NCBI GenBank assembly: GCA_963813535.1
Contig: CAWEZH010000002.1
Span: 352,001 to 416,000 of the forward strand
Length of the DNA stretch: 64,000 nt
DNA from: an uncultured Chloroflexia bacterium
GTDB taxonomy: Bacteria; Chloroflexota; Limnocylindria; Limnocylindrales; CSP1-4
Direction of reading: 5' to 3'
Part shown: positions 1-64,000 of the stretch, one piece after another
Numbering within the stretch: position 1 is the first letter of the stretch
Layout: every line of letters begins with the position of its first letter
Position numbers and translations under genes: made by a program
Notes under the pieces: generated by a model
Seen by the model: the letters and a program-made list of their open reading frames with translations, nothing else
Told to the model about the DNA's origin: nothing
Database searches by the model: none

Positions 1-20
1 CAACCCGACGGGTGGATCGC

Positions 21-1274
21 ATGACCGTCACGCTCCCTGAAGCTGGGACCGCATTCGCCGAACCACAGCAGAACCTCGTCGAAGTCGAGGACCTCAAGGT
101 CCACTTCCCGATCCGGTCGGGCATCTTCCAGACCGAGGTCGGGACCGTCAAGGCCGTGGACGGCATCAGCTTCGAGGTGCGCAGGGGCGAGACACTCGGG
201 CTGGTCGGTGAGTCCGGCTGCGGCAAGAGCACGACCGGGCGGGCGATGATCCGCCTGCGCGAGCCGACGGAGGGCGTGGTCCGCTTCGACGGGATCGACC
301 TCGGCAGCCTGAAGAGTGAACAGTTGCGGCGGATGCGCCGGCGGATGCAGATCATCTTCCAGGACCCGTACGGGTCACTCGACCCGCGGATGACGGTCGG
401 CTCGATCATCAGCGAGCCGATCGACACCCACAACCTGGCGAAGGGCGCGGCGCGCAAGGAACGCGTGGCGGACCTGCTGCGGATCGTCGGGCTCGACCCG
501 CAGTACATCAGTCGCTATCCACACGAGTTCAGTGGCGGCCAGCGTCAGCGCATCGGCGTCGCGCGGGCGCTCGCGGTCGAGCCGGAATTCATCGTCTGTG
601 ACGAGCCGATCTCGGCGCTCGATGTCTCGATCCAGGCACAGGTCCTCAACCTGCTCACGGACCTGCGTGAGCAGCTCGGTCTGACCTACCTGTTCATCGC
701 CCACGACCTGTCGGTCGTCAAGCACATCAGCGACCGGGTGGCTGTGATGTATCTCGGCAAGATCGTCGAGATCGGGCCGCCCGACATCATGTACCCCGAC
801 CCAGGCCACCCGTATACCCGCGCGCTCTTGTCGGCCGTGCCTGTTCCGGATCCCGTGCTCGAGCGGAAGCGCAAGCGGGTGATCCTCACCGGTGACGTGC
901 CGAGTCCGGTCAACCCGCCAGAGGGCTGTCGCTTCCACACGCGCTGCTGGCTCTACGAGCGACTCGGCAAGCCGGAGGCATGCCGGACGATCGACCCGCC
1001 GATCAAGGTGCTCCAGGGCGACCACGGCGCGGCGTGCCATTTCGCGGAAGAGGCGCAGGCGTCGGACGTGGGTGTGTCGCATATCGAGATGAGCCCGGTG
1101 CGGCGTGGTACGCCAGAGTCGGCGTTGGCAACGATCCGACCGCAGGACGGCGGTGCCCAGTCCGAGGCGCAGACCGTCGACGTGGCGGAAACCGTGATCG
1201 GTGGACCGCCGATCCACGGCACCGACGCGACGGATGGGTCGGACGAGGCGACACCACCCGGGACCTCCGCCTAG
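21..1274 (+). CDS. Oligopeptide/dipeptide ABC transporter ATP-binding protein (OppF/AppF-like), end of an operon starting off-window
   Basis: Walker A GESGCGKS, signature [12 protein letters not shown] Walker B, C-terminal GCRFHTRC oligo_HPY region; ATG at 21 (alternative GTG at 12). Confidence 0.92.
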
Positions 1275-1304
1275 GCGAGCAAGCCGCTTCGCCGGCCTTC
1301 GGGA

Positions 1305-2399
1305 CTAACCCGGCGCGATCGTGGCCTCGGTCGGGACGGCGCCCACGCCGCCTGGGGCGCGCGGCCCCCGGAAATGACACGCGGCCAGGTGGCCGCCGCC
1401 GACGTCGTTGAGCGGCGGATCATCCGTGGCGCAGATGCTTGGATCCCCGAGCGTCTTGCGCAGCGGGCAGCGCGGGTGGAACCGACAGCCCGACGGGGGA
1501 TTCACCGGACTCGGGACATCACCCGTCAGGATCACCCGCTGCCGCCGGATCTCCGGATCGGGCACCGGGATGGCCGACATCAGGGCCACCGTGTACGGGT
1601 GCTCCTGTTGGCGGAACAGCTCGATGCGGTCGGCGAGCTCGGCGATGCGGCCCAGGTACATGACCGCGACGCGATCGCTGATGTGCTCGACGACACCCAT
1701 GTTGTGCGCCACGAACACGTACGTCAGGCCGAGCTCGCGCTGGAGCGACTTGAGCAGATTGAGGACCTGGGCCTGGATCGACACGTCGAGCGCTGAGACG
1801 GGCTCGTCGCACACGACCAGGTCGGGTTCGAGCACCAGCGCCCGGGCGATGCCGATGCGCTGGCGTTGGCCACCGGAGAACTCGTGCGGATAGCGACGGC
1901 CGTGGTACGGCTGCAGCCCGACCATGTCCATCATCTTGGCGACCTTGGCCCGGCGCTCCGTTGCGCTGCCGATACCGTGGATCCGGAGACCCTCGCCGAT
2001 GCTGTCGCCGATGGGCGTCCTGGGATCGAGACTGGCGTACGGGTCCTGGAAGATGATCTGCATCCGCCGCCGGTACGCCTTCAGGTCGGCGCCCTTCATC
2101 GTCGTGATGTCCCGGCCGTCGAAGCGGATCGAGCCCGACGTCGGCTCGATCAGGCGAAGCAGGAGCCGCCCGACCGTCGTCTTGCCGCAACCCGACTCGC
2201 CCACGAGACCGAGCGTCTCGCCACGCGTGATGTCGAAGCTGACGCCATCCACGGCCTGGACGACCGCCACGGTCCGCTGGAGGACCCCGCCACGGACCGG
2301 GAAATGCTTGACGAGGTCGCGCACCTCGACGAGCGGCACCGAGCCGTTCCCGCCCTCCATGCGCGGCTCGACGGTCGTCGTCGCGGGCGGTGCCGTCAT
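1305..2399 (-). CDS. Peptide ABC transporter ATP-binding protein (OppF/DppF-like)
   Basis: [33 protein letters not shown]; ATG at 2399 overlaps upstream stop (ATGA). Confidence 0.93.
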
Positions 2400-3577
2400 G
2401 CCTTCGTTCCCACGCCGGGTTCGTCGCGCGGCATGAGGTTGCCCGCCGCATCGTGGTACACCCAGCACCGGACGTCGTGGCCGGGCGCGACCGGCAGCAG
2501 CTCGGGATGGACCTCAGTCGCGAGCGTGACCTCCTCCTCGATCCGGGTCAGGCAGCGCGGCGCGAACCGGCAGCCCTTCGGCAGGTCGATGAGGTTCGGG
2601 ACGTTGCCCGGGATGACCGACAGGCTGTCCTTCACCTCGCCGACCACCGGGATCGAGCCGATCAGGCCGCGGGTGTAGGGGTGGAGCGGCCGCCGGAACA
2701 GGGTCGTCACGTCCGTCTGTTCGACGATCTCCCCGGCATACATGACCGCCACGCGGTCGCACATCTCGGCGACGACGCCCAGGTCGTGGGTGATGAGGAT
2801 GATCGCCGTCCCGGTCTCGTCGCGCAGGTTCCGCATCAGGTCGAGGATCTGGGCCTGGATCGTGACGTCCAACGCGGTGGTGGGCTCGTCCGCGATGAGC
2901 AGCTCGGGCTCGCACGCCAGCGCCATCGCGATCATCACGCGTTGGGCCATGCCACCCGACATCTCGTGCGGATAGGCATCAAGGCGGCGAGCCGGATCCG
3001 GGATACCCACCATCCGGAGGAGCTCCAGCGCCCGCTCGCGCGCGGCGCCCTTCTTCATACCGCGGTGGATCTCGAGCACCTCGGCGATCTGCTTGCCGAC
3101 GTCCCAGACCGGATTCAGCGAGGACTGCGGTTGCTGGAAGATCATGCTGATCCGGTCGCCGCGGATCCGCTGCATGTTCTTGTCGGACAGCTTGAGCAGA
3201 TCCAGATCGTCGAACACCACCTCGCCCGCCTCGATGCGGCCCGGATTGGCCACGAGCCGCATGATCGACAGGCTGGTCACGCTCTTGCCGCAGCCGGACT
3301 CGCCGACGAGGCCCATGATCTCGCCGCGGTCGACGTGGAAGTCGATGCCGTCCACGGCCCGGACGACGCCGTCGCGCGTGTAAAAGGACGTTCGCAGGCC
3401 CTTCACATCGAGGAGCGGTCGCTGGCCACGCTCGTGCCTGGGCCGCCGGCGCGACGCCGGGATGAGCTCCTCGATGACGTTCCCCTCGACCGACGGATCG
3501 AGCAGCGTGTCGCTCGTGACGCTGGCGGTGTCGCTCGCCTCGGTCGGTGGCTCGACCGTCGTCAGCTCGTCGGTCAC
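2396..3577 (-). CDS. Peptide ABC transporter ATP-binding protein (OppD/DppD-like)
   Basis: [31 protein letters not shown]; GTG at 3577 overlaps upstream stop. Confidence 0.92.
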
Positions 3578-4536
3578 CGGTTGAGCCTCGGATCGAGCGC
3601 GTCGCGCAGGCCATCGCCCAGGAGGTTGAAACCCAGCACCGTCAGCGTGATGGCCAGGCCCGGCGCCAGGATGATGTGCGGCGCCGTGAACAGCTGGTTG
3701 CGCTCGAAGCCGATCATCGAGCCCCATTCGGGGTTGCTCAGATCGCCAGTCACGCCGACGAATGCGAGGGCTGCGATCTCGAGGACCGCGGCGCCGATAC
3801 CGAGGGTGCCCTGCACGATGAGCGGCGTGATCGAGTTCGGCAGGATGCGTCGACCCAGGATGCCGAGTGACGACTCGCCCAGAGCGCGTGACGCCGTGAC
3901 GAAGTCGCTCTCGCGCGTCGACAGGACCGCGGAACGCGCGACGCGCGCGTAGATCGGGATCGACACGATGGCGATGGCGACCAGGGCATTCACGAGGCTT
4001 CGGCCTGCGGCGGTCACGATCGCGATCGCGAGCAGGAGTGACGGGAACGCCAGGATGACGTCCATGAAGCGCATCAGGACGTTATCCGTCCACCCGCTGA
4101 CGTAGCCAGCGAACGCGCCGATGGTCGTCCCCACGATGATCGCGAAGGCGATGGCCGCGAACCCGATGGTCAGCGACGTGCGCGTTCCGAAGAGCACGCG
4201 GCTGTAGACGTCACGGAAGTTCCCGTCGGTCCCAAAGAAGTGCTGGGGCTCGTCCGCCGGGCAGCCAAGAGCGTGGATGCACGGAGCGGAGCGCTTCTCG
4301 ACACCCTGCTCCTTGCCGAGGAGGCTTTGGTTGGGGTCGTGTGTCGCGAGGACCGGCGCGAAGACCGCGATGAAGACGAGGAACGTCAGGATGACCAGCC
4401 CGAAGACCGCTGAACGCTGGCGCAGCACACTGCCGAGCGTGTCGCGCCACAGGCTCGCCGGCCGGTTGGCCGTGAGCGTGTCGGCCGCTTGGGCCAGCGG
4501 AGTGAGCGGCGTCAGTTGCGTCTCGGGTGCCGTCAT
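3574..4536 (-). CDS. Peptide ABC transporter permease (OppC/DppC-like)
   Basis: [22 protein letters not shown]-like loop ([11 protein letters not shown]), PEWGSMI; ATG at 4536 overlaps oppB stop. Confidence 0.92.
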
Positions 4537-5678
4537 CGGTAGCGGATCCGCGGGTCGAGGAACCCGTACGACACGTCGACGACCAGGTTCACCAGGACGT
4601 AGATGACCGCGATGAACAGGGTGAGGCCCTGGATCACGACGTAATCGCGCCCGGTGATCGCCTCGAACATCGTCCGCCCGACGCCGGACAGATTGAACAC
4701 CGTCTCCGTGAGGACGGCGCCCGACAGCAGCAGGCCGAGCTGGAGGCCGATGATGGTCACGACCGGGAGGAGCGCGTTTCGAGCCCCGTGCCGCAGCACC
4801 ACGGCCCGCTCGTTGAGACCCTTTGCTCGCGCAGTCCTCACGAAATCCTGGCCCAGGACCTCGAGCAGGCTTGACCGGGTGATACGGGCGATGATCGCGA
4901 GCGGGATGGTGCCGAGCGCGATCGCCGGCAGGATCAGGTGGCGGAACGAATCGACCCAGGCTCCCCATTGGCCGGTGATCAGGGCGCTGATCGTGTAGAT
5001 CCCGGACAGGAAGTCCAGCAGGCCGCGAGGCAGCCCCTGGAGCTGCTCCAGGCCCCATACCTCGACGAGCGGCTTGACCTCCACTCCTGAACTGAGCCGG
5101 CCCGATGGGGGCAGCGAGAACGGTGTGTCCTTCAGGACGATGGCGAACAGGAATGCCAGCATGAGACCAAGCACGAAGACCGGCATCGATACGCCGAGGT
5201 TGGCGAAGACCATCGATCCGACGTCGACCGGGGAATTGCGGCGGTAGGCCGAAAACAGGCCGAGCGGGACGCCGACCACGGTGGCGAACAGCATCGCCCA
5301 GAGGGTGAGCTCGATGGTGGTGGGCAGGCGTTCCACGAGCAAGACCGCGACCGGGCGAGAGTGCTTGATCGAGGTGCCCAGGTCGCCCCGCGAAAGCTGG
5401 CCGAGATACGCCGTGAACTGGTTGTCGACGAGCGTCGCGGGCACCTCGGTCGCGCGGAACTCCCACGTGCCGCCGGCCTTGAACAGACCGGGCGCGATGG
5501 CCTTGTCGAGACCGTAGCGGCGGATGAAGTCGTTGCACACGGCGTCGGTCGCGCGCTCACCGAGGACTGCGCGGCACGGATCGCCGGGAACGACACGCGC
5601 CAGGATGAACACGACGAACACGATCCCGAGGAGGACCGGGATCGTCACGAGCAGCCGCCGGACGATGAAGCGAGTCAC
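4533..5678 (-). CDS. Peptide ABC transporter permease (OppB/DppB-like)
   Basis: FIVRRLL..IPVLLG N-terminus, GDLGTS, DFVRTARAKGL, LDPRIR C-terminus. Confidence 0.93.
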   Translation of the reverse strand: MTRFIVRRLLVTIPVLLGIVFVVFILARVVPGDPCRAVLGERATDAVCNDFIRRYGLDKAIAPGLFKAGGTWEFRATEVPATLVDNQFTAYLGQLSRGDLGTSIKHSRPVAVLLVERLPTTIELTLWAMLFATVVGVPLGLFSAYRRNSPVDVGSMVFANLGVSMPVFVLGLMLAFLFAIVLKDTPFSLPPSGRLSSGVEVKPLVEVWGLEQLQGLPRGLLDFLSGIYTISALITGQWGAWVDSFRHLILPAIALGTIPLAIIARITRSSLLEVLGQDFVRTARAKGLNERAVVLRHGARNALLPVVTIIGLQLGLLLSGAVLTETVFNLSGVGRTMFEAITGRDYVVIQGLTLFIAVIYVLVNLVVDVSYGFLDPRIRYR

Positions 5679-5737
5679 GTGGCTCGGAAAGCCCTCGAGG
5701 TGCCGCCGCCGGGTAGGGATGCGCCGTCAGGATACGG

Positions 5738-5770
5738 CGAACGGGGGCGCCGTGATGGCGCCCCCGTTCG
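5738..5770 (-). terminator. 14-bp perfect stem-loop after the binding-protein gene (mRNA stabiliser or partial terminator)
   Basis: cgaacgggggcgcc-gtgat-ggcgcccccgttcg between the SBP and permease genes; no U-tract. Confidence 0.65.
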
Positions 5771-5795
5771 GGTGTGCGACGGAGTCGCGGACTGG

Positions 5796-7523
5796 CTAGG
5801 CCGGCGGCGGGTTCAGGAACCCACCCCACAGGCCGGGGAAGTACTCGAACGCACCGGAGCGTCCGACGTGCAACGGATGCGACGCGTCCCACTGGGCCGC
5901 GTAGCTGAGGACCACGTCATTGGCGTCGAGATCGGCGCCGTCGTGGAACTTCACCCCGTCACGCAGTGTGCAGGTCCACGTTGTGAGGTCGTCGTTCGGC
6001 GCGCATTCGGTCGCGAGCGACGGCTCGACGGCCGTCCCGGCGACCTCGTACGCGTAGAGCGACTCGTTGATCTGCTCGCAGGCGCGGAGCGTCTCGCCAT
6101 CGGTCTCGTCGCCGCAGTAGAGGCTGAGAGGTTCGGCGTTCTGCATCCACACGAGCGTGTCGCGATCGGCCGCCTGCATGACCGAGAAGATCTCGGTGCT
6201 GAGCGGCGACGAGTGCGACCCGTCGACGTCGGCCTTGAAGACCGTGCCCGAGCCACCGTGCGCGACGATGACCGCCGGCGCGTGCTCCTTGATCAGGTTG
6301 TTGGCCTCGGTGTAGGCCGCCTGGCGCTCCGCATCGTCAGCGGTCTGCGCACCGCGATTGAGCGCATCGACGATGTCGGGGAAGGGGGTACCGAACTTCT
6401 TGCCGGAACCCGACCCGAAGTGGTAATCGAGGAAGTTCGTGGCGTCCGGGTAGTCCGCACCCCAACCGAGCAGGAAGATGCCGTCGAGCGTCCCCGCCGC
6501 GTTGGCGTCGAGGAATGCGCCGGACTCCTGCAGGTCGAGCTCGGTGTTGATGCCGAGGTTGTCCTTGAGCTGGCCCGCGATCTCCGTCGCGATCTGTGGC
6601 GGATCTGGCAGGTAGCCGCGCACGGCCTCCCGGAACTGCAGCTTGTAGGTCTTGGTGAAGTCGAAGCCGGCATCGGTCAGCATCTGCTTGGCCGCTGCGG
6701 CGTCGAAGCCCCACGTGTCATCGCCTTCGCACCCGAAGGGGATGGCGCATGGCGTGAAGTGGGTCGCGACCTCGGAGCCTTCCGGATAGAAGTTGGTCAC
6801 GAGCCGGTCCCGGTCGATGCCCATGGCGATCGCCTTGCGGACTTCCAGCTTGTCCCACGGCGCGACCGTGTTGTTGAAGCCGAGGAAGAAGGTGTTCAGG
6901 CCCTCGCGCTCGTTGAACTTCACGCTCGAGTCGGCCTTGATGGCCGCGATGTCATCGGTGCCCGGGTTGTCGATGCCGTCGACCGAGCCCGCCTGGAGCT
7001 CGAGCCAGCGCTGGGCTGCCTCATCGCTCCATCGAAACTCGACGTTGGGCGTCCGGGCGGCCTCGCCCCAGTAGCCGTCGAAGGCGTTGAGGACCAGGCG
7101 GTTGCCCTTCTCCCACGAACCGAGCTTGTAGGGCCCGGTGCCGTTCGGGTTGTCCAGGTACGACTTGTCGGCCGCGTGGGCCTCGAGGTACGCGGAATCC
7201 TGGATGCCGAACGCGCTGAACGCGACCTTCGAGAGGAACGCGACGTCCGGATTGCAGAGCTGGAATTCGACGGTCAGCCGATCGACCGCCGTGATCTTCT
7301 TGAACAGGCCCGTGTACGGATCGACGCCGCACGGGGCCTCTGCGTCGGCCGGATAGGCGGTGGCCTCGAAGGGGATCTCCGATGCCGATGGCGCGACGCT
7401 TGCTGATGCCTCACTCGAGGGCGCCACGCTCGCGGACGGCGTAGCCCCTGAACACGCGGCGATGATCGCCATGCTGCCGAGCAACACGACGAGCCGGCGC
7501 GGCAGGCTCGATGAACGAGTCAT
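5796..7523 (-). CDS. Family 5 (DppA-like) peptide ABC substrate-binding lipoprotein, circularly permuted
   Basis: Lipobox IIAAC, Ser/Ala linker, NGTGPYKL, VRKAIAMGIDR, GWGADYPD; the usual N-terminal block (LRDGVKFHDG..DVVLS) is at the C-terminus; SD aggagg upstream. Confidence 0.92.
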   Translation of the reverse strand: MTRSSSLPRRLVVLLGSMAIIAACSGATPSASVAPSSEASASVAPSASEIPFEATAYPADAEAPCGVDPYTGLFKKITAVDRLTVEFQLCNPDVAFLSKVAFSAFGIQDSAYLEAHAADKSYLDNPNGTGPYKLGSWEKGNRLVLNAFDGYWGEAARTPNVEFRWSDEAAQRWLELQAGSVDGIDNPGTDDIAAIKADSSVKFNEREGLNTFFLGFNNTVAPWDKLEVRKAIAMGIDRDRLVTNFYPEGSEVATHFTPCAIPFGCEGDDTWGFDAAAAKQMLTDAGFDFTKTYKLQFREAVRGYLPDPPQIATEIAGQLKDNLGINTELDLQESGAFLDANAAGTLDGIFLLGWGADYPDATNFLDYHFGSGSGKKFGTPFPDIVDALNRGAQTADDAERQAAYTEANNLIKEHAPAVIVAHGGSGTVFKADVDGSHSSPLSTEIFSVMQAADRDTLVWMQNAEPLSLYCGDETDGETLRACEQINESLYAYEVAGTAVEPSLATECAPNDDLTTWTCTLRDGVKFHDGADLDANDVVLSYAAQWDASHPLHVGRSGAFEYFPGLWGGFLNPPPA

Positions 7524-7681
7524 GCGCTGGTTCTCCTCCTATCAGTCCCGGTGGTCGCCCGTCAGCCTCCCTGGGCCGATCCATCTGGGACATGGTTCGA
7601 CGCCGGCGGTCTAACGGGACCGTTCCGGCGACGGTGCGCGGGAACCTTAGCACTGGCATACGCGGGTTGCCTAGGGGTTCG

Positions 7682-9460
7682 TCAGGGCTCCACGGGTGGG
7701 TGGAGGAAGCCGCCGAACCGATCCACGAACCCCTGGAATATGCCCTGCCGGCCGTGATGCAGCGGATGGGCCGCATCCCAGCGCATCGCGTACGACAGGA
7801 CGACGTCGTTGGCGTCGAGGACCGACCCGTCGTGGAACCGGACGCCCTTCCTCAGCGTGCACGTCCAGATGATCAGGTCGTCATCGGGCGTGCAGCGTTC
7901 GGCGAGGGACGGCGAGAGTGCGGGTTCCGGCAGATCGTGGCGATAGAGCGACTCGGACAGCTGGGCGCAGACGCGCAATGCGACGTCGTCGCTCTCGTCG
8001 GCACAGAAGAGGCTGCCCGGCCGGTCGTGCTGCATGTAGACGAACTGGCTTCGGTCGCCAGGCACGACCGACATGAAGCGATCCGTCGAGGTCGCGCTCG
8101 CCTGCTTGCCCTCCACGTCCGTGCGGAAGGCGCCGGCCGAGCCGACGTGCGCCAGCGGGATCATCGGGACGTGGCGCCGCAGAAGGTCGTTCACGCCGCG
8201 ATAGCCCTTGGCGCGGGCCTTCGGATCGACCACTCGCCCGCGCTCCAGCCAACCGTGGATGTCGTCGAATCAATTCCCGAACTGCAGGCTGGCGCCCGGT
8301 CCGAAATGGCTTTCGAGCAGGAGGCTCGCGTCCGGGTACCGAGCACGCGCGCCGAGCAGGTAAAACCCGTCGAGCCGTCCGGCATCGGCCTCCGCGACCA
8401 GCTCGTCGAACGGCATCGGCTTGAGCGTGGTCGTGATGCCGAGGCGCTCCTTCAGCTGGGCCTGGAGCGCCAGGGCCGTCCCGTTCGGGTCGGGCAGATA
8501 GTCACGGGGCTCGTCGGGGAAGCTGATGGTCGAGGCGAAGCCTTCGTCGAAGCCCACCTGGGCCAGCAGGTCGCGCGCCGCCTCGGGATCCAGCTCCGGC
8601 CATCCGGCGCCGCCACAGCCGTATGGGATCGCGCAGGGCAGGAAGTGGCTGGCGACCTGGGTCCCCGGCGGGAAGCCGGCGCTCACGATGGCCGGACGGT
8701 CGATGCCGATGGCGATCGCTCGCCGAACGGTCTCGTTATCGAACGGGGCGAACCGATTGTCGAACCCGATGTACGCGACATTCATGCCCTGCCGGGGCGC
8801 GAGCGTGAGGTCGGGGTTGGCATCGACGGCCTCGATGTCCCCCGGTGCGACGACGTCGATGGCATCCACGGAACCCTCACGCAGCTTGGACAGCCGCTGG
8901 CCCGCGTCGGACTCCGCGACGAAGATGACGTCGCTGCTCCGTGCGCGATCGCCCCAGTAGTCATCGGTCCGGGTGAGGGCGACATCGCCGTTGCCGTCCC
9001 ATGCGTTCAGGCGGTACGGACCCGTGCCGTTCACCTCGGTGAGGATGCGCGGTCGCTCGGCTGTCGGGTCGATCCGCCCCTGCAGCCAGGCCGTATCGTC
9101 GATGGCCAGCGTGGGCGACGCGATCTTGGCCAGGAACGCCGGGTCGGCGTCGCACAGCTGGAACACGACCGTCTGGGCGTCCTTTGCGTGGATACGCCGC
9201 ATGGAGCCCTCATACGGGCCGTAGGCGGGATCGGCGCTGGCCGGCTCCTCGCACGGGGCCGGGCCGTCGACCGGGTAGGCCATCGGCTTGAACGGGCCGC
9301 TGCTCGGCGGCGCGCTGGGAAATGCCGCGCTGCCGCTCGGGTCGGGGAGCCGGGTGGTGTCGGGGCCGGTCGAGGGGCTCGGCCCAGCGCAGCCGACGAT
9401 CACGATGATCGCCACCATGCCGGCCGCCACCAGACGCCCGGGCCATGGTCGTCGTGACAT
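7682..9460 (-). pseudogene. Second circularly permuted DppA-like lipoprotein, interrupted by an in-frame TGA at 8270-8272
   Basis: ORFs 8270..9460 and 7682..8233 share one frame; read-through FGN*FDDI aligns to FGTPFPDI of the paralogue; lipobox IVGC; may be a sequencing error. Confidence 0.8.
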
Positions 9461-9501
9461 CGGGTCCTAGCCTAGCATCGGCTTCGCGTATGCTCGCCCG
9501 C

Positions 9502-10470
9502 ATGGACTCCGTGCGCGTGGCTCTCGCGCAGATCGCGCCGACGCTCGGTCAGCTCGATGTGAACCTCGCACGCCATCACGAGCTGATCGAGGAAGCCCGC
9601 TCGAAGGGCGCGAACCTCGTGGTCTTCCCGGAGCTCGGGCTGACCGGTTACCAGCTCCAGGACCTCGCATCGGAGGTCGCGCTGCGGCTCGACGACCCGC
9701 GACTGGCCGATCTGGCCGATGCGACCCGCGACCTGTCGGTCATCGTGTCCTTCGTCGAGGAATCGGCCGACCACCGGCTGTTCATCGCTGCCGCGTTGCT
9801 CGAGGACGGCGAGCTCCGCCACGTTCACCGCAAGGCGTTCCTGCCGACCTACGGGTTGTTCGACGAGCGCCGGTTCTTCGCCCATGGCGACATGCTCCGC
9901 GCGGTCCCCTCGAGACTCGGGCTCGGCGTCGGCATCGCCATCTGCGAGGACTTCTGGCACCTGGCCGTCCCCCAGATCCTCGCCCTGGACGGCGCCCAGA
10001 TCCTCATCAACGTGTCGTCGTCGCCCGGCCGCGACCTCGCGGCGACCAATGAGGTCGGACTCGGTACCGCGACGTCGTGGCGGACCCTGATGCGGACCTA
10101 TGCCCAATTGACCACGTCGTTCGTGATCTTCTGCAATCGCGTCGGTGTCGACGAGTCGATCTCGTTCTGGGGCGGCTCGGAGATCATCGCCCCGAACGGA
10201 GCCGCCCTCCTGTCGGCGCCGCTCTACGACGAGGGCTTGTTCGTGGCCGACATCGCGACCGCGGACATCCGCCGGGAACGCATCGGCCTGCCGCTCCTTC
10301 GCGACGAGCGCCCCGAATTCCAGGTCCGCGAACTGTCGAGGATCGTCGATGAGCGGGCGGGTCTGGCGCGTGACTCCACGAGTGACCCCGACGCCGAGGC
10401 GGGACTGGACGTGGCGGCCGGCGACCGAACCCCGCGGCCCATCGGCTTCCGTCGGAGCGCCGGCGGATGA
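9502..10470 (+). CDS. Nitrilase-family amidohydrolase, probable glutaminase subunit of NAD synthetase
   Basis: RVALAQ start, E-K-C triad (FPELGL, HRKAFLPTYGLFDERRFF, ICEDFW), coupled to nadE. Confidence 0.88.
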   Translation: MDSVRVALAQIAPTLGQLDVNLARHHELIEEARSKGANLVVFPELGLTGYQLQDLASEVALRLDDPRLADLADATRDLSVIVSFVEESADHRLFIAAALLEDGELRHVHRKAFLPTYGLFDERRFFAHGDMLRAVPSRLGLGVGIAICEDFWHLAVPQILALDGAQILINVSSSPGRDLAATNEVGLGTATSWRTLMRTYAQLTTSFVIFCNRVGVDESISFWGGSEIIAPNGAALLSAPLYDEGLFVADIATADIRRERIGLPLLRDERPEFQVRELSRIVDERAGLARDSTSDPDAEAGLDVAAGDRTPRPIGFRRSAGG

Positions 10471-11327
10471 CCGCGCCGCCGGCCTTCGAGCTGCCCACCG
10501 AGCTCGCGATCGACACGGACGTCGCGCGGCGGATCATCGGCGAGTTCATCCGTGGCCAGCTCCGGCAGGCGGGCTTCGAGCGAGCCGTCCTCGGCCTGTC
10601 CGGCGGGATCGATTCGGCGCTCGTGGCGTATCTCACCGCCGAAGCGATCGGGGCCGACCGGCTGCTGTGTGTGCTGATGCCGTACCGGACCTCAGCGCCT
10701 GCTTCCCAAGGGGATGCCGAGGAAGTCGTGCGGATGCTGGGCTGCACGTCCGAGCTGGTCGACATCACGCCGATGGTCGAGGGGTACTTCGGATCGGACA
10801 CGGAAGCCTCATCGCTCCGGCGCGGCAACTTCATGGCTCGCATGCGCATGGCGGTGCTGTACGACCGATCGGTCACCTGGGGCGGGCTGGTCGTCGGGAC
10901 GGGCAACAAGACCGAGTCCCTGATCGGCTACACGACGCTCTTCGGCGACAACGCGTGCGCCTTCAACCCGATCGGTGACCTGTACAAGAGCCAGGTCCGC
11001 CAGCTTGCCGCGGCCATCGGCGTGCCCGACGAGATCCTCCGCAAGGCGCCCTCGGCCGACCTGTGGCCCGGCCAGACCGACGAGGCCGAGTCCGGCTTCG
11101 ACTACCCGACCCTGGACCGGCTCCTGTTCTGGCGGATCGACAAGCGCCGGTCGATCGACGAGGTCGTCGCGCTCGGGTTCCCACGCGAGATGGTCGAGCG
11201 GGTCGACCGGATGGTGGCCGGTGCCGAGTTCAAGCGGCAGGTCCCGCCGATCGCCAAGCTCGGACCTCGGACCGCGGGCGTCGACTACCTGTACCCACGC
11301 CGGCGCCCGGGTTCGGCGCGCGAGTGA
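10467..11327 (+). CDS. nadE: NAD+ synthetase (synthetase subunit)
   Basis: LGLSGGIDSA, GNFMARMRM, GTGNKTE, GYTTLFGD, KAPSADLWPGQTDE. Confidence 0.96.
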   Translation: MTAPPAFELPTELAIDTDVARRIIGEFIRGQLRQAGFERAVLGLSGGIDSALVAYLTAEAIGADRLLCVLMPYRTSAPASQGDAEEVVRMLGCTSELVDITPMVEGYFGSDTEASSLRRGNFMARMRMAVLYDRSVTWGGLVVGTGNKTESLIGYTTLFGDNACAFNPIGDLYKSQVRQLAAAIGVPDEILRKAPSADLWPGQTDEAESGFDYPTLDRLLFWRIDKRRSIDEVVALGFPREMVERVDRMVAGAEFKRQVPPIAKLGPRTAGVDYLYPRRRPGSARE

Positions 11328-12187
11328 CCGCGGGCCCTGGCGGCACGCTGTACGTCGTCGCCACGCCCATCGGCAATCTGTCCGACATCACGCTCCGGGC
11401 GATCGAGGTGCTGGGTGCTGTGCCACTGATCGCCGCCGAGGACACGCGGCTGACAAAGCGGCTGCTCCAGCGACACGGGATCGACACGCGGCTCACCAGC
11501 TACCACGCTCGGAGCCCCGCCAGCCGCCTCGACGCGCTCATGGCCCACCTGCGCGCGGGCAAGGACTTGGCCCTCGTGACCGATGCCGGCACGCCCGCCG
11601 TGAGCGACCCAGGCGCCGACCTCGTGGCGGCCTGGGCCGGGGAGGACGGCAGCGTCGTGCCGATCCCGGGCGCATCGGCCGTGCTGGCGGCAGTGGCTGC
11701 GTCGGGTGTCGCAGGGCCACGCTGGGCGTTCGAAGGATTCCTGCCTCGGAGCGGGCGCGATCGGAGGGACCGGTTGGCAGCCATCGCGGGCGATCCGCGC
11801 GGGACCGTGCTGTTCGAGGCGCCCGGGCGGGCGGCCGCGACCCTGCGCGACCTGGCGACGGTCTGCGCGACCGAGCGACAGGGCGCCGTCGCGCGGGAGC
11901 TCACGAAGCTCCACGAGCAGATCGTGCGAGGCTCGTTGAGGGATCTGGCCACCGCGGCGGCCGATGGCAGGATCCCGGCCCGTGGCGAGTTCGTGCTCAT
12001 CGTCGGGATGGGCGACGTGGCCGATGCCGGCAGCCGTTCGGGCGATGCCGAAGCGGCCCTCGACGCGGCGCGCGCAGACGTCGAACGGCTCGTCTCGGAG
12101 GGGGTGGCGCGAGGCGACGCCGCGCGCAGGGTGGCAGCGCAGACAGGCCTGCCGCGTCGACGTCTGTATGGCCTGACGGACGTGTAA
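11324..12187 (+). CDS. rsmI: 16S rRNA (cytidine1402-2'-O)-methyltransferase
   Basis: LYVVATPIGNLSDITLRA, AEDTR, DAGTPAVSDPG, ARELTKLHE; GTG at 11324 overlaps nadE stop. Confidence 0.95.
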   Translation: MTAGPGGTLYVVATPIGNLSDITLRAIEVLGAVPLIAAEDTRLTKRLLQRHGIDTRLTSYHARSPASRLDALMAHLRAGKDLALVTDAGTPAVSDPGADLVAAWAGEDGSVVPIPGASAVLAAVAASGVAGPRWAFEGFLPRSGRDRRDRLAAIAGDPRGTVLFEAPGRAAATLRDLATVCATERQGAVARELTKLHEQIVRGSLRDLATAAADGRIPARGEFVLIVGMGDVADAGSRSGDAEAALDAARADVERLVSEGVARGDAARRVAAQTGLPRRRLYGLTDV

Positions 12188-12197
12188 TGTTGACCCG

Positions 12198-12899
12198 ATG
12201 ACAGCGGCCACCATGCCCCGGTCGACCTCATCGCGGATCCCCCTCTCCTACGTCGTCGCGCTGGTGCCGGTCGGCGCTGCGCTGAACGTCGTCGGGGGCA
12301 CGATCAACACCGCGCTCGGGTTGCCGACATTCCTCGACATGATCGGCACGGCCGTCGTGGCGATCCTCCTGGGACCGTGGTGGGGAGCGCTGGTCGCCGT
12401 CATGGGCAACGTGAGTGGGGCGTTCTTCACCGGACCCGTGGGGGTCCCCTTCGCGCTGGTCAACGTCGCCGGGGCCCTGGTCTGGGGCTATGGGGTGCGT
12501 TCCTTCGGCATGGGCGCCACCGCGACGCGGTTCTTCGTGCTCAATGTGATCGTCGCTCTGGTCACATCGGCCATCGCGGCACCCATCGTGGTGTTCCTGT
12601 TCGGTGGCGCGACCGGTCATTCGTCGGATGTGTTGACGGCCGCGTTCGTGCAGGCGGGTCGCAACGTGCTCGCCGCGGCGTTCGCCTCGAGCATCATCGT
12701 GTCGCTGGCCGACAAGATCATCAGCGGGTTCCTGGCCCTCGCCATCATCGATGCGCTGCCGGCCGAGATGAGCCGCGGCCTGCGCCTGCCTGGACCGACG
12801 GCTACAGGTCGCCTTGCCGTGGCGATCGGCGGCGTCGTCATCGGTGCCGCGATGGTGGCGGTGTACCTGTTCCTCACGCCCCCCGCGCCACCGGCCTGA
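12198..12899 (+). CDS. ECF transporter substrate-specific S component
   Basis: Hydrophobic multi-TM protein with LP.FLDMIGT...GPWWGA and ADKIIS motifs; precedes ECF ATPases and T component. Confidence 0.85.
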   Translation: MTAATMPRSTSSRIPLSYVVALVPVGAALNVVGGTINTALGLPTFLDMIGTAVVAILLGPWWGALVAVMGNVSGAFFTGPVGVPFALVNVAGALVWGYGVRSFGMGATATRFFVLNVIVALVTSAIAAPIVVFLFGGATGHSSDVLTAAFVQAGRNVLAAAFASSIIVSLADKIISGFLALAIIDALPAEMSRGLRLPGPTATGRLAVAIGGVVIGAAMVAVYLFLTPPAPPA

Positions 12900-13099
12900 T
12901 GGATCGGACCGTCGGACCGCGCGACGGCCTCGGCGCGGGCATCATCGCGCTCGGGATCCTTGCGATCGCGATGCCCTTCGCCGTCGACGGCCTGGTCGAC
13001 ACACCCGATCAGACCGCGCTCGTGCTTGCCGGGATGAGCGTCCTGCTCGGCATCTTCGTCGTCATCGCGGGTCTCCTCTCGTTCCGCATCCGGGACTGA
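12899..13099 (+). CDS. Small two-TM membrane protein (66 aa)
   Basis: ATG overlaps S-component stop (TGATG); two hydrophobic helices; fills the gap in the operon. Confidence 0.7.
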   Translation: MDRTVGPRDGLGAGIIALGILAIAMPFAVDGLVDTPDQTALVLAGMSVLLGIFVVIAGLLSFRIRD

Positions 13100-13121
13100 A
13101 CCCGCAGATCCGGCGATACCG

Positions 13122-13964
13122 GTGACCGACGCCCCGATCGTCTCGATCGTCGACCTGAGCGTCACGTACGCGGGAGCCGACACGCCTGCGCTCCGCGGCG
13201 TGGACCTTCGCATCGGGGCCGGAGAGGCGGTCGGCATCGTCGGCCTGAACGGGGCCGGCAAGACGACCCTGGCCCTGACTCTCAACGGGGTCGTCCCGCA
13301 GCTGCTCCCGGCGGACATCCAGGGCACGGTCGTCGTGGCGGGCAAGGATGCGACGACGACACCGGTGCGGGAGATGGCGCGGACCGTCGGCATCGTGTTC
13401 GACGATCCCGAGTTCCAGCTGAGCCAGGCGACCGTCGCCGACGAGATCGCGCTCGGCCTCGAAGGTCTGGCGGTGTCGTCCGACGAGATGCCGAGCCGCA
13501 TCGATCGCGCGTTGACGGCGGTCGGGCTCGCCGGGCTCGAGGAGCGCTCGCCGCTGGCCCTGTCGGGTGGACAGCAGCAGCGAGTGGCGATCGCCGCCGT
13601 CCTCGCGATGGAGCCGAGGGTGCTGGTCATGGACGAGCCGACGTCGCACCTGGATCCAGCGGGGACGGCCGACGTGTTCGCCATCGCCCACAGGCTCAAT
13701 CGGGACGATGGGATGACGGTCATCGTCGCCGAGCATGACGTCGAGGCCCTTGCTGGCTTCGCCGACCGGATCGTCGTGCTCGACGCCGGTCGCGTCGTGC
13801 TGCAGGGATCGCCGGCCGAGGTGTTCGGGGCGATCGACCAGCTCACGGCGCTCGGCCTGCGACCACCGCAGGTCACCGCATTCGCGCGAGCGATCGACCG
13901 GGCCGCGCAACGGCTACCGGTGACGGTGGCGGAGACCCTCGCCTGGCTGGAGTCCGGGCGATGA
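13122..13964 (+). CDS. ECF transporter ATPase A
   Basis: GLNGAGKTT, LSGGQQQR, MDEPTSHLDP, LGLRPPQVT C-terminus. Confidence 0.92.
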   Translation: MTDAPIVSIVDLSVTYAGADTPALRGVDLRIGAGEAVGIVGLNGAGKTTLALTLNGVVPQLLPADIQGTVVVAGKDATTTPVREMARTVGIVFDDPEFQLSQATVADEIALGLEGLAVSSDEMPSRIDRALTAVGLAGLEERSPLALSGGQQQRVAIAAVLAMEPRVLVMDEPTSHLDPAGTADVFAIAHRLNRDDGMTVIVAEHDVEALAGFADRIVVLDAGRVVLQGSPAEVFGAIDQLTALGLRPPQVTAFARAIDRAAQRLPVTVAETLAWLESGR

Positions 13965-14788
13965 CCGTGCACGCACCCATCGTCGCGATCGATGATCTCG
14001 GCTTCGCCTATCCCGATGGCACGGTGGCGCTCGATGCCGTGTCGCTCGCGATCGACCCGGGATCCGTCGTCGCTGTCGTGGGGCAGAACGGGTCGGGCAA
14101 GACGACACTTGCCAAGCACCTCAACGGGTTGCTGCGACCGAGCTCGGGACGGGTCGTCGTCGACGGCCTGGACACGACCGCCCATCCCGTGCGAAGCATG
14201 GCCGGCCACGTCGGGTACGTGTTCCAGAACCCGGCTCACCAGCTCTTCGCACGCACGGTCGCCGACGAGCTGGGGTTCGGTCCCCGGAACCTTGGCGTGG
14301 CGCCCGCCGAGATCGAGGCGCGCATCGCGGTGGTCGCCCGCTCCCTTGGCCTCGAGACCCACCTCGACGCGCACCCGCATCGGCTGCCATCGGCCATCCG
14401 GAAGCTCGTCAGCATCGGCTCCGTCCTGACCATGCGGACACCGGTCCTCGTCCTCGATGAGCCGACGACTGGTCAGGACCATCGAACGGCGGATCGCATC
14501 GCAGGCGTCATCCGGGACGTGCGCGCCGCGGGAACGACCGTCGTCGCCGTCTCGCACGACATGGCATTGGTCGCCGACATCGCCGACCGGGTCGTCGTCC
14601 TCGATGCCGGTCGCGTCGTCGCCGATGGGCTGCCGCGGACCGTGTTGTCGGATCGGGCACTGGCGTCATCGACGCGTCTGACGCCGCCGCAGATCACACA
14701 GCTGGCGATGGCGTTGCCTGGACGAGCGGGTCGGGAGGCCGTGCTCACCGTCGGGGAGCTGGTGGCCGAGGTCCGCGGCGCGCGATGA
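13961..14788 (+). CDS. ECF transporter ATPase A' (degenerate signature motif)
   Basis: GQNGSGKTT, VFQNPAHQLF, LDEPTTGQD; signature reads LPSAIRK. Confidence 0.9.
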   Translation: MTVHAPIVAIDDLGFAYPDGTVALDAVSLAIDPGSVVAVVGQNGSGKTTLAKHLNGLLRPSSGRVVVDGLDTTAHPVRSMAGHVGYVFQNPAHQLFARTVADELGFGPRNLGVAPAEIEARIAVVARSLGLETHLDAHPHRLPSAIRKLVSIGSVLTMRTPVLVLDEPTTGQDHRTADRIAGVIRDVRAAGTTVVAVSHDMALVADIADRVVVLDAGRVVADGLPRTVLSDRALASSTRLTPPQITQLAMALPGRAGREAVLTVGELVAEVRGAR

Positions 14789-15681
14789 CGAGTGCCATCG
14801 GGCCGGTCTTCGCCGCCGAGCGGGGGTCGTCGTGGCTCCACCGGCTCGACCCGCTGGTGAAGTTGACGTGGCTCCTGGCCGTCGTCGTCGTGGCCTTCGC
14901 CACATTCGACCCGGTCCCGCTGTACACGATGGCCGTGCTGGGCCTGCTCGTCGCGGTGAGCGCCGGTGTCGGGGCCCGAGTGGTCAGGATCCTGGCCATC
15001 TTCGTGCCCGTGACCGCGTCGATCCTCGTGATCCAGACGCTCGCGCCGACGGCCTGCGCGGGTGGCTGCACCCCGGTCGCCCAGCTCGGTCCGCTCACGC
15101 TGTACGCGGAGGGGACGATCCGCGGGCTGTCGCTGGTCGGACGACTGGTTGCGGTCGAGGCGGTGGCCCTGGCAGTCTTCCTGACCACCCACCCGAGCGA
15201 TCTCTTCGGGGCGCTCACCCGGCTGCGCGTCCCGTATGTCGTCAACCTGATGCTCTCGATGACCCTCCAGCTGGTCCCCATCCTCCAGCGCGAGTTCGCC
15301 ATCGTGCTGTCGGCACAGCGCGCCCGCGGGATGCGCGGATCCGGGTTCGCCGCGCTGCTGCCGTCGTTCGTGCCGGTCTTCGCCGGCGCGTTCCAACGGG
15401 TCCAGCAGCTCATGATCAGCCTCGAGTCGCGGGCATTCGGGTCGAGCCGGGAGCGGACGTCCTACCGGCATATCCGGACGGGTCCGCGCGAGAAGGCCGC
15501 CGCGCTGCTCGGCGTCGCGGCAGGCATCGTTGGGGCGATCGCGGGCCTGACCATCTGGAGCGCGGACCGCATGGCGGACGTGGTCGTACCCGCGCCGCTG
15601 GTCATCGGCGTGTTCGTGGTGGCCGCTACGCTGTTCGCCGGCGTGATCCTGCTCGGGATCCGGTCGATCGCTCGGGCGTAG
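14785..15681 (+). CDS. ECF transporter transmembrane T component
   Basis: SWLHRLDPLVKL, AQRARG and LESRAF coupling motifs. Confidence 0.92.
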   Translation: MTSAIGPVFAAERGSSWLHRLDPLVKLTWLLAVVVVAFATFDPVPLYTMAVLGLLVAVSAGVGARVVRILAIFVPVTASILVIQTLAPTACAGGCTPVAQLGPLTLYAEGTIRGLSLVGRLVAVEAVALAVFLTTHPSDLFGALTRLRVPYVVNLMLSMTLQLVPILQREFAIVLSAQRARGMRGSGFAALLPSFVPVFAGAFQRVQQLMISLESRAFGSSRERTSYRHIRTGPREKAAALLGVAAGIVGAIAGLTIWSADRMADVVVPAPLVIGVFVVAATLFAGVILLGIRSIARA

Positions 15682-15691
15682 GGAGGTGGCG

Positions 15692-16951
15692 ATGATGTCG
15701 GTCGAGGCGATGCCTCCGGGGCCGCTCATCGACCCTGCCGACCCGGCCTTCGTCGCCGACCCGTATCCGGCCTACGCGCGCGTGCGCGAGGCGACGCCGG
15801 TATGGCATCCGGACGGAGGGCACCTCTGGTATCTGACCCGCTTCGCCGATGTCCACGCAGCGTTCCGCGATCGGCGACTCGGCACCACGTTCCTCCATCG
15901 CTACACGCCGGACGAGCTCGGCCTGGCGCCGGACATCCCGGTCTGGCGCGACCCGCGCTGGACCGACTTCCAGTCGTTCGAGCGCTGGGAGCTGCTCAAC
16001 CTCGAACCGCCACTCCACACGCGGCTGCGCCGTCTCGTCACCGAGGCGTTCACGCCGCGCACGGTCGAGGGGCTTCGTGCCGGCACCGAGGCTCGGGCGC
16101 GCTCGCTGCTCGAGCCCGGTCGCGCCGGAGGCTCGATCGACCTCGTCGGCGACTATGCGCAGTATTTCTCGCTCGGCATCATCTGCGCGCTGATCGGCGT
16201 CCCGCCGACCGACGAGACGATGATCCTGGCGTGGTCGGATGCGACGGTCCGCATGTACGAGCCTGAACCGTCCGACGAGCAGCAAGGCCTTTCGAACGAT
16301 GCCGCCGGGTCGTTCCGCCGGTACCTGCTCGACGTCGTCGCTGACCGGCGGCACGCCCCGACCGACGACCTGCTGTCGGCTCTCGTCGACGCGTCCGTCG
16401 ACGGCGAGCGGCTGACCGACGATCAGATCGTTTCGACCGCTATGGTCCTGTTGATGGCCGGCCACGAAGCCGCCGTGAATGCCACGGCCAACGGCGTCGC
16501 GCTCCTTGCGGCGCATCCCGATCAGTGGGGGCGCATCCGCGACGGCGAGGTCACGCCACGCGCGGCCATCGAGGAGATCCTCCGGTTCGACCCCCCGCTG
16601 CAGTGGTTCGAGCGCTGGGTCCTTGACGACCGGTTCGAGGTCGCCGGCGTCCCGATCCCGCTCGGTTCGCGCGTGGCGCTGGTGCTCGCGGCCGCCAATC
16701 GCGACCCGCGCCGCCACCCCGATCCGGAGCGATTCGACGTCGCGCGGCCCGACACGACCCATCTCTCGCTCGGGGGAGGGATCCACTTCTGCATCGGCGC
16801 GCCGCTGGCACGGCTCGAGCTCGAGACGACATTGACGGAGCTCGCCCGGACCGAGGCCGAGCTGGTCGTCCAGCCACCGGCAGTACGGCGGCCGACGTTC
16901 CAGTTCCGCGGCTACGACCGGCTGGTCGTCGCGTTGTCGGAGGAGCCGTGA
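15692..16951 (+). CDS. Cytochrome P450 (CYP107-like)
   Basis: DPYPAYARVRE, EPPLHTRLRRLV, I-helix AGHEAA, EEILR (ExxR), ANRDP, heme motif LGGGIHFCIG; SD gggagg upstream. Confidence 0.95.
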   Translation: MMSVEAMPPGPLIDPADPAFVADPYPAYARVREATPVWHPDGGHLWYLTRFADVHAAFRDRRLGTTFLHRYTPDELGLAPDIPVWRDPRWTDFQSFERWELLNLEPPLHTRLRRLVTEAFTPRTVEGLRAGTEARARSLLEPGRAGGSIDLVGDYAQYFSLGIICALIGVPPTDETMILAWSDATVRMYEPEPSDEQQGLSNDAAGSFRRYLLDVVADRRHAPTDDLLSALVDASVDGERLTDDQIVSTAMVLLMAGHEAAVNATANGVALLAAHPDQWGRIRDGEVTPRAAIEEILRFDPPLQWFERWVLDDRFEVAGVPIPLGSRVALVLAAANRDPRRHPDPERFDVARPDTTHLSLGGGIHFCIGAPLARLELETTLTELARTEAELVVQPPAVRRPTFQFRGYDRLVVALSEEP

Positions 16952-17880
16952 TGGCCGCGCCGCGCATCGTCGTCGTCGGCAGCACGATGATCGACCTGGT
17001 CGCGTATGCGGACCGCCTGCCCGGCGACGGCGAGACGGTCGTCGGGACGAGCTACGAGACGGGCTTCGGCGGGAAGGGTGCGAACCAGGCCGTCATGGCC
17101 GCCCGGTTCGGGGCCGACGTCGCGATGGTCAACACGGTGGGGGACGACGGGCACGGGACGGCATACCTGGAGCGACTCGCGGCGGAGGGCATCGACACGA
17201 CCTTCATGCGCCGCGTCCCGGGATCGTCCGGCGTCGCGCCGATCTGGGTCGATGTCGACGGCACCAACCGGATCATCATCGTCCCGGGCGCGAACCGCCA
17301 GGTGCTGCCGGACGTCGCGGCCGAGGCGGTCGACGCCTTCCGGCCAGACGTCGTCATCGGCCAGTTCGAGATCCCGCAGGGGACGACGGCGGCGGGGTTC
17401 GCCGCCGCTCGCCGGATCGGTGCCGTGACCGTGCTGAACCCGGCGCCCGCGGCGTCCGTTGAGCCGCAACTGCTCGAGGTGACCGACTGGCTCGTACCCA
17501 ACGCGCCCGAGTTCGGGCTGATCGCGGGCCAGCCGCTCGATGGGTCACCCGACGAGGAGGTCGCACGGGTCCGTGCGCTCGCGGAACGGCTCGAGGTCTC
17601 GATGGTGGTGACGTTGGGCGGGCGAGGAGCACTCGTCCTGCCACGCGACGGCGAGGCATCGCTGGTCGAGGCCCGGCAGGTCCGGGCGGTCGACACGACG
17701 GGGGCCGGCGACGCGTTCCTGGGCGCCTTCGCGGTGGGCCTGGCGATGGGCCGCTACCCGGTCGCCGCAGTGCGGCTGGGATGCGCCGCGGCTGCGGACA
17801 GCGTGACTCGGCGCGGGACCCAGGCGTCCTATGCCGACCGGGCATCGGCCGCGGCGATCCTGGCCAGCACACCCGCGTAG
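16948..17880 (+). CDS. rbsK: Ribokinase/deoxyribokinase (PfkB family)
   Basis: VVGSTMIDL, GGKGANQAV, SSGVAPIWV, LNPAP, DTTGAGDAF; overlaps P450 stop. Confidence 0.88.
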   Translation: MMAAPRIVVVGSTMIDLVAYADRLPGDGETVVGTSYETGFGGKGANQAVMAARFGADVAMVNTVGDDGHGTAYLERLAAEGIDTTFMRRVPGSSGVAPIWVDVDGTNRIIIVPGANRQVLPDVAAEAVDAFRPDVVIGQFEIPQGTTAAGFAAARRIGAVTVLNPAPAASVEPQLLEVTDWLVPNAPEFGLIAGQPLDGSPDEEVARVRALAERLEVSMVVTLGGRGALVLPRDGEASLVEARQVRAVDTTGAGDAFLGAFAVGLAMGRYPVAAVRLGCAAAADSVTRRGTQASYADRASAAAILASTPA

Positions 17881-17889
17881 GATGCCGAG

Positions 17890-19020
17890 ATGACGGTCGC
17901 CGTCCCGCCCGCCCCAGCGCCGCGCGGGGGACTGCCGGTCCTCGGCCAGCTCTCGTCCATCGCCCGGATCGCGCTCGTTGCCACCCTGCTCGCAAGCCTC
18001 GTCGCGATCGTGCTGGACTTCGGGGTCCACGCCGACAAGAACCTGATCTTCATCGTCTCGGCCGGGGCGATCCTCGGTCTCGCCTGGGTGGTCGGCCTAT
18101 CGACCGAGCGGCTCGGGTCCCTCACCGGACCGCGCGTCGGCGGGATCCTCAACGCGACATTCGGCAACATCGCCGAACTGATCATCGCGTTCTTCGCGCT
18201 GCAGGCCGGCCTGATCGAGGTGGTGAAGGCCTCGCTGACCGGGTCGATCATCGGCAACCTGCTGCTCGTCCTCGGGGCCAGCATCCTGATCGGCGGGTTG
18301 CGGCATGGGACGCAGACCTTCAGCCAGCGGATCGCGTCGTCCAACGCAGCGCTGCTCGTCCTGGCGGTCATCGGGTTGTTCGTCCCGGCCGTGTTCGCCT
18401 TCACCACGAGCGACCCCGAACAGGGCACCCTGACCGAGGAATCGGTGCTCGTCGCGGTCGCGCTGATGGCCGGTTACGTCCTGTCGCTCATCTACCAGTT
18501 CACGAACCCCGAGGAGACCCTCGGTGGACATGGTGAGACCGGCGAGCACGGCGGGCCGGCGTGGACCGCCCGCATCGCGATCGTGGTCCTGGTCCTGGCG
18601 GCTGTGCTGCTCGCGGTCCTGTCCGAGATCCTGGTCGACTCGATCGAGACGTTCATCGATTCCTTCGGGCTGTCGACATTCTTCGTCGGCGTCGTGCTCG
18701 TCCCGACCATCGGCAACCTCGCCGAGCATCTCGTCGCGGTCCAGCTGGCGGCCAAGGACAAGATGGAGTTCGCGATGGCCGTGGCCTACGGCTCCAGCCT
18801 CCAGGTCGCCCTGTTCGTCGCGCCGATCCTGGTGGTCATCGGCGCCGTCATGGGCCAGCCGATGGACCTCGTGTTCACGCCGCTGGAGGTCGCGGCCGTG
18901 GCGGCGGCGGTCGGCATCAGCGCGCTGATCGCGCTCGACGGGGAATCCAACTGGCTCGAGGGCGCCCTGCTGACCCTCGTCTACATCATCCTGGCCATCT
19001 CGTTCTTCGAGGTGCGCTAG
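17890..19020 (+). CDS. cax: Calcium/proton exchanger (CaCA family)
   Basis: GGILNATFGNIAELII, GSIIGNLLLVLG, GNLAEH, GSSLQVALFVAP, DGESNWLEG. Confidence 0.93.
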   Translation: MTVAVPPAPAPRGGLPVLGQLSSIARIALVATLLASLVAIVLDFGVHADKNLIFIVSAGAILGLAWVVGLSTERLGSLTGPRVGGILNATFGNIAELIIAFFALQAGLIEVVKASLTGSIIGNLLLVLGASILIGGLRHGTQTFSQRIASSNAALLVLAVIGLFVPAVFAFTTSDPEQGTLTEESVLVAVALMAGYVLSLIYQFTNPEETLGGHGETGEHGGPAWTARIAIVVLVLAAVLLAVLSEILVDSIETFIDSFGLSTFFVGVVLVPTIGNLAEHLVAVQLAAKDKMEFAMAVAYGSSLQVALFVAPILVVIGAVMGQPMDLVFTPLEVAAVAAAVGISALIALDGESNWLEGALLTLVYIILAISFFEVR

Positions 19021-19029
19021 GCCGAAGGT

Positions 19030-19073
19030 GACGCGGCGACGACACGGGAGGGGGAACGCGTCGCCGCCGCGTC
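19030..19073. terminator. Imperfect GC-rich hairpin between convergent cax and ssb
   Basis: gacgcggcgacg ... cgtcgccgccgcgtc inverted repeat. Confidence 0.4.
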
Positions 19074-19086
19074 GGTGTGAGCCGTG

Positions 19087-19569
19087 TCAGGCCGCGGCGC
19101 CTTCCGCGTCGTCGGCCTCGGCGTCGGGGTCGTCCTCGCCGTCATCGACGATCGCCTCGGCGGATTCCGGGATGGGCTCGGTGGGTGGCGCATCGCCGAG
19201 CCGCTCGGCCTGGGCGACGAGCGACTCCGCCGCCTGCTGGGCCTCGTAATCCTTCTTGCGCCGGCCCGAGAGCATCTCGACGTGCGAGGCCACGACCTCG
19301 GTCTTCCAGTGCCGGTTGCCGCGGTCGTCGTCCCACGAGCGTGTCTGGAGCCGACCCTCGATCGCGACCTGCTGGCCCTTGCCGAGGTACGTCCCGGCGA
19401 TCTCGGCGAGGCGATCCCAGGTCACGACGTTGCTGTACTCGGCCTTCTCGCGGCCACCACCGAGGAACTCGTTGCTGGCGACGGTGAACGTGGTGACGTT
19501 CTTGCCGCTGGCGAGGCTGCGCATCTCGGGGTCGCGCGTGAGGCGACCTGTCAGGAGGACCTTGTTCAC
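19087..19569 (-). CDS. ssb: Single-stranded DNA-binding protein
   Basis: NKVLLTGRLTRDPEMR, YLGKGQQVAIEGRLQTRSW, TEVVA; acidic tail. Confidence 0.95.
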   Translation of the reverse strand: MNKVLLTGRLTRDPEMRSLASGKNVTTFTVASNEFLGGGREKAEYSNVVTWDRLAEIAGTYLGKGQQVAIEGRLQTRSWDDDRGNRHWKTEVVASHVEMLSGRRKKDYEAQQAAESLVAQAERLGDAPPTEPIPESAEAIVDDGEDDPDAEADDAEGAAA

Positions 19570-19714
19570 GGTCCGATCTCCTTCCCGGTCGGCCGGATGC
19601 TCCGGTGCCGACCCTGCGTCTACGGCGGGTCAGCCGGACGCTACCAAGGAGCGCTGCACGTCCACGTATCGGATCGTCGACCGTCGCTTACGCCGGTCGG
19701 AGCGACGTGCTCGA

Positions 19715-21457
<1,743 letters not shown>

Positions 21458-21577
21458 ACGCCAAGGCTAGGGGTCGGCTGGTCCGGGCCATAGCCGACCG
21501 GTGGTACCCCCCGTCCACGGCGGTGGTACCGACCCATCCCGAAACCGGCCCGCGACGCGTCGACCGCGATGGCCCGC

Positions 21578-21586
21578 TGCTATACT
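21578..21586 (+). promoter_or_regulatory. Extended -10 promoter (TGc-TATACT) for the pur leader/operon
   Basis: tgctatact at 21578-21586, immediately 5' of the structured region. Confidence 0.65.
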
Positions 21587-21589
21587 CCG

Positions 21590-21771
21590 CCCGTCCTCGA
21601 CCGCAGCGGGTTCGCCCCGCGAACCAGGAGGTCAACGATCGCGCGACTTCGGCGCATCGGCCGTCCCGTGAGGCGGTCGGGCGACCGCCGGACAGCGATC
21701 CGCCGACAGGTCGGCGGCTCGAGACGGGAGACGTATAACCAGGTCCCTGGCATATCGGCCGGGACCTTTTT
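21590..21771 (+). ncRNA. Candidate structured leader RNA (riboswitch/attenuator) or sRNA upstream of purA
   Basis: Closing helix cccgtc(c)tcga/tcgagacggg, inner helix gatcgc/gcgatc, several hairpins including cUUCGg, followed by a U-tailed terminator. Confidence 0.55.
21741..21771 (+). terminator. Intrinsic terminator/attenuator upstream of purA
   Basis: aggtccctggc-atatcg-gccgggacct then T-run to 21771. Confidence 0.75.
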
Positions 21772-21772
21772 A

Positions 21773-21899
21773 GTTGGGCGGCGCTCATGCTCGCCCAGCG
21801 CCGCGTTGCCGCCTGCGCGCACTCGCTCACGCACCTCCAGGTGCGCTCGCTCGCGTGCTCGGCGTCGCCTTGCGCCGGGCGGCCTGAGCGCCGCCTGGC
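21773..21899. repeat. ~127-bp palindromic element (RPE1/MITE-like)
   Basis: Terminal arms gttgggcggcgctca / tgagcgccgcctggc, nested arms cgcccagcgc / gcgccgggcg, apical ctcacgcacctccaggtgcgctc; single copy in window. Confidence 0.55.
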
Positions 21900-21912
21900 G
21901 GGAGTCGAGCTG

Positions 21913-23220
21913 ATGCCCGCGACGGTGATCGTCGGGCTCCAATGGGGCGACGAGGGCAAGGGCAAGACCACCGACTTCCTGGCCGAGCAGACCGCCATGG
22001 TCGTGCGCTACCAGGGGGGCGACAACGCCGGCCACACCGTGGTCCGTGGCGACGAGGTGTTCAAGCTCCGGTTGACCCCGTCCGGCGTCCTCTATCCGCA
22101 CATGACGTCGGTCATCGGCAACGGCGTCGTAGTCAACCCGCTGACCCTCATCGACGAGTTCGACATGCTCACGTCACGGGGTATCGACGTCGGCCGTGTG
22201 CGGGTCAGTCGCAGCGCGCACGTGATCATGCCCTATCACGTGGCCCTGGACCGGGCGAACGAGGCCCGTCTCGGCGGCGCGGCCGTAGGCACGACCGGGC
22301 GTGGGATCGGTCCCACCTACGCCGATCGGGCGTGGCGGCTTGGCCTCCGGATGGAGGACCTCCTCGACGCCGCCGTGCTCCACGAGCGGCTCGAACGCGT
22401 GTTGCCGGACAAGAACCTGCTGCTCGCCGCGATGGACGGCGGCGAGTTCTCCGTGGATGCGCTGGTGGAAGAGGCCCTCGGCTGGGGCGAGCGGCTGCGC
22501 GATCACCTGGACGACACGACCTGGCTCGTCCAGGGCGCACTGGCGCGCGGCGACCAGGTCCTGCTCGAAGGTGCCCAGGGCACGTTGCTCGACCTCGACC
22601 ACGGCAGCTATCCGTTCGTGACCTCGTCGAACCCGGTCGCCGGGGGCGCCTGCACGGGCGGCGGCATCGGCCCGCTCCAGGTCGATGAGGTCATCGGCGT
22701 CATGAAGGCCTACTCGACGCGTGTCGGGTCGGGCCCCTATCCGACCGAGCTCCTCGACGGCATCGGCAAGGGCATCGCCGAGCGCGGCAACGAGTACGGG
22801 ACGGTGACGGGCCGTCCGCGCAGGGTCGGCTGGTTCGATGTCGTCCCGCTGCGGTACGCCGTCGCCGTCAACAGCGTCAGCTCGATCATGCTCAACAAGC
22901 TCGACATCCTGTCGGGCATCGACCGACTGCGCCTGTGCGTCGCCTACGAGATCGACGGGCGCCGCATCGACACGTGGCCGTCGAGCGGCGCCGCTCTCGC
23001 GCGCGCGACGCCGATCTACGACGAGTACCCGGGCTGGTCCGAGCCGATCAACGGCGTGCGGTCGCTGAGCGACCTGCCGGAGAACGCGCGCCGCTACGTG
23101 AGCGCACTCGAGGACCATGCCGGTGTCCCGATCGTGCTGGTCTCGGTCGGCCCCGAGCGGACCCAGACCATCGAGCGCGCATGGCGATCGGTGCGCCAGC
23201 GCCAGGTCGTGCCGGCATGA
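21913..23220 (+). CDS. purA: Adenylosuccinate synthetase
   Basis: GLQWGDEGKGK, GGDNAGHT, GTTGRGIGPTY, EGAQG, GTVTGRPRRVGW. Confidence 0.98.
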   Translation: MPATVIVGLQWGDEGKGKTTDFLAEQTAMVVRYQGGDNAGHTVVRGDEVFKLRLTPSGVLYPHMTSVIGNGVVVNPLTLIDEFDMLTSRGIDVGRVRVSRSAHVIMPYHVALDRANEARLGGAAVGTTGRGIGPTYADRAWRLGLRMEDLLDAAVLHERLERVLPDKNLLLAAMDGGEFSVDALVEEALGWGERLRDHLDDTTWLVQGALARGDQVLLEGAQGTLLDLDHGSYPFVTSSNPVAGGACTGGGIGPLQVDEVIGVMKAYSTRVGSGPYPTELLDGIGKGIAERGNEYGTVTGRPRRVGWFDVVPLRYAVAVNSVSSIMLNKLDILSGIDRLRLCVAYEIDGRRIDTWPSSGAALARATPIYDEYPGWSEPINGVRSLSDLPENARRYVSALEDHAGVPIVLVSVGPERTQTIERAWRSVRQRQVVPA

Positions 23221-24575
23221 GTCCAGCAGGTCTCGTCATGCCGACCCGCATCCTGGTCGTCGGGAGCGGTGGTCGCGAGCACGCGCTGGCGTGGAAGCTC
23301 GGTGGCGAGCCGGGCGTCAACGAGGTGACCGTCGCCCCGGGGAGCCACGCGATCGGCACCGAGCCGCGCGTCCGCACGCTCAAGGACGTCGATCCCCTCG
23401 ACCCGGAGAGCGTGGCATTCGTCGCGCGCGCGATCGCCGCCGAACTGGTCGTGATCGGCCCCGAGGCGCCGCTCGCGGCAGGTCTCACCGACGCGCTGAC
23501 GGAGGCCGGGATCACGGTCTTCGGTCCGACCGCCGCCGCCGCGCGGATCGAGTCGAGCAAGGCGTTCTGCCATGACGTCGCGGTGGCCGCCGGTGTCCCG
23601 ATGGCCCGTGCGGCCGCCTTCGCGACCGGTGAGCGCGAGCCCGCGTTCGCGTTCGCCCGTCAGCTCGCGGCCGAGGGGCGCGGGGTCGTCGTGAAAGCCG
23701 ACGGGCTCGCGGCCGGCAAGGGCGTGACCGTGTGTGACGGCATCGAGGACGCAGGGGCGGCGATCGACGCTCGCATCCAGGCAGATCCGATCGTCGTCGA
23801 GGAGCGACTCGAGGGTCGTGAGGCGAGCCTGATCGCCATCTGCGATGGCAAGGAAGCGCTGGCCCTGCCCATGGCCCGCGACCACAAGCGCCTGGGCGAC
23901 CTCGACACAGGGCCGAACACCGGTGGGATGGGTGCCTACAGTCCGCTCGAGGACCTTCCCGACGAGGCCGCGGACGACCTCATCGAACGGTTCCACCGGC
24001 CGCTGCTCGCGGAGCTGGCCAGGCGCGGCACCCCGTTCCGTGGTGCGCTCTATGCCGGACTGATCCTCACCGCCGACGGGCCCGTCCTGCTCGAGTGCAA
24101 CGCACGGTTCGGAGACCCCGAGACACAGGTGATCCTGCCCCGGCTTGCCGCGCCCCTTGGCCCGTTACTGCTGGCGGCAGCGAAGGGGCGGCTCAAGGCC
24201 GCAAGCAAGGCGATCGGCATCGAGGGTCATCGTGTGCCGACCCTCCCGGGCGCGGTCGTGGGCATCGTGCTGGCCGCGGCCGGCTATCCAGAGGCGCCGC
24301 GGGTCAGGGATGCCATCGATGGATTGCACGGCGCACGGGCGACCGGGGGTCTCGTGTTCCATGCCGGGACAGCACGGGACAGCGTCGGCGGGTACGAGAC
24401 GGCGGGTGGCCGGGTCCTGACGGTCGTCGGCCGTGGCGCGGACATCGCACAAGCGCGCACACAGGCCGAGTCGGCGGCCGAGCGCATCTCGTTCGACGGG
24501 CTCCAGCGCCGGCTCGACATCGGTCTCCAGGCGATGCTCACCGCGGGTGGGATCAGCGTGGGCAGTGCCCGGTGA
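23217..24575 (+). CDS. purD: Phosphoribosylamine--glycine ligase
   Basis: ILVVGSGGREHALAW, GPEAPL, KADGLAAGKGV, GPNTGGMGAYSP, NARFGDPETQ. Confidence 0.97.
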   Translation: MSPAGLVMPTRILVVGSGGREHALAWKLGGEPGVNEVTVAPGSHAIGTEPRVRTLKDVDPLDPESVAFVARAIAAELVVIGPEAPLAAGLTDALTEAGITVFGPTAAAARIESSKAFCHDVAVAAGVPMARAAAFATGEREPAFAFARQLAAEGRGVVVKADGLAAGKGVTVCDGIEDAGAAIDARIQADPIVVEERLEGREASLIAICDGKEALALPMARDHKRLGDLDTGPNTGGMGAYSPLEDLPDEAADDLIERFHRPLLAELARRGTPFRGALYAGLILTADGPVLLECNARFGDPETQVILPRLAAPLGPLLLAAAKGRLKAASKAIGIEGHRVPTLPGAVVGIVLAAAGYPEAPRVRDAIDGLHGARATGGLVFHAGTARDSVGGYETAGGRVLTVVGRGADIAQARTQAESAAERISFDGLQRRLDIGLQAMLTAGGISVGSAR

Positions 24576-25912
24576 TCCGTCGCTATACGCTGCCGGAGAT
24601 GGCTGCCATCTGGTCGGAGCAGGCGCGCTTCGAGCAGATCCTCCGGGTCGAGCTGGCCGTCGCCCGGGCGCAGGCTGCGCGAGGACTCATCCCGGCCGCC
24701 GCCCTCGAGGCGCTCGAGACACGTGCGACCATCGACGTCGAGCGCATCGCCGAGATCGAGCGCACGACCGACCACGACATCATCGCGTTCGTGAGCCAGG
24801 TCGCCCAGTCGGTCGGTCCGGAGGGGCGGTACCTCCATTTCGGACTCACCAGCAGCGACGTCGTCGATACCGGCCTCGCACTCCAGCTTCGAGCGGCCGG
24901 GGCGCGCCTGCTGGAGGATACCGATCGCCTCATCGAGGTCCTCGTGGTGCGCGCCCGCGCCGAGGCCGACACGACGATGATGGGCCGCACGCACTCGGTC
25001 CACGCCGAACCGACCACGTTCGGTCTCAAGGTCGCGAGCTGGGCGTTCGAGATCGATCGCGGTCGGACGCGGCTGGCCACGGCGGTCGACGAGATCGGCA
25101 CCGGCAAGATCTCGGGCCCGGTCGGGACCTACAGCCACCTCGACCCGGACATCGAGGCCGAGGTGCTCGCCGCTCTGGGACTGCACGCCGACCCGGCGAG
25201 CACGCAGATCGTGCAGCGTGACCGCCATGCGGCCCTGCTCGGAGCGATCGCGATCCTCGGCGGCAGCCTGGAGCGGATCGCGACCGAGATCCGCAACCTG
25301 CAGCACACGGAGATCGGCGAGGTCCAGGAGCCGTTCAAGGTCGGGCAGAAGGGCTCGAGCGCGATGCCCCACAAGCGCAACCCGATCCTGTCCGAGCGGA
25401 TCTCGGGGCTGGCCCGACTGCTGCGCGGGTATGCGGCCACGGCGCTCGAGGACCAGCCACTCTGGCACGAACGGGATATCAGCCATTCGAGCGCGGAGCG
25501 CGTGATCCTGCCCGACTCTACGATCCTCCTGGACTACATGCTCGTCCGGATGACCGGGCTCATCGATGGCCTCGTCGTCCGATCCGAGCGGATGCGCGAG
25601 AACATCACCCGTGGCCTGGGCCTCCACGCCAGCAGCCGGGTCCTCGTCGCCCTCGTCGAGAAGGGCGGGATCGGTCGTGACGAGGCCTACGCGATCGTCC
25701 AGCGAGCCGCGCTCCGGGCCGCCGACGAGCGCGCGCCGCTGCGCGAACTGCTGGCGTTGGACCCCGTGGTGGCGCAGAAGCTGCCGCTCGCGGACCTCGA
25801 CGCCTGCTTCGACGAATCGACGTTCCTGCGCAACGTGCACCAGGTCATCGCCAGGCTCGACACGCTCGCTGCACGGTCCCCGACGACGGAGGCGACCCGT
25901 GCTGACGGCTGA
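24572..25912 (+). CDS. purB: Adenylosuccinate lyase
   Basis: IRRYTLPEM, HFGLTSSD, GRTHSVHAEPTTFG, GSSAMPHKRNP. Confidence 0.97.
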   Translation: MIRRYTLPEMAAIWSEQARFEQILRVELAVARAQAARGLIPAAALEALETRATIDVERIAEIERTTDHDIIAFVSQVAQSVGPEGRYLHFGLTSSDVVDTGLALQLRAAGARLLEDTDRLIEVLVVRARAEADTTMMGRTHSVHAEPTTFGLKVASWAFEIDRGRTRLATAVDEIGTGKISGPVGTYSHLDPDIEAEVLAALGLHADPASTQIVQRDRHAALLGAIAILGGSLERIATEIRNLQHTEIGEVQEPFKVGQKGSSAMPHKRNPILSERISGLARLLRGYAATALEDQPLWHERDISHSSAERVILPDSTILLDYMLVRMTGLIDGLVVRSERMRENITRGLGLHASSRVLVALVEKGGIGRDEAYAIVQRAALRAADERAPLRELLALDPVVAQKLPLADLDACFDESTFLRNVHQVIARLDTLAARSPTTEATRADG

Positions 25913-26783
25913 CCGCTACCTCCGCTCGGGCAAGGTCCGCGACCTGTACCAGCTCCCCGACGGACGGCTGATGCTCGTGGCGTCAGACCGCATCAGCGCG
26001 TTCGATGTCGTGCTCCCGACCGAGATCCCCGACAAGGGCCGCGTGCTGACCGGGCTGTCGAGGTTCTGGTTCGCCGAGACCGCCTCGATGCTGCCGAACC
26101 ACCTGCTTTCCACCGACGACGGCGGCGACCCCGCCCGTCGGGGGCGGGTCATGGTGTGTCGCCCGACCGACGTCGTCCCGATCGAAGCCGTCGTCCGCGG
26201 CTACCTCGCCGGTTCGGGCTGGAAGGAATATCGCGACGCAGGCACTGTGTGCGGCATCGCGCTTCCGTCCGGTCTCCGAGAGAGCGACCGCTTGCCCGAG
26301 CCCATCTTCACGCCGGCGACCAAGGCCGAGATGGGCGAGCACGACGAGAACATCGACTTCGGGCGGATGGTCGCCAGCGTCGGGCTGGAGACGGCCGAAC
26401 GGATCCGCGAGCTGTCGCTGCTCATGTATCGATACGCGGCCACGCTGACCGAGCGGCGCGGGATCATCCTGGCCGACACGAAGTTCGAGTTCGGTGTGGA
26501 TCGAGCGACCGGTGAGCTGCTCCTGATCGACGAGGCGTTGACGCCCGACTCGTCCCGGTTCTGGGACGCAGCGACGTACGAGCCGGGTCGGCAGCAGGCC
26601 AGCTTCGACAAGCAGTTCGTGCGCGACTGGCTCGAGACGCAGCCCTGGGACAAGACCGCCCCCGGGCCGCCGTTACCCGATGATGTCGTTGCCGGTACCC
26701 GCACGCGCTATGTCGCGGCCTTCGAGCGGGTCACCGGTGCGAGCTTCGAGCGGTATCTCAGGGAGGACGTCATCGCCCGATGA
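25899..26783 (+). CDS. purC: SAICAR synthetase
   Basis: [51 protein letters not shown]. Confidence 0.97.
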
Positions 26784-27040
26784 GCAGCCACCGGTTCGCT
26801 GTGAATGTGACGCCCAAGCCGGGCATCCTCGACCCGCAGGGGCGCGCCGTCGAGGGGAGCCTCGGACATCTCGGCATCGACGGCGTCACGTCCGTCCGCG
26901 TCGGCCGGCGGGTCGAGTTGACGGTCGAGGCGGCCGACGAGTCGGCGGCGCGCGTCGTGGTCGAACGGCTGGCCTCCGAGTTGCTGGCGAACCAGCTCAT
27001 CGAGGCGTACGCCATCGAATCGATCGGGGCTGTCGCCTGA
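26780..27040 (+). CDS. purS: FGAM synthase subunit PurS
   Basis: [25 protein letters not shown]. Confidence 0.95.
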
Positions 27041-27792
27041 TGCCGACCCGCGTCGGCGTCGTCGTCTTCCCGGGCAGCAACTGCGACCGCGACACGCTCC
27101 ACGCCCTCGATCTGGTCGACGCCGAGCCGGTCGCGCTGTGGCATGAGCAGGCGTCACTCGACGGTGTCGCGGCGGTCATCCTGCCCGGCGGCTTCGCCTA
27201 CGGCGACTATCTGCGCGCGGGTGTCATCGCCCGGTTCAGCCCGGTGATGCGGGCGGTCGAGGCGTTCGCGGCCGACGGCGGGCTCGTCCTCGGTATCTGC
27301 AACGGGTTCCAGGTGCTCGCCGAAGCCGGGCTGGTGCCGGGTGCGCTCCTGCGCAACCGCGGGCTGCGTTTCCTTGGCCGCGATGTCGAGATCGCCGCCA
27401 CGCGGCTCGACACGCCGTTCACGCACGCGCTCGCCCCCGCCGGACAGCCGCTGCGCATGCCGATCGCCCACGGCGAGGGGTGCTACTACGCGGATGACGC
27501 GACGCTTGACGCGCTCGAGGCCGAGGGGCAGGTCCTGTTCCGGTACGTCGGCGCCGACGGTCGCCCGGCCGCCGAGGACGATCACGTCGCGAACCCGAAC
27601 GGCAGCCTGCGGGCGATCGCCGGGGTCCTCAACGCGGCCGGCAACGTCTGTGGGTTGATGCCGCACCCGGAGCGTGCCTCAGAAGGGATCCTTGGCTCCG
27701 ACGCCGGATTGCCCATCATCAGCTCGCTGGTCGACAGTGCCGCGCGTGCCTCGACCGGCGGGCGACCGCTCGAGCTGGCCGGCACGCGATGA
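27040..27792 (+). CDS. purQ: FGAM synthase glutaminase subunit PurQ
   Basis: [43 protein letters not shown]. Confidence 0.97.
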
Positions 27793-30095
27793 CCGTCACC
27801 GAGGCGCGGCCGGAGGTGGCGGACATGGAGCCGCTCCACCGTCGTCTCGGACTGACCGACGAGGAGCTCGGGGCGATCCGTGACCGCCTCGACGGCCGTG
27901 CGCCGAACGACCTCGAGCTGGCGATGTTCAGCGTGATGTGGAGCGAACATTGCTCGTACAAGAGCTCGAGGCCGCTGTTGCGGACCCTCCCGACGGGCGG
28001 CGAGGGCGTCGTCGCCGGTCCGGGCGAGAACGCTGGAGTCATCGCGATCGGCGACGGTCTGGCCGTCGCGTTCAAGATCGAATCGCACAACCATCCATCG
28101 GCGGTCGAGCCGTATCAGGGCGCCGCGACGGGGGTCGGCGGGATCCTGCGCGACATCTTCACGATGGGCGCCCGGCCGATCGCCGTCCTCGATGCGTTGC
28201 GTTTCGGCGAGCCATCCGACCCCCGGACACGCCATCTCGTCGACGGCGTCGTGCGCGGCGTCGGTGGCTACGGCAACTGCGTGGGCGTCCCGACGGTCGG
28301 CGGTGAGCTGGTCTTCGACCCGACGTATCAGGGCAACCCGCTGGTCAACGTGATGGCCATCGGACTCCTCGAGGAACGACGCCTGACGCTTGCCGCCGCA
28401 CCGGGTCCGGGCAACCTCGTGGTGCTGTTCGGGTCGACCACGGGGCGGGACGGCATCGGCGGCGCGAGCGTGCTCGCCAGCGCGACCTTCACCGATCAAG
28501 ACCCCTCGAAGCGGCCGTCGGTCCAGGTCGGTGACCCGTTCGCCGAGAAGCTGCTCATCGAGGCGTCGCTCGAGCTCATCGAACGGGGGCTCGTCGAGGG
28601 GCTCCAGGATCTCGGCGCCGGGGGCATCACCTGCGCCACATCCGAGACGGCCGATCGGGCCGGGACAGGCATCTCCCTGGACCTCGACGCGATCCCGCGG
28701 CGAGAGCCGGACATGGAGCCCTTCGAGGTGATGATCTCCGAGTCGCAGGAGCGGATGTGCGCGATCGTCCTGCCTGAGCGCTGGGAGGAGGTCCGCGAGG
28801 TCGCGCAGCGCTGGGGCCTGCCGGTCGCCGTGATCGGTCGGGTGATGGATGACGCGGATATCACGATCACCCGCGATGGGGTGGAGCTGGCCCGAGTCCC
28901 CGCACGGGCACTCACGAGCGACGCCATCATCCACGACCGGGTCGCCCGCGCCCCCGAGCACCGCCGGGCGGCACCGGCACCCGGGGCACCCCTGGGCCCG
29001 AGCGACCGGCTGCCGGAGCGCGGGATGGACCCTGGCGCCGTATTGCTGGCGCTCCTCGGCTCCCCGAACCTCGCATCGCGACGGGCCGTGTTCGAGCAAT
29101 ACGACTCGACCGTCGGCGCCGACACGGTCGTCGGACCCGGTCACGGCGCGGCGGTCCTGCGCATCAAGGGCACTACGCGCGCGCTCGTGGCGACGACCGA
29201 CGGCAACCAGGCCGTCGGCGCCGTGGACCCCTACCTGGGCGCCGCGATGAGCGTGTCCGAGGCGACCCGCAACGTCAGCGTGACCGGCGCGCGCCCGCTC
29301 GGCGTGACCAACTGCCTCAACTACGGCGACCCGACCCGCCCGGAGGCCTTCTGGCAGCTCACCGAGGGGGTACGCGGTCTCGGTGATGCGTGTCGTGCCC
29401 TCGGCCTGCCGGTCACCGGCGGCAACGTCTCGCTCTACAACGAGTCGCCGGCCGGCTCGATCGCACCGACGCCCGAGATCGGCGTCGTCGGACTCCTCGA
29501 CGACGTCGCGCTCCTGGTCGGTCCCGCGTTCGTCTCCGCGGGCGACACGATCCTGCTCGTCGGCGAGGCGACGTCCGGGCTGATCGGGTCGGCCTACGCG
29601 GCGCTGGCCGGCACGACCGTGGAAGACGGGGTGCCATCGCTCGATCTCGCACGGGAGGCCGCCGCCCAGGCGTTCATCCGCGAGGCCATCGAGCGAGAGC
29701 TCGTTGCGAGTGCCCAGGACGTGTCCGACGGCGGGCTGGCGGTCGCCCTGGCCGAATGCTCGATGTGGGGGTCGCTCGGCGCCCGCGTCCGGGTGCCGAC
29801 CGCGATGTCACCGGCCGTCGAACTGTTCGGCGAAAGTCCATCACGGATCGTGGTCACCGCCACGCCCCGGTTCGTGCCGGCCTTGACGTTGCTTGCCCGT
29901 CAGCATGGTCTGCCGATCGAGACGCTGGGCACGGTCGGCGGTGACCGCTTGCAGATCCAGCTGGTCGGGGCCGGCGCGACCGGGGCGTCGGAGGAGCGTG
30001 GGAGCACCATCGCCGACGTGCTCGACGTGCCCCTCACCGTGCTCCGCCATACCTGGGACCACGGTCTGACTCGCGCCCTCGGCTGGGAGGACTGA
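27789..30095 (+). CDS. purL: FGAM synthase subunit PurL (small type)
   Basis: [43 protein letters not shown]. Confidence 0.97.
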
Positions 30096-30097
30096 CC

Positions 30098-31564
30098 ATG
30101 TGCGGCGTGTTCGGTGCGGTCATCCCGGACGGCGAGCCGACGGAGGCCGCCGCGATGGCGACGCTCGGCATCTTCGCCCTGCAGCATCGCGGCCAGGAGT
30201 CGGCCGGCATCGCCGTCAGCGACGGCGAGCAGCTGATGCTCTACAAGGACCTCGGGATGATCGGCTCGGTGCTCGACGAGCGCCGGTTGCCGAGCCTGCG
30301 AGGCACGCTCGCGATCGCCCATTGCCGCTACTCGACGACGGGCTCGACGGTCTGGGAGAACGCCCAGCCGACCTACCGCCAGGGCCCGCGCCGAGCCATC
30401 GCCATCGGCCACAACGGCAATCTCGTCAACACGCGCGAGCTGCTCGGCCAGCTGGCAGGTGGTCGTGCACGACTCCCGGCGTCGACCGACACGGAACTGC
30501 TGACCGCCCTGCTCGCCGACGAGCCCGCGACCGACACCGTCGAGGCCCTGCGCCAGGTGCTGCCGCGTGTCCGTGGCGCCTACGCGCTGGTAGTCCTCGA
30601 CGATCGCCGCGTGATCGGCGTTCGCGACCCGCACGGCTTCCGGCCGCTCGTCCTGGGCCGGTTGCCGGCCACCGCCCGCAAGCCCGGCGGCCCGAATGAC
30701 GGCGGTCTGTGGAGCGACGACACCGCCGGCTGGTGCCTCTCCTCGGAGACCGCGGCACTCGACATCGTCGGGGCGGAGTACGTTCGCGACGTGGAGCCCG
30801 GCGAGATCGTCGTCCTCGAGCCGGGCCACGAACCGCGCTCCGTGCGCTACGCGGAGCCGGACCCCGCCCTGTGCGTCTTCGAGCTGATCTACTTCGCCCG
30901 ACCCGACTCCTACATGGAAGGGCGGAACCTGTACGAGGTGCGCCGGCGGATGGGCGAGCAGCTGGCGATCGAGCACCCGGTCGATGCGGATCTGGTCATC
31001 CCGGTCCCCGACACCGGAGCCCCGGCGGCCGCCGGCTACGCCGAGGGCAGCGGTCTGCCCTACCGGGAGGGGATGTACCGCAACCGGTATGCCGGTCGGA
31101 CCTTCATCCAGCCGTCGCAGGGCATGCGTCATCGCGGCGTGACCATCAAGCTCAACCCGATGCCCGCGGTCGTCGCCGGCAAGCGGCTGATCGTCGTCGA
31201 CGACTCGATCGTGCGGGGCACGACGACGAAACGCATCGTCGACCTGCTCCGACGCGCCGGGGCCAGCGAGGTACACGTCCGGATCAGCGCACCGCCGATC
31301 TACCACCCGTGCTTCTACGGCATCGACACGTCCGTCGAGACCGAGCTCATCGCCGCCACGCAGTCGGTCGACGAGATCCGCGACTTCATCGGCGCCGACT
31401 CCCTCGGCTACCTGTCGATACGTGGTGTCCTCGCTGCGCTCGACCTGCCGTACGAGCAGTTCTGTTTCGCCTGTTTCGATGGCAACTACCGGGAGCCCGT
31501 CCCGTACGACGTCGAGCGCCGCAAGTTCATCCTCGAGGACGAGCTCACCGCGACCCGTGACTGA
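30098..31564 (+). CDS. purF: Amidophosphoribosyltransferase (Fe-S type)
   Basis: N-terminal MCG, QHRGQESAG, HNGNLVN, VDDSIVRGTT, Fe-S cysteines CVFE, PCFYGID, CFAC. Confidence 0.97.
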   Translation: MCGVFGAVIPDGEPTEAAAMATLGIFALQHRGQESAGIAVSDGEQLMLYKDLGMIGSVLDERRLPSLRGTLAIAHCRYSTTGSTVWENAQPTYRQGPRRAIAIGHNGNLVNTRELLGQLAGGRARLPASTDTELLTALLADEPATDTVEALRQVLPRVRGAYALVVLDDRRVIGVRDPHGFRPLVLGRLPATARKPGGPNDGGLWSDDTAGWCLSSETAALDIVGAEYVRDVEPGEIVVLEPGHEPRSVRYAEPDPALCVFELIYFARPDSYMEGRNLYEVRRRMGEQLAIEHPVDADLVIPVPDTGAPAAAGYAEGSGLPYREGMYRNRYAGRTFIQPSQGMRHRGVTIKLNPMPAVVAGKRLIVVDDSIVRGTTTKRIVDLLRRAGASEVHVRISAPPIYHPCFYGIDTSVETELIAATQSVDEIRDFIGADSLGYLSIRGVLAALDLPYEQFCFACFDGNYREPVPYDVERRKFILEDELTATRD

Positions 31565-32715
31565 GGCATCGGGTCGATCCGGGCGGCGGTCTGCGTACTC
31601 CCACGCCGGCGTCGACGTCGATGCCGGCGAACGCGCGGTCGAGCTCATGCGCGAGCACGTCGAATTCGACCCGTCGACCGGAGGTCGTCGGTGGCCTGGG
31701 CGGGTTCGGCGGCGCGTTCGCGATCCCGGACGGCTATCGCGAGCCCTTGCTCATCGCGTCGACCGACGGCGTCGGCACGAAGACGGCCATCGCCGCCGCG
31801 GTCGGGCGGTTCGACACGATCGGCATCGACCTCGTCGCGATGTGCGCCGACGACGTGGTATGCACCGGCGCCGAGCCGCTCGCCTTCCTCGACTACCTGG
31901 CCGTCGGCCACCTCGATCCGGTCGGCGTCGCCGAGCTCGTCGGGAGTGTCGCCGCGGGCTGCCGCGAGGCCGGGGCGGCGCTGGTCGGTGGTGAGACCGC
32001 GGAGCACCCGGGACTCATGGAGGTCGACGAGTTCGACCTGGCGGGCTGCTGCATCGGCGTCGTCGAACGCTCCCGGGTCATCGACGGCTCGGCTGCACGG
32101 TCGGGCGACGTGATCGTCGGCCTCATGGCGAGCGGCCTCCACGCGAACGGCTACTCACTGGTCCGCTCGCTGATCGCCGAATGGGATCTCGATCTCGCCG
32201 ATCCGTACCAGGAGCGCCTCCGGCGGACGCTGGGCGACGTCGCGACCGACCGGGCCATCGCCGAGGCGCCGCACGAGACGATGGCCACGCTCGGCGAGGT
32301 GCTGCTGACCCCGACCCGCATCTATGCGAGGGCGGTGCTGGCCACACGCGAGGCGTTGACCACCGCCGGCCACGACATCCACGGCGCTGCACATATCACC
32401 GGTGGCGGGCTGCCGGGCAACGTGCCGCGGGCGCTCCATGAGGGTCTGGGAGCCCGGCTGGACCCCACGCGCTGGTCGATGCCATCGGTGGAGCGCCTGT
32501 TCGGGGCGTTGGGCGGCCTCGACGACATGGAGCTTCGGGCGACGTTCAACGGCGGGCTGGGGATGGTCCTGATCGTCCCGCCTGCGGCGATCCCGGCTGC
32601 TCTCAAGCGACTGGAACAGGACGGCATGCCCGCGCTCGTCGTCGGCGAGGTGGTCGAGGCCGATGCGCTCGACGGGACGCGCTACGCCGAGGGGCCGCTG
32701 GAGTCCGTGGCGTGA
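31557..32715 (+). CDS. purM: AIR synthase, with an apparent +1 frameshift at ~31665
   Basis: N-terminal AYSHAGVDVDAGERAV in one frame; GGLGGFGG, STDGVGTK, GGETAEHPG, HITGGG in another; deleting one T in gaattcg restores HVESTRRPEV. Confidence 0.9.
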
Positions 32716-34955
32716 GCGACGAGGGTCGGACGGCCAGACCGGCGCGGATCGCGGTAGGCGTGTCCGGGGCCGGCTCCAACCTGCGTGCACTGCACGCCGC
32801 AGCGCAGCGTGCCGAGCTCGGCGGCGCGATCGTCCTGGTCTTCGCCGACCGGGCATGCCCGGCGCTCGAATGGGCCCGCGAGCAGGGGATCGACACCGCG
32901 CTGGTCACTGGCGGCGATGACGACACCCTGGCGGAGACGCTCGCCGGGACGCGACCGGACATGGTCGTGCTCGCCGGGTATATGCGGATCATCGGTCCAC
33001 GCGTGCTGGCCGCCTTCCCGCACCGGATCCTGAACACGCATCCGTCGTTGCTGCCGGCGTTCCCCGGCGCGACCGCGATCCGCGACGCCATCGAGCATGG
33101 CGTGCGTCTGACGGGCGTGACGGTCCACGTCGTCGATGCATCGCTCGACGGCGGCCCGATCGTCGCCCAGGAGGGTGTCCCGGTCCTGGCCGATGACGAC
33201 GAGGCGAGCCTGCGTGACCGGATCCAGGCCGTGGAACACCGATTGCTCCCGCACGTCGTCGCGCTCGTCGCGGCCGACGCCGTCGTCGTGGATCCCGAGG
33301 GTCGCCAGGTCGCCATCGACCTCGACGTGGCGGATCGGGCGGTCCCGACACCGCGCCGCGCGTTGCTCTCCGTATCCGACAAGACCGGTCTCATCGACCT
33401 CGGGCGGGGCCTCGTCGCCCGTGGGTTCGAGCTGGTATCGACCGGCGGCACGGCCCGGGCGCTGCGCGACGCGGGTCTTCCCGTCACGGATGTCGCCGCC
33501 GTCACCGGCAGCCCGGAGATGCTCGACGGACGCGTGAAGACGCTGCATCCGCGCGTGCACGCGGGACTCCTGGCCGACCGGCGCCTGGCCGACCATCGCC
33601 AGCAGCTCCTCGCAACGAGCATCGCCCCATTCGAGCTGGTCGTCGTCAACCTCTATCCGTTCGCAGCCGCGCTCGAACGACCGGGCGTCACGATCGATGC
33701 GCTCATCGAGGAGATCGACATCGGTGGGCCGTCGATGGTCCGAGCGGCGGCGAAGAACCACGCGAACGTGGCGATCGTCACGTCCCCGGCGCGCTACGGG
33801 GCGATCCTCGTCGCGCTCGATTCGCCGGCGGGTGTCGACGACCGCCTGCGCCGAGCGCTGGCGCTCGAGGCGTTCGCCCACACCGCGGCATACGACGCCC
33901 GCATCGCCGCGGAGCTACCCAGCCGGTTGGTCGATGCGGGACTGCTCGATGCGCCCGGCGATCCGTATCCGGCGACGCTGACGATCGCGCTGGAGAAGGT
34001 CGAGGCGCTGCGCTACGGCGAGAACCCGCACCAGCCGGCAGCCCGATATCGGCGGCCGGGGTCGACGCTCGCCGACGGTCCCTTCGGCGTCGAGCGCGGC
34101 CCGATCCAGGGCAAGGCGCTCTCGTACAACAACGTCCTCGATGCGGCCGCCGCGTCGGCCCTCGGCCGTGCGCTGCGCGGGCCCGCGGTCGTGATCGTGA
34201 AGCACACCAACCCGTGCGGGGCGGCCGAGCGGACGACCATCCTCGAGGGATGGGAGGCGGCACTGGAAGCCGACCCGGTCAGCGCCTTCGGCGGGGTCGT
34301 GGCGCTCACCCGCGAGGTCGATCGAGCCGTTGCGGTCGCACTGACCTCGATCTTCCTCGAGATCGTCGTCGCGCCGTCCTATACGCCGGAAGCGCTCGAG
34401 GTCCTGGCCTCGAAGGCCAACCTGCGGGTGCTCGTGGACGAAGCTCTTGCCTCGGATGAGCCGGCGACCGCGGCAGTCTCACCGACGGGCGCGATCCGGA
34501 CCGCCGGCGGGGCGGTGCTGGTTACGGCGCCCGACGTCGTCGCCGATGCCACCACGACGTGGACGTGCGCGACCCGTCGTCCGCCCACCGACGAGGAGCA
34601 GCTCGACCTCGACCTCGCCTGGCGCCTGGTCCGTGGTGTGACGTCGAACGCGATCGTGCTCGTGCGCGAGCGGCGGCTCGTCGGGATGGGCAGCGGGCAG
34701 ACGTCCCGCGTCGATGCCGCACGCCAGGCCGTCGCGAAGGCGCACGCGCTGCTCGGTGCCGGCTCGACGGTCGGGGCGGCCTGTGCGAGCGATGCGTTCT
34801 ACCCATTCGCCGATGCGGTCGACGCCTGCCTCGAGGCGGGTGTGCGCGCATTCATCCAGCCCGGCGGGTCGGTGCGCGATGCAGAGGTGATCGAGACCGT
34901 CGATCGCGTCGACGGGACGATGCTGATCACCGGCACCCGACACTTCCGGCACTGA
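32712..34955 (+). CDS. purH: PurN-PurH fusion (GAR transformylase, IMP cyclohydrolase and AICAR transformylase)
   Basis: VSGAGSNL, LAGYMRI, LNTHPSLLPAFPG, LDGGPI, then RALLSVSDKTG, GRVKTLHP, LRYGENPHQ, KHTNPCG, ASDAFYPF, RHFRH in one ORF. Confidence 0.95.
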   Translation: MSDEGRTARPARIAVGVSGAGSNLRALHAAAQRAELGGAIVLVFADRACPALEWAREQGIDTALVTGGDDDTLAETLAGTRPDMVVLAGYMRIIGPRVLAAFPHRILNTHPSLLPAFPGATAIRDAIEHGVRLTGVTVHVVDASLDGGPIVAQEGVPVLADDDEASLRDRIQAVEHRLLPHVVALVAADAVVVDPEGRQVAIDLDVADRAVPTPRRALLSVSDKTGLIDLGRGLVARGFELVSTGGTARALRDAGLPVTDVAAVTGSPEMLDGRVKTLHPRVHAGLLADRRLADHRQQLLATSIAPFELVVVNLYPFAAALERPGVTIDALIEEIDIGGPSMVRAAAKNHANVAIVTSPARYGAILVALDSPAGVDDRLRRALALEAFAHTAAYDARIAAELPSRLVDAGLLDAPGDPYPATLTIALEKVEALRYGENPHQPAARYRRPGSTLADGPFGVERGPIQGKALSYNNVLDAAAASALGRALRGPAVVIVKHTNPCGAAERTTILEGWEAALEADPVSAFGGVVALTREVDRAVAVALTSIFLEIVVAPSYTPEALEVLASKANLRVLVDEALASDEPATAAVSPTGAIRTAGGAVLVTAPDVVADATTTWTCATRRPPTDEEQLDLDLAWRLVRGVTSNAIVLVRERRLVGMGSGQTSRVDAARQAVAKAHALLGAGSTVGAACASDAFYPFADAVDACLEAGVRAFIQPGGSVRDAEVIETVDRVDGTMLITGTRHFRH

Positions 34956-34979
34956 GGCCTCGCCGCCCGGCCGTCGCGG

Positions 34980-35771
34980 TCAGGCTGTCGCGCGGACCGC
35001 CCAGGCGCGAACGGTGAGGTGGATGGAGCCGTCCGGTTCGGTCGGCAAGCGCGCGACCAGGCGCTGGCGCAGGTCCGCCCGATCGGCATCGGACAGGCTC
35101 ATGACGTGGCGCGGTGCCGGAGCGGTGGCCATGAGGAACGGCTGCCAGTAGTCATCGAAGTCCACGAAGACCGCCGGGACGTCGATCGCCCCCACGTCGG
35201 CATCGCCAAGGCCGGCTCGCTGGAAGGCGTCCCGCAAGGGCTCGGGCTTGCAGATCTCGAACCGCAGGGTCTCCGATCGCTCCGCCACGGCCGGGTCCTG
35301 CTCGATGGCGGCGTCCCAGAAGTGCCGCATGATCTGCATCCCCTCGCCGTAGTCCCAGACGTAGATCGCGACCGTGCCACCCGGCCGTGTCGCCCGTCCC
35401 ATGTCGGCGAGCATCGCGACCGGGTCGGGTACGAAGTTCAGGACCAGTCCGGAGACCGCGCCGTCGACGGCGTCGTCGGGTACCGGCAGGGCAGCGCCAT
35501 CGGCGATCTCGAATGCGGCGCGCGGGTCCGTCACTCGCTCGCGCGCGAACTCGACGAACGCTTCCGACGGATCGACGCCCAGCACAGACGTTGGGTCGGC
35601 TCGAGCCAGGATCGTCTCGGTGACGGCGCCCGTGCCACAGCCGACGTCGACCCATCGCCCTCCCGCCGCGATCGCCAGCCCGTCGATGAACTCGACCGCG
35701 ACTCGTCGACTCCAGCGCCCGACGTATCCCTCGTAGCCCGAACCGCTCTGCCAGACGCCGCTGGATGCCAT
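34980..35771 (-). CDS. Class I SAM-dependent methyltransferase
   Basis: YEGYVGRWSR, VDVGCGTGA, GVDPS, SGLVLNFVPDP, RPGG. Confidence 0.9.
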   Translation of the reverse strand: MASSGVWQSGSGYEGYVGRWSRRVAVEFIDGLAIAAGGRWVDVGCGTGAVTETILARADPTSVLGVDPSEAFVEFARERVTDPRAAFEIADGAALPVPDDAVDGAVSGLVLNFVPDPVAMLADMGRATRPGGTVAIYVWDYGEGMQIMRHFWDAAIEQDPAVAERSETLRFEICKPEPLRDAFQRAGLGDADVGAIDVPAVFVDFDDYWQPFLMATAPAPRHVMSLSDADRADLRQRLVARLPTEPDGSIHLTVRAWAVRATA

Positions 35772-35830
35772 GGCCGTGAGTCTAGGGTGACGGTCGGCCC
35801 GAGGGACGCCGCTGCTACCATCGCGCTCCC

Positions 35831-37492
35831 ATGAGCGATCGTCCCCGCTACTACCTGACCACCGCCATCGCGTACGCGAACTCCAAGCCCGGCGTGCACA
35901 CCCTGTACGAGGTGATCGGCGCCGACGTCATCGCGCGGTGGCATCGGATGAAGGGCGACGACACCCGGTTCCTGACCGGCACCGACGAGCATTCGATCAA
36001 CATCGCCCAGGCCGCGGTCGACGAGGGCCGGCCGGCGCGCGAGTTCGTCGACGAGAAGGTCGTGCTGTTCAAGGAAGCCGAGGAGGCACTCGGCATCTCG
36101 CCCGACCGGTTCATCCGGACGACCGACCCCGACCATGTCCGGGCGGCGCAGGAGATGGTCCGGCGCGCGTACGCGAACGGCGATATCTATCTCGGCACGT
36201 ACGAGGGCTGGTACTGCCCGAATGAGGGGTTCCGGAACGCGACCGATGTCGTCGAGACCGCCCGCGGGACCATCTGCCCGAATCACCCGGACGTCCCGCT
36301 CCAGTGGTTGACCGAACGGAACTGGTTCTTCCGGCTTTCGGCCTACCAGGAGCGCCTCGAGCGCCACTTCGCCGACCACCCGGACTTCGTCCAGCCCGAC
36401 TTCCGGCGCAACGAGATGCTCGGCTTCATCCGTGGTGGGCTGGAGGATTTCTCGATCTCGCGCGAGCGCACGCCGGGTGGCTGGGGCATCCCGTTCCCGA
36501 TCGCCGAGAACGGCGAGTCGGCGATGCGCGAGGACGGCTCGTGGGATCCCGAGGCCGGCGTCATCTACGTCTGGTACGACGCGCTGATCAACTACATCAC
36601 CGGCGCCGGCTTCCCGGATGACAAGGTCTCCTTCGAACGATGGTGGCCGGCCGACCTGCATGTCATCGGCAAGGACATCGCCCGGTTCCACACGATCTTC
36701 TGGCCGGCGATGCTCTGGAGCGCGGGCCTCGAGCCTCCGCGGCACGTCTGGGTCCACGGCTGGCTGATGGCTGCCGGCGGCGAGCGGATGAGCAAGAGCC
36801 GCGGGAACTTCATGGACCCCAGCGACTTCGTCGCGGCCTTCGGCAGCGACGGCGCACGCTATGTCGTATTGCGTGAGGTGCCGTTCGACCGTGACGCCGA
36901 GGTGTCATGGGACTCGTTCGTCCGTCGCTACAACGCCGACCTCGCCAACGACTACGGGAACCTCGTGAACCGCACGGTGTCGATGACCGGACGCTACCTC
37001 GACGGCGTGCGGCCGGCACCGCGGCTGGAGCGCGACTCGCCCTTGGCCGAGGGCTGGAACGACACGGTCCGCCAGTACGCCGACGCGCTCGAAGCGTGCC
37101 GACTCCACGACGCATTGGCCGAGCTCTGGGAGTTCGTCGGTGGCGCCAACCGGGTCGTCGACGCGGAGAAGCCCTGGGAGCTGGCGAAGGCGTGGAAGGA
37201 GGGCGACGAGACCGCCGGTGATCGCCTGCGCGGGGTTCTGGGAGATCTCGTCGAGACCTGCCGGCTGGTGGGGCTCGCGGTCGCGCCGTTCATGCCGGCC
37301 ACGGCGCCGCGCGTACAGGCGCAACTGGGCTTCGGCTACGGGTACGGCCCCGATGGCAACGGCGAGTCGTCCATCCTGGGCGAGCTCGAGTGGGGCGCGC
37401 GCGCGAGCGAGGCCGGCCGGGTGGCGGCGCCTGAGCCGCTCTTCCCGCGCCTCGAGGCGGAAGCGGCCGCCGAAGCCGCGGCGGAGGCGTAA
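35831..37492 (+). CDS. metG: Methionine--tRNA ligase (short form, non-canonical HIGH motif)
   Basis: YLTTAIAY, FLTGTDEH, FIRTTD, YVWYDALINY, IGKDIARFH, RMSKSRGN, YNADLANDYGNLVNR. Confidence 0.95.
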   Translation: MSDRPRYYLTTAIAYANSKPGVHTLYEVIGADVIARWHRMKGDDTRFLTGTDEHSINIAQAAVDEGRPAREFVDEKVVLFKEAEEALGISPDRFIRTTDPDHVRAAQEMVRRAYANGDIYLGTYEGWYCPNEGFRNATDVVETARGTICPNHPDVPLQWLTERNWFFRLSAYQERLERHFADHPDFVQPDFRRNEMLGFIRGGLEDFSISRERTPGGWGIPFPIAENGESAMREDGSWDPEAGVIYVWYDALINYITGAGFPDDKVSFERWWPADLHVIGKDIARFHTIFWPAMLWSAGLEPPRHVWVHGWLMAAGGERMSKSRGNFMDPSDFVAAFGSDGARYVVLREVPFDRDAEVSWDSFVRRYNADLANDYGNLVNRTVSMTGRYLDGVRPAPRLERDSPLAEGWNDTVRQYADALEACRLHDALAELWEFVGGANRVVDAEKPWELAKAWKEGDETAGDRLRGVLGDLVETCRLVGLAVAPFMPATAPRVQAQLGFGYGYGPDGNGESSILGELEWGARASEAGRVAAPEPLFPRLEAEAAAEAAAEA

Positions 37493-37515
37493 CGGGGAGA
37501 CCCGACGATGCTCGC

Positions 37516-38307
37516 GTGCGCCTGATCGACTCGCACTGCCACGTCAACGCCGAGCGCTTCGCAGACGACGCCGAGCAGGTCCTCGACGTCGCCCGTGCCG
37601 CCGGTGTCGAGCGGATCCTCGTCCCGGGTTGGAACGTCGCCTCCTGCGAGCGGGCGCGCGGGCTGGCCGCGCGCGTTCCATGGATCGACATCGCGGTCGG
37701 CGTCCACCCGCACGACGCCGCCAAGGTCGACGATGCCGGCTGGCAGTCGGTCCGGAGCTGGGCGCAGGACGACCGTGTCGTCGCCATCGGGGAGACCGGC
37801 CTCGACTACGACCGCGTCTTCAGCCCGATCCCGGATCAGCTCGCCAACCTGCGACGCAACCTCCGACTCGCGGTCGACACCGGCAAGCCGGCCATCCTCC
37901 ATTGCCGTTCCCGAACAGGCGGGCGTGACGCGCAGGATGCCCTGCTCGCCGAGCTGGCCGCGATGGGACCGGCCGTTCCGGGCGTGGTGATCCACAGCTT
38001 CTCGGGGCCGGTCGACTACGCCCGGGCGATGCTCGACCTCGGGGCAGCCATCAGCTTCTCGGGCCTCGTGTTCCGACGGGGAGAAGGGGAGTCCGCCGAC
38101 GTCGCCCGGCTGACCCCGTCGCACCGTCTGCTGGTGGAGACCGATGCCCCGTTCCTCGCCCCGCCGGGTGCGCCGAAGGACCGCAACGAGCCCGAATACG
38201 TGCGTATCACGGCCGACTGGGTCGCCGAGCAGCGCGCGACCTCTCGAGTCGAGCTGGGTGGCGCCCTCATCGGCGCCTACGACGCGGTGTTCGGTGCGAA
38301 GCCGTAG
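37516..38307 (+). CDS. tatD: TatD-family deoxyribonuclease
   Basis: IDSHCH, GVHPH, AIGETGLDY, ILHCR, IHSFSG, LVETDAPFL. Confidence 0.93.
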   Translation: MRLIDSHCHVNAERFADDAEQVLDVARAAGVERILVPGWNVASCERARGLAARVPWIDIAVGVHPHDAAKVDDAGWQSVRSWAQDDRVVAIGETGLDYDRVFSPIPDQLANLRRNLRLAVDTGKPAILHCRSRTGGRDAQDALLAELAAMGPAVPGVVIHSFSGPVDYARAMLDLGAAISFSGLVFRRGEGESADVARLTPSHRLLVETDAPFLAPPGAPKDRNEPEYVRITADWVAEQRATSRVELGGALIGAYDAVFGAKP

Positions 38308-38320
38308 ATGCACCATCAAG

Positions 38321-38350
38321 TTGACAGCGCCCTCTGACGGCCGTTAGGCT
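38321..38350 (+). promoter_or_regulatory. Sigma70-type promoter of groESL
   Basis: TTGACA (38321-38326), 18-nt spacer, TAGGCT (38345-38350). Confidence 0.75.
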
Positions 38351-38355
38351 GGTCC

Positions 38356-38382
38356 TTAGCACTCTGACATAGAGAGTGCTAA
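38356..38382 (+). promoter_or_regulatory. CIRCE element (HrcA operator)
   Basis: Perfect TTAGCACTC-N9-GAGTGCTAA upstream of groES. Confidence 0.97.
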
Positions 38383-38526
38383 TCGCATCGACGGGCCGCC
38401 CTGTGGGGACGCCCGTGGCGATGCAGGGATGAGCAAGGGATCGGCTGACCGCTTCACACCCCGGAACGGTCGCCCACCCGTGAAAACCACGCCGGACGGT
38501 CAGTCCGTCACAGGAGGTACTGCACG

Positions 38527-38841
38527 TTGGCCACTGCCACTGCCAGCAAGACCAAGCTTCGCCCGCTCGGCGACCGCGTGGTCATCGAGCCGACCCCGCG
38601 GGAGGAGATGACCAAGAGCGGCATCGTGCTCCCCGACACCGCCAAGGAGAAGCCCCAGGAGGGCAAGATCATCGCGGCGGGCCCCGGCAAGATCAACGAC
38701 GACGGCAAGCGCGAGCCGATGGACGTCAAGGAAGGCGACAAGGTCCTGTACGCGAAGTACGCCGGGACGGAATTCAAGATCGATGGCGACGAATTCCTGA
38801 TCGTCAGCCAGAAGGACATCCTCGCGGTCGTCGCGGACTGA
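38527..38841 (+). CDS. groES: Co-chaperonin GroES
   Basis: [32 protein letters not shown]; TTG start after AGGAGG. Confidence 0.97.
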
Positions 38842-40548
<1,707 letters not shown>

Positions 40549-40567
40549 CTCCCGACCACGCCACAAC

Positions 40568-40603
40568 GCGAAAGGCCCCGGCGGCGACGCCGGGGCCTTT
40601 CGC
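40568..40603 (+). terminator. Terminator hairpin after groEL
   Basis: 16-bp perfect stem gcgaaaggccccggcg-GCGA-cgccggggcctttcgc. Confidence 0.8.
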
Positions 40604-40661
40604 CGTTCCCGGGCGCGCGCATACTCGTCCGCGCCCATCGACGCTCAGGGGAGGGACGAAG

Positions 40662-41069
40662 ATGTTCCGCATCCGCCGGTTCAACGCCATCAAGACGGCG
40701 ACCGTCGTCGCGCTGATGTACATGCTCATCATCGCGGTGATCGTCGTGCCGTTCCTGCTGTTGTTCGCGGTCGCCGGGGTGTCGGTCAACGGCGGACCCA
40801 ACCAGGGCGGCGGTGTCATCGCGGTGCTCGGGATCGGCGTCTTCCTGATCCTGTTCTACGGCCTGTTGGGCTGGGTGTTCACCGCCATCGCCTGTGTCGT
40901 CTACAACGTCGTGGCCGGCTGGGTCGGCGGGATCGAGGTCCAGGTCGAGGCGGTCGCCCCACCCGCACCGCCACCCGCGTGGATGGCCCCGGGCTCGACG
41001 CCTCCCGGTCCGCCGGCGGCGCCGCCGTCCGATCCGACCGTGCCGCCGCCCTCTGCCCCGGTGCCCTGA
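40662..41069 (+). CDS. Two-TM membrane protein with Pro-rich tail (DUF3566-like)
   Basis: Two hydrophobic segments, YNVVAGWVGGIEV motif, SD-like ggggaggg upstream. Confidence 0.7.
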   Translation: MFRIRRFNAIKTATVVALMYMLIIAVIVVPFLLLFAVAGVSVNGGPNQGGGVIAVLGIGVFLILFYGLLGWVFTAIACVVYNVVAGWVGGIEVQVEAVAPPAPPPAWMAPGSTPPGPPAAPPSDPTVPPPSAPVP

Positions 41070-41108
41070 GCGTTTGACAGGCGCGGCTGGCCCACCGAGG
41101 CTGGCCAC

Positions 41109-41882
41109 ATGCGCCACACCACACGACGCGTCGTCGCGCCGCTGCTCGCGGTCCTGCTCCTGGCCGCCTGCCAGGGCCAGCAGGCGAAGCTACTCGACGA
41201 CCCCGACCAGATCCTGGCGGCGGCCGCGACCACCGCCGCGACCGCGACGAGCGTCCGCGCCGACCTGACTGCCGAAGGCACCGTCGCCCTCGACCCTCTC
41301 GGCACGGGTACGGGCACGCCGGTGGATTTCGCGGGCACGAATCTGACTGCCGACCTCGACCTCCAGTCGGGCAAGACTCGAGCCACGTTCGCCGTTCCCG
41401 CGCTCCTCGGCCTGGCCGGCGAGGTCATCGTCGCGGACGCGGTGTATCTCAAGTCCACGCTGACCGGCCCGAAGTTCCAGTCGATCCCGCTGAGCGGCGA
41501 GTCCCAGCCACCGCTCAAGGGGCTGACCGATCTGCTTGCCCGCACCGACCTCCAGCCGACGAAGGGCGCCGACGTGCCGTGTGCGGGCGGGACGTGCTAC
41601 ACGATCACCCTGCACCTCGACGCCGAGGACCTCGGCGCACTCACCGGCGGAGCCGCGCTGCCCAGCACGCTGCCGATCCCGCTGCCCATCCCCGACCTCG
41701 CCGGCGCCGGTGTCGACCTCACGCTCCAGATCGACCAGGCGACGACCCGGTTGTCCGGCGCCACCGCCGCGCTCGACCTCGGCGATACCGGCGATCTCAC
41801 GATCGAGGGCACGTTCACGAAGTGGAACGAGCCCGTCCAGATCGCCGCACCGCCCGCCGACCAGGTCGAGACCGCCGGTTGA
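41109..41882 (+). CDS. Lipoprotein (LppX/LprAFG-like)
   Basis: Lipobox LLAAC; C-terminal FTKWNEPVQIAAP typical of this fold family. Confidence 0.7.
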   Translation: MRHTTRRVVAPLLAVLLLAACQGQQAKLLDDPDQILAAAATTAATATSVRADLTAEGTVALDPLGTGTGTPVDFAGTNLTADLDLQSGKTRATFAVPALLGLAGEVIVADAVYLKSTLTGPKFQSIPLSGESQPPLKGLTDLLARTDLQPTKGADVPCAGGTCYTITLHLDAEDLGALTGGAALPSTLPIPLPIPDLAGAGVDLTLQIDQATTRLSGATAALDLGDTGDLTIEGTFTKWNEPVQIAAPPADQVETAG

Positions 41883-41937
41883 GCCGAGCGTAAGGGCACC
41901 GGGCCCTCGGTCGCACGCCCCGACCTAGAATGCGGGG

Positions 41938-44598
41938 GTGAGCCCCAGGACCCGTCGCCGTCCCGGCGACCCCACCCTCGACGACGCCCTGGGGACCCCG
42001 GGGACCGTTGCCGCCGAGGTGCCGGATGTGGCCCCGGATGAGCCGGAATGGCTGCGCGACGCAGCCGCTGCAACGCCCGAGCGCGACCCGACCGCCCCTC
42101 CGGCACCCCCACCCGACCCCGAGGCGCTTGCCAAGCGTCGAGTCGAGCGCGAGGAGCAGATCCTCCGGGCGCTGAACCCGGAACAGGCGCGCGCCGTGAC
42201 CAGCACCGAAGGGCCGCTGTTGATCCTCGCCGGCGCCGGTTCGGGCAAGACGAGGGTGCTCGCGCACCGCATCGCCTACCTCGTCGGCGTCAAGGGTGTC
42301 CCGCCCTTCCGCATCCTCGCGGTCACGTTCACGAACAAGGCGGCCGCCGAGCTTCGGGAGCGGATCATCAGCCTGGTCGGGGAGGGCGGTCGTGACGTCC
42401 AGGCCGGCACGTTCCACGCCCTGTGTGCCCGCGTGCTCCGCCGCGACGGCGAGGCCATCGGCATCAGCCGCCGGTTCGTGATCTACGACACCGACGACCA
42501 GCAGGCGCTCATGAAGCAGATCCTGCGCGAGGAGGACATGCCGCTCACCGGCGAGTTCCGACCGAGCATCGTCCTCGGGGCGATCAGCCGTGCCAAGAAC
42601 GAGATGCTCGATCCCACGTTCCTCGCGGAGAACGCGGCGAACCACCGCGAACGGACGATCGCCCGGCTCGCGTCGCGCTACCAGCAGCGCCTCCAGACCG
42701 CTCGCGCACTCGATTTCGACGACCTCCTCCTGGAAGCCGTGCGACTGTTCGACGACGCCCCCGACGTCCTCGCCCGCTATCAGGACCGCTGGCACTACCT
42801 CCATGTCGACGAATACCAGGACACGAACCGCGCGCAGTACCTGTGGGTGAACGCGCTCGCCCGCAAGCGCGGCAACCTGGCCGTCGTCGGCGATGACGAC
42901 CAGTCGATCTACTCGTGGCGCGGCGCCGACCTGCGCAACATCCTCGACTTCGAGCGTGACTGGCCGAATGCCACGGTCGTGAAGCTCGAGCGCAACTACC
43001 GGTCGACCCAATTGATCCTCGATGCCGCGCACGCGGTCGTCTCGCGCAACACGGCGCGCAAGGACAAGAAGCTGTGGACCGACATCTCCGGCGGACTGAA
43101 GATCCAGCGGTTCGAGGCGTACAACGAGGAAGAGGAGGCCGAATGGATCGCCCGCCAGGTCGAGGCGCTCGTCGGCGGGCGCGGCACGGAGCTGACCCGA
43201 CGCGCTGACGAGAGCGAGGAGGACACGAGGTTCCGGGCACGCGATATCGCCGTCATGTACCGCATGAACGCCCAGTCCCGAGCGATCGAGGAGTCGTTCC
43301 TCCGGTACGGGCTGCGCTACCAGCTGATCGGCGGCACCCGGTTCTACGCCCGGCGCGAGGTGAAGGACGCCCTGGCCTACCTGCGCGTGCTGCGATCGGA
43401 CACCGACAGTGTCAGCTTCGAACGGATCATCAACGTCCCGGCGCGTTCGATCGGCGACAAGACGATCGAGGCGCTGCGTGCCGCCGCGGCGGCCGACGAC
43501 CCCGCCACCGGCGAGCCGGGCACGTACTGGGGCGCGATCGAACGGGGCGCGAGGGGCGACCTGCCTACCCTGGCGCCGCGCACGCGTAACGCGCTGGGCG
43601 AGTTCGTCGGACTGCTTCGTCGGATGCGGAGTCGGGTCGGGGTGCTGCCGCTGCCCGAGCTCCTCGATGAGGTCCTCGAGGCATCGGGCTACCGCGCGAT
43701 GCTGGCAGACGGGTCAGAGGAGGGCGAGGATCGCTGGGCGAACCTCCTCGAGCTGCGCTCGGTCACGACCCGCTACGACGACCTCGAGCCCGAGGACGCG
43801 CTCGATCGCCTGCTCGAGGAGACGGCCCTCGTGGCCGACCAGGACTCGTATGAAGGTGACGCCGACGCGGTCACGCTGATCACGCTCCACGCCGCGAAGG
43901 GCCTCGAGTTCCCGGTAGTGTTCATCGCCGGTCTGGAGGAGGGCCTGTTCCCCCACAGCCGTGCGCTCGACGACGAGCGCCAGCTCGAGGAGGAGCGCCG
44001 CCTGGCGTACGTCGGCATCACTCGCGCCAAGCGCCGGCTGTACCTGTCGCACGCATGGCGACGGGCGACGTGGGGGATGGGCCAGGCGTCGGTCCCGTCG
44101 CGGTTCCTGCTCGAGATCCCGGCCGAGCTGATGGTCGGCCCCAGGCTCGGGGGGATCGACGAGCCGGAGCGCGATCTCGACCTCGACCTCGTGTTCGGTC
44201 AACGCCGCACGACGCGCTTCAACACCCCGGTCCGCGGCCAGGGTCCGGCATACCGGCAGGGCAGCGGTCGGCCGGGCGCACCCCAGGCTGGCGAGGCCTT
44301 CCGGCCGAGCCGAGACCTTGCCGCACGGCGCGAGGCGTTCGAGGCCGGCGCCCCTTCCGGTTCGCTGGGAGGTCCGGTCACGACGGCACCGCCCGCCCGG
44401 CCGGCGCGACCCGTCATCCCGGGAGAGCGGCAGTTCCGCGACGGCGACCGCGTTCGCCACGGCCGCTGGGGTGACGGCATCGTGGTCACCTCCAAGCTGA
44501 CCAGGAGCGACGAGGAGATCACTGTCGCGTTCAAGGATCCCGGCATCGGGCGCAAGACGATGCTGGCCAGCCTCGCCAACCTGGAGATCGTCGGCTAG
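41938..44598 (+). CDS. pcrA: ATP-dependent DNA helicase PcrA/UvrD
   Basis: LAGAGSGKT, VTFTNKAA, VDEYQDTN, GDDDQSIYSWRGA, TLHAAKGLEF, EERRLAYVGITRA, C-terminal Tudor-like GDRVRHGRWGDG. Confidence 0.96.
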   Translation: MSPRTRRRPGDPTLDDALGTPGTVAAEVPDVAPDEPEWLRDAAAATPERDPTAPPAPPPDPEALAKRRVEREEQILRALNPEQARAVTSTEGPLLILAGAGSGKTRVLAHRIAYLVGVKGVPPFRILAVTFTNKAAAELRERIISLVGEGGRDVQAGTFHALCARVLRRDGEAIGISRRFVIYDTDDQQALMKQILREEDMPLTGEFRPSIVLGAISRAKNEMLDPTFLAENAANHRERTIARLASRYQQRLQTARALDFDDLLLEAVRLFDDAPDVLARYQDRWHYLHVDEYQDTNRAQYLWVNALARKRGNLAVVGDDDQSIYSWRGADLRNILDFERDWPNATVVKLERNYRSTQLILDAAHAVVSRNTARKDKKLWTDISGGLKIQRFEAYNEEEEAEWIARQVEALVGGRGTELTRRADESEEDTRFRARDIAVMYRMNAQSRAIEESFLRYGLRYQLIGGTRFYARREVKDALAYLRVLRSDTDSVSFERIINVPARSIGDKTIEALRAAAAADDPATGEPGTYWGAIERGARGDLPTLAPRTRNALGEFVGLLRRMRSRVGVLPLPELLDEVLEASGYRAMLADGSEEGEDRWANLLELRSVTTRYDDLEPEDALDRLLEETALVADQDSYEGDADAVTLITLHAAKGLEFPVVFIAGLEEGLFPHSRALDDERQLEEERRLAYVGITRAKRRLYLSHAWRRATWGMGQASVPSRFLLEIPAELMVGPRLGGIDEPERDLDLDLVFGQRRTTRFNTPVRGQGPAYRQGSGRPGAPQAGEAFRPSRDLAARREAFEAGAPSGSLGGPVTTAPPARPARPVIPGERQFRDGDRVRHGRWGDGIVVTSKLTRSDEEITVAFKDPGIGRKTMLASLANLEIVG

Positions 44599-44608
44599 GG
44601 CGCCTGGG

Positions 44609-45220
44609 TCAAGCTTGCGCACCCGCGTCCACGAGCAGCGCCGCGATCGCCTCCTGGCCGCGTGCCCTCGCATGGGCCAACGGCCGCACCCCATCGCCGT
44701 CGGCCAGGTCCACGTCGGCGCCATGCTCGATCAGGAGCCGCACGATCTCCTGGTGACGCGGACCACCATCCGATAGGAGGATCGCCTCGAGCAGGGCGGT
44801 CCAGCCGAGTCTGTTGACGTGATCGACATCGACGTCGGATTCGGTGAGGAGATAGCGGACCACCTCGACGTGGCCGCGCTCGGAGGCGGGGATGAGCGCC
44901 ACGCCGCCGTACCGGTTGGTGATCGCCGGATCGGCGCCCGCCTCGTTGGCCAGCGTGAGGATGTCCAGCATGCCCTCGGCTCCGGCGTACAGGAACGGGT
45001 TGTCGCGCTGGGCGTCCTGGGCGTCGACATCGGCGCCGGCGTCGAGCAGCGCCTGCACGGCGTCCGTCGCCCGGGCGATCGTCGCCAGCATGATGGCCGG
45101 GGTACCCGCGGCGTCGCGGGTGGCCGGATCCGCCCCCAGGGCCACTGCCGCTCGGATGGCCGACACGTCGCCCGCCGCCGACGCCGCGAGGAGCCGCTGA
45201 TCCGCATCCGAGGGAGGCAT
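44609..45220 (-). CDS. Ankyrin repeat protein
   Basis: Repeats LLDAGADVDAQD, NRYGGVALIPA, NRLGWTALLEA, LIEHGADVDLAD; ATG 45220 is 6 nt after TACCCT. Confidence 0.88.
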   Translation of the reverse strand: MPPSDADQRLLAASAAGDVSAIRAAVALGADPATRDAAGTPAIMLATIARATDAVQALLDAGADVDAQDAQRDNPFLYAGAEGMLDILTLANEAGADPAITNRYGGVALIPASERGHVEVVRYLLTESDVDVDHVNRLGWTALLEAILLSDGGPRHQEIVRLLIEHGADVDLADGDGVRPLAHARARGQEAIAALLVDAGAQA

Positions 45221-45255
45221 CGCCGTAGGGTAGTCGTTCGCCCTAGGATGGCGAC

Positions 45256-48500
<3,245 letters not shown>

Positions 48501-48521
48501 GCTCGGCCGGTCGGCCGTCGG

Positions 48522-49031
48522 TCAGCGGCGCCCGGTGGCGTAGCGCTCCATGAGTTCCGACACGGCGCCTCGGGCCGCCTGCCATTCCGGCTGATCGCCG
48601 AGGATCACGCCGTCCGGACCCCACTTCCGAAGCTGCGTCATGGCGGTGACGATCAGGTCGTGGGCCAGCTGGCGGTTGCGGCCGGCATCGATCTGACCGG
48701 TCACGAGGTAGCGACGCACGGTCTCGAACGGGGCCGTCCAGCGGCCCCAGCGGATCTTGTCACCTTCGCGCAGCGACTCGAGCCATTCGTCGTCGCCGAC
48801 CGGGTGGCGGTCGTGCTCGGCCATGTGGCGTCGCAGGTCCACGCGCAGGCCGGGGAGCTCGAGGCTGTCGGTGCGCCCGTCGTCGTCGACCGTTCGGTAG
48901 CAGATCGTGCAGCTGGGCAGTTCGGCGTCGGCACGCGGCGACTCGCCGTACGGGAGACCGCAACGACGGCAGAAGGTCGCATCGATGCGCGCGGCTGGCG
49001 TGCCGCACTGCAGACAACTGGTCACGATCAT
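48522..49031 (-). CDS. Hypothetical zinc-binding protein (169 aa)
   Basis: CLQC, CRRC, CTIC and HMAEH motifs; ATG at 49031 within the longer ORF 48522..49679. Confidence 0.7.
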   Translation of the reverse strand: MIVTSCLQCGTPAARIDATFCRRCGLPYGESPRADAELPSCTICYRTVDDDGRTDSLELPGLRVDLRRHMAEHDRHPVGDDEWLESLREGDKIRWGRWTAPFETVRRYLVTGQIDAGRNRQLAHDLIVTAMTQLRKWGPDGVILGDQPEWQAARGAVSELMERYATGRR

Positions 49032-49110
49032 CGATGTGTAGCGTCGCCGCACCGGGGCGAGCGGACCATCCCACCATCGGAGCCGTCCGCCCCGGACCCT
49101 TGGGTCAGCG

Positions 49111-49956
49111 CTATCCCATCGCGTGGTTGAACTGGCCCCAGAGCTGCGCCGGTCGCCACACGATCGGCGAACCGCGCACAAGCCGCGGGGCACGCCACGC
49201 CTCCGTCCAGCCGTCGCGCTCCAGGGCCTCGGCCCCGCGTTCGTTCTCGAGAAGGATCCCGCAGCGCACGCGTCGCTCCGGCGGTGTTGTGTGGCGCCGA
49301 GCGCGGAGGATCGCGAGCGCGTCATCGACGAGCGGCGCGACGGTCGCACCGCCACCCCACGGTGCGCGCACCAGGAAGCCGTCGATGGCACCGTCCTCGG
49401 ACTCCAGGACACGACTGCCTTCGGACGTTGCCAACGCCGCGATGACCGCCGCCCGGTCCTCGCCGGTCGCGACTCGGTCCAGCGCAGCCATGCCGTCGAG
49501 ATCGGTCGGCCTGAACGCCCGGATGGGCCCGTTCCGAACCACGGCGTCCGGCCCGAGACCCGCCGCCTCGAATGTCCGGTACCAGGTCTGCACCTCGAAC
49601 CCGAGGAGCTCATACATGGGCCGACCACGATCCGTGGCCACCAAGACGAGCGTGCGCGCCCCGGCCGCGTCGGCGGCATCGATGACCGCCTGCGTCAGCG
49701 CGCGGCCGAGCCCGTGTCGTCGATGCGCCGGCGCGACCCAGATCGTCCCGATCCAGGCCACCGGTCCATTCACGGTCGCGACCCCCGTGCCGACGATGGT
49801 GTTGTCCGCCTCCGCGACGACCACGTGACAGGCCGGCGAGCGCAGCGCGAAGTCGAACCACGAGCGGCGGTCGCCCCACTGGTCGGCGAGGATCGCGCTG
49901 GCGGCCGGCTCGAGGTCGGCGGCCGTCATGGGTCGAAGCCGCGGGTGGACGGGCAC
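49111..49956 (-). CDS. GNAT family N-acetyltransferase
   Basis: WIGTIWVAPAHRRHGLGRALT, LVATDRGRPMYELLGF, second degenerate GNAT domain; start could be ATG 49929. Confidence 0.88.
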   Translation of the reverse strand: MPVHPRLRPMTAADLEPAASAILADQWGDRRSWFDFALRSPACHVVVAEADNTIVGTGVATVNGPVAWIGTIWVAPAHRRHGLGRALTQAVIDAADAAGARTLVLVATDRGRPMYELLGFEVQTWYRTFEAAGLGPDAVVRNGPIRAFRPTDLDGMAALDRVATGEDRAAVIAALATSEGSRVLESEDGAIDGFLVRAPWGGGATVAPLVDDALAILRARRHTTPPERRVRCGILLENERGAEALERDGWTEAWRAPRLVRGSPIVWRPAQLWGQFNHAMG

Positions 49957-49973
49957 GCGGCTATCATCGGTCG

Positions 49974-50270
49974 ATGGCCACCTTGTCGCGCGCCGACGTC
50001 GAACACGTCGCCCATCTGGCCCGGCTCGGCCTGACCGAGGACGAGCTCGCCACGCTCGAGGGTCAGCTCAACCACATCCTCGACCAGTACGCGATCCTCG
50101 CGACCGTCCCGACCGACCACATCGCGCCGACCGCCCAGACGATCGAGCTCGAGAACATCCTCCGCGACGATGTCGCCCGGCCTTCCCTGCCGGTCGAGGC
50201 GGTGCTCTCCAATACCGCCGATCACGACGACGCGTTCATCGTGGTGCCGGCCATCCTCGGCGGCGAGTGA
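49974..50270 (+). CDS. gatC: Asp/Glu-tRNA amidotransferase subunit C
   Basis: LSRADVEHVAHLARL, LRDD, FIVVPAIL. Confidence 0.95.
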   Translation: MATLSRADVEHVAHLARLGLTEDELATLEGQLNHILDQYAILATVPTDHIAPTAQTIELENILRDDVARPSLPVEAVLSNTADHDDAFIVVPAILGGE

Positions 50271-51850
50271 CGGACCTCACGCGCCTCCGTGCGCATGAGA
50301 TGGCCGCCCGTCTGCGCGCGGGCGAGGTGTCGTCGCGTGAGCTGACCGAGGCGCATCTCGATCTTGCCGAGCGGCAGGACCGCGGCCTGCACGCCTGGCT
50401 GAGCATCGATCGCGAGCGCGCGCTGGAGGAGGCGGACCGCGCCGACGCCCGGCTGCGGGACGGCACGAGCGCAGGGAGCGCGGAGACGCTCCATCCGATG
50501 CTGGGCATCCCGGTCGCCCTCAAGGACCTCGTGTCGGTCAGGGGCGGTCAGGCTACGGCCGGGTCGCGCATCCTCGAGGGGTATCGCGCGCCGTACGACG
50601 CCCATATCACCGAGCGCCTTCGAGCTGTCGGGGCGGTGATCCTCGGCAAGACCAACATGGACGAGTTCGCGATGGGCTCGTCGACCGAGCACTCCGCGTA
50701 TGGCCCGACCGCGAATCCATGGGCACTCGATCGCGTGCCGGGCGGGTCGAGCGGTGGTTCGGCGTCGGCCGTCGCCGCGTTCCACGCCCCCGTCTCGATC
50801 GGCACCGATACCGGCGGGTCGATCCGCCAGCCGGCGGCATTGACCGGCATCGTCGGCATCAAGCCGACCTATGGCCGCGTGAGCCGCTACGGCATCGTCG
50901 CGTTCGCGAGCTCACTCGACCAGATCGGTCCGTTCGCCCGCGATACCCGCGACGCCGCGGCACTGTTGCACGCGGTCGCTGGGCGGGACGAGCGCGATTC
51001 GACCTCGTCGCCGGAACCGGTACCCGAGTCGCTCCTGCGGCTGCCGATCGACGACGACCAGGCCGCCGGGTCGCTTCGTGGCAAGCGGCTGGGGCTCCCA
51101 CGCGAGTATTTCGTCGCGGGCATGGAGCCGGGCGTCGAGGCGCGCGTGCGAGAGGCGGTCGCCGCCCTCGAAGCGGCCGGCGCCCAGGTCGAGGAGGTGT
51201 CGCTGCCGCATACCGAGTACGGCCTCGCCACCTACTACATCGTCGCGCCCGCGGAGGCCTCGGCCAACCTGGCGCGCTACGACGGCATCCGCTTCGGGCC
51301 ACGGCTCGGCGAGGGCCGGGATGTGCTGGGCGACTACCTCGCGACCCGTGGCCGCGGGTTCGGGCCCGAGGTGAAGCGGCGCGTGATGCTCGGCACCTAC
51401 GCGCTCTCAGCGGGCTACTACGACGCCTATTACCTGAAGGCGCAGAAGGTGCGCACGCTGATCAAGGGCGACTTCGACGCGTTGTGGGCCCAAGGCTTCG
51501 ACGCGCTCGTCGCACCGACCTCGCCGACGGTCGCGTTCCGGTTCGGTGCCCGGCTCGAGGATCCCGTGGCGATGTACCTCTCGGATGCCTGCACGTTGCC
51601 CGTGAACATGGCGGGCTTGCCGGGCATCTCGATCCCCGCCGGGCTGTCCGAGGGCCTGCCGGTGGGTCTCCAGTTCATCGGCGCTCCGTGGTCGGAACCC
51701 GCGTTGTTCGAGCTCGCCCGCGGGTATGAGGGCATCACGTCGACAGCCGACTGGCGGACCGTCGAGCCGACAGACCTGCCGGCCCTGGACGACCCATCGG
51801 CGCCGTCCCCGGCCGAGCGGATGGCCGCCTTGTCGGTGGTCGACCGATAG
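50267..51850 (+). CDS. gatA: Asp/Glu-tRNA amidotransferase subunit A
   Basis: GIPVALKD, GKTNMDEFAMGSSTE, PGGSSGGSA, GTDTGGSIRQPA, ALSAGYYDAYY; GTG overlaps gatC stop. Confidence 0.97.
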   Translation: MTDLTRLRAHEMAARLRAGEVSSRELTEAHLDLAERQDRGLHAWLSIDRERALEEADRADARLRDGTSAGSAETLHPMLGIPVALKDLVSVRGGQATAGSRILEGYRAPYDAHITERLRAVGAVILGKTNMDEFAMGSSTEHSAYGPTANPWALDRVPGGSSGGSASAVAAFHAPVSIGTDTGGSIRQPAALTGIVGIKPTYGRVSRYGIVAFASSLDQIGPFARDTRDAAALLHAVAGRDERDSTSSPEPVPESLLRLPIDDDQAAGSLRGKRLGLPREYFVAGMEPGVEARVREAVAALEAAGAQVEEVSLPHTEYGLATYYIVAPAEASANLARYDGIRFGPRLGEGRDVLGDYLATRGRGFGPEVKRRVMLGTYALSAGYYDAYYLKAQKVRTLIKGDFDALWAQGFDALVAPTSPTVAFRFGARLEDPVAMYLSDACTLPVNMAGLPGISIPAGLSEGLPVGLQFIGAPWSEPALFELARGYEGITSTADWRTVEPTDLPALDDPSAPSPAERMAALSVVDR

Positions 51851-51874
51851 TCCTTTCGGGCGGTCGGAAGGGAC
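51850..51874 (+). terminator. Hairpin directly after gatA
   Basis: gtcctttc...gaagggac inverted repeat with G-U pair. Confidence 0.4.
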
Positions 51875-51957
51875 GACGGCCATCAAGTACGATGCATCTG
51901 TCCTAATCCCGGCGGTCGCCGTCACGACCGCCGACCGTCACTGCAGGGGGGATTCCC

Positions 51958-52188
51958 GTGGAGCCGTCCGTCGCCGTCCTGTTCATGTCCGGGATCATGC
52001 TCACCATCGTCGGCTCGGGTCGGGCCTTGGCCATCGTGCGCGTCACGCGCGGCGTCGTCGCGAACGAGCGCGGCGGCACCCAGCCGCTCCCACTCCACGA
52101 GCGATCCGATGTCGCCACGTTGGCGTGGCTCGCCGTGTCGCTGTACGGGCTGATCCTCGCGACGGCCGGAGTCCTGTTCGGCCGCTGA
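51958..52188 (+). CDS. Small two-TM membrane protein (76 aa)
   Basis: Two hydrophobic segments, purine-rich SD-like run upstream, ends convergent with the GH116 gene. Confidence 0.55.
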   Translation: MEPSVAVLFMSGIMLTIVGSGRALAIVRVTRGVVANERGGTQPLPLHERSDVATLAWLAVSLYGLILATAGVLFGR

Positions 52189-52190
52189 CG

Positions 52191-54548
52191 CTAGGCGCGC
52201 GGTTCCGATCGTCGGCGCCGCAGCGCCTCCTCGATCGCCCAGATCGCCAACGGGCGGAGGTAGATCGACGCCCGAAAATCGCCGTTCTCGTCGTAGGCCT
52301 CGGGGGTCCGGAACCAGAGGCCGCGTTCGTACGTGACTTGGGCGGCGCCGCGTGCGGTCTCCCAGCCTTCCGCGTCGAGTCCGCGACCGATCATGAACGC
52401 GGCGAGGGCATACGTCGTGCCGACCCACACCTCGGCCGACTGCTCGCTGGATGCGTCCACCGATCCATCCGGGCGCATCCCGTTGACGGCGCCCATGCGA
52501 CCGCCGCCGAACCGACGCACGTTGTTCGCGTGGATCGTCCGCAGCGCAGCGTCCACGCGGTCCGCCGGGAGCAGGTCGCCGAGCCCGGTCACGTCCCCGT
52601 ACCACTGCCCGCAGAGCTGGTCGGCCATGATGCTCGTCGAGCTCGCGCCGCCACCGTCGTCGTACGCGTAATACCCGTTCCGCCAGAGCCGCCGGTCATA
52701 GGCGACCTGCGCCCGCTCGAACCAGCCCGCCCAGTGGCGCTCGGCCTCGACATCCCCGAGGCATCCGGCCATCCGTTCTGCAGCCGCGGTGGCCGCGAGC
52801 CAGAGTGAGCCGCCGTAGGCGGACGGGCCGTGCATCGGCCACGTGTCGTAGGTCTGATCAGGCTCGCCATCGTGTTCGGGGAGGCCGTCGCCGTCCCTGT
52901 CGGAGGCCGCGAGCCGTCGCAGCACCGCATCGACGGTCGGGAAGACCTCGCGGATCAGGGCCTTGCCGTCCGGTCCGGCCGCAACCGCGTCGCGCCAGGC
53001 CTGGAGGACGAACTTCGGTCCGAGGTCCTTCCAGCCGTTGACGTCCTGGAACCGGTACCAATTCGGCCGATGGAACGGGTCGTCGCCGGGCCCGCCCACG
53101 TCGTGCGGCACCGTGCCGGCGAGCTTGCGCGGGGCGTCGCGACCGGATGCCGTGATGCTGACGAGGGACGGGTCGTCGATGGGGATCGTCGCCAGGAGGT
53201 CGCGGATCCCGCGCAGCTCCAGGTCAGGGAACAGCTCGAGCATCGCGAAGGACGCGTAGAAGTCCACATCGACCGTGTCGTAGAAGGGGTAGTCGACACA
53301 CTCGAGCATCGCGAAACGCCCGACGTCGTCAGGGCCGGGGAGCGGACCGCCGACCTCACCCGCCTCCCAGAACGTGCCGCCGTCGATGAGGAAGTACAGC
53401 TCGTTAAAGAGTGCCGCCCGGTACCACGCGGGCCGGTCCGGATCTTCCAGGACCGGTCCCTGCCAGGCCTCGATGGCCGCCCGCCACGATGGCGTCTCGG
53501 TCAGGGCGTGGACGGCAAGGTCCCACGCCCGGCCGCCGGACCGACCCCAGTCGCGCGTGTACCGCTTCCACCAGCGCCGACCGGACCCGAACTCGACCAT
53601 CGGCAGATCCCACGCCAGGGCGAACCGAACCGACCGGCGTTCGCCCGGTGCGAGGACCGTGGTCGCCGCGAGCGCGGCACCTGCCGGCCCGGCCGTTGGG
53701 GGATCGGACCGGGCCGGCGGCGCCTGGTCAAGGCGGCCATCGGTGGCGAAGTCGTTCCAGAGGTCGGTATCCGCGACGGGATCGAAGGAGGTGGCCGTCG
53801 AAACGTCCCAGCCGTGGTCAGCCGATGCGGCAAGGGCCACGGTGCCGCGCAGGACCGTCGGTGCGGGATCGCCCGGGTCGGCGAACTCCACGCCATCGAT
53901 CGATGCGCCGTCGGAGCGGTGGACGTGTGCTCGACGGGGCGGGCGACCGTGGTCGGGTCCACCGGGAGGGTCGGCGAAGCTCGCCAGGAGCCCGATCGTG
54001 ACCGGCTCGGACGACGCGTTCTCGACCCACCACTCGAACACACCGACCGGCAGCGCGCTGCGCTCGAGGTCGCCTGCGATGACCGGCGAGAGCTGCTCGC
54101 CGACGAGTCGCACCCCGACGACCTCTGGTTCGAAGGTCTGCCACGCACGTGGGAAGAGCGCGTGATAGGTCCCGCCACCGACCGGCACGTTCCAGCCCCA
54201 GTCGGGCAGGTCGGCGGTCGGCGGGCGGACGCCCAGCACCGTGGCCTGCGAGGTCCCATCGGGGCGGCCGACGAACAGCGCGAATCCATCGGCGGCGACC
54301 GGCTCGAACCGATGGCGCCCGACGTCGAGATGCCAGCGCGACACGTCCCCTCGGAACGTGCGCCCGATGCTCCCCGTGCCGAGACCGCCGATCGGCACGC
54401 CCGCCCATTCGCCGTCGTCCAGCATCGGGCTGCTGACCCGCGGCCGCCCGACGGTCGGACACGGTTCACCGATGCGCCGTTGCCAGGCGACCTCGGGGAT
54501 GACGGGCCAGTCGAGGTCGGTGTCGCGGTCGGCCTCCTCGACCGTCAC
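52191..54548 (-). CDS. Glycoside hydrolase family 116 (beta-glucosidase / non-lysosomal glucosylceramidase-like)
   Basis: GVPIGGLGTGSIGRTFRG, ALFNELYF, LECVDYPFYDTVDV (nucleophile region), PHDVG, WKDL, PDQTYDTW (acid/base region), FRTPEAY, YLRPLAIW. Confidence 0.93.
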   Translation of the reverse strand: MTVEEADRDTDLDWPVIPEVAWQRRIGEPCPTVGRPRVSSPMLDDGEWAGVPIGGLGTGSIGRTFRGDVSRWHLDVGRHRFEPVAADGFALFVGRPDGTSQATVLGVRPPTADLPDWGWNVPVGGGTYHALFPRAWQTFEPEVVGVRLVGEQLSPVIAGDLERSALPVGVFEWWVENASSEPVTIGLLASFADPPGGPDHGRPPRRAHVHRSDGASIDGVEFADPGDPAPTVLRGTVALAASADHGWDVSTATSFDPVADTDLWNDFATDGRLDQAPPARSDPPTAGPAGAALAATTVLAPGERRSVRFALAWDLPMVEFGSGRRWWKRYTRDWGRSGGRAWDLAVHALTETPSWRAAIEAWQGPVLEDPDRPAWYRAALFNELYFLIDGGTFWEAGEVGGPLPGPDDVGRFAMLECVDYPFYDTVDVDFYASFAMLELFPDLELRGIRDLLATIPIDDPSLVSITASGRDAPRKLAGTVPHDVGGPGDDPFHRPNWYRFQDVNGWKDLGPKFVLQAWRDAVAAGPDGKALIREVFPTVDAVLRRLAASDRDGDGLPEHDGEPDQTYDTWPMHGPSAYGGSLWLAATAAAERMAGCLGDVEAERHWAGWFERAQVAYDRRLWRNGYYAYDDGGGASSTSIMADQLCGQWYGDVTGLGDLLPADRVDAALRTIHANNVRRFGGGRMGAVNGMRPDGSVDASSEQSAEVWVGTTYALAAFMIGRGLDAEGWETARGAAQVTYERGLWFRTPEAYDENGDFRASIYLRPLAIWAIEEALRRRRSEPRA

Positions 54549-54558
54549 CGCGCGACCG

Positions 54559-55638
54559 TCATTTCTCGACCCCGGTCATCACGACGCCGCGCATGAAGGC
54601 GCGCTGGGACAGGAAGAACACGACGACGGGCACGAGGATCGCGAGGATGGCGCTCGCCTGGACGAGCGGTGGGCGGGTCACGTACAGCGCGGCGAACTTC
54701 TGCATGCCGAGCGACAACGGCCACAGGTCCGGGTTGCCGCCGACGTACACCAGCGACATCAGGAACTCGTTCCACGCGAAGAAGAAGTGGAACAGGGTGA
54801 CCGCCACGATCGCCGGGATCGCCTGGGGCGCGACCACCGACACGAGGATGCGGAACGGGCTGGCGCCGTCGATCATCGCCGCCTCGTCGAGATCGGTCGG
54901 GATCGTCAGGAAGTACTGGCGCAGCAGGAACACGTTGTAGGCGTTCGCGAAGAAGTGGGGGACGATGAGCGGTAGCCACGTGCCGGTCCAGCCGAGCCGC
55001 GTGAACAGGATGTAGGTCGGGACGAGGGTGACCTGGGCACTCAGCATGATCGTGGAGAGCAGCACGACGAACAGCGGCCCACGTCCGCGGAACCGGAAGC
55101 GCGAGAACCCGTACGCGACCAGGACGGCCGAGCCGACCGCCCCGATCGTGCTGACCACCGCGATGATGGCCGTGTTCCGGAGCAGTTTCGGGAACTCGAT
55201 CTGCTCCCACGCGATCGCGAAGTTCTCGACCTTCGGATCGAACGCGTATGCCGGCTCGAGGGAACGCCAGCGTCCCTCCCAGGTGAACGTGCCGGCGGCC
55301 GGGTTCGCCGGGTCGACCATCACCGACGACTCGCGACCCTTCTGCACGATCGCGAGCTCGCGCACCACGCCATCGATCGGCACCGCGTAGATCGGCAGCG
55401 CCTCGCCCTCGTACGTGAATGTCCGGGCCGAAGCCGGGTAGAGCGGCGCGGCCGGATCGGCGACCTGGGTCTGGTCCTTGAGCGAGGTCAGCGCCATGTA
55501 GGCGAGCGGCATGAGGAAGGCCGACAGGATCGCCAGCGCGACGAGGAAGATCGCCGCCCGTCCGGTGAAGCGCCGCACCGAGCGCTGGAACGACGTGCTC
55601 GCGACGGCGGCCGGTGCGGGGCGCGGGATCGCGGTCAT
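54559..55638 (-). CDS. Carbohydrate ABC transporter permease (MalG-like)
   Basis: VAYGFSRFRFRGR, FLLRQYFLTIP..LDEAAMIDGAS, WNEF; ATG 55638 overlaps upstream stop. Confidence 0.92.
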   Translation of the reverse strand: MTAIPRPAPAAVASTSFQRSVRRFTGRAAIFLVALAILSAFLMPLAYMALTSLKDQTQVADPAAPLYPASARTFTYEGEALPIYAVPIDGVVRELAIVQKGRESSVMVDPANPAAGTFTWEGRWRSLEPAYAFDPKVENFAIAWEQIEFPKLLRNTAIIAVVSTIGAVGSAVLVAYGFSRFRFRGRGPLFVVLLSTIMLSAQVTLVPTYILFTRLGWTGTWLPLIVPHFFANAYNVFLLRQYFLTIPTDLDEAAMIDGASPFRILVSVVAPQAIPAIVAVTLFHFFFAWNEFLMSLVYVGGNPDLWPLSLGMQKFAALYVTRPPLVQASAILAILVPVVVFFLSQRAFMRGVVMTGVEK

Positions 55639-56591
55639 CGCCGCTCGCCTGCGTAGAAGACCCATCGGCTCGACGACCAGAAGAGCAGCATCGCCAGGAA
55701 GAGCACGATCAGGAACAGCACCCAGGCGAGCGCGGACGCATAGCCGAGCTGGTTGAAGCTGAACGCCTCACGGTAGAGGTTGACGTTGTAGAAGTTGGTC
55801 GAGTCGTCCGGCTGGCCGTTCTTGAGGACGTAGGCCTGGATGAAGTACTGCGACACCCCGACGCAGCTGATGAGCAGGCTGTAGAACAGCACCGGGCTCA
55901 GAAGCGGCAGCGTGATCCGCCGGAACGTCGTCCAGGCGCCGGCGCCATCGACCTTGGCGGCGTCGTACAGCTCTGTCGGGATGCTCTGGATGCCCGCCAG
56001 GGCGATCAGCATCATCGCGCCGATCCCCCACAGCCCGACGATGCCCAGGGACGGCAGCACCCAGACCGGGTCGTTGAGCCAGTCCGGGCCGCTGACCCCG
56101 ACGAAGCCGAGCAGGCCGTTCACCCAGCCGGTCTCGGCGTTGAGGACGCCCGCCCAGATGAGCGTGCTGGCCACGAGCGGGATCTGGGTGGGCATGTAGA
56201 AGAGCGTCCGGAACCCGCGCCGCCCGAACAATCGGGGCGAGTTGAGCAGCACGGCCAGGCCGACCGCAAGGGCGATCGTCGGCGGGACGGTGATGATGGC
56301 GAACCGGAGCGTGACGCCTAGCGACTGCAGGACGTTGGGGTCGCGCAGCAGTTGAGCGTAGTTGGCCAGTCCGACGAACTGGACCTCATCGGGCCGGCGC
56401 AGGTCGAAATCGGTGAGGCTGAAGTACAGCGCGAGGGCCATCGGGATCGCCGTGAAGAGGACGAAGCCGACGATCCAGGGCGAGACGAAGAGCCAGCCCC
56501 AGGCCGCCTCGCGACGCGACGCGGTCCACCGCCAGCGTGATCGCGGGATCGTCGATCCCGGCAGGGCAGGGGCGTCGGGCCGGCCGATCAT
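55635..56591 (-). CDS. Carbohydrate ABC transporter permease (MalF-like)
   Basis: FVSPWIVGF, FVGLANY, IPTELYDAAKVDGAG, GYASALAW. Confidence 0.92.
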   Translation of the reverse strand: MIGRPDAPALPGSTIPRSRWRWTASRREAAWGWLFVSPWIVGFVLFTAIPMALALYFSLTDFDLRRPDEVQFVGLANYAQLLRDPNVLQSLGVTLRFAIITVPPTIALAVGLAVLLNSPRLFGRRGFRTLFYMPTQIPLVASTLIWAGVLNAETGWVNGLLGFVGVSGPDWLNDPVWVLPSLGIVGLWGIGAMMLIALAGIQSIPTELYDAAKVDGAGAWTTFRRITLPLLSPVLFYSLLISCVGVSQYFIQAYVLKNGQPDDSTNFYNVNLYREAFSFNQLGYASALAWVLFLIVLFLAMLLFWSSSRWVFYAGERR

Positions 56592-56625
56592 GTCGGAACG
56601 CCTCGTGCTCGGTGGTGGTAGGGAT

Positions 56626-56665
56626 GACGGAAGCGCGTCGGAGGAGAGTGCGACGCGCTTCCGTC
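56626..56665 (-). terminator. 15-bp perfect stem-loop after the sugar-binding protein gene
   Basis: gacggaagcgcgtcg-N10-cgacgcgcttccgtc. Confidence 0.65.
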
Positions 56666-56675
56666 GATGATGGAC

Positions 56676-58139
56676 CTACTGGTCCTGGTCGAATAGACCT
56701 TGGAGCTCGGTCTTGAGCTTGTCGGATTCCGCCGACACGTCGAGACCGTCGGTCGTGATCAGGGTCTCCTGGAACGCCTTCACGGCGGCATCCGACTTCA
56801 GGAAGTTCGGCATGTCCGCTTCATGGCTCGGCACGTCCGGGTAGGCCAGCATGTCGCGAGCGACCTGCCAGTCGATGTCGTTCGGCGCGAACCGCTCCTC
56901 GAGCGCCGCGAAGAACGCTTCCTGCTTCGACGCGACGGCCGGCAGCGCGCCGTAGCGAGCGATCAGCTTGTCGTTGCCAAGCAGGTAGGACAGGACTTCG
57001 AACGCCTCATCAGGATGGGCGGTCGACTTCATGATCCCGAACGTATCGGCGTGGAGCTTGGCGGTCGTCGAGCCGTCATGACTCGGCGGGACCGCGATGT
57101 CGAAGGACTTGGCCTGCGGCTCACCCTCGGCGGGCCAGGCGCAGCACGTGTACCAAAGGTGCACGAAGTCCATCGCGATGTTGCCCGACTGGAAAGCGTT
57201 GTCGCTGTTGAGGAGCTCGGAGCGGTTCTCGGAACCGTTGGGGATGAACCCGTCCTTCCACATGCCGTCGTAGTACCACTGCCAGGCGGCCTTCCAGTTG
57301 TCGGGGATCTGGGCCGTCGTTCCGTCATCGGCGACGAGGGAGCCCGGGCCGAACTGGGTGCCCCAGCCACGTGGATCCGTCCACTGCATGTAGTAGCCCC
57401 ACTGGGCCGTCGTGTCCTTGTCGAAGCCAGCGCTCGCGCCATCGTTGCCGGCCTTGTCGACCGTCAGCTTCTTGGCGAGCTCGGTGAGCGTCTCCCAGGT
57501 CCAGTCCTTGCCGTCGTACTTCTCGCCGATCTTGTGGGGCGGCTCCGGCACACCGGCCTCATCGAAGAGAGCCTTGTTGTAGTAGAGGAACGAGGGGTAG
57601 ATGGCGAACGGGATACCGACCTGGCCGCCGAATCCCTCCTTGTACGCAGCGAGGATCTTGGGGTCGATACCGCTCACGTCGTAGCTGTTCTTGTCGATGA
57701 ACGGCTGCAGATCGAGCAGCTGGTCGCCGTACGAGTAGAACCCGCGGAAGCCGACGGGCCCGATGATGTCCGGCGGGTTGCCGGCGGCGATCTGTGTGCT
57801 GAGGATGTCGTAGGCGGTCGTGTTCTGGTAGATCTCGAGGCTCAGGGTGATCTTGTCCTGGCTCTCATTGAATTCCGTCACGACGGCCTGCTCGTCGGCG
57901 ATCTGGTCCGGCTGCGCGCCGGTGCCCAGGCCCACGAACCAGCGGATCAGGACCTTGCCGTCGGCGGTGAGACCGCCCTCGCTGGTAGCGACGGGCGCGG
58001 GGGTGATGGCCACGTTGGCGCTCGGTGCGGCGGCGCTCGGCGCCGCGCTCGGTGCCGCGCTGTTACACGCGACCGCGATCATGCTGATGAGACTGGCCAG
58101 GACGAGGCGTCGGCCGGACCCGGCGTATCGGTGATCCAT
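56676..58139 (-). CDS. Carbohydrate ABC transporter substrate-binding lipoprotein
   Basis: Lipobox IAVAC, SAAP linker, IAAGNPPDI, LYYNKALFDEAG, FQSGNIAM; SD ggagga. Confidence 0.92.
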   Translation of the reverse strand: MDHRYAGSGRRLVLASLISMIAVACNSAAPSAAPSAAAPSANVAITPAPVATSEGGLTADGKVLIRWFVGLGTGAQPDQIADEQAVVTEFNESQDKITLSLEIYQNTTAYDILSTQIAAGNPPDIIGPVGFRGFYSYGDQLLDLQPFIDKNSYDVSGIDPKILAAYKEGFGGQVGIPFAIYPSFLYYNKALFDEAGVPEPPHKIGEKYDGKDWTWETLTELAKKLTVDKAGNDGASAGFDKDTTAQWGYYMQWTDPRGWGTQFGPGSLVADDGTTAQIPDNWKAAWQWYYDGMWKDGFIPNGSENRSELLNSDNAFQSGNIAMDFVHLWYTCCAWPAEGEPQAKSFDIAVPPSHDGSTTAKLHADTFGIMKSTAHPDEAFEVLSYLLGNDKLIARYGALPAVASKQEAFFAALEERFAPNDIDWQVARDMLAYPDVPSHEADMPNFLKSDAAVKAFQETLITTDGLDVSAESDKLKTELQGLFDQDQ

Positions 58140-58225
58140 CGATGCGATCCTCCTCCGTTGTCGATTCCACTGCTTGCTGCTTGACGGTGACGGTGTCGGT
58201 GGCGGGGTGTGGCGGTCGTCGGTCG

Positions 58226-59278
58226 TCAGGGCATGGCCCTCCCCGCACTCGAGGCGCGCGCGATGAGCTCGGTGGTGAGGACGATCCGACGGGGGACACG
58301 GCCGGTCTGTTCGATGCTTTCGGACAGAAGATGGACCATCTCGCGCCCCATCTCTTCGATGGGCTGGCGAACGCTCGACAGCGTCGGCCGGGTGGTGGTG
58401 GCGATCGGCGAGTCGTCGTAGCCGACCACGGCGACATCCCCGGGTACATGCCGCCCGGCGGCCTGCAGGACACCGAGGGCGGCGACGGCCATCAGGTCGG
58501 ACGCGCAGAAGACCGCGTCGAGGTCGGGACGATCGCGAAGGAGCCGCTCCATCGCAGCCTCCCCGCCGGCCTGGGTGAAGTCGCCCTCCGCGATCAGGCC
58601 GTCGTCGATCGCGATCCCGGCGTCGGTGAGGGCGTCGCGATAGCCGGCGAGCCGATCGATGCCGGCCACCATGTCGTGCGGGCCGCTGATCGTGGCGACC
58701 TGTCGGCGTCCGGACGCGACCAGGTGGCTCGTCGCGCGACGCGCGCCGTCGCGGTTGTCGGCGTCGACGTAGTCCACATCGACGCCACGCGGTGGTCGTC
58801 CGAGGACGACCGACGGGATGCGCCGGTTGGCCAGCTGGTCGGGCAGCGGATCGTCGCCGTGGAGGCTCACGAGGATGACCCCATCGACGTGACCGGCGGT
58901 GAGATAGCGGACCGTGCGCTGCTCGTCCACCTCGTCGTCCGGCATCAGCAGCACGAGCTGCAGGTCGCGCACCGACAGGGCAGCGCTCACGCCACGCACG
59001 AGCCTCGGGAAGAACGGGTCACTGAACAGCCGGCTGGCGGGCTCTGTGATGACCAGCGCGATCGAGTCGCTGCGCCGGGTGACGAGGCTGCGGGCCGCGC
59101 GGTTGGGCACGTAGCCGAGGCGCTCGATGGCCTTCTCGACCGTCCGTCGCACATCGGCGCTGACCTTGGGGGAGCCGTTCACGACCCGGGAGACCGTCGC
59201 CCGCGAGACGCCGGCGACGCGGGCGACCTCGTCGAGCGTCGCGACAGGCTTCGCGGGGGATGGCTCGAGCTGCGCCAT
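58226..59278 (-). CDS. LacI-family transcriptional regulator (CelR/CebR-like)
   Basis: TLDEVARVAGVSRATVSRVVNG, YVPNRAARSL, VVGYDD, LSSVRQP. Confidence 0.95.
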   Translation of the reverse strand: MAQLEPSPAKPVATLDEVARVAGVSRATVSRVVNGSPKVSADVRRTVEKAIERLGYVPNRAARSLVTRRSDSIALVITEPASRLFSDPFFPRLVRGVSAALSVRDLQLVLLMPDDEVDEQRTVRYLTAGHVDGVILVSLHGDDPLPDQLANRRIPSVVLGRPPRGVDVDYVDADNRDGARRATSHLVASGRRQVATISGPHDMVAGIDRLAGYRDALTDAGIAIDDGLIAEGDFTQAGGEAAMERLLRDRPDLDAVFCASDLMAVAALGVLQAAGRHVPGDVAVVGYDDSPIATTTRPTLSSVRQPIEEMGREMVHLLSESIEQTGRVPRRIVLTTELIARASSAGRAMP

Positions 59279-59310
59279 GTGGTCGTTCTCGGCTAGGGGT
59301 CCGCGGCGCT

Positions 59311-59326
59311 GTGAGAGCGCTCTCAC
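59311..59326. promoter_or_regulatory. LacI-family operator (perfect 16-bp palindrome)
   Basis: GTGAGAGCGCTCTCAC, similar to the CelR box TGGGAGCGCTCCCA, upstream of the LacI-led operon. Confidence 0.88.
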
Positions 59327-59352
59327 GTTCCGATTGGCACCATATCACCTGT

Positions 59353-59371
59353 TGTCAAGAGAGCGCTTACA
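59353..59371 (-). promoter_or_regulatory. Second imperfect LacI operator next to a TTGACA -35 box
   Basis: gagagcgcttac at 59359-59370; tgtcaa at 59353-59358 reads TTGACA on the minus strand. Confidence 0.6.
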
Positions 59372-59439
59372 GCAGATTTCGCCGCGTCCGCAGCACGGAC
59401 ACCGAAGACGACCGGTCGCGTGTGCGAGACTCTTCGCCG

Positions 59440-60927
59440 ATGGCGATCGAGACATCCAGCGCGACGGTCAGCACGGCGCGCGACCGGTACGAGGCGGTCA
59501 TCGGGATCGAGGTCCACTGCCAGCTGCGGACCGAGTCCAAGATGTTCTGCGCGTGTTCCACCGCGTATGACGGTGCGCCGCCCAACACCCACGTCTGCCC
59601 GGTGTGCTTCGGTCTGCCCGGCGCGCTCCCGGTGATCAACCAGCGAGCGGTCGAATACGTCCTCATGACGGGGCTCGCGATCGAGGCGATCACGCCCGAC
59701 GCGACGCGCTGGGATCGGAAGAACTACTTCTACCCGGACCTGCCGAAGGGCTACCAGATCAGCCAGTACGACCTTCCACTGGCGTCGGGTGGGCGGCTGA
59801 CCATCGACACGTCGGACGGCCCGTTCACGATCGGCATCACTCGAGCGCACCTCGAGGAGGACACGGCGAAGCTCATCCACTCGACGAGCGCCGACGGTCG
59901 CAAGGTCAGCCTCATCGACTTCAACCGGTCGGGGGCGCCGTTGATGGAGATCGTCACCGACCCCGACATCCGCACCGCCGAGCAGGCACGGAACTACGCG
60001 GAGGAGCTCCAGCTGCTCCTTCGGACGATCGGGGCGTCCGATGCCGACATGGAGCGCGGCCAGATGCGGGTCGAGGCGAACATCTCGATCCGACCACGTG
60101 GTTCGACCGAGTTCGGCACGCGCGTCGAGGTCAAGAACATGAACTCGTTCCGGTCGGTGGAGCGTGCCATCGCGTTCGAGATCGATCGGCAGGTCGCGGC
60201 GCTGGACGGCGGTGAGCCGCTGGTCCTGGAGACGCGTGGCTGGTCGGACGATCGGGGCGCGACGTACCACATGCGCTCCAAGGAGACGTCGGACGACTAC
60301 CGCTACTTCCCGGAGCCCGACCTGCCACCGCTCCGTGTGGACCGGCCATGGCTCGATCGGCTGCGGTCCGCGATGCCGGAGCTCCCCGCGGCCCGCCGAG
60401 AGCGGTTCCGCACGGCCTTGGGCCTCACGGCGTACGACGCCGGCGTGCTCGTCGCCGATCCGGATGCGGCGAGCCTGTTCGAGGCGACCGTGGCGGCGGA
60501 TACGTCGGCATCGACCAAGTCGGTGGCGAACTGGGTCAGCGGCGAATACCTCCGCCTCCGCAACGCGGCGACGTCGGACGCCCCGGTGCGGATCGAGCCC
60601 GCCGAGCTCGCGGCGCTGGTGAAGCTCGTCGACGACGGTTCCATCTCGCGCGCGAATGCCAAGGAGGTCCTAGCGGCCCATGCGACAGCGGGCACCCCGG
60701 TCGCGAGCGTCATCGCGGAGCGTGGTTTCCGCCAGATCTCCGATACAGGGATCGTGGGTCGGGCCGTCGACGAGGTCCTCGCCGCCAACCCGAACGCCGT
60801 CGCCGACTACAAGGCCGGCAAGGTCCAGGTCATCGGCTTCCTGGTCGGGCAGGTGATGAAGGCGACGAAGGGACAGGCCGAGGCGTCGATCGTGCAGACC
60901 CTGGTTCGCGAGCGGCTCGACGCATGA
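59440..60927 (+). CDS. gatB: Asp/Glu-tRNA amidotransferase subunit B
   Basis: YEAVIGIEVHCQL, CPVCFGLPGALP, RKNYFYPDLPKGYQISQ, EVKNMNSF, YRYFPEPDLP, GFLVGQVMK. Confidence 0.97.
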   Translation: MAIETSSATVSTARDRYEAVIGIEVHCQLRTESKMFCACSTAYDGAPPNTHVCPVCFGLPGALPVINQRAVEYVLMTGLAIEAITPDATRWDRKNYFYPDLPKGYQISQYDLPLASGGRLTIDTSDGPFTIGITRAHLEEDTAKLIHSTSADGRKVSLIDFNRSGAPLMEIVTDPDIRTAEQARNYAEELQLLLRTIGASDADMERGQMRVEANISIRPRGSTEFGTRVEVKNMNSFRSVERAIAFEIDRQVAALDGGEPLVLETRGWSDDRGATYHMRSKETSDDYRYFPEPDLPPLRVDRPWLDRLRSAMPELPAARRERFRTALGLTAYDAGVLVADPDAASLFEATVAADTSASTKSVANWVSGEYLRLRNAATSDAPVRIEPAELAALVKLVDDGSISRANAKEVLAAHATAGTPVASVIAERGFRQISDTGIVGRAVDEVLAANPNAVADYKAGKVQVIGFLVGQVMKATKGQAEASIVQTLVRERLDA

Positions 60928-61202
60928 ACCTCACCAACGTCGTGTTCTGGGCCCTCGGTGCTGCCCTGATGGCGATCGGCTATGCGCGCGTGAGGGGTCC
61001 GTGGTCCCGCTACCGGGCGTTGCGTGAGCAACAGGCGAACATCGACCGCTACGAGGCATGGCGAGGGGGGTTGCGGACGCAGGACGACGGGCCGACGGGG
61101 GCATCCGTCGCCATGGACCAGGCCCGCCGCGCGGCCTCGGTCGGTGGGGTCATCATCGCGGTCGGGGTCGCGCTCTTCGCCCTCGGGTTCCTGTTCCGCT
61201 AA
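60924..61202 (+). CDS. Small two-TM membrane protein (92 aa)
   Basis: ATGA overlap with gatB stop; terminal hydrophobic helices flanking RYEAWRGG. Confidence 0.7.
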   Translation: MNLTNVVFWALGAALMAIGYARVRGPWSRYRALREQQANIDRYEAWRGGLRTQDDGPTGASVAMDQARRAASVGGVIIAVGVALFALGFLFR

Positions 61203-62092
61203 TCCCGCTCGAGCAGGCGACCGTAGGCGTCGTCCGGCAGGGGTCGGACCCACATCGTCGGTCGCGCCCCACCGATCCTTCCGTGCTCGGCCGCCGCACG
61301 CAGGTCCCCGCTGGCCCACCACTCGGCCAGGAGGTACGCGATGAACGCATCGCCACAACCGACCGTGGTGCCGCTGACGGGGACGGGCTCGACGGGCACC
61401 CGTGTCTCGACCTGATCGGTCCTGCCGTCGACCAGGAGCACGCCCTGCGATCCGAAGGTCACGACAAGGCGCTTGCCGAGGTCGGTCACGATCCGGGACA
61501 GGGCTTCGACAGCATCGTCCTCCGGAGAGCCGGGCCAGCCGACGACCGCCAGGTCCACCCACCGCATGGTGTCGGCGAACCGTTCCGGCGTGTAGTGCCG
61601 GAAACCGAGGAAATCGGCGGCTACCTCGATGCCCTCGAGGAGACCAGCCTCGCCGAGGCGGGTGAGCTCCGCGATCACGCCCTCGACGAGGATCCCGTGC
61701 AGCCGCTTGGCCTCGCGCAGCCGGCGCTCCTCGCCCGGCGTCAGACGGAAGTCCTCACAGACGCCCTGTACGTAGTGGTCCATCCACGGCTGACGGTCGG
61801 GCATGAACTCGATGTCGATCGACGCCGATGGACCGTCGCGCACGACCGAGGCGCGCGATCCGTAGTCGATCGCGTGCCGGTCGAGCATGTCGAGGAACAT
61901 GTCCGCGTCCCGATCGCCGACGCGGGTGATGAGCCGGAACGGCAGGCCCAACGAGCGCCAGTGCCAGGCCACGTTCAGGGCGCCACCACCCGGCAGGACC
62001 GGGCCATCCGGTCGGTAGCGGTCGAGGCTGAGTGCCCCGAGGAGCAGCGTCTCCGGACCGGCCGGTGTCTCCTGTGCCGGGGGTTCGGTCAC
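61199..62092 (-). CDS. PfkB-family sugar kinase (fructoselysine 6-kinase-like)
   Basis: PGGGALNVA, RVGD, VVTFGSQG, TTVGCGDAF; GTG 62092 overlaps upstream stop. Confidence 0.82.
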   Translation of the reverse strand: MTEPPAQETPAGPETLLLGALSLDRYRPDGPVLPGGGALNVAWHWRSLGLPFRLITRVGDRDADMFLDMLDRHAIDYGSRASVVRDGPSASIDIEFMPDRQPWMDHYVQGVCEDFRLTPGEERRLREAKRLHGILVEGVIAELTRLGEAGLLEGIEVAADFLGFRHYTPERFADTMRWVDLAVVGWPGSPEDDAVEALSRIVTDLGKRLVVTFGSQGVLLVDGRTDQVETRVPVEPVPVSGTTVGCGDAFIAYLLAEWWASGDLRAAAEHGRIGGARPTMWVRPLPDDAYGRLLERD

Positions 62093-62835
62093 AGGCCCGC
62101 CAGCGGCTGCGCGCGGTCGGCGCCGGACGCCAGGAACCGGTCGTAGCGGACCTCGACCACCTTGCTCGACTGCCAGAACGCCTCGACCGACAGGTGGCCG
62201 CTCCCCTCCGAGTGGTACCACTCGATCCGGCTCGCAAGGTTGCTGATCAGCGCCGGGTCATGGACCGGAACGACCGCCGGGCTGAGCATGAACCCGGGCG
62301 AGTCAGGCTCCCGGATCTGGAGCAGGTAGCGTCCGCGGAAGCCGCGTGCCCGTGGCACCGTGTGCGTCTCGCCGGTCCCAAGGTCGAGGAATGACGCCTC
62401 GGACGCCTCCGTCTCCGTCACGTCCGGCCAGTCGGGGTCGTCGACCAGCTCGGCGATCACACGCCGGACCGAGATGTCCTGGTAGTGGTTCATCGGCGTG
62501 TGCGGCTGCTCGTAGTCGGCGTCAGCGACGTTCTCGACTGCGAAGTCGTACACGTTGCCGCACGTTTCGACCAGGAACCGGACGAGCGCTGGCCGATCCC
62601 GCAGGTACCGTCGATAGCTGGCCTCGTATTCGTCGATGGCGATCGCTACCGGGACGACCTCGCCGCGCACGAGGTTGGCGAGCCGCCAGCCGTCAGGGCC
62701 GAACCGGTCGTCAAGCCGCGCCCGCCAGCGGTGCTTCGCGTCTCCGGCGAAGCCGGGTGAGCCGACGGGGATCCAGACCTCGGCCAGCCGTGCCGCGGGT
62801 TCGCCGAGGTGGCGCCACCAGTCGGTCCGATCCAT
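62089..62835 (-). CDS. Hypothetical protein (248 aa)
   Basis: Globular, aromatic-rich ORF; ATG 6 nt after TAAGCT; coupled to the PfkB kinase gene. Confidence 0.78.
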   Translation of the reverse strand: MDRTDWWRHLGEPAARLAEVWIPVGSPGFAGDAKHRWRARLDDRFGPDGWRLANLVRGEVVPVAIAIDEYEASYRRYLRDRPALVRFLVETCGNVYDFAVENVADADYEQPHTPMNHYQDISVRRVIAELVDDPDWPDVTETEASEASFLDLGTGETHTVPRARGFRGRYLLQIREPDSPGFMLSPAVVPVHDPALISNLASRIEWYHSEGSGHLSVEAFWQSSKVVEVRYDRFLASGADRAQPLAGL

Positions 62836-62901
62836 CGGCGCAGCTTAGCCGCCCATAGACTGGCCGCACGGGGACGGACAGCCAGGAGGAGAGGGCAGGC
62901 C

Positions 62902-64000
62902 ATGCGCGAGCGAACCGAGGGGCGGGGCCTGGCCACGCGGGCGATCCACGCGGGGGAGCGGCCCGACCCGACGACGCACGCGCATCGCACGCCGATCTAC
63001 GCGACGGCCACGTACACGTTCGACACGGCGGCGGACAAGGAGGATGCCGTCGACCGGGCGCTCGCCTGGGAGCCAGGCGCGTACTTCTATTCCCGGACCG
63101 GCAACCCCACCAATCGGGCGCTCGAGGAGAAGCTGGCCTCGCTCGAAGGCGCGGAAGACGCGGTGGTGTCGTCGTCCGGTATGGCGGCCGTGGCCGCCAC
63201 GCTCTTCGCCCACCTCACCGCAGGCGATCACCTGGTGGCAGGCGACGAGCTCTTCGCGATCACCAACGTCCTGCTCGACGAGGACTTCCCGCGGCGGGGC
63301 ATCGGCGTGACCAGGGTCGATCCGACCGACCTCGACGCGGTCGAGGCCGCCGTCACCCCGGCCTCGCGTGCGCTGTTCGTCGAGTGCTCGACGAACCCAC
63401 GTCTCCGCGTCCCCGACCTCGACGCTCTGGCTGCCATCGCGCGCCGGCACGACCTGCTGTTCATCGCCGACAACACGTTCCTGGGTCCCGTGCTCCTCCG
63501 GCCGCTCGAGCACGGAGCCGATCTCGTCGTGCACGCCGCCACGAAGTACCTGTCCGGTCACGGCGACGCGGTGTCCGGGGTCGTGGCCGGCCGCAAGACG
63601 CTCACCGACCCGATCCGGAAGCAGACCGACACCCTCGGCCAGGCGGCCAGCCCGTTCTCGAGCTTCCTCGTCCAGCGCGGGGTGCGCACGTTGCCGCTCC
63701 GATCCAGGGCCGCATCGGCGAACGCGGCTGCCGTGGCGGGATTCCTCGAGGGACACCCGAAGGTCGAATGGGTCCGCTACCCGGGTCTCGCCTCGCACCC
63801 GGACCATGCCGTCGCGCGCCGGCTTCTCGGCGAGCATGGCGGCGCCATGGTCACGTTCAAGCCGAACGGCGGACTGGATGCCATGGCGGCGTTCACGGAC
63901 CACCTGCGGCTGTGCGACATCGGCGTCAGCCTCGGCGACATCCACACGCTCGTGTATCCGCGACCCAAGGACGGCGGCATCATCCGCCTGTCGATCGGCT
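62902..64000 (+). CDS. Cys/Met metabolism PLP-dependent enzyme (methionine gamma-lyase / cystathionine gamma-synthase / MetZ family), truncated by window end
   Basis: Manual translation from ATG 62902: ATRAIHAG, YSRTGNPT, SSGMAA, DNTF, HAATKYLSGHGD (PLP lysine), VSLGD; SD-like purine run upstream; absent from ORF track because no stop is in the window. Confidence 0.92.
   Translation, partial: MRERTEGRGLATRAIHAGERPDPTTHAHRTPIYATATYTFDTAADKEDAVDRALAWEPGAYFYSRTGNPTNRALEEKLASLEGAEDAVVSSSGMAAVAATLFAHLTAGDHLVAGDELFAITNVLLDEDFPRRGIGVTRVDPTDLDAVEAAVTPASRALFVECSTNPRLRVPDLDALAAIARRHDLLFIADNTFLGPVLLRPLEHGADLVVHAATKYLSGHGDAVSGVVAGRKTLTDPIRKQTDTLGQAASPFSSFLVQRGVRTLPLRSRAASANAAAVAGFLEGHPKVEWVRYPGLASHPDHAVARRLLGEHGGAMVTFKPNGGLDAMAAFTDHLRLCDIGVSLGDIHTLVYPRPKDGGIIRLSIG

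What the first reader, a model, noticed from the sequence alone, without database searches (positions are those of the whole stretch)
12198..17880. ECF transporter + cytochrome P450 + (deoxy)ribokinase: candidate undescribed salvage pathway for a modified nucleoside or pentose
Seen: seven tightly packed genes: S component, 66-aa membrane protein, A, A', T, P450 and ribokinase (P450 and kinase overlap by GTGA). No nucleoside hydrolase, ferredoxin or reductase is present. The kinase has GSTMIDL and SSGVAPIWV, closer to my recollection of Salmonella DeoK (GSNMVDL, SSGVAPIFV) than to E. coli RbsK (GSINADH). Established: ECF modules import micronutrients, and some bacterial P450s O-demethylate sugars (CYP236A on 6-O-methyl-galactose). 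Inference: import of a methylated or otherwise modified ribose/nucleoside, oxidative dealkylation by the P450, then phosphorylation. I know of no described operon with this combination.
Basis: partly seen in the sequence, partly recalled or inferred. Interest (0 to 1): 0.75.

Follow-up and report, generated by a model that had tools for sequence, protein, structure and literature searches.

The report
Nucleoside-salvage ECF importer with embedded P450
A freshwater/soil Chloroflexota bacterium that cannot make the tRNA micronutrient queuosine carries a vitamin-type importer and a ribose kinase that in its relatives sit among nucleoside- and queuosine-salvage genes, and a cytochrome P450 of unknown reaction travels with them.

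Summary
The seven genes are real, co-directional and translationally coupled. The organism is a Ca. Limnocylindrales (Chloroflexota) MAG. In relatives the same ECF module (S, 66-aa partner, A, A', T) is joined to uridine-phosphorylase-like genes, IUNH nucleoside hydrolases, Qng1 (queuosine-5'-phosphate glycosylase) with an MFS or QPTR transporter, TGT, and ribokinase. So a nucleoside-salvage reading is well supported. The genome has TGT with a queuine-type pocket but no QueA/C/G/H, so it must salvage queuine. The queuosine family is therefore the leading but unproven cargo; the Udp-like neighbours point equally to pyrimidine nucleosides.

Among 41 relatives, S and the P450 co-occur in 11, S alone in 2, P450 alone in 1, neither in 27. 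A paralogous P450 sits behind an IUNH hydrolase next to a Bmp-type nucleoside ABC transporter.

The P450 is nonetheless accessory: two close relatives have ECF–ribokinase without it. Its orthologues in other phyla lie in unrelated contexts, and its reaction is not shown. The kinase is an ordinary human-type ribokinase, with no evidence for DeoK. The 'methylated ribose' pathway remains one untested candidate. Interest is moderate to high.

The parts
12198..12899 (+). ECF transporter S (substrate-capture) component, 233 aa, PF12822-like / NF045596 'CD3073-family'-like
   Evidence: Orthologues at 49-95% identity lie in syntenic loci. The family is found in 58 of 301 Chloroflexota at E<=1e-10.
12899..13099 (+). 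66-aa two-helix membrane protein with no known family; predicted partner subunit of S
   Evidence: It is conserved between S and A in 13 aligned loci, with an N-terminal TVGP[RK][DE] motif. It has no Pfam family. Complex prediction supports binding: score 0.72, best control 0.00.
13122..13964 (+). EcfA ATPase
   Evidence: ABC_tran 101 bits; TIGR04520 244 bits, below cut-off 315.
13961..14788 (+). EcfA' ATPase, ATGA overlap with EcfA
   Evidence: ABC_tran 90.6 bits; TIGR04521 222.5 bits, below cut-off 330.
14785..15681 (+). EcfT transmembrane coupling component, ATGA overlap with EcfA'
   Evidence: PF02361 CbiQ 95.7 bits; junction read.
15686..16951 (+). Cytochrome P450, CYP107-like; start probably ATG 15692/15695. 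It has the heme-thiolate Cys loop, an ExxR motif, and an I-helix with Ala at the usual Thr position.
   Evidence: PF00067 79 bits. Best solved relative is 8yhn (S. avermitilis CYP107P2), 323 bits, against 222 bits for the next. Conserved motifs are in alignment A1.
16948..17880 (+). Ribokinase (pfkB family); start GTG 16948 or ATG 16951, overlapping the P450 stop
   Evidence: PF00294 201.5 bits; TIGR02152 277.5 bits, cut-off 299.65. Best PDB hits are all ribokinases. It is the only ribokinase-like gene found in the genome by tblastn; the next pfkB is 29% identical.
9445..12187 (+). Flank, same strand, probably housekeeping and not part of the module: CN-hydrolase (9445-10470), NAD synthase NadE (10467-11327), 16S rRNA 2'-O-methyltransferase RsmI (about 11345-12187; start not fixed)
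   Evidence: This flank is syntenic only within the closer relatives.
17890..19020 (+). Flank, same strand: Ca2+/H+ exchanger (CaCA), followed by a GC-rich hairpin
   Evidence: TIGR00378 317.7 bits; hairpin seen in the sequence.

Best explanation
S, the 66-aa partner, A, A' and T form a dedicated ECF importer for a nucleoside-type micronutrient. The ribokinase recycles the ribose set free when imported nucleosides are hydrolysed.

The most likely cargo is the queuosine family (queuosine or queuine). This organism keeps only TGT of the queuosine pathway, with a queuine-type pocket, so it must salvage the base. Pyrimidine or other (modified) nucleosides are a close second.

The P450 is an accessory gene inserted between T and the kinase and inherited together with the ECF in Limnocylindrales. 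It most likely oxidises the imported nucleoside, or the base or sugar released from it, so that an otherwise unusable derivative can be salvaged.

Shown: gene identities, operon anatomy, conserved neighbourhoods, the TGT-only genotype.
Inferred: the cargo, the ribose-recycling role, and every statement about the P450 reaction.
For: (1) Neighbourhoods of the P450.
- Among 53 Limnocylindria-type P450 loci, the ECF S gene is present in 30 of 38 that have at least 5 kb upstream.
- Of 34 with at least 5 kb upstream and 4 kb downstream: ECF 26, ribokinase 28, Qng1 20, Udp-like 18, MFS 16, IUNH 9, QPTR 1.
- The Udp-like genes score 266-290 bits on TIGR01718 uridine phosphorylase, cut-off 280.3.
- Qng1 (PF10343) scores 166-176 bits.

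(2) The same S family elsewhere in Chloroflexota, 12 loci.
- RK-IUNH(-IUNH) beside the ECF in 4 (L147, L151, L153, L158); L147 also has QPTR.
- Three Udp genes plus a nucleoside:H+ symporter-like MFS in L155.
- Qng1-TGT-S in L156.
- In addition, L114 has Qng1-S-small-A on one strand.

(3) Genotype, in five genomes 91-93% complete.
- TGT 5 of 5. QueA 0 of 5. QueC 0 of 5 convincing. QueG 0 of 5. QueH 0 of 5.
- Their TGTs read GGLAGDET where five QueA-positive Chloroflexota read GGLSVGE[ST]. Six Qng1-adjacent TGTs read GGSLG.
- The best PDB hits of the window genome's TGT carry Gly at that position.

(4) Co-inheritance among 41 relatives: S and orthologous P450 both present in 11, S only in 2, P450 only in 1, neither in 27.

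(5) A paralogous P450 (43-44% identity) lies directly behind an IUNH gene in 4 of 5 loci, next to a Bmp/PnrA-type ABC transporter. L099 has a Bmp-type ABC transporter followed by the P450. L100 has QPTR-P450-RK.

(6) In the quick tree, nucleoside-linked contexts occupy the basal and several major clades of this P450 family.

(7) Translational coupling of T, P450 and kinase.
Against: - The window genome itself lacks Qng1, QPTR, the MFS and an operon-linked Udp. The queuosine link therefore rests on relatives.
- The S family is not confined to queuine salvagers: 11 of 22 genomes with strong S matches have QueA.
- Udp-like neighbours argue for pyrimidine nucleosides rather than a 7-deazapurine.
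- No riboswitch was found.
- S, A and A' all score below the curated NCBIfam cut-offs.
- The P450 is dispensable. G024 (S 95% identical) and G002 have S-small-A-A'-T-RK without it. Eight of nine QPTR-type Limnocylindrus genomes lack it.
- Orthologues at 52-57% identity lie in unrelated contexts: Gemmatimonadota, Eisenbacteria and other Chloroflexota, for example purM-purN/H-P450-metG or methyltransferase-P450. Only 1 of 21 such loci has any nucleoside gene. Six of 14 of those genomes have QueA.
- No Fer4_15 ferredoxin was found in three genomes.
- Relatives are kin, so the counts are not independent.
Confidence: 0.55

Rival explanations
1. The ECF imports a methylated (for example 2'-O-methyl or N-methyl) nucleoside or methyl-pentose. 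The P450 removes the methyl group oxidatively, and the kinase phosphorylates the freed ribose.
For: - The P450 and the kinase are translationally coupled. P450-RK stays adjacent even where the transporter differs (L100) or is absent (L044, L045, L048).
- O- and N-dealkylation is standard P450 chemistry (established knowledge).
- Oxidative 2'-O-demethylation of nucleosides is a real catabolic need, met elsewhere by 2OG dioxygenases (PMC12709175, passages read).
- The I-helix has Ala where most P450s have Thr. It aligns with P450eryF, an enzyme that uses a substrate hydroxyl in catalysis (recalled). This would suit a hydroxyl-rich substrate.
Against: - There is no direct evidence for a methylated cargo.
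- RK adjacency is explained without the P450: RK-IUNH-ECF clusters without a P450 in 4 of 12 distant loci, and ECF-RK without a P450 in G024 and G002.
- Where Udp precedes the P450, the sugar product would be ribose-1-phosphate, which needs no ribokinase.
- No PhyH-type demethylase was seen occupying the P450's place in the clusters I annotated that lack the P450.
Confidence: 0.15
2. A queuosine-specific module. The ECF imports queuosine-family nucleosides. The P450 is an O2-dependent enzyme acting on the queuine side chain, for example making queuine from epoxyqueuosine or another derivative. That would make ECF-glycosidase-P450 an aerobic counterpart of the C. difficile QueK-QrtT-QueL operon.
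For: - The genome is TGT-only with a Gly-type pocket.
- Qng1 lies next to the ECF or the P450 in 20 of 34 well-flanked loci.
- Supporting arrangements: Qng1-S-small-A (L114), Qng1-TGT-S (L156), QPTR-P450-RK (L100), and P450-[Qng1, MFS]-RK without an ECF (L044, L048).
- QrtT belongs to PF12822 and clusters with Qng1/QueK (PMC11130926, passages read).
- The C. difficile operon is hydrolase + transporter + a third enzyme acting on queuine (PMC11477304, passages read).
Against: - A QueL-like product (preQ1) would be useless without QueA/QueG/QueH, none of which was found.
- P450 orthologues occur in QueA-positive Gemmatimonadota and Eisenbacteria.
- Canonical Udp-like neighbours do not fit a 7-deazapurine.
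- The S family occurs in QueA-positive genomes.
- In Limnocylindrus the gene that swaps with QPTR next to Qng1 is the MFS, not the ECF.
- Physiological epoxide reduction by a P450 is not known to me.
Confidence: 0.2
3. The P450 is a passenger. It is a conserved orphan P450 with a substrate unrelated to the transporter, lodged in this operon by chance and carried along by descent.
For: - It is lost cleanly in G024 and G002.
- Contexts are unrelated in 20 of 21 loci of other clades.
- The 39-44% relatives in other Chloroflexota families show nucleoside genes in only 1 of 9 loci.
- The closest solved enzyme, CYP107P2, binds terpenoids (PMC11214959, search listing only).
- No redox partner lies in the operon.
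Against: - The association survives several rearrangements: ECF-P450-RK, ECF-Udp-Udp-P450, RK-Udp-IUNH-[MFS, Qng1]-ECF-Udp-P450, QPTR-P450-RK, Udp-P450-MFS.
- It recurs for a paralogue with a different transporter and glycosidase.
- The P450 is kept in 1.0-1.4 Mb streamlined genomes, 8 of 16.
- It has overlapping or near-overlapping stop and start codons with its neighbours.
Confidence: 0.2
4. The ECF imports a different micronutrient, for example a nicotinamide- or other vitamin-riboside, suggested by the NAD synthase genes just upstream.
For: - CN-hydrolase and NadE lie on the same strand upstream.
- ECF systems classically carry vitamins (established knowledge).
- Udp/PNP-type enzymes and ribokinase would also serve a riboside vitamin.
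Against: - The NadE-RsmI flank is syntenic only in the closer relatives and absent from Limnocylindrus and the distant S-family loci.
- No NAD-salvage gene was seen in the clusters themselves.
Confidence: 0.07

Closest known systems
QrtT/QueT-type ECF queuosine-precursor importers with QueK and QueL (Clostridioides difficile queK-qrtT-queL operon)
   Same: - An ECF S component of the PF12822 kind.
- It is clustered in relatives with a nucleoside-cleaving enzyme, Qng1, TGT and a third enzyme.
- The host lacks de novo queuosine genes (PMC11130926 and PMC11477304, passages read).
   Different: - This is a dedicated A/A'/T module encoded with S, plus an extra 66-aa subunit.
- No preQ1 riboswitch was found.
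- The third enzyme is a P450, not the radical-SAM lyase QueL.
- The host TGT is queuine-type and QueA/G/H are missing, so a preQ1-forming step would serve nothing.
- Homology of this S to QrtT itself was not tested, because I held no QrtT sequence.
Qng1 (DUF2419)-based queuine salvage as in Sphaerobacter thermophilus and eukaryotes
   Same: - A Chloroflexota host without de novo genes.
- Qng1 lies next to the module in relatives.
- A kinase is needed to make queuosine-5'-phosphate and is still unidentified (PMC9881137, passages read).
   Different: - The window genome has no Qng1.
- In 30 other Chloroflexota Qng1 loci, ribokinase is adjacent in 0 and TGT in 6. The Qng1-kinase pairing is therefore confined to Limnocylindria.
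Nucleoside catabolic clusters: IUNH hydrolase or uridine phosphorylase plus ribokinase, with Bmp/PnrA-type ABC or NupG-type importers
   Same: Relatives combine the ECF with Udp-like, RihA-like IUNH and ribokinase genes. The kinase is a canonical ribokinase.
   Different: - The importer is an ECF system, which to my knowledge is not described for bulk nucleosides.
- A P450 is part of the operon.
CYP107P2 of Streptomyces avermitilis (PDB 8yhn) and CYP107A1 (P450eryF)
   Same: - CYP107P2 is the best solved sequence relative: 323 bits, E 2.4e-95, over residues 15-417.
- Ala follows the I-helix Glu, as in P450eryF and CYP107P2.
   Different: - CYP107P2 is an orphan studied with terpenoids (PMC11214959, listing only), and P450eryF hydroxylates a macrolide.
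- Neither is linked to nucleoside genes.
- Percent identity was not computed, so the CYP family rank is not settled.
   Same: This is a possible analogous chemistry: oxidative removal of a methyl group so that a sugar or nucleoside can enter ordinary catabolism (PMC12709175, passages read).
   Different: - No sequence relationship was tested or claimed.
- No ferredoxin or reductase is encoded beside this P450.
- No evidence exists for a methylated substrate.

Membership tests
ECF (energy-coupling factor) transporter, dedicated type | T component (CbiQ/EcfT family) encoded with two ABC ATPases | tested here: met
   PF02361 95.7 bits (GA 25). PF00005 101 and 90.6 bits (GA 25). The genes overlap as ATGA. 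The TIGR04520/04521 equivalog cut-offs are not reached: 244 against 315, and 222 against 330.
ECF (energy-coupling factor) transporter, dedicated type | Small integral-membrane S component encoded in the same operon | tested here: inconclusive
   PF12822 scores 20 bits, below GA 30.7. NF045596 scores 118 bits, below cut-off 180. Position, size and the ESM-Atlas neighbours named 'ECF transporter S component' (0.96-0.97) all agree with an S component.
QrtT/QueT queuosine-precursor S components | Physical clustering with queuosine salvage genes (TGT, Qng1, QueK) | tested here: met
   This is met in relatives only: L114 Qng1-S-small-A, L156 Qng1-TGT-S, and Qng1 within the locus in 20 of 34 well-flanked loci. 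It is not met in the window itself.
QrtT/QueT queuosine-precursor S components | preQ1 riboswitch control (as in C. difficile) | tested here: not met
   No Rfam family at gathering score in seven related loci (139,667 nt), apart from one tRNA. Nothing relevant at E<=1 in window 9000-20000.
QrtT/QueT queuosine-precursor S components | Transport of preQ1, queuine or queuosine | not testable with these tools
   This needs uptake or complementation assays.
Direct queuine salvage genotype (bacterial TGT using queuine) | TGT present; QueA, QueG/QueH and preQ0 synthesis genes absent | tested here: met
   TGT 5 of 5. QueA 0 of 5. QueC 0 of 5 convincing (two 18-19 bit hits in a 540-aa frame). QueG 0 of 5. 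QueH 0 of 5. The genomes are 91-93% complete. QueD, QueE and QueF were not searched.
Direct queuine salvage genotype (bacterial TGT using queuine) | Enlarged TGT pocket (Gly in place of the Val that blocks queuine; residue role recalled) | tested here: met
   GGLAGDET in 5 of 5 Limnocylindria, against GGLSVGE[ST] in 5 of 5 QueA-positive Chloroflexota. The best PDB matches are chains with Gly at this place.
Cytochrome P450 (heme-thiolate monooxygenase), CYP107-like | Cys-ligand loop, ExxR, I-helix acid | tested here: met
   The invariant GGGIHFC[IL]GAPLAR loop, EE[IM]LR and AGHEA are in alignment A1. PF00067 scores 79 bits.
Cytochrome P450 (heme-thiolate monooxygenase), CYP107-like | At least 40% identity to a named CYP107 member (nomenclature rule, recalled) | tested here: inconclusive
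   323 bits to CYP107P2 over 403 residues. Percent identity was not computed.
Ribokinase (TIGR02152) | Score over the curated equivalog cut-off | tested here: not met
   277.5 bits against 299.65. The Limnocylindrus orthologue scores 286.9. All 14 best solved relatives are ribokinases.
Deoxyribokinase DeoK | Specific similarity to characterised DeoK beyond ribokinase | not tested
No DeoK model appeared in the libraries searched, and I held no DeoK sequence.

The most novel reading that the evidence does not exclude
ECF-(Udp)-P450 is an oxygen-dependent queuosine-family salvage route. The P450 would convert an otherwise unusable imported derivative (for example epoxyqueuosine or a side-chain variant) into queuine for a queuine-type bacterial TGT. 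The ribokinase-like enzyme beside Qng1 in Limnocylindria would be the long-sought kinase that makes queuosine-5'-phosphate, the Qng1 substrate.
Probability: 0.12. Interest if true: 0.85.

Novelty: new variant of a known kind. Interest (0 to 1): 0.6.

Why it matters
Limnocylindria are abundant freshwater and soil Chloroflexota, and some have genomes of about 1.1 Mb. A P450 kept inside a nucleoside/queuosine salvage operon in such genomes points to an undescribed oxidative step in recycling modified nucleosides. That field is only now finding its enzymes: Qng1, QueK, QueL and the PHYHD1-type demethylases.

The locus offers four testable parts:
- an ECF importer with a new 66-aa subunit;
- a P450 whose candidate substrates form a short list;
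- bacterial TGTs with a queuine-type pocket;
- a kinase next to Qng1, where the kinase that makes queuosine-5'-phosphate is still unidentified (PMC9881137).

If the P450 proves to be a passenger, the finding reduces to an ordinary nucleoside-salvage cluster.

Tried and rejected
- **IUNH-P450 fusion in G003 (L024, 717-aa frame).** Rejected. The IUNH match changes frame at about 8805, and the P450 has its own start. They are adjacent genes.
- **P450 as a QueL analogue making preQ1.** Disfavoured. QueA, QueG and QueH were not found in 5 of 5 genomes, and the TGT pocket is queuine-type.
- **ECF and QPTR as alternative importers in Limnocylindrus.** S is in 7 genomes and Vut_1 in 9, the sets are disjoint, and together they cover 16 of 16. 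I first read this as displacement. The loci show instead that the MFS swaps with QPTR beside Qng1, and that ECF-Udp-P450 is an extra module.
- **Phyletic test of a queuosine link for S.** 11 of 22 strong-S genomes have QueA, so there is no exclusive link.
- **Phyletic test of a queuosine link for the P450.**
  - In the even phylum sample, orthologues of at least 54% identity occur in only 4 of 301 genomes, all Limnocylindrales. The test is therefore confounded by descent.
  - Distant orthologues occur with QueA in 6 of 14 genomes.
- **Ribokinase as the general neighbour of Qng1.** 0 of 30 other Chloroflexota Qng1 loci.
- **Riboswitch search.** Negative.
- **Fer4_15 ferredoxin.** None over the cut-off in 3 genomes. 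Other ferredoxin types were not searched.
- **PhyH-type demethylase replacing the P450 in P450-less clusters.** Not seen among the ORFs annotated.
- **The 39-44% P450 relatives in other Chloroflexota families.** Nucleoside genes lie nearby in 1 of 9 loci (L211), ECF A/A'/T-like genes in 1 (L210), and none in 7.
- **'CD3073' in the literature.** 0 papers.
- **The PNAS 2019 queuine-salvage paper.** Not held.
- **Careful tree search.** It did not finish in the time allowed. The quick tree is used and marked as such.

Full report
**Observation**

The window is 70% G+C. Record titles of its closest relatives name Candidatus Limnocylindrales/Limnocylindria, Chloroflexota. The genome held is 3.28 Mb in 3 contigs and 92.9% complete.

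Between 12198 and 17880 there are seven + strand genes:
- an ECF S component;
- a 66-aa two-helix protein, 12899-13099, in a different frame from the 103-aa ORF that the ORF listing shows there;
- EcfA, EcfA' and EcfT;
- a P450;
- a pfkB kinase that scores as ribokinase.

The junctions are S TGA/ATG sharing one base, two ATGA overlaps, 10-13 nt with a GGGAGG between T and the P450's likely ATG, and the P450 stop overlapping the kinase start.

The flanks lie on the same strand. Upstream are a split NAD synthetase (CN-hydrolase, NadE) and RsmI. Downstream is a Ca2+/H+ exchanger followed by a hairpin.

**Conservation**

A search of 41 related genomes found orthologous P450s (at least 54% identity) in 12:
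- G000, G019, G021 and G023 in the same genus;
- 8 of 16 genomes of a sister family with genomes of 1.0-1.4 Mb, named Limnocylindrus or Aquidulcis in record titles.

In 9 of 10 fetched orthologue regions, the ECF genes lie directly upstream.

A scan of one genome per species gave 76 loci, 74 with a P450 of at least 50% identity. I set 21 loci apart by record title and tree clade: Gemmatimonadota, Eisenbacteria, and two other Chloroflexota clades. That leaves 53 Limnocylindria-type loci.
- The ECF S gene is present in 30 of the 38 with at least 5 kb upstream.
- Of the 34 that also have at least 4 kb downstream: ECF 26, ribokinase 28, Qng1 20, Udp-like 18, MFS 16, IUNH 9, QPTR 1.
- 7 of the 53 show none of these genes; four of those are short contigs.

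**Arrangements**

- A: ECF-P450-RK. This is the window's type.
- B: ECF-Udp-Udp-P450, then MFS and Qng1 on the other strand, then RK.
- C (Limnocylindrus): RK-Udp-IUNH, MFS and Qng1 on the other strand, ECF-Udp-P450.
- D: RsmI-P450, Qng1/MFS on the other strand, RK, with no ECF.
- Single cases: QPTR-P450-RK (L100) and Udp-P450-MFS (L053).

The inserted genes were identified as follows:
- PNP_UDP_1, with 266-290 bits on the uridine phosphorylase equivalog (cut-off 280.3);
- IU_nuc_hydro;
- Q_salvage/Qng1 (166-176 bits);
- MFS_1;
- Vut_1 (185 bits).

The window genome has lost, or never had, the operon-linked Udp, Qng1, MFS and QPTR. It has five IUNH paralogues and two distant Udp-like genes elsewhere. 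The operon kinase is its only ribokinase-like gene.

**The ECF family outside Limnocylindria**

The NF045596-like S family was found in 58 of 301 Chloroflexota at E<=1e-10. Of these, 22 reach 98 bits or more, which is the window's own range.

Twelve such loci were fetched:
- Four have RK and IUNH genes beside S-T-A-A'. One of them also has QPTR.
- One has three Udp genes, the 66-aa gene and two MFS genes, one of them nucleoside:H+ symporter-like.
- One has Qng1-TGT-S.
- Six show the ECF alone.
- None has the P450.

A further locus, L114, has Qng1-S-small-A on one strand.

The ECF-ribokinase pairing is thus older and wider than the P450. It is explained by uptake of nucleosides, their hydrolysis, and phosphorylation of the ribose.

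**Queuosine**

Five genomes (G000, G021, G023, G025, G027; 91-93% complete) all have TGT. In none were these found:
- QueA;
- QueC, apart from two 18-19-bit hits in a 540-aa frame;
- QueG;
- QueH.

Their TGTs carry GGLAGDET and AFDQPV[YM]P. Five QueA-positive Chloroflexota carry GGLSVGE[ST], four of them with AFDEC. Six TGTs adjacent to Qng1 carry GGSLG.

The best PDB matches of the window genome's TGT are chains with Gly at this pocket position. That this Val-to-Gly change opens the pocket for queuine is recalled knowledge. These organisms are therefore predicted to insert salvaged queuine directly. The same is proposed for other bacteria lacking QueA and QueG/H (PMC11130926, passages read).

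Qng1 needs queuosine-5'-phosphate, and the kinase that makes it is unidentified (PMC9881137, passages read).

The link has limits:
- QueA is present in 213 of 301 Chloroflexota, and in 11 of the 22 genomes with a strong S match.
- Qng1 is present in 69 of 301. Among the 22 strong-S genomes, it occurs in 7 of the 11 without QueA and in 0 of the 11 with QueA.
- These two tallies include genomes the tool marks as unpublished: G092, G198, G226, G280, G323. They were used only as counts.
- The Udp-like and RihA-like neighbours point to pyrimidine nucleosides.
- No riboswitch was found.

I therefore rate the cargo as a nucleoside at about 0.75. Within that, the queuosine family is slightly ahead of other nucleosides.

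**The P450**

It has all the P450 signatures. Its closest solved relative by far is S. avermitilis CYP107P2, at 323 bits against 222 for the next. The residue after the I-helix Glu is Ala, aligned with P450eryF's Ala.

Evidence that it belongs functionally to the module:
- Among the 41 relatives, S and the P450 co-occur in 11, S alone in 2, P450 alone in 1, neither in 27. Kin are not independent.
- The association persists through the rearrangements listed above.
- It is kept in 8 of 16 streamlined genomes.
- A paralogous group (43-44% identity, in nine other genomes of the genus that lack the orthologous ECF-linked P450) lies directly behind an IUNH gene in 4 of 5 loci, next to a Bmp/PnrA-type ABC transporter. 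L099 has such a transporter directly upstream of an orthologue.
- In the quick tree (SH-aLRT only; the careful search was unfinished), the IUNH-linked group is basal. The Limnocylindrus clade is nested with the Eisenbacteria, Gemmatimonadota and 'pur-operon' clades (support 100). This fits an ancestral nucleoside context with later transfer and change of context.

Evidence against:
- G024 (S 95% identical) and G002 carry S-small-A-A'-T-RK with no P450.
- 8 of 9 QPTR-type Limnocylindrus genomes lack it.
- 20 of 21 loci of the other clades have unrelated neighbours: purM-purN/H-P450-metG-TatD; sigma/anti-sigma/LTXXQ-P450-GHL10; methyltransferase-P450.
- 6 of 14 of those genomes have QueA.
- 39-44% relatives in other Chloroflexota families show nucleoside genes in 1 of 9 loci.
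- No partner ferredoxin is encoded nearby, and no Fer4_15 was found in three genomes.

The reaction is not shown by anything here.

**What the P450 might do**

Three readings remain:
- Oxidative dealkylation of a methylated nucleoside or ribose. The chemistry is now documented for 2OG dioxygenases (PMC12709175), and no P450 is mentioned there.
- A reaction on the queuine side chain.
- No functional link.

A QueL-like cleavage to preQ1 is disfavoured, because the enzymes that would use preQ1-tRNA are missing.

I found no paper that links a P450 to queuosine salvage or to an ECF/ribokinase cluster:
- 0 papers;
- 1 unrelated paper;
- 16 papers, none relevant by title and abstract start.

Supplements of PMC11130926, which list candidate neighbour families, were not read and could bear on this.

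**The 66-aa protein**

It is conserved in 13 aligned loci across three families, with an N-terminal TVGP[RK][DE] motif. It has no Pfam family.

The complex prediction with S supports binding:
- The score is 0.72, with the best of 3 controls at 0.00.
- That mark was reached by 116 of 157 solved complexes and 2 of 215 mismatched pairs. Because my own alignments were used, the counts hold only roughly.
- The runs agree in at least 96% of contacts, and the partner pLDDT is at least 84.
- The predicted interface uses the invariant GPWWGA stretch of S.

This is a model, not a measurement. Its position recalls CbiN beside CbiM (recalled). I know of no solved complex like it.

**Verdict**

The salvage idea is supported, and redirected towards nucleosides and the queuosine family. 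The kinase is ordinary. The P450's membership of the module is likely (about 0.65) but its chemistry is open. This is a new variant of known salvage systems, worth bench work.

Noticed in passing
window 12899-13099; also L058:6289-6507, L155:9204-9437(-), L114:3207-3425: A conserved 62-77-aa two-helix protein with no known family lies between S and EcfA. It is predicted to bind S (score 0.72 against 0.00 for controls), so it may be a new accessory ECF subunit.
   Followed up: yes
G000:C2:690938-691981 (outside the window; L111:1441-2616, - strand): The TGT of Limnocylindria has Gly where QueA-positive Chloroflexota have Val, and Gln-Pro where they have Glu-Cys. TGTs encoded next to Qng1 in other Chloroflexota have a third motif, GGSLG.
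   Followed up: partly
L166, L167, L168 (G029, G035, G033) versus L058 (G025): In Limnocylindrus genomes the transporter gene next to Qng1 is either an MFS or a QPTR/Vut_1 gene. It is never both in the 16 genomes searched. RK-Udp lies divergently next to Qng1 in both kinds, which makes this ribokinase-like enzyme a candidate for the unidentified queuosine kinase.
   Followed up: partly
L023-L027 (G001, G003, G007, G010, G016), L211 (G133): A paralogous P450 (43-44% identical) sits directly behind an IUNH nucleoside hydrolase and next to a Bmp/PnrA-type ABC transporter. In the 41 genomes searched it was found only in genomes that lack the orthologous ECF-linked P450 (one of them, G002, still has the ECF).
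   Followed up: partly
L091:7576-8190 and L097:8127-8741: In Eisenbacteria a SAM-methyltransferase gene overlaps the start of the orthologous P450. In the quick tree these P450s nest beside the Limnocylindrus clade, which suggests transfer between phyla.
   Followed up: no
window 9445-10470 and 10467-11327: The glutamine-dependent NAD synthetase is split into separate, overlapping CN-hydrolase and NadE genes.
   Followed up: no
window 7511-9457 (+): A 648-aa ORF directly upstream of the CN-hydrolase gene has no Pfam match at E<=0.01.
   Followed up: no
window 19715-21457 (-): A GGDEF plus HD-GYP (HD_5) protein with an N-terminal membrane segment is syntenic downstream of the cluster in the closer relatives.
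   Followed up: no
L061, L069, L070, L071, L095, L100 and others: Many genes in the MFD-named MAG loci, including the P450, S, RK and CaCA, are split into two frames. This looks like indel error in the assemblies rather than pseudogenes, because unrelated neighbouring genes are split as well.
   Followed up: no

What the first reader, a model, noticed from the sequence alone, without database searches (positions are those of the whole stretch)
21578..21771. Unrecognised ~180-nt structured leader with terminator ahead of the purine operon: candidate new riboswitch or attenuator
Seen: an extended -10 (TGc-TATACT), then a multibranch fold: closing helix 21590-21600 with 21719-21728; hairpin ggttcgc-ccc-gcgaacc; inner helix gatcgc (21647-21652) with gcgatc (21695-21700) enclosing a cUUCGg hairpin and two mutually exclusive helices that share ggcggtcg; hairpin ccgccga-cagg-tcggcgg. 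It ends in the only clear U-tailed terminator I noticed in the window, upstream of ten pur genes. AGGAGGUC (21636-21643) could pair with the terminator's GACCUUUU. Established: pur operons are often controlled by guanine, PRPP or ZTP riboswitches. This sequence lacks their full consensus, with only a loose echo of ZTP P1/P2. Inference: a novel purine-pathway sensor or variant, or an independent sRNA.
Basis: partly seen in the sequence, partly recalled or inferred. Interest (0 to 1): 0.78.

Follow-up and report, generated by a model that had tools for sequence, protein, structure and literature searches.

The report
Conserved regulatory leader RNA before purA operon
A roughly 180-base structured RNA with its own promoter and a terminator sits directly in front of the purine-synthesis operon in one family of uncultured soil Chloroflexota, matches no catalogued RNA family, and is a good candidate for a new riboswitch-type or protein-dependent attenuator.

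Summary
The element is real. An invariant extended -10 box (21578-21586) is followed by a ~180-nt RNA that ends in a U-tailed terminator (21741-21771), upstream of purA-purD-purB-purC-purS-purQ-purL-purF-purM-purNH.

- **Known families:** no Rfam family matches.
- **Distribution:** a covariance model finds one copy in 100 of 108 genomes of the window's family. It finds none in 42 genomes of the sister family and almost none elsewhere in the class or phylum. Named hits are Chloroflexota / Ca. Limnocylindrales MAGs.
- **Synteny:** 107 of 108 examined copies lie just upstream of purA on the same strand.
- **Structure:** 36 of 37 modelled pairs show double-sided changes.
- **Expression platform:** it varies. 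Most copies have a terminator, and five have none.
- **Sensor:** unknown. The apex of the long hairpin matches the PyrR-binding loop that this genome carries before pyrR and carA. A quarter of members lack that loop.

Verdict: a new, narrowly distributed cis-regulatory leader, most likely an orphan riboswitch, with a PyrR-dependent attenuator as the main rival.

The parts
21578..21586 (+). Extended -10 promoter TGCTATACT; predicted transcription start near G21593
   Evidence: Invariant in 24 of 24 same-genus copies. Sequence upstream of it is not conserved. The same box plus the next bases stands before asd in relatives. TGNTATAMT occurs only 4 times in the 3.28-Mb genome. The start site is inferred, not measured.
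21595..21631 (+). P1 (CCUC 21595-21598 with GAGG 21628-21631), enclosing the variable hairpin H1 (GCGGG 21606-21610 with CCCGC 21616-21620)
   Evidence: Per-sequence folds. P1 pair 26:106 shows U-A in 56, C-G in 13, U-G in 2 and G-C in 1 of 98. All 4 P1 pairs and all 3 H1 pairs have double-sided changes.
21626..21650 (+). Conserved GGAGG box and single-stranded linker J1/3 (CGAUCGCGC at 21636-21644; GCCGUUGCUCGAGG in distant members)
   Evidence: Invariant or nearly invariant columns. UCGC at 21639-21642 is complementary to the loop GUGA at 21668-21671 in 93.9% of cells, but without covariation.
21651..21686 (+). H3, a long hairpin: 5' arm 21651-21665, hexaloop CCGUGA 21666-21671, 3' arm 21672-21686
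   Evidence: 13 pairs, all with double-sided changes; 84-89% of cells are paired. It holds top mutual-information pairs. The apex YC-CNGNGA-GN is present in 74 of 98 copies.
21695..21720 (+). H4, an optional hairpin (core CCGCCGA 21700-21706, loop CAGG, UCGGCGG 21711-21717)
   Evidence: Strongest covariation of the RNA; the core helix has 91.6% of cells paired. It is absent in L020-L023.
21725..21740 (+). Conserved tail CGGGAGA (21725-21731) and GUAUAACC (21733-21740; family consensus GUCUAUCC), running straight into the terminator stem
   Evidence: Nearly invariant columns. The 5' end can also pair with GGGA (87.6% of cells, no covariation).
21741..21771 (+). Intrinsic terminator: stem 21741-21751 with 21758-21767, U-tail 21767-21771
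   Evidence: Consensus scan. Covarying stem pairs. 69 of 98 copies pass a strict hairpin-plus-U-run rule. Most of the others have the same hairpin with an interrupted U-run. Five have no hairpin.
21772..21912 (+). Inserted copy of a dispersed repeat between terminator and purA (hairpin CGCACCU-CC-AGGUGCG at 21830-21845); not part of the leader proper
   Evidence: 20 other copies in the same genome at 72-88% identity, on both strands. Many relatives lack it and have purA 12-40 nt after the U-tail.
21913..23220 (+). purA, first gene of the regulated operon (the ATG at 21787 merely opens an upstream in-frame stretch)
   Evidence: Pfam Adenylsucc_synt, E = 1.8e-169. The purA start aligns at residue 1 in relatives. 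purD follows in 47 of 48 loci with room.

Best explanation
It is the 5' leader of the purA-led purine operon. It acts in cis as a transcription attenuator of the riboswitch type.

1. Transcription starts about 7 nt after an extended -10 box.
2. The first ~140 nt fold into three hairpins: P1/H1, the long H3 and the optional H4. Strongly conserved unpaired strands join them: the GGAGG box, the RUYGC linker, and the tail CGGGAGA..GUCUAUCC.
3. The tail runs directly into an intrinsic terminator.

I infer that the conserved strands and the H3 loop form a sensor for a purine-pathway metabolite. Its state would decide whether the terminator forms, or, in members without a terminator, whether the purA ribosome-binding site is open.

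Shown: the RNA, its structure, its conservation, and its fixed position before purA.
Inferred: the start site, control by read-through, direct ligand binding, the ligand, and the polarity.
For: - No known family matches.
- It is single-copy and family-wide: 112 of 151 genomes with model R1 and 100 of 108 family genomes with R2.
- 89 of 90 copies, plus 18 of 18 divergent copies, lie upstream of purA on the same strand. The one exception simply runs off its contig.
- The U-tail to ATG spacing has median 45 nt and minimum 12 nt. purA must therefore usually be read from the leader's promoter.
- Covariation: 36 of 37 pairs have double-sided changes. The score is 0.282 against 0.124 +/- 0.005 in shuffles (0 of 500 reach it) and 0.03-0.07 for slid partners. 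Mutual-information peaks that were not guided by the structure (computed on the same model-fitted alignment A3) fall on the same helices.
- The sensor part is kept while the expression platform changes. There is a canonical terminator in 69 of 98, and no terminator in 5, where the tail abuts the purA start region.
- The conserved core (box, linker, lower H3, tail) persists in members whose H3 apex is different. That points away from the apex as the only sensor.
Against: - No ligand, transcript end or regulation has been measured.
- No conserved antiterminator partner for the terminator's 5' arm was found. The distribution of best partners resembles a shuffled control.
- The three candidate extra helices show conserved complementarity but no covariation.
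- There is no closing helix around a multi-helix junction, which many riboswitches have.
- The H3 apex looks like a protein (PyrR) site.
- Alignment A3 was fitted to the model, so its pair counts lean towards the model's structure.
- Metatranscriptome contigs gave no usable cover of the leader.
Confidence: 0.5

Rival explanations
1. It is a PyrR-dependent attenuator. PyrR, the pyrimidine-operon RNA-binding regulator, binds the H3 apex and shifts the leader between terminating and read-through folds. UMP/UTP favours PyrR's RNA binding and guanine nucleotides oppose it. Purine synthesis would then be tuned to the pyrimidine/guanine nucleotide ratio. The sensible polarity is that bound PyrR gives read-through.
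For: - The H3 apex GUC-CCGUGA-GGC matches 10 of 14 positions of the B. subtilis consensus ARUCCAGAGAGGYU. That consensus, and GMP antagonism of RNA binding, come from passages of PMC7430163.
- The same YC-CNGNGA-GR hairpin stands in tandem over the ribosome-binding sites of pyrR and carA in this genome. The pyrR gene is confirmed by NF003549, E = 2.7e-75.
- It also stands before pyrR in 11 of 20 relatives by the stem-and-loop rule. I saw look-alike sites in 4 more in the printed sequences.
- 74 of 98 leaders carry the apex.
- pyrR was found in 131 of 150 family genomes.
Against: - 24 of 98 leaders lack the apex. These include g36, g57 and g13. g36 keeps canonical sites before pyrR.
- A sequence profile of 15 pyrR/carA sites does not place the window's H3 among the top 40 genome hits. 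The likeness is therefore limited to the loop and two closing pairs.
- The leader's loop is far more constrained than the PyrR sites. It is CNGUGA in 70 of 74, whereas position 4 varies in the PyrR sites. This fits an RNA-RNA contact with the linker.
- Much conserved sequence lies outside H3.
- RF00515 gives no hit. It also misses this genome's own pyrR leader, so this is uninformative.
- In the one survey read, the PyrR motif is described as controlling pyrimidine metabolism (passages of PMC3766115).
Confidence: 0.25
2. It is an independent small RNA gene that merely sits beside purA. purA is expressed by leak-through or from its own promoter.
For: It has its own strong promoter and, in the window, a strong terminator. 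In the window a 141-nt insert separates it from purA and could carry a promoter.
Against: - 107 of 108 copies directly precede purA on the same strand.
- The spacer is as short as 12 nt.
- Five copies have no terminator.
- The insert is a dispersed repeat that many relatives lack.
- No second copy exists elsewhere in any genome examined.
Confidence: 0.07
3. It is a structured but unregulated 5' UTR. It would serve mRNA stability or processing, or as a constitutive partial terminator that sets the operon's level, with no sensing.
For: No switch helices could be demonstrated.
Against: The invariant unpaired strands and the family-wide sequence conservation are more than stability elements usually show. 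The change of expression platform around a kept core is typical of sensors.
Confidence: 0.13
4. It is a leader-peptide attenuator. The GGAG box serves a 10-codon upstream ORF (TTG ... TGA) whose stop codon lies in the H3 loop.
For: 36 of 98 copies have a TTG 4-14 nt after the box that opens a 10-codon frame. Most of the frames found end at the loop's UGA.
Against: 48 of 98 copies, including the window and its genus, have no start codon there. Conservation is not codon-like. The in-frame stop has a one-in-three chance, given the fixed arm length.
Confidence: 0.03

Closest known systems
Terminator-type riboswitches of purine metabolism (purine/guanine RF00167, ykkC-type PRPP and ppGpp classes under RF00442, ZTP)
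   Same: It is a 5' leader of purine-synthesis genes. A conserved structured sensor part is followed by an intrinsic terminator. The expression platform varies among members.
   Different: No sequence or structure match to any Rfam model. The architecture is three hairpins in series, without a closing P1 around a junction. It is confined to one family of Limnocylindria-type Chloroflexota. The ligand is unknown. That PRPP, ppGpp and ZTP classes exist is recalled. RF00167 and RF00442 are as listed in PMC3766115.
PyrR binding site / pyr attenuators (RF00515)
   Same: The apical hexaloop CNGNGA is closed by C-G and a U-G (or C-A) pair, as in ARUCCAGAGAGGYU. It is identical to the sites before pyrR and carA in the same genome. 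A terminator lies downstream.
   Different: It precedes purA, not pyrimidine genes. The leader is far longer and has conserved strands outside the hairpin. No anti-antiterminator/antiterminator pair is recognisable. A quarter of members lack the loop. Neither RF00515 nor a local site profile hits it.
6S RNA (RF00013)
   Same: Size of about 180 nt, single copy, own promoter, and fixed synteny with a metabolic gene.
   Different: No RF00013 hit on the window or anywhere in the genome. The fold is not a rod with a central bubble. The 5' and 3' ends do not pair.

Membership tests
Any Rfam 15 family (including purine, ZTP, ykkC/PRPP/ppGpp, c-di-GMP, 6S, PyrR) | Score at or above the family's gathering threshold | tested here: not met
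   0 matches in the whole window at gathering. The best E-values are 1-9, to unrelated families, in 21400-21950 and in 21640-21705.
Intrinsic-terminator attenuator / riboswitch expression platform | G+C-rich hairpin plus U-run between promoter and start codon, conserved in relatives | tested here: met
   69 of 98 copies pass a strict rule.
Intrinsic-terminator attenuator / riboswitch expression platform | A mutually exclusive antiterminator that overlaps the terminator's 5' arm | tested here: inconclusive
   No conserved partner; the distribution resembles a shuffled control. The short GGGA:UCCC option is paired in 86.3% of cells, but a slid register reaches 92.6%.
Riboswitch (metabolite-binding RNA) | Direct, selective binding of a small molecule | not testable with these tools
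   Needs in-line probing, ITC or termination assays.
Riboswitch (metabolite-binding RNA) | Conserved structured domain with covariation, fixed upstream of functionally related genes | tested here: met
PyrR binding site | Terminal loop and top of the upper stem matching ARUCCAGAGAGGYU | tested here: met
   The window's 21662-21675 matches 10 of 14 positions. It matches all positions of the local form YC-CNGNGA-GR. This holds for 74 of 98 family members only.
PyrR binding site | Purine-rich internal bulge below the upper stem | tested here: inconclusive
   Not evident in the window. Distant members have GAGGAAGG 5' of the stem. Its importance is cited from passages of PMC7430163.
PyrR binding site | Association with pyrimidine synthesis or uptake genes | tested here: not met
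   It is always upstream of purA.
PyrR binding site | Recognised by a model of bona fide sites | tested here: not met
   RF00515 gives no hit in the genome. An nhmmer profile of 15 local pyrR/carA sites does not list H3 among its top 40 hits.
6S RNA | RF00013 match, or a rod-like fold with a central bubble | tested here: not met
Leader-peptide attenuator | Conserved short ORF with a start codon in all members | tested here: not met
   A start codon is present in 50 of 98 copies and the 10-codon frame in 36 of 98. Both are absent in the window's genus.

The most novel reading that the evidence does not exclude
A new riboswitch class, restricted to a family of uncultured soil Chloroflexota, senses a purine-pathway metabolite for which no riboswitch of this architecture is known. 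Adenine nucleotides, IMP, adenylosuccinate or PRPP are natural guesses, because purA leads the operon. A bolder version is that the same leader also carries a PyrR-type loop. One RNA would then integrate a small-molecule signal with the UMP/GMP-dependent PyrR protein to balance purine against pyrimidine synthesis. That would be the first link of PyrR to purine genes.
Probability: 0.45. Interest if true: 0.78.

Novelty: new member of a known kind. Interest (0 to 1): 0.6.

Why it matters
How de novo purine synthesis is controlled in Chloroflexota is essentially unknown. These Limnocylindria-type bacteria are common in soil but have no cultured representative.

The leader is conserved, supported by covariation and absent from Rfam, and it stands before the whole pur operon. 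That gives a concrete handle on the question that can be tested in vitro. About 140 nt of RNA can be probed with a short list of purine intermediates and with recombinant PyrR.

If it binds a metabolite, it adds a riboswitch class. If it binds PyrR, it extends a textbook pyrimidine regulator to purine genes and gives a physical basis for purine-pyrimidine balancing.

If neither holds, it is still a clean example of a lineage-specific leader whose expression platform was rebuilt several times: terminator, no terminator, and loss in streamlined genomes.

Tried and rejected
- **RNA evidence.** One run search and one lay of four soil or rhizosphere RNA-labelled runs, all kept as contigs, gave next to no cover of 21587-21750. 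They cannot show starts, ends or read-through, so nothing is concluded from them.
- **6S RNA.** No RF00013 hit in the genome, and the fold does not fit.
Neither is supported.
- **A long 9-bp helix between GCGAUCGCGC and GCGCGACGC.** I saw it by eye in the genus consensus. Only 5 of its 9 pairs form in the window, and the 3' side varies without compensation, so I dropped it.
- **Averaged pair probabilities between the 5' end and the tail.** At most 14%.
- **Search for an antiterminator by best duplex.** No conserved partner.
- **A crude ORF-based test of whether the PyrR-type hairpin is confined to non-coding DNA.** It failed because shadow ORFs cover the pyrR and carA leaders, so I did not use it.
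- **Co-variation of the H3 loop with PyrR-site loops across genera.** None seen.
- **Literature.** Five full-text searches found no description of this motif or of PyrR control of purine genes. The terms were purA / riboswitch candidate / Actinobacteria; PyrR with binding-loop terms; PyrR / pyr mRNA / attenuation; Limnocylindria / Ellin6529 / riboswitch; and PyrR / purine biosynthesis / regulon. The library lacks most subscription journals. Supplementary files, which were closed, may hold motif lists. The primary paper on PyrR recognition (Bonner et al. 2001) is not held, so I took the consensus from passages of a review.
- **Earlier notes of this scan.** Nothing.

Full report
**What is in the sequence.**
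- Window 21578-21586 reads TGCTATACT, an extended -10 box.
- About 7 nt further on, at G21593 (an inferred start), begins a G+C-rich stretch.
- That stretch ends in a hairpin (21741-21751 with 21758-21767) followed by UUUUU to 21771.
- This is the only terminator-like site in 20500-23000.
- The 198 nt fold more stably than shuffles: -98.6 against -83.9 +/- 4.2 kcal/mol, z = -3.47.
- Downstream lie purA (ATG at 21913, not the in-frame ATG at 21787), purD, purB, purC, purS, purQ, purL, purF, purM and a purN-purH fusion (Pfam).
- Upstream and divergent lies a GGDEF + HD-GYP gene.

**It is not a catalogued RNA.**
- Rfam 15 gives no match at gathering thresholds in the whole window.
- It gives only chance-level matches (E of 1 or more, to unrelated families) in 21400-21950 and in the long hairpin alone.
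- Neither 6S RNA (RF00013) nor the PyrR element (RF00515) is found anywhere in the genome.

**Conservation and distribution.**
- blastn finds the stretch in 22 of 24 other genomes of the genus and in 0 of 16 genomes of a sister family.
- Model R1, built from 24 copies, finds one full-length copy in 112 of 151 genomes of the family, in 41 of 49 genera.
- Model R2, built from 90 copies, finds it as follows.
  - Order: 100 of 108 family genomes, and 0 of 42 in the sister family of ~1.1-Mb genomes.
  - Class: 42 of 44 in the family. Two strong hits fall in one genus (g57) of another family. Of the four weak hits, the two I fetched are false: one is a tRNA gene and the other an unrelated locus. The other two I did not examine.
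  - Phylum: outside the family, 1 marginal hit (E = 9e-4, not examined) among 147 genomes.
Nearly all are labelled Chloroflexota, Chloroflexia or Candidatus Limnocylindrales/Limnocylindria MAGs. The window therefore comes from that lineage, not from Actinobacteria as the G+C content first suggested.
- The sister family's purA is 68-70% identical but has only a short upstream region that keeps a UCUACCC remnant.
- The other families of the class have a different purA (44-50% identity) and no leader.
- Some tallies include genomes flagged as unpublished: G121, G177, G305, G329 and G355.

**It belongs to purA.**
- Of 90 copies, 89 have the purA start on the same strand just downstream. The 90th runs off its contig after 46 nt, and those bases already read as the start of purA.
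- All 18 further divergent copies also precede purA.
- purD follows purA in 47 of 48 loci with room.
- Where a canonical terminator is recognised (69 of 98 by a strict rule), the distance from the U-run to the ATG has median 45 nt and minimum 12 nt, and 28 copies are at 40 nt or less. In most members, therefore, there is little or no room for a separate purA promoter.
- In the window the distance is 141 nt. This is because a copy of a dispersed repeat, with 20 other copies in the genome, is inserted at 21772-21912.

**The promoter.**
- The box is invariant in the genus, while the sequence upstream of it is not conserved.
- The same box and the next bases precede asd in relatives.
- TGNTATAMT occurs only four times in the genome, against about 14 expected from base composition. 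Three of the four share the following CC..CC bases.

**Structure.** The supported architecture is three hairpins in series.
- P1 pairs CCUC with GAGG of the GGAGG box and encloses a variable hairpin, H1.
- H3 is a long 13-pair hairpin with the hexaloop CCGUGA.
- H4 is optional, and it is missing in four same-genus copies.
- After H4 come a conserved unpaired tail and the terminator.

The support comes from a 98-sequence alignment (A3).
- 36 of the 37 modelled pairs have changes on both sides, and 84.2% of cells are paired.
- The covariation score is 0.282 against 0.124 +/- 0.005 in 500 shuffles, none of which reaches it. Slid partners score 0.03-0.07.
- A mutual-information scan that ignores the structure puts its top pairs in H4, H3, the terminator, H1 and P1.
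- The alignment was fitted to the model, which favours the model. The agreement of the structure-blind scan, run on the same alignment, and the slid controls argue that the helices are real.

The cUUCGg hairpin and the GGCGGUCG/CGACCGCC hairpin are alternatives special to the window and its nearest relative.

**Conserved unpaired strands and possible switches.** The most conserved letters lie outside the helices: the GGAGG box, the linker (CGAUCGCGC, or GCCGUUGCUCGAGG in distant genera), and the tail CGGGAGA..GUCUAUCC that abuts the terminator. Three further contacts are possible in most members, but none shows covariation.
- Linker UYGC with loop GUGA: 93.9% of cells paired.
- The 5' UCCU with the tail GGGA: 87.6%.
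- The tail GGGA with UCCC of the terminator's 5' arm: 86.3%, while a slid register gives 92.6%.

These would allow a relay. In one state the 5' end pairs with the box and the tail holds the terminator arm. In the other the 5' end pairs with the tail and the terminator forms. This is inference only. A direct search for a conserved antiterminator partner found none.

**The expression platform varies.**
- 69 of 98 copies pass a strict terminator rule.
- Most of the other 29 have the same hairpin with an interrupted U-run.
- Five have no hairpin at all: four of genus g16 and one of g47. In them the tail is followed within about 20-70 nt by the purA start.

A kept core with rebuilt platforms is what regulated leaders show.

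**The PyrR lead.**
- The H3 apex GUC-CCGUGA-GGC matches 10 of 14 positions of ARUCCAGAGAGGYU, the consensus of the B. subtilis PyrR-binding loop.
- In that system the terminal loop, the top of the stem and a purine-rich bulge matter. UMP-bound PyrR binds the RNA and GMP antagonises binding (passages of PMC7430163).
- In this genome the same hairpin occurs twice in tandem over the ribosome-binding site of pyrR and twice over that of carA. The pyrR gene is identified by NF003549, E = 2.7e-75.
- Related sites of the form CCUUUAAGGA-CCGGUC-CNGNGA-GGCCGG-GAAGGAGG precede pyrR in 11 of 20 relatives by the rule. Four more look alike in the printed sequences.

Against PyrR as the sensor:
- Only 74 of 98 leaders have the apex. 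Genus g36 replaced it while keeping canonical sites before pyrR.
- The leader's loop is far more constrained than the PyrR sites: CNGUGA in 70 of 74 and CCGUGA in 60.
- A profile of 15 pyrR/carA sites does not rank the window's H3 among its top 40 genome hits.
- The one survey read describes the PyrR motif as controlling pyrimidine metabolism (passages of PMC3766115).

I therefore keep PyrR as the main rival, or as a second input, rather than the leading explanation.

**Other readings.**
- An independent sRNA is unlikely, given the synteny, the short spacers and the members without a terminator.
- A leader peptide is unlikely. A TTG-initiated 10-codon frame ending at the loop's UGA exists in 36 of 98 copies. 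However, 48 of 98, including the window's genus, have no start codon there.
- RNA-labelled public runs gave no usable cover.
- Five literature searches found no description of the motif. Supplements were closed and most subscription journals are not held, so prior listing in a motif catalogue cannot be excluded.

**Verdict.** This is a real, covariation-supported, lineage-specific cis-regulatory leader of the pur operon that is absent from Rfam.
- That it is a cis-acting regulatory leader I hold at about 0.85.
- That it senses a small molecule directly I hold at about 0.5.
- That PyrR or another protein is the sensor I hold at about 0.25.

It is a new member of a known kind of element.

Noticed in passing
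window 21772-21912: The spacer between the terminator and purA is a copy of a dispersed repeat of about 70-110 nt. It carries the hairpin CGCACCU-CC-AGGUGCG (21830-21845). There are 20 other copies in the same genome at 72-88% identity, on both strands. Many short contigs of four soil or rhizosphere RNA-labelled runs also match 21800-21873 and then run on unlike it.
   Followed up: partly
L148:831-894 (-) and L149:1046-1109 (-), own genome outside the window: Tandem hairpins with CNGUGA loops overlap the ribosome-binding sites of pyrR and carA. These are probably PyrR translational operators. Rfam's RF00515 does not detect them.
   Followed up: partly
window 21570-21595; L025-L027, L029; own genome C2:551093 and C2:572658: A rare promoter type (GCTGCTATACTCCGNCCGT) is shared by the purA leader, asd and one more locus. 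A like promoter precedes a tRNA gene in another family (L146). TGNTATAMT occurs only 4 times in the genome.
   Followed up: partly
window 19715-21457 (-): The divergent GGDEF + HD-GYP gene upstream of the leader has tblastn matches in 62 of the loci held. One of these comes from a genome flagged as unpublished. This neighbourhood appears to be kept across much of the family. I did not check the position or orientation of the matches within the loci.
   Followed up: partly
window 32712-34955 (+): One ORF carries Formyl_trans_N (purN-like), MGS and AICARFT/IMPCHase (purH) domains. This is an apparent purN-purH fusion at the end of the operon.
   Followed up: no
L128 (G339) and L129 (G313), another family of the class: Genus g57 carries the leader. 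In G313 it comes with a purA of the window's family type (62% identity, against 44-50% for the rest of that family). In the draw, 6 of 7 g57 genomes showed no purA match at E <= 1e-60. This may reflect transfer of leader plus purA.
   Followed up: no
L290-L294 (sister family, ~1.1-Mb genomes): purA has only a ~100-nt upstream region, with a TACGAT box and a UCUACCC remnant of the leader's tail. This looks like loss of the leader in streamlined genomes.
   Followed up: partly
family members such as L063, L094, L097: A 10-codon frame (TTG ... TGA) follows the GGAG box and stops in the H3 loop in 36 of 98 copies. It is absent in the window.
   Followed up: yes
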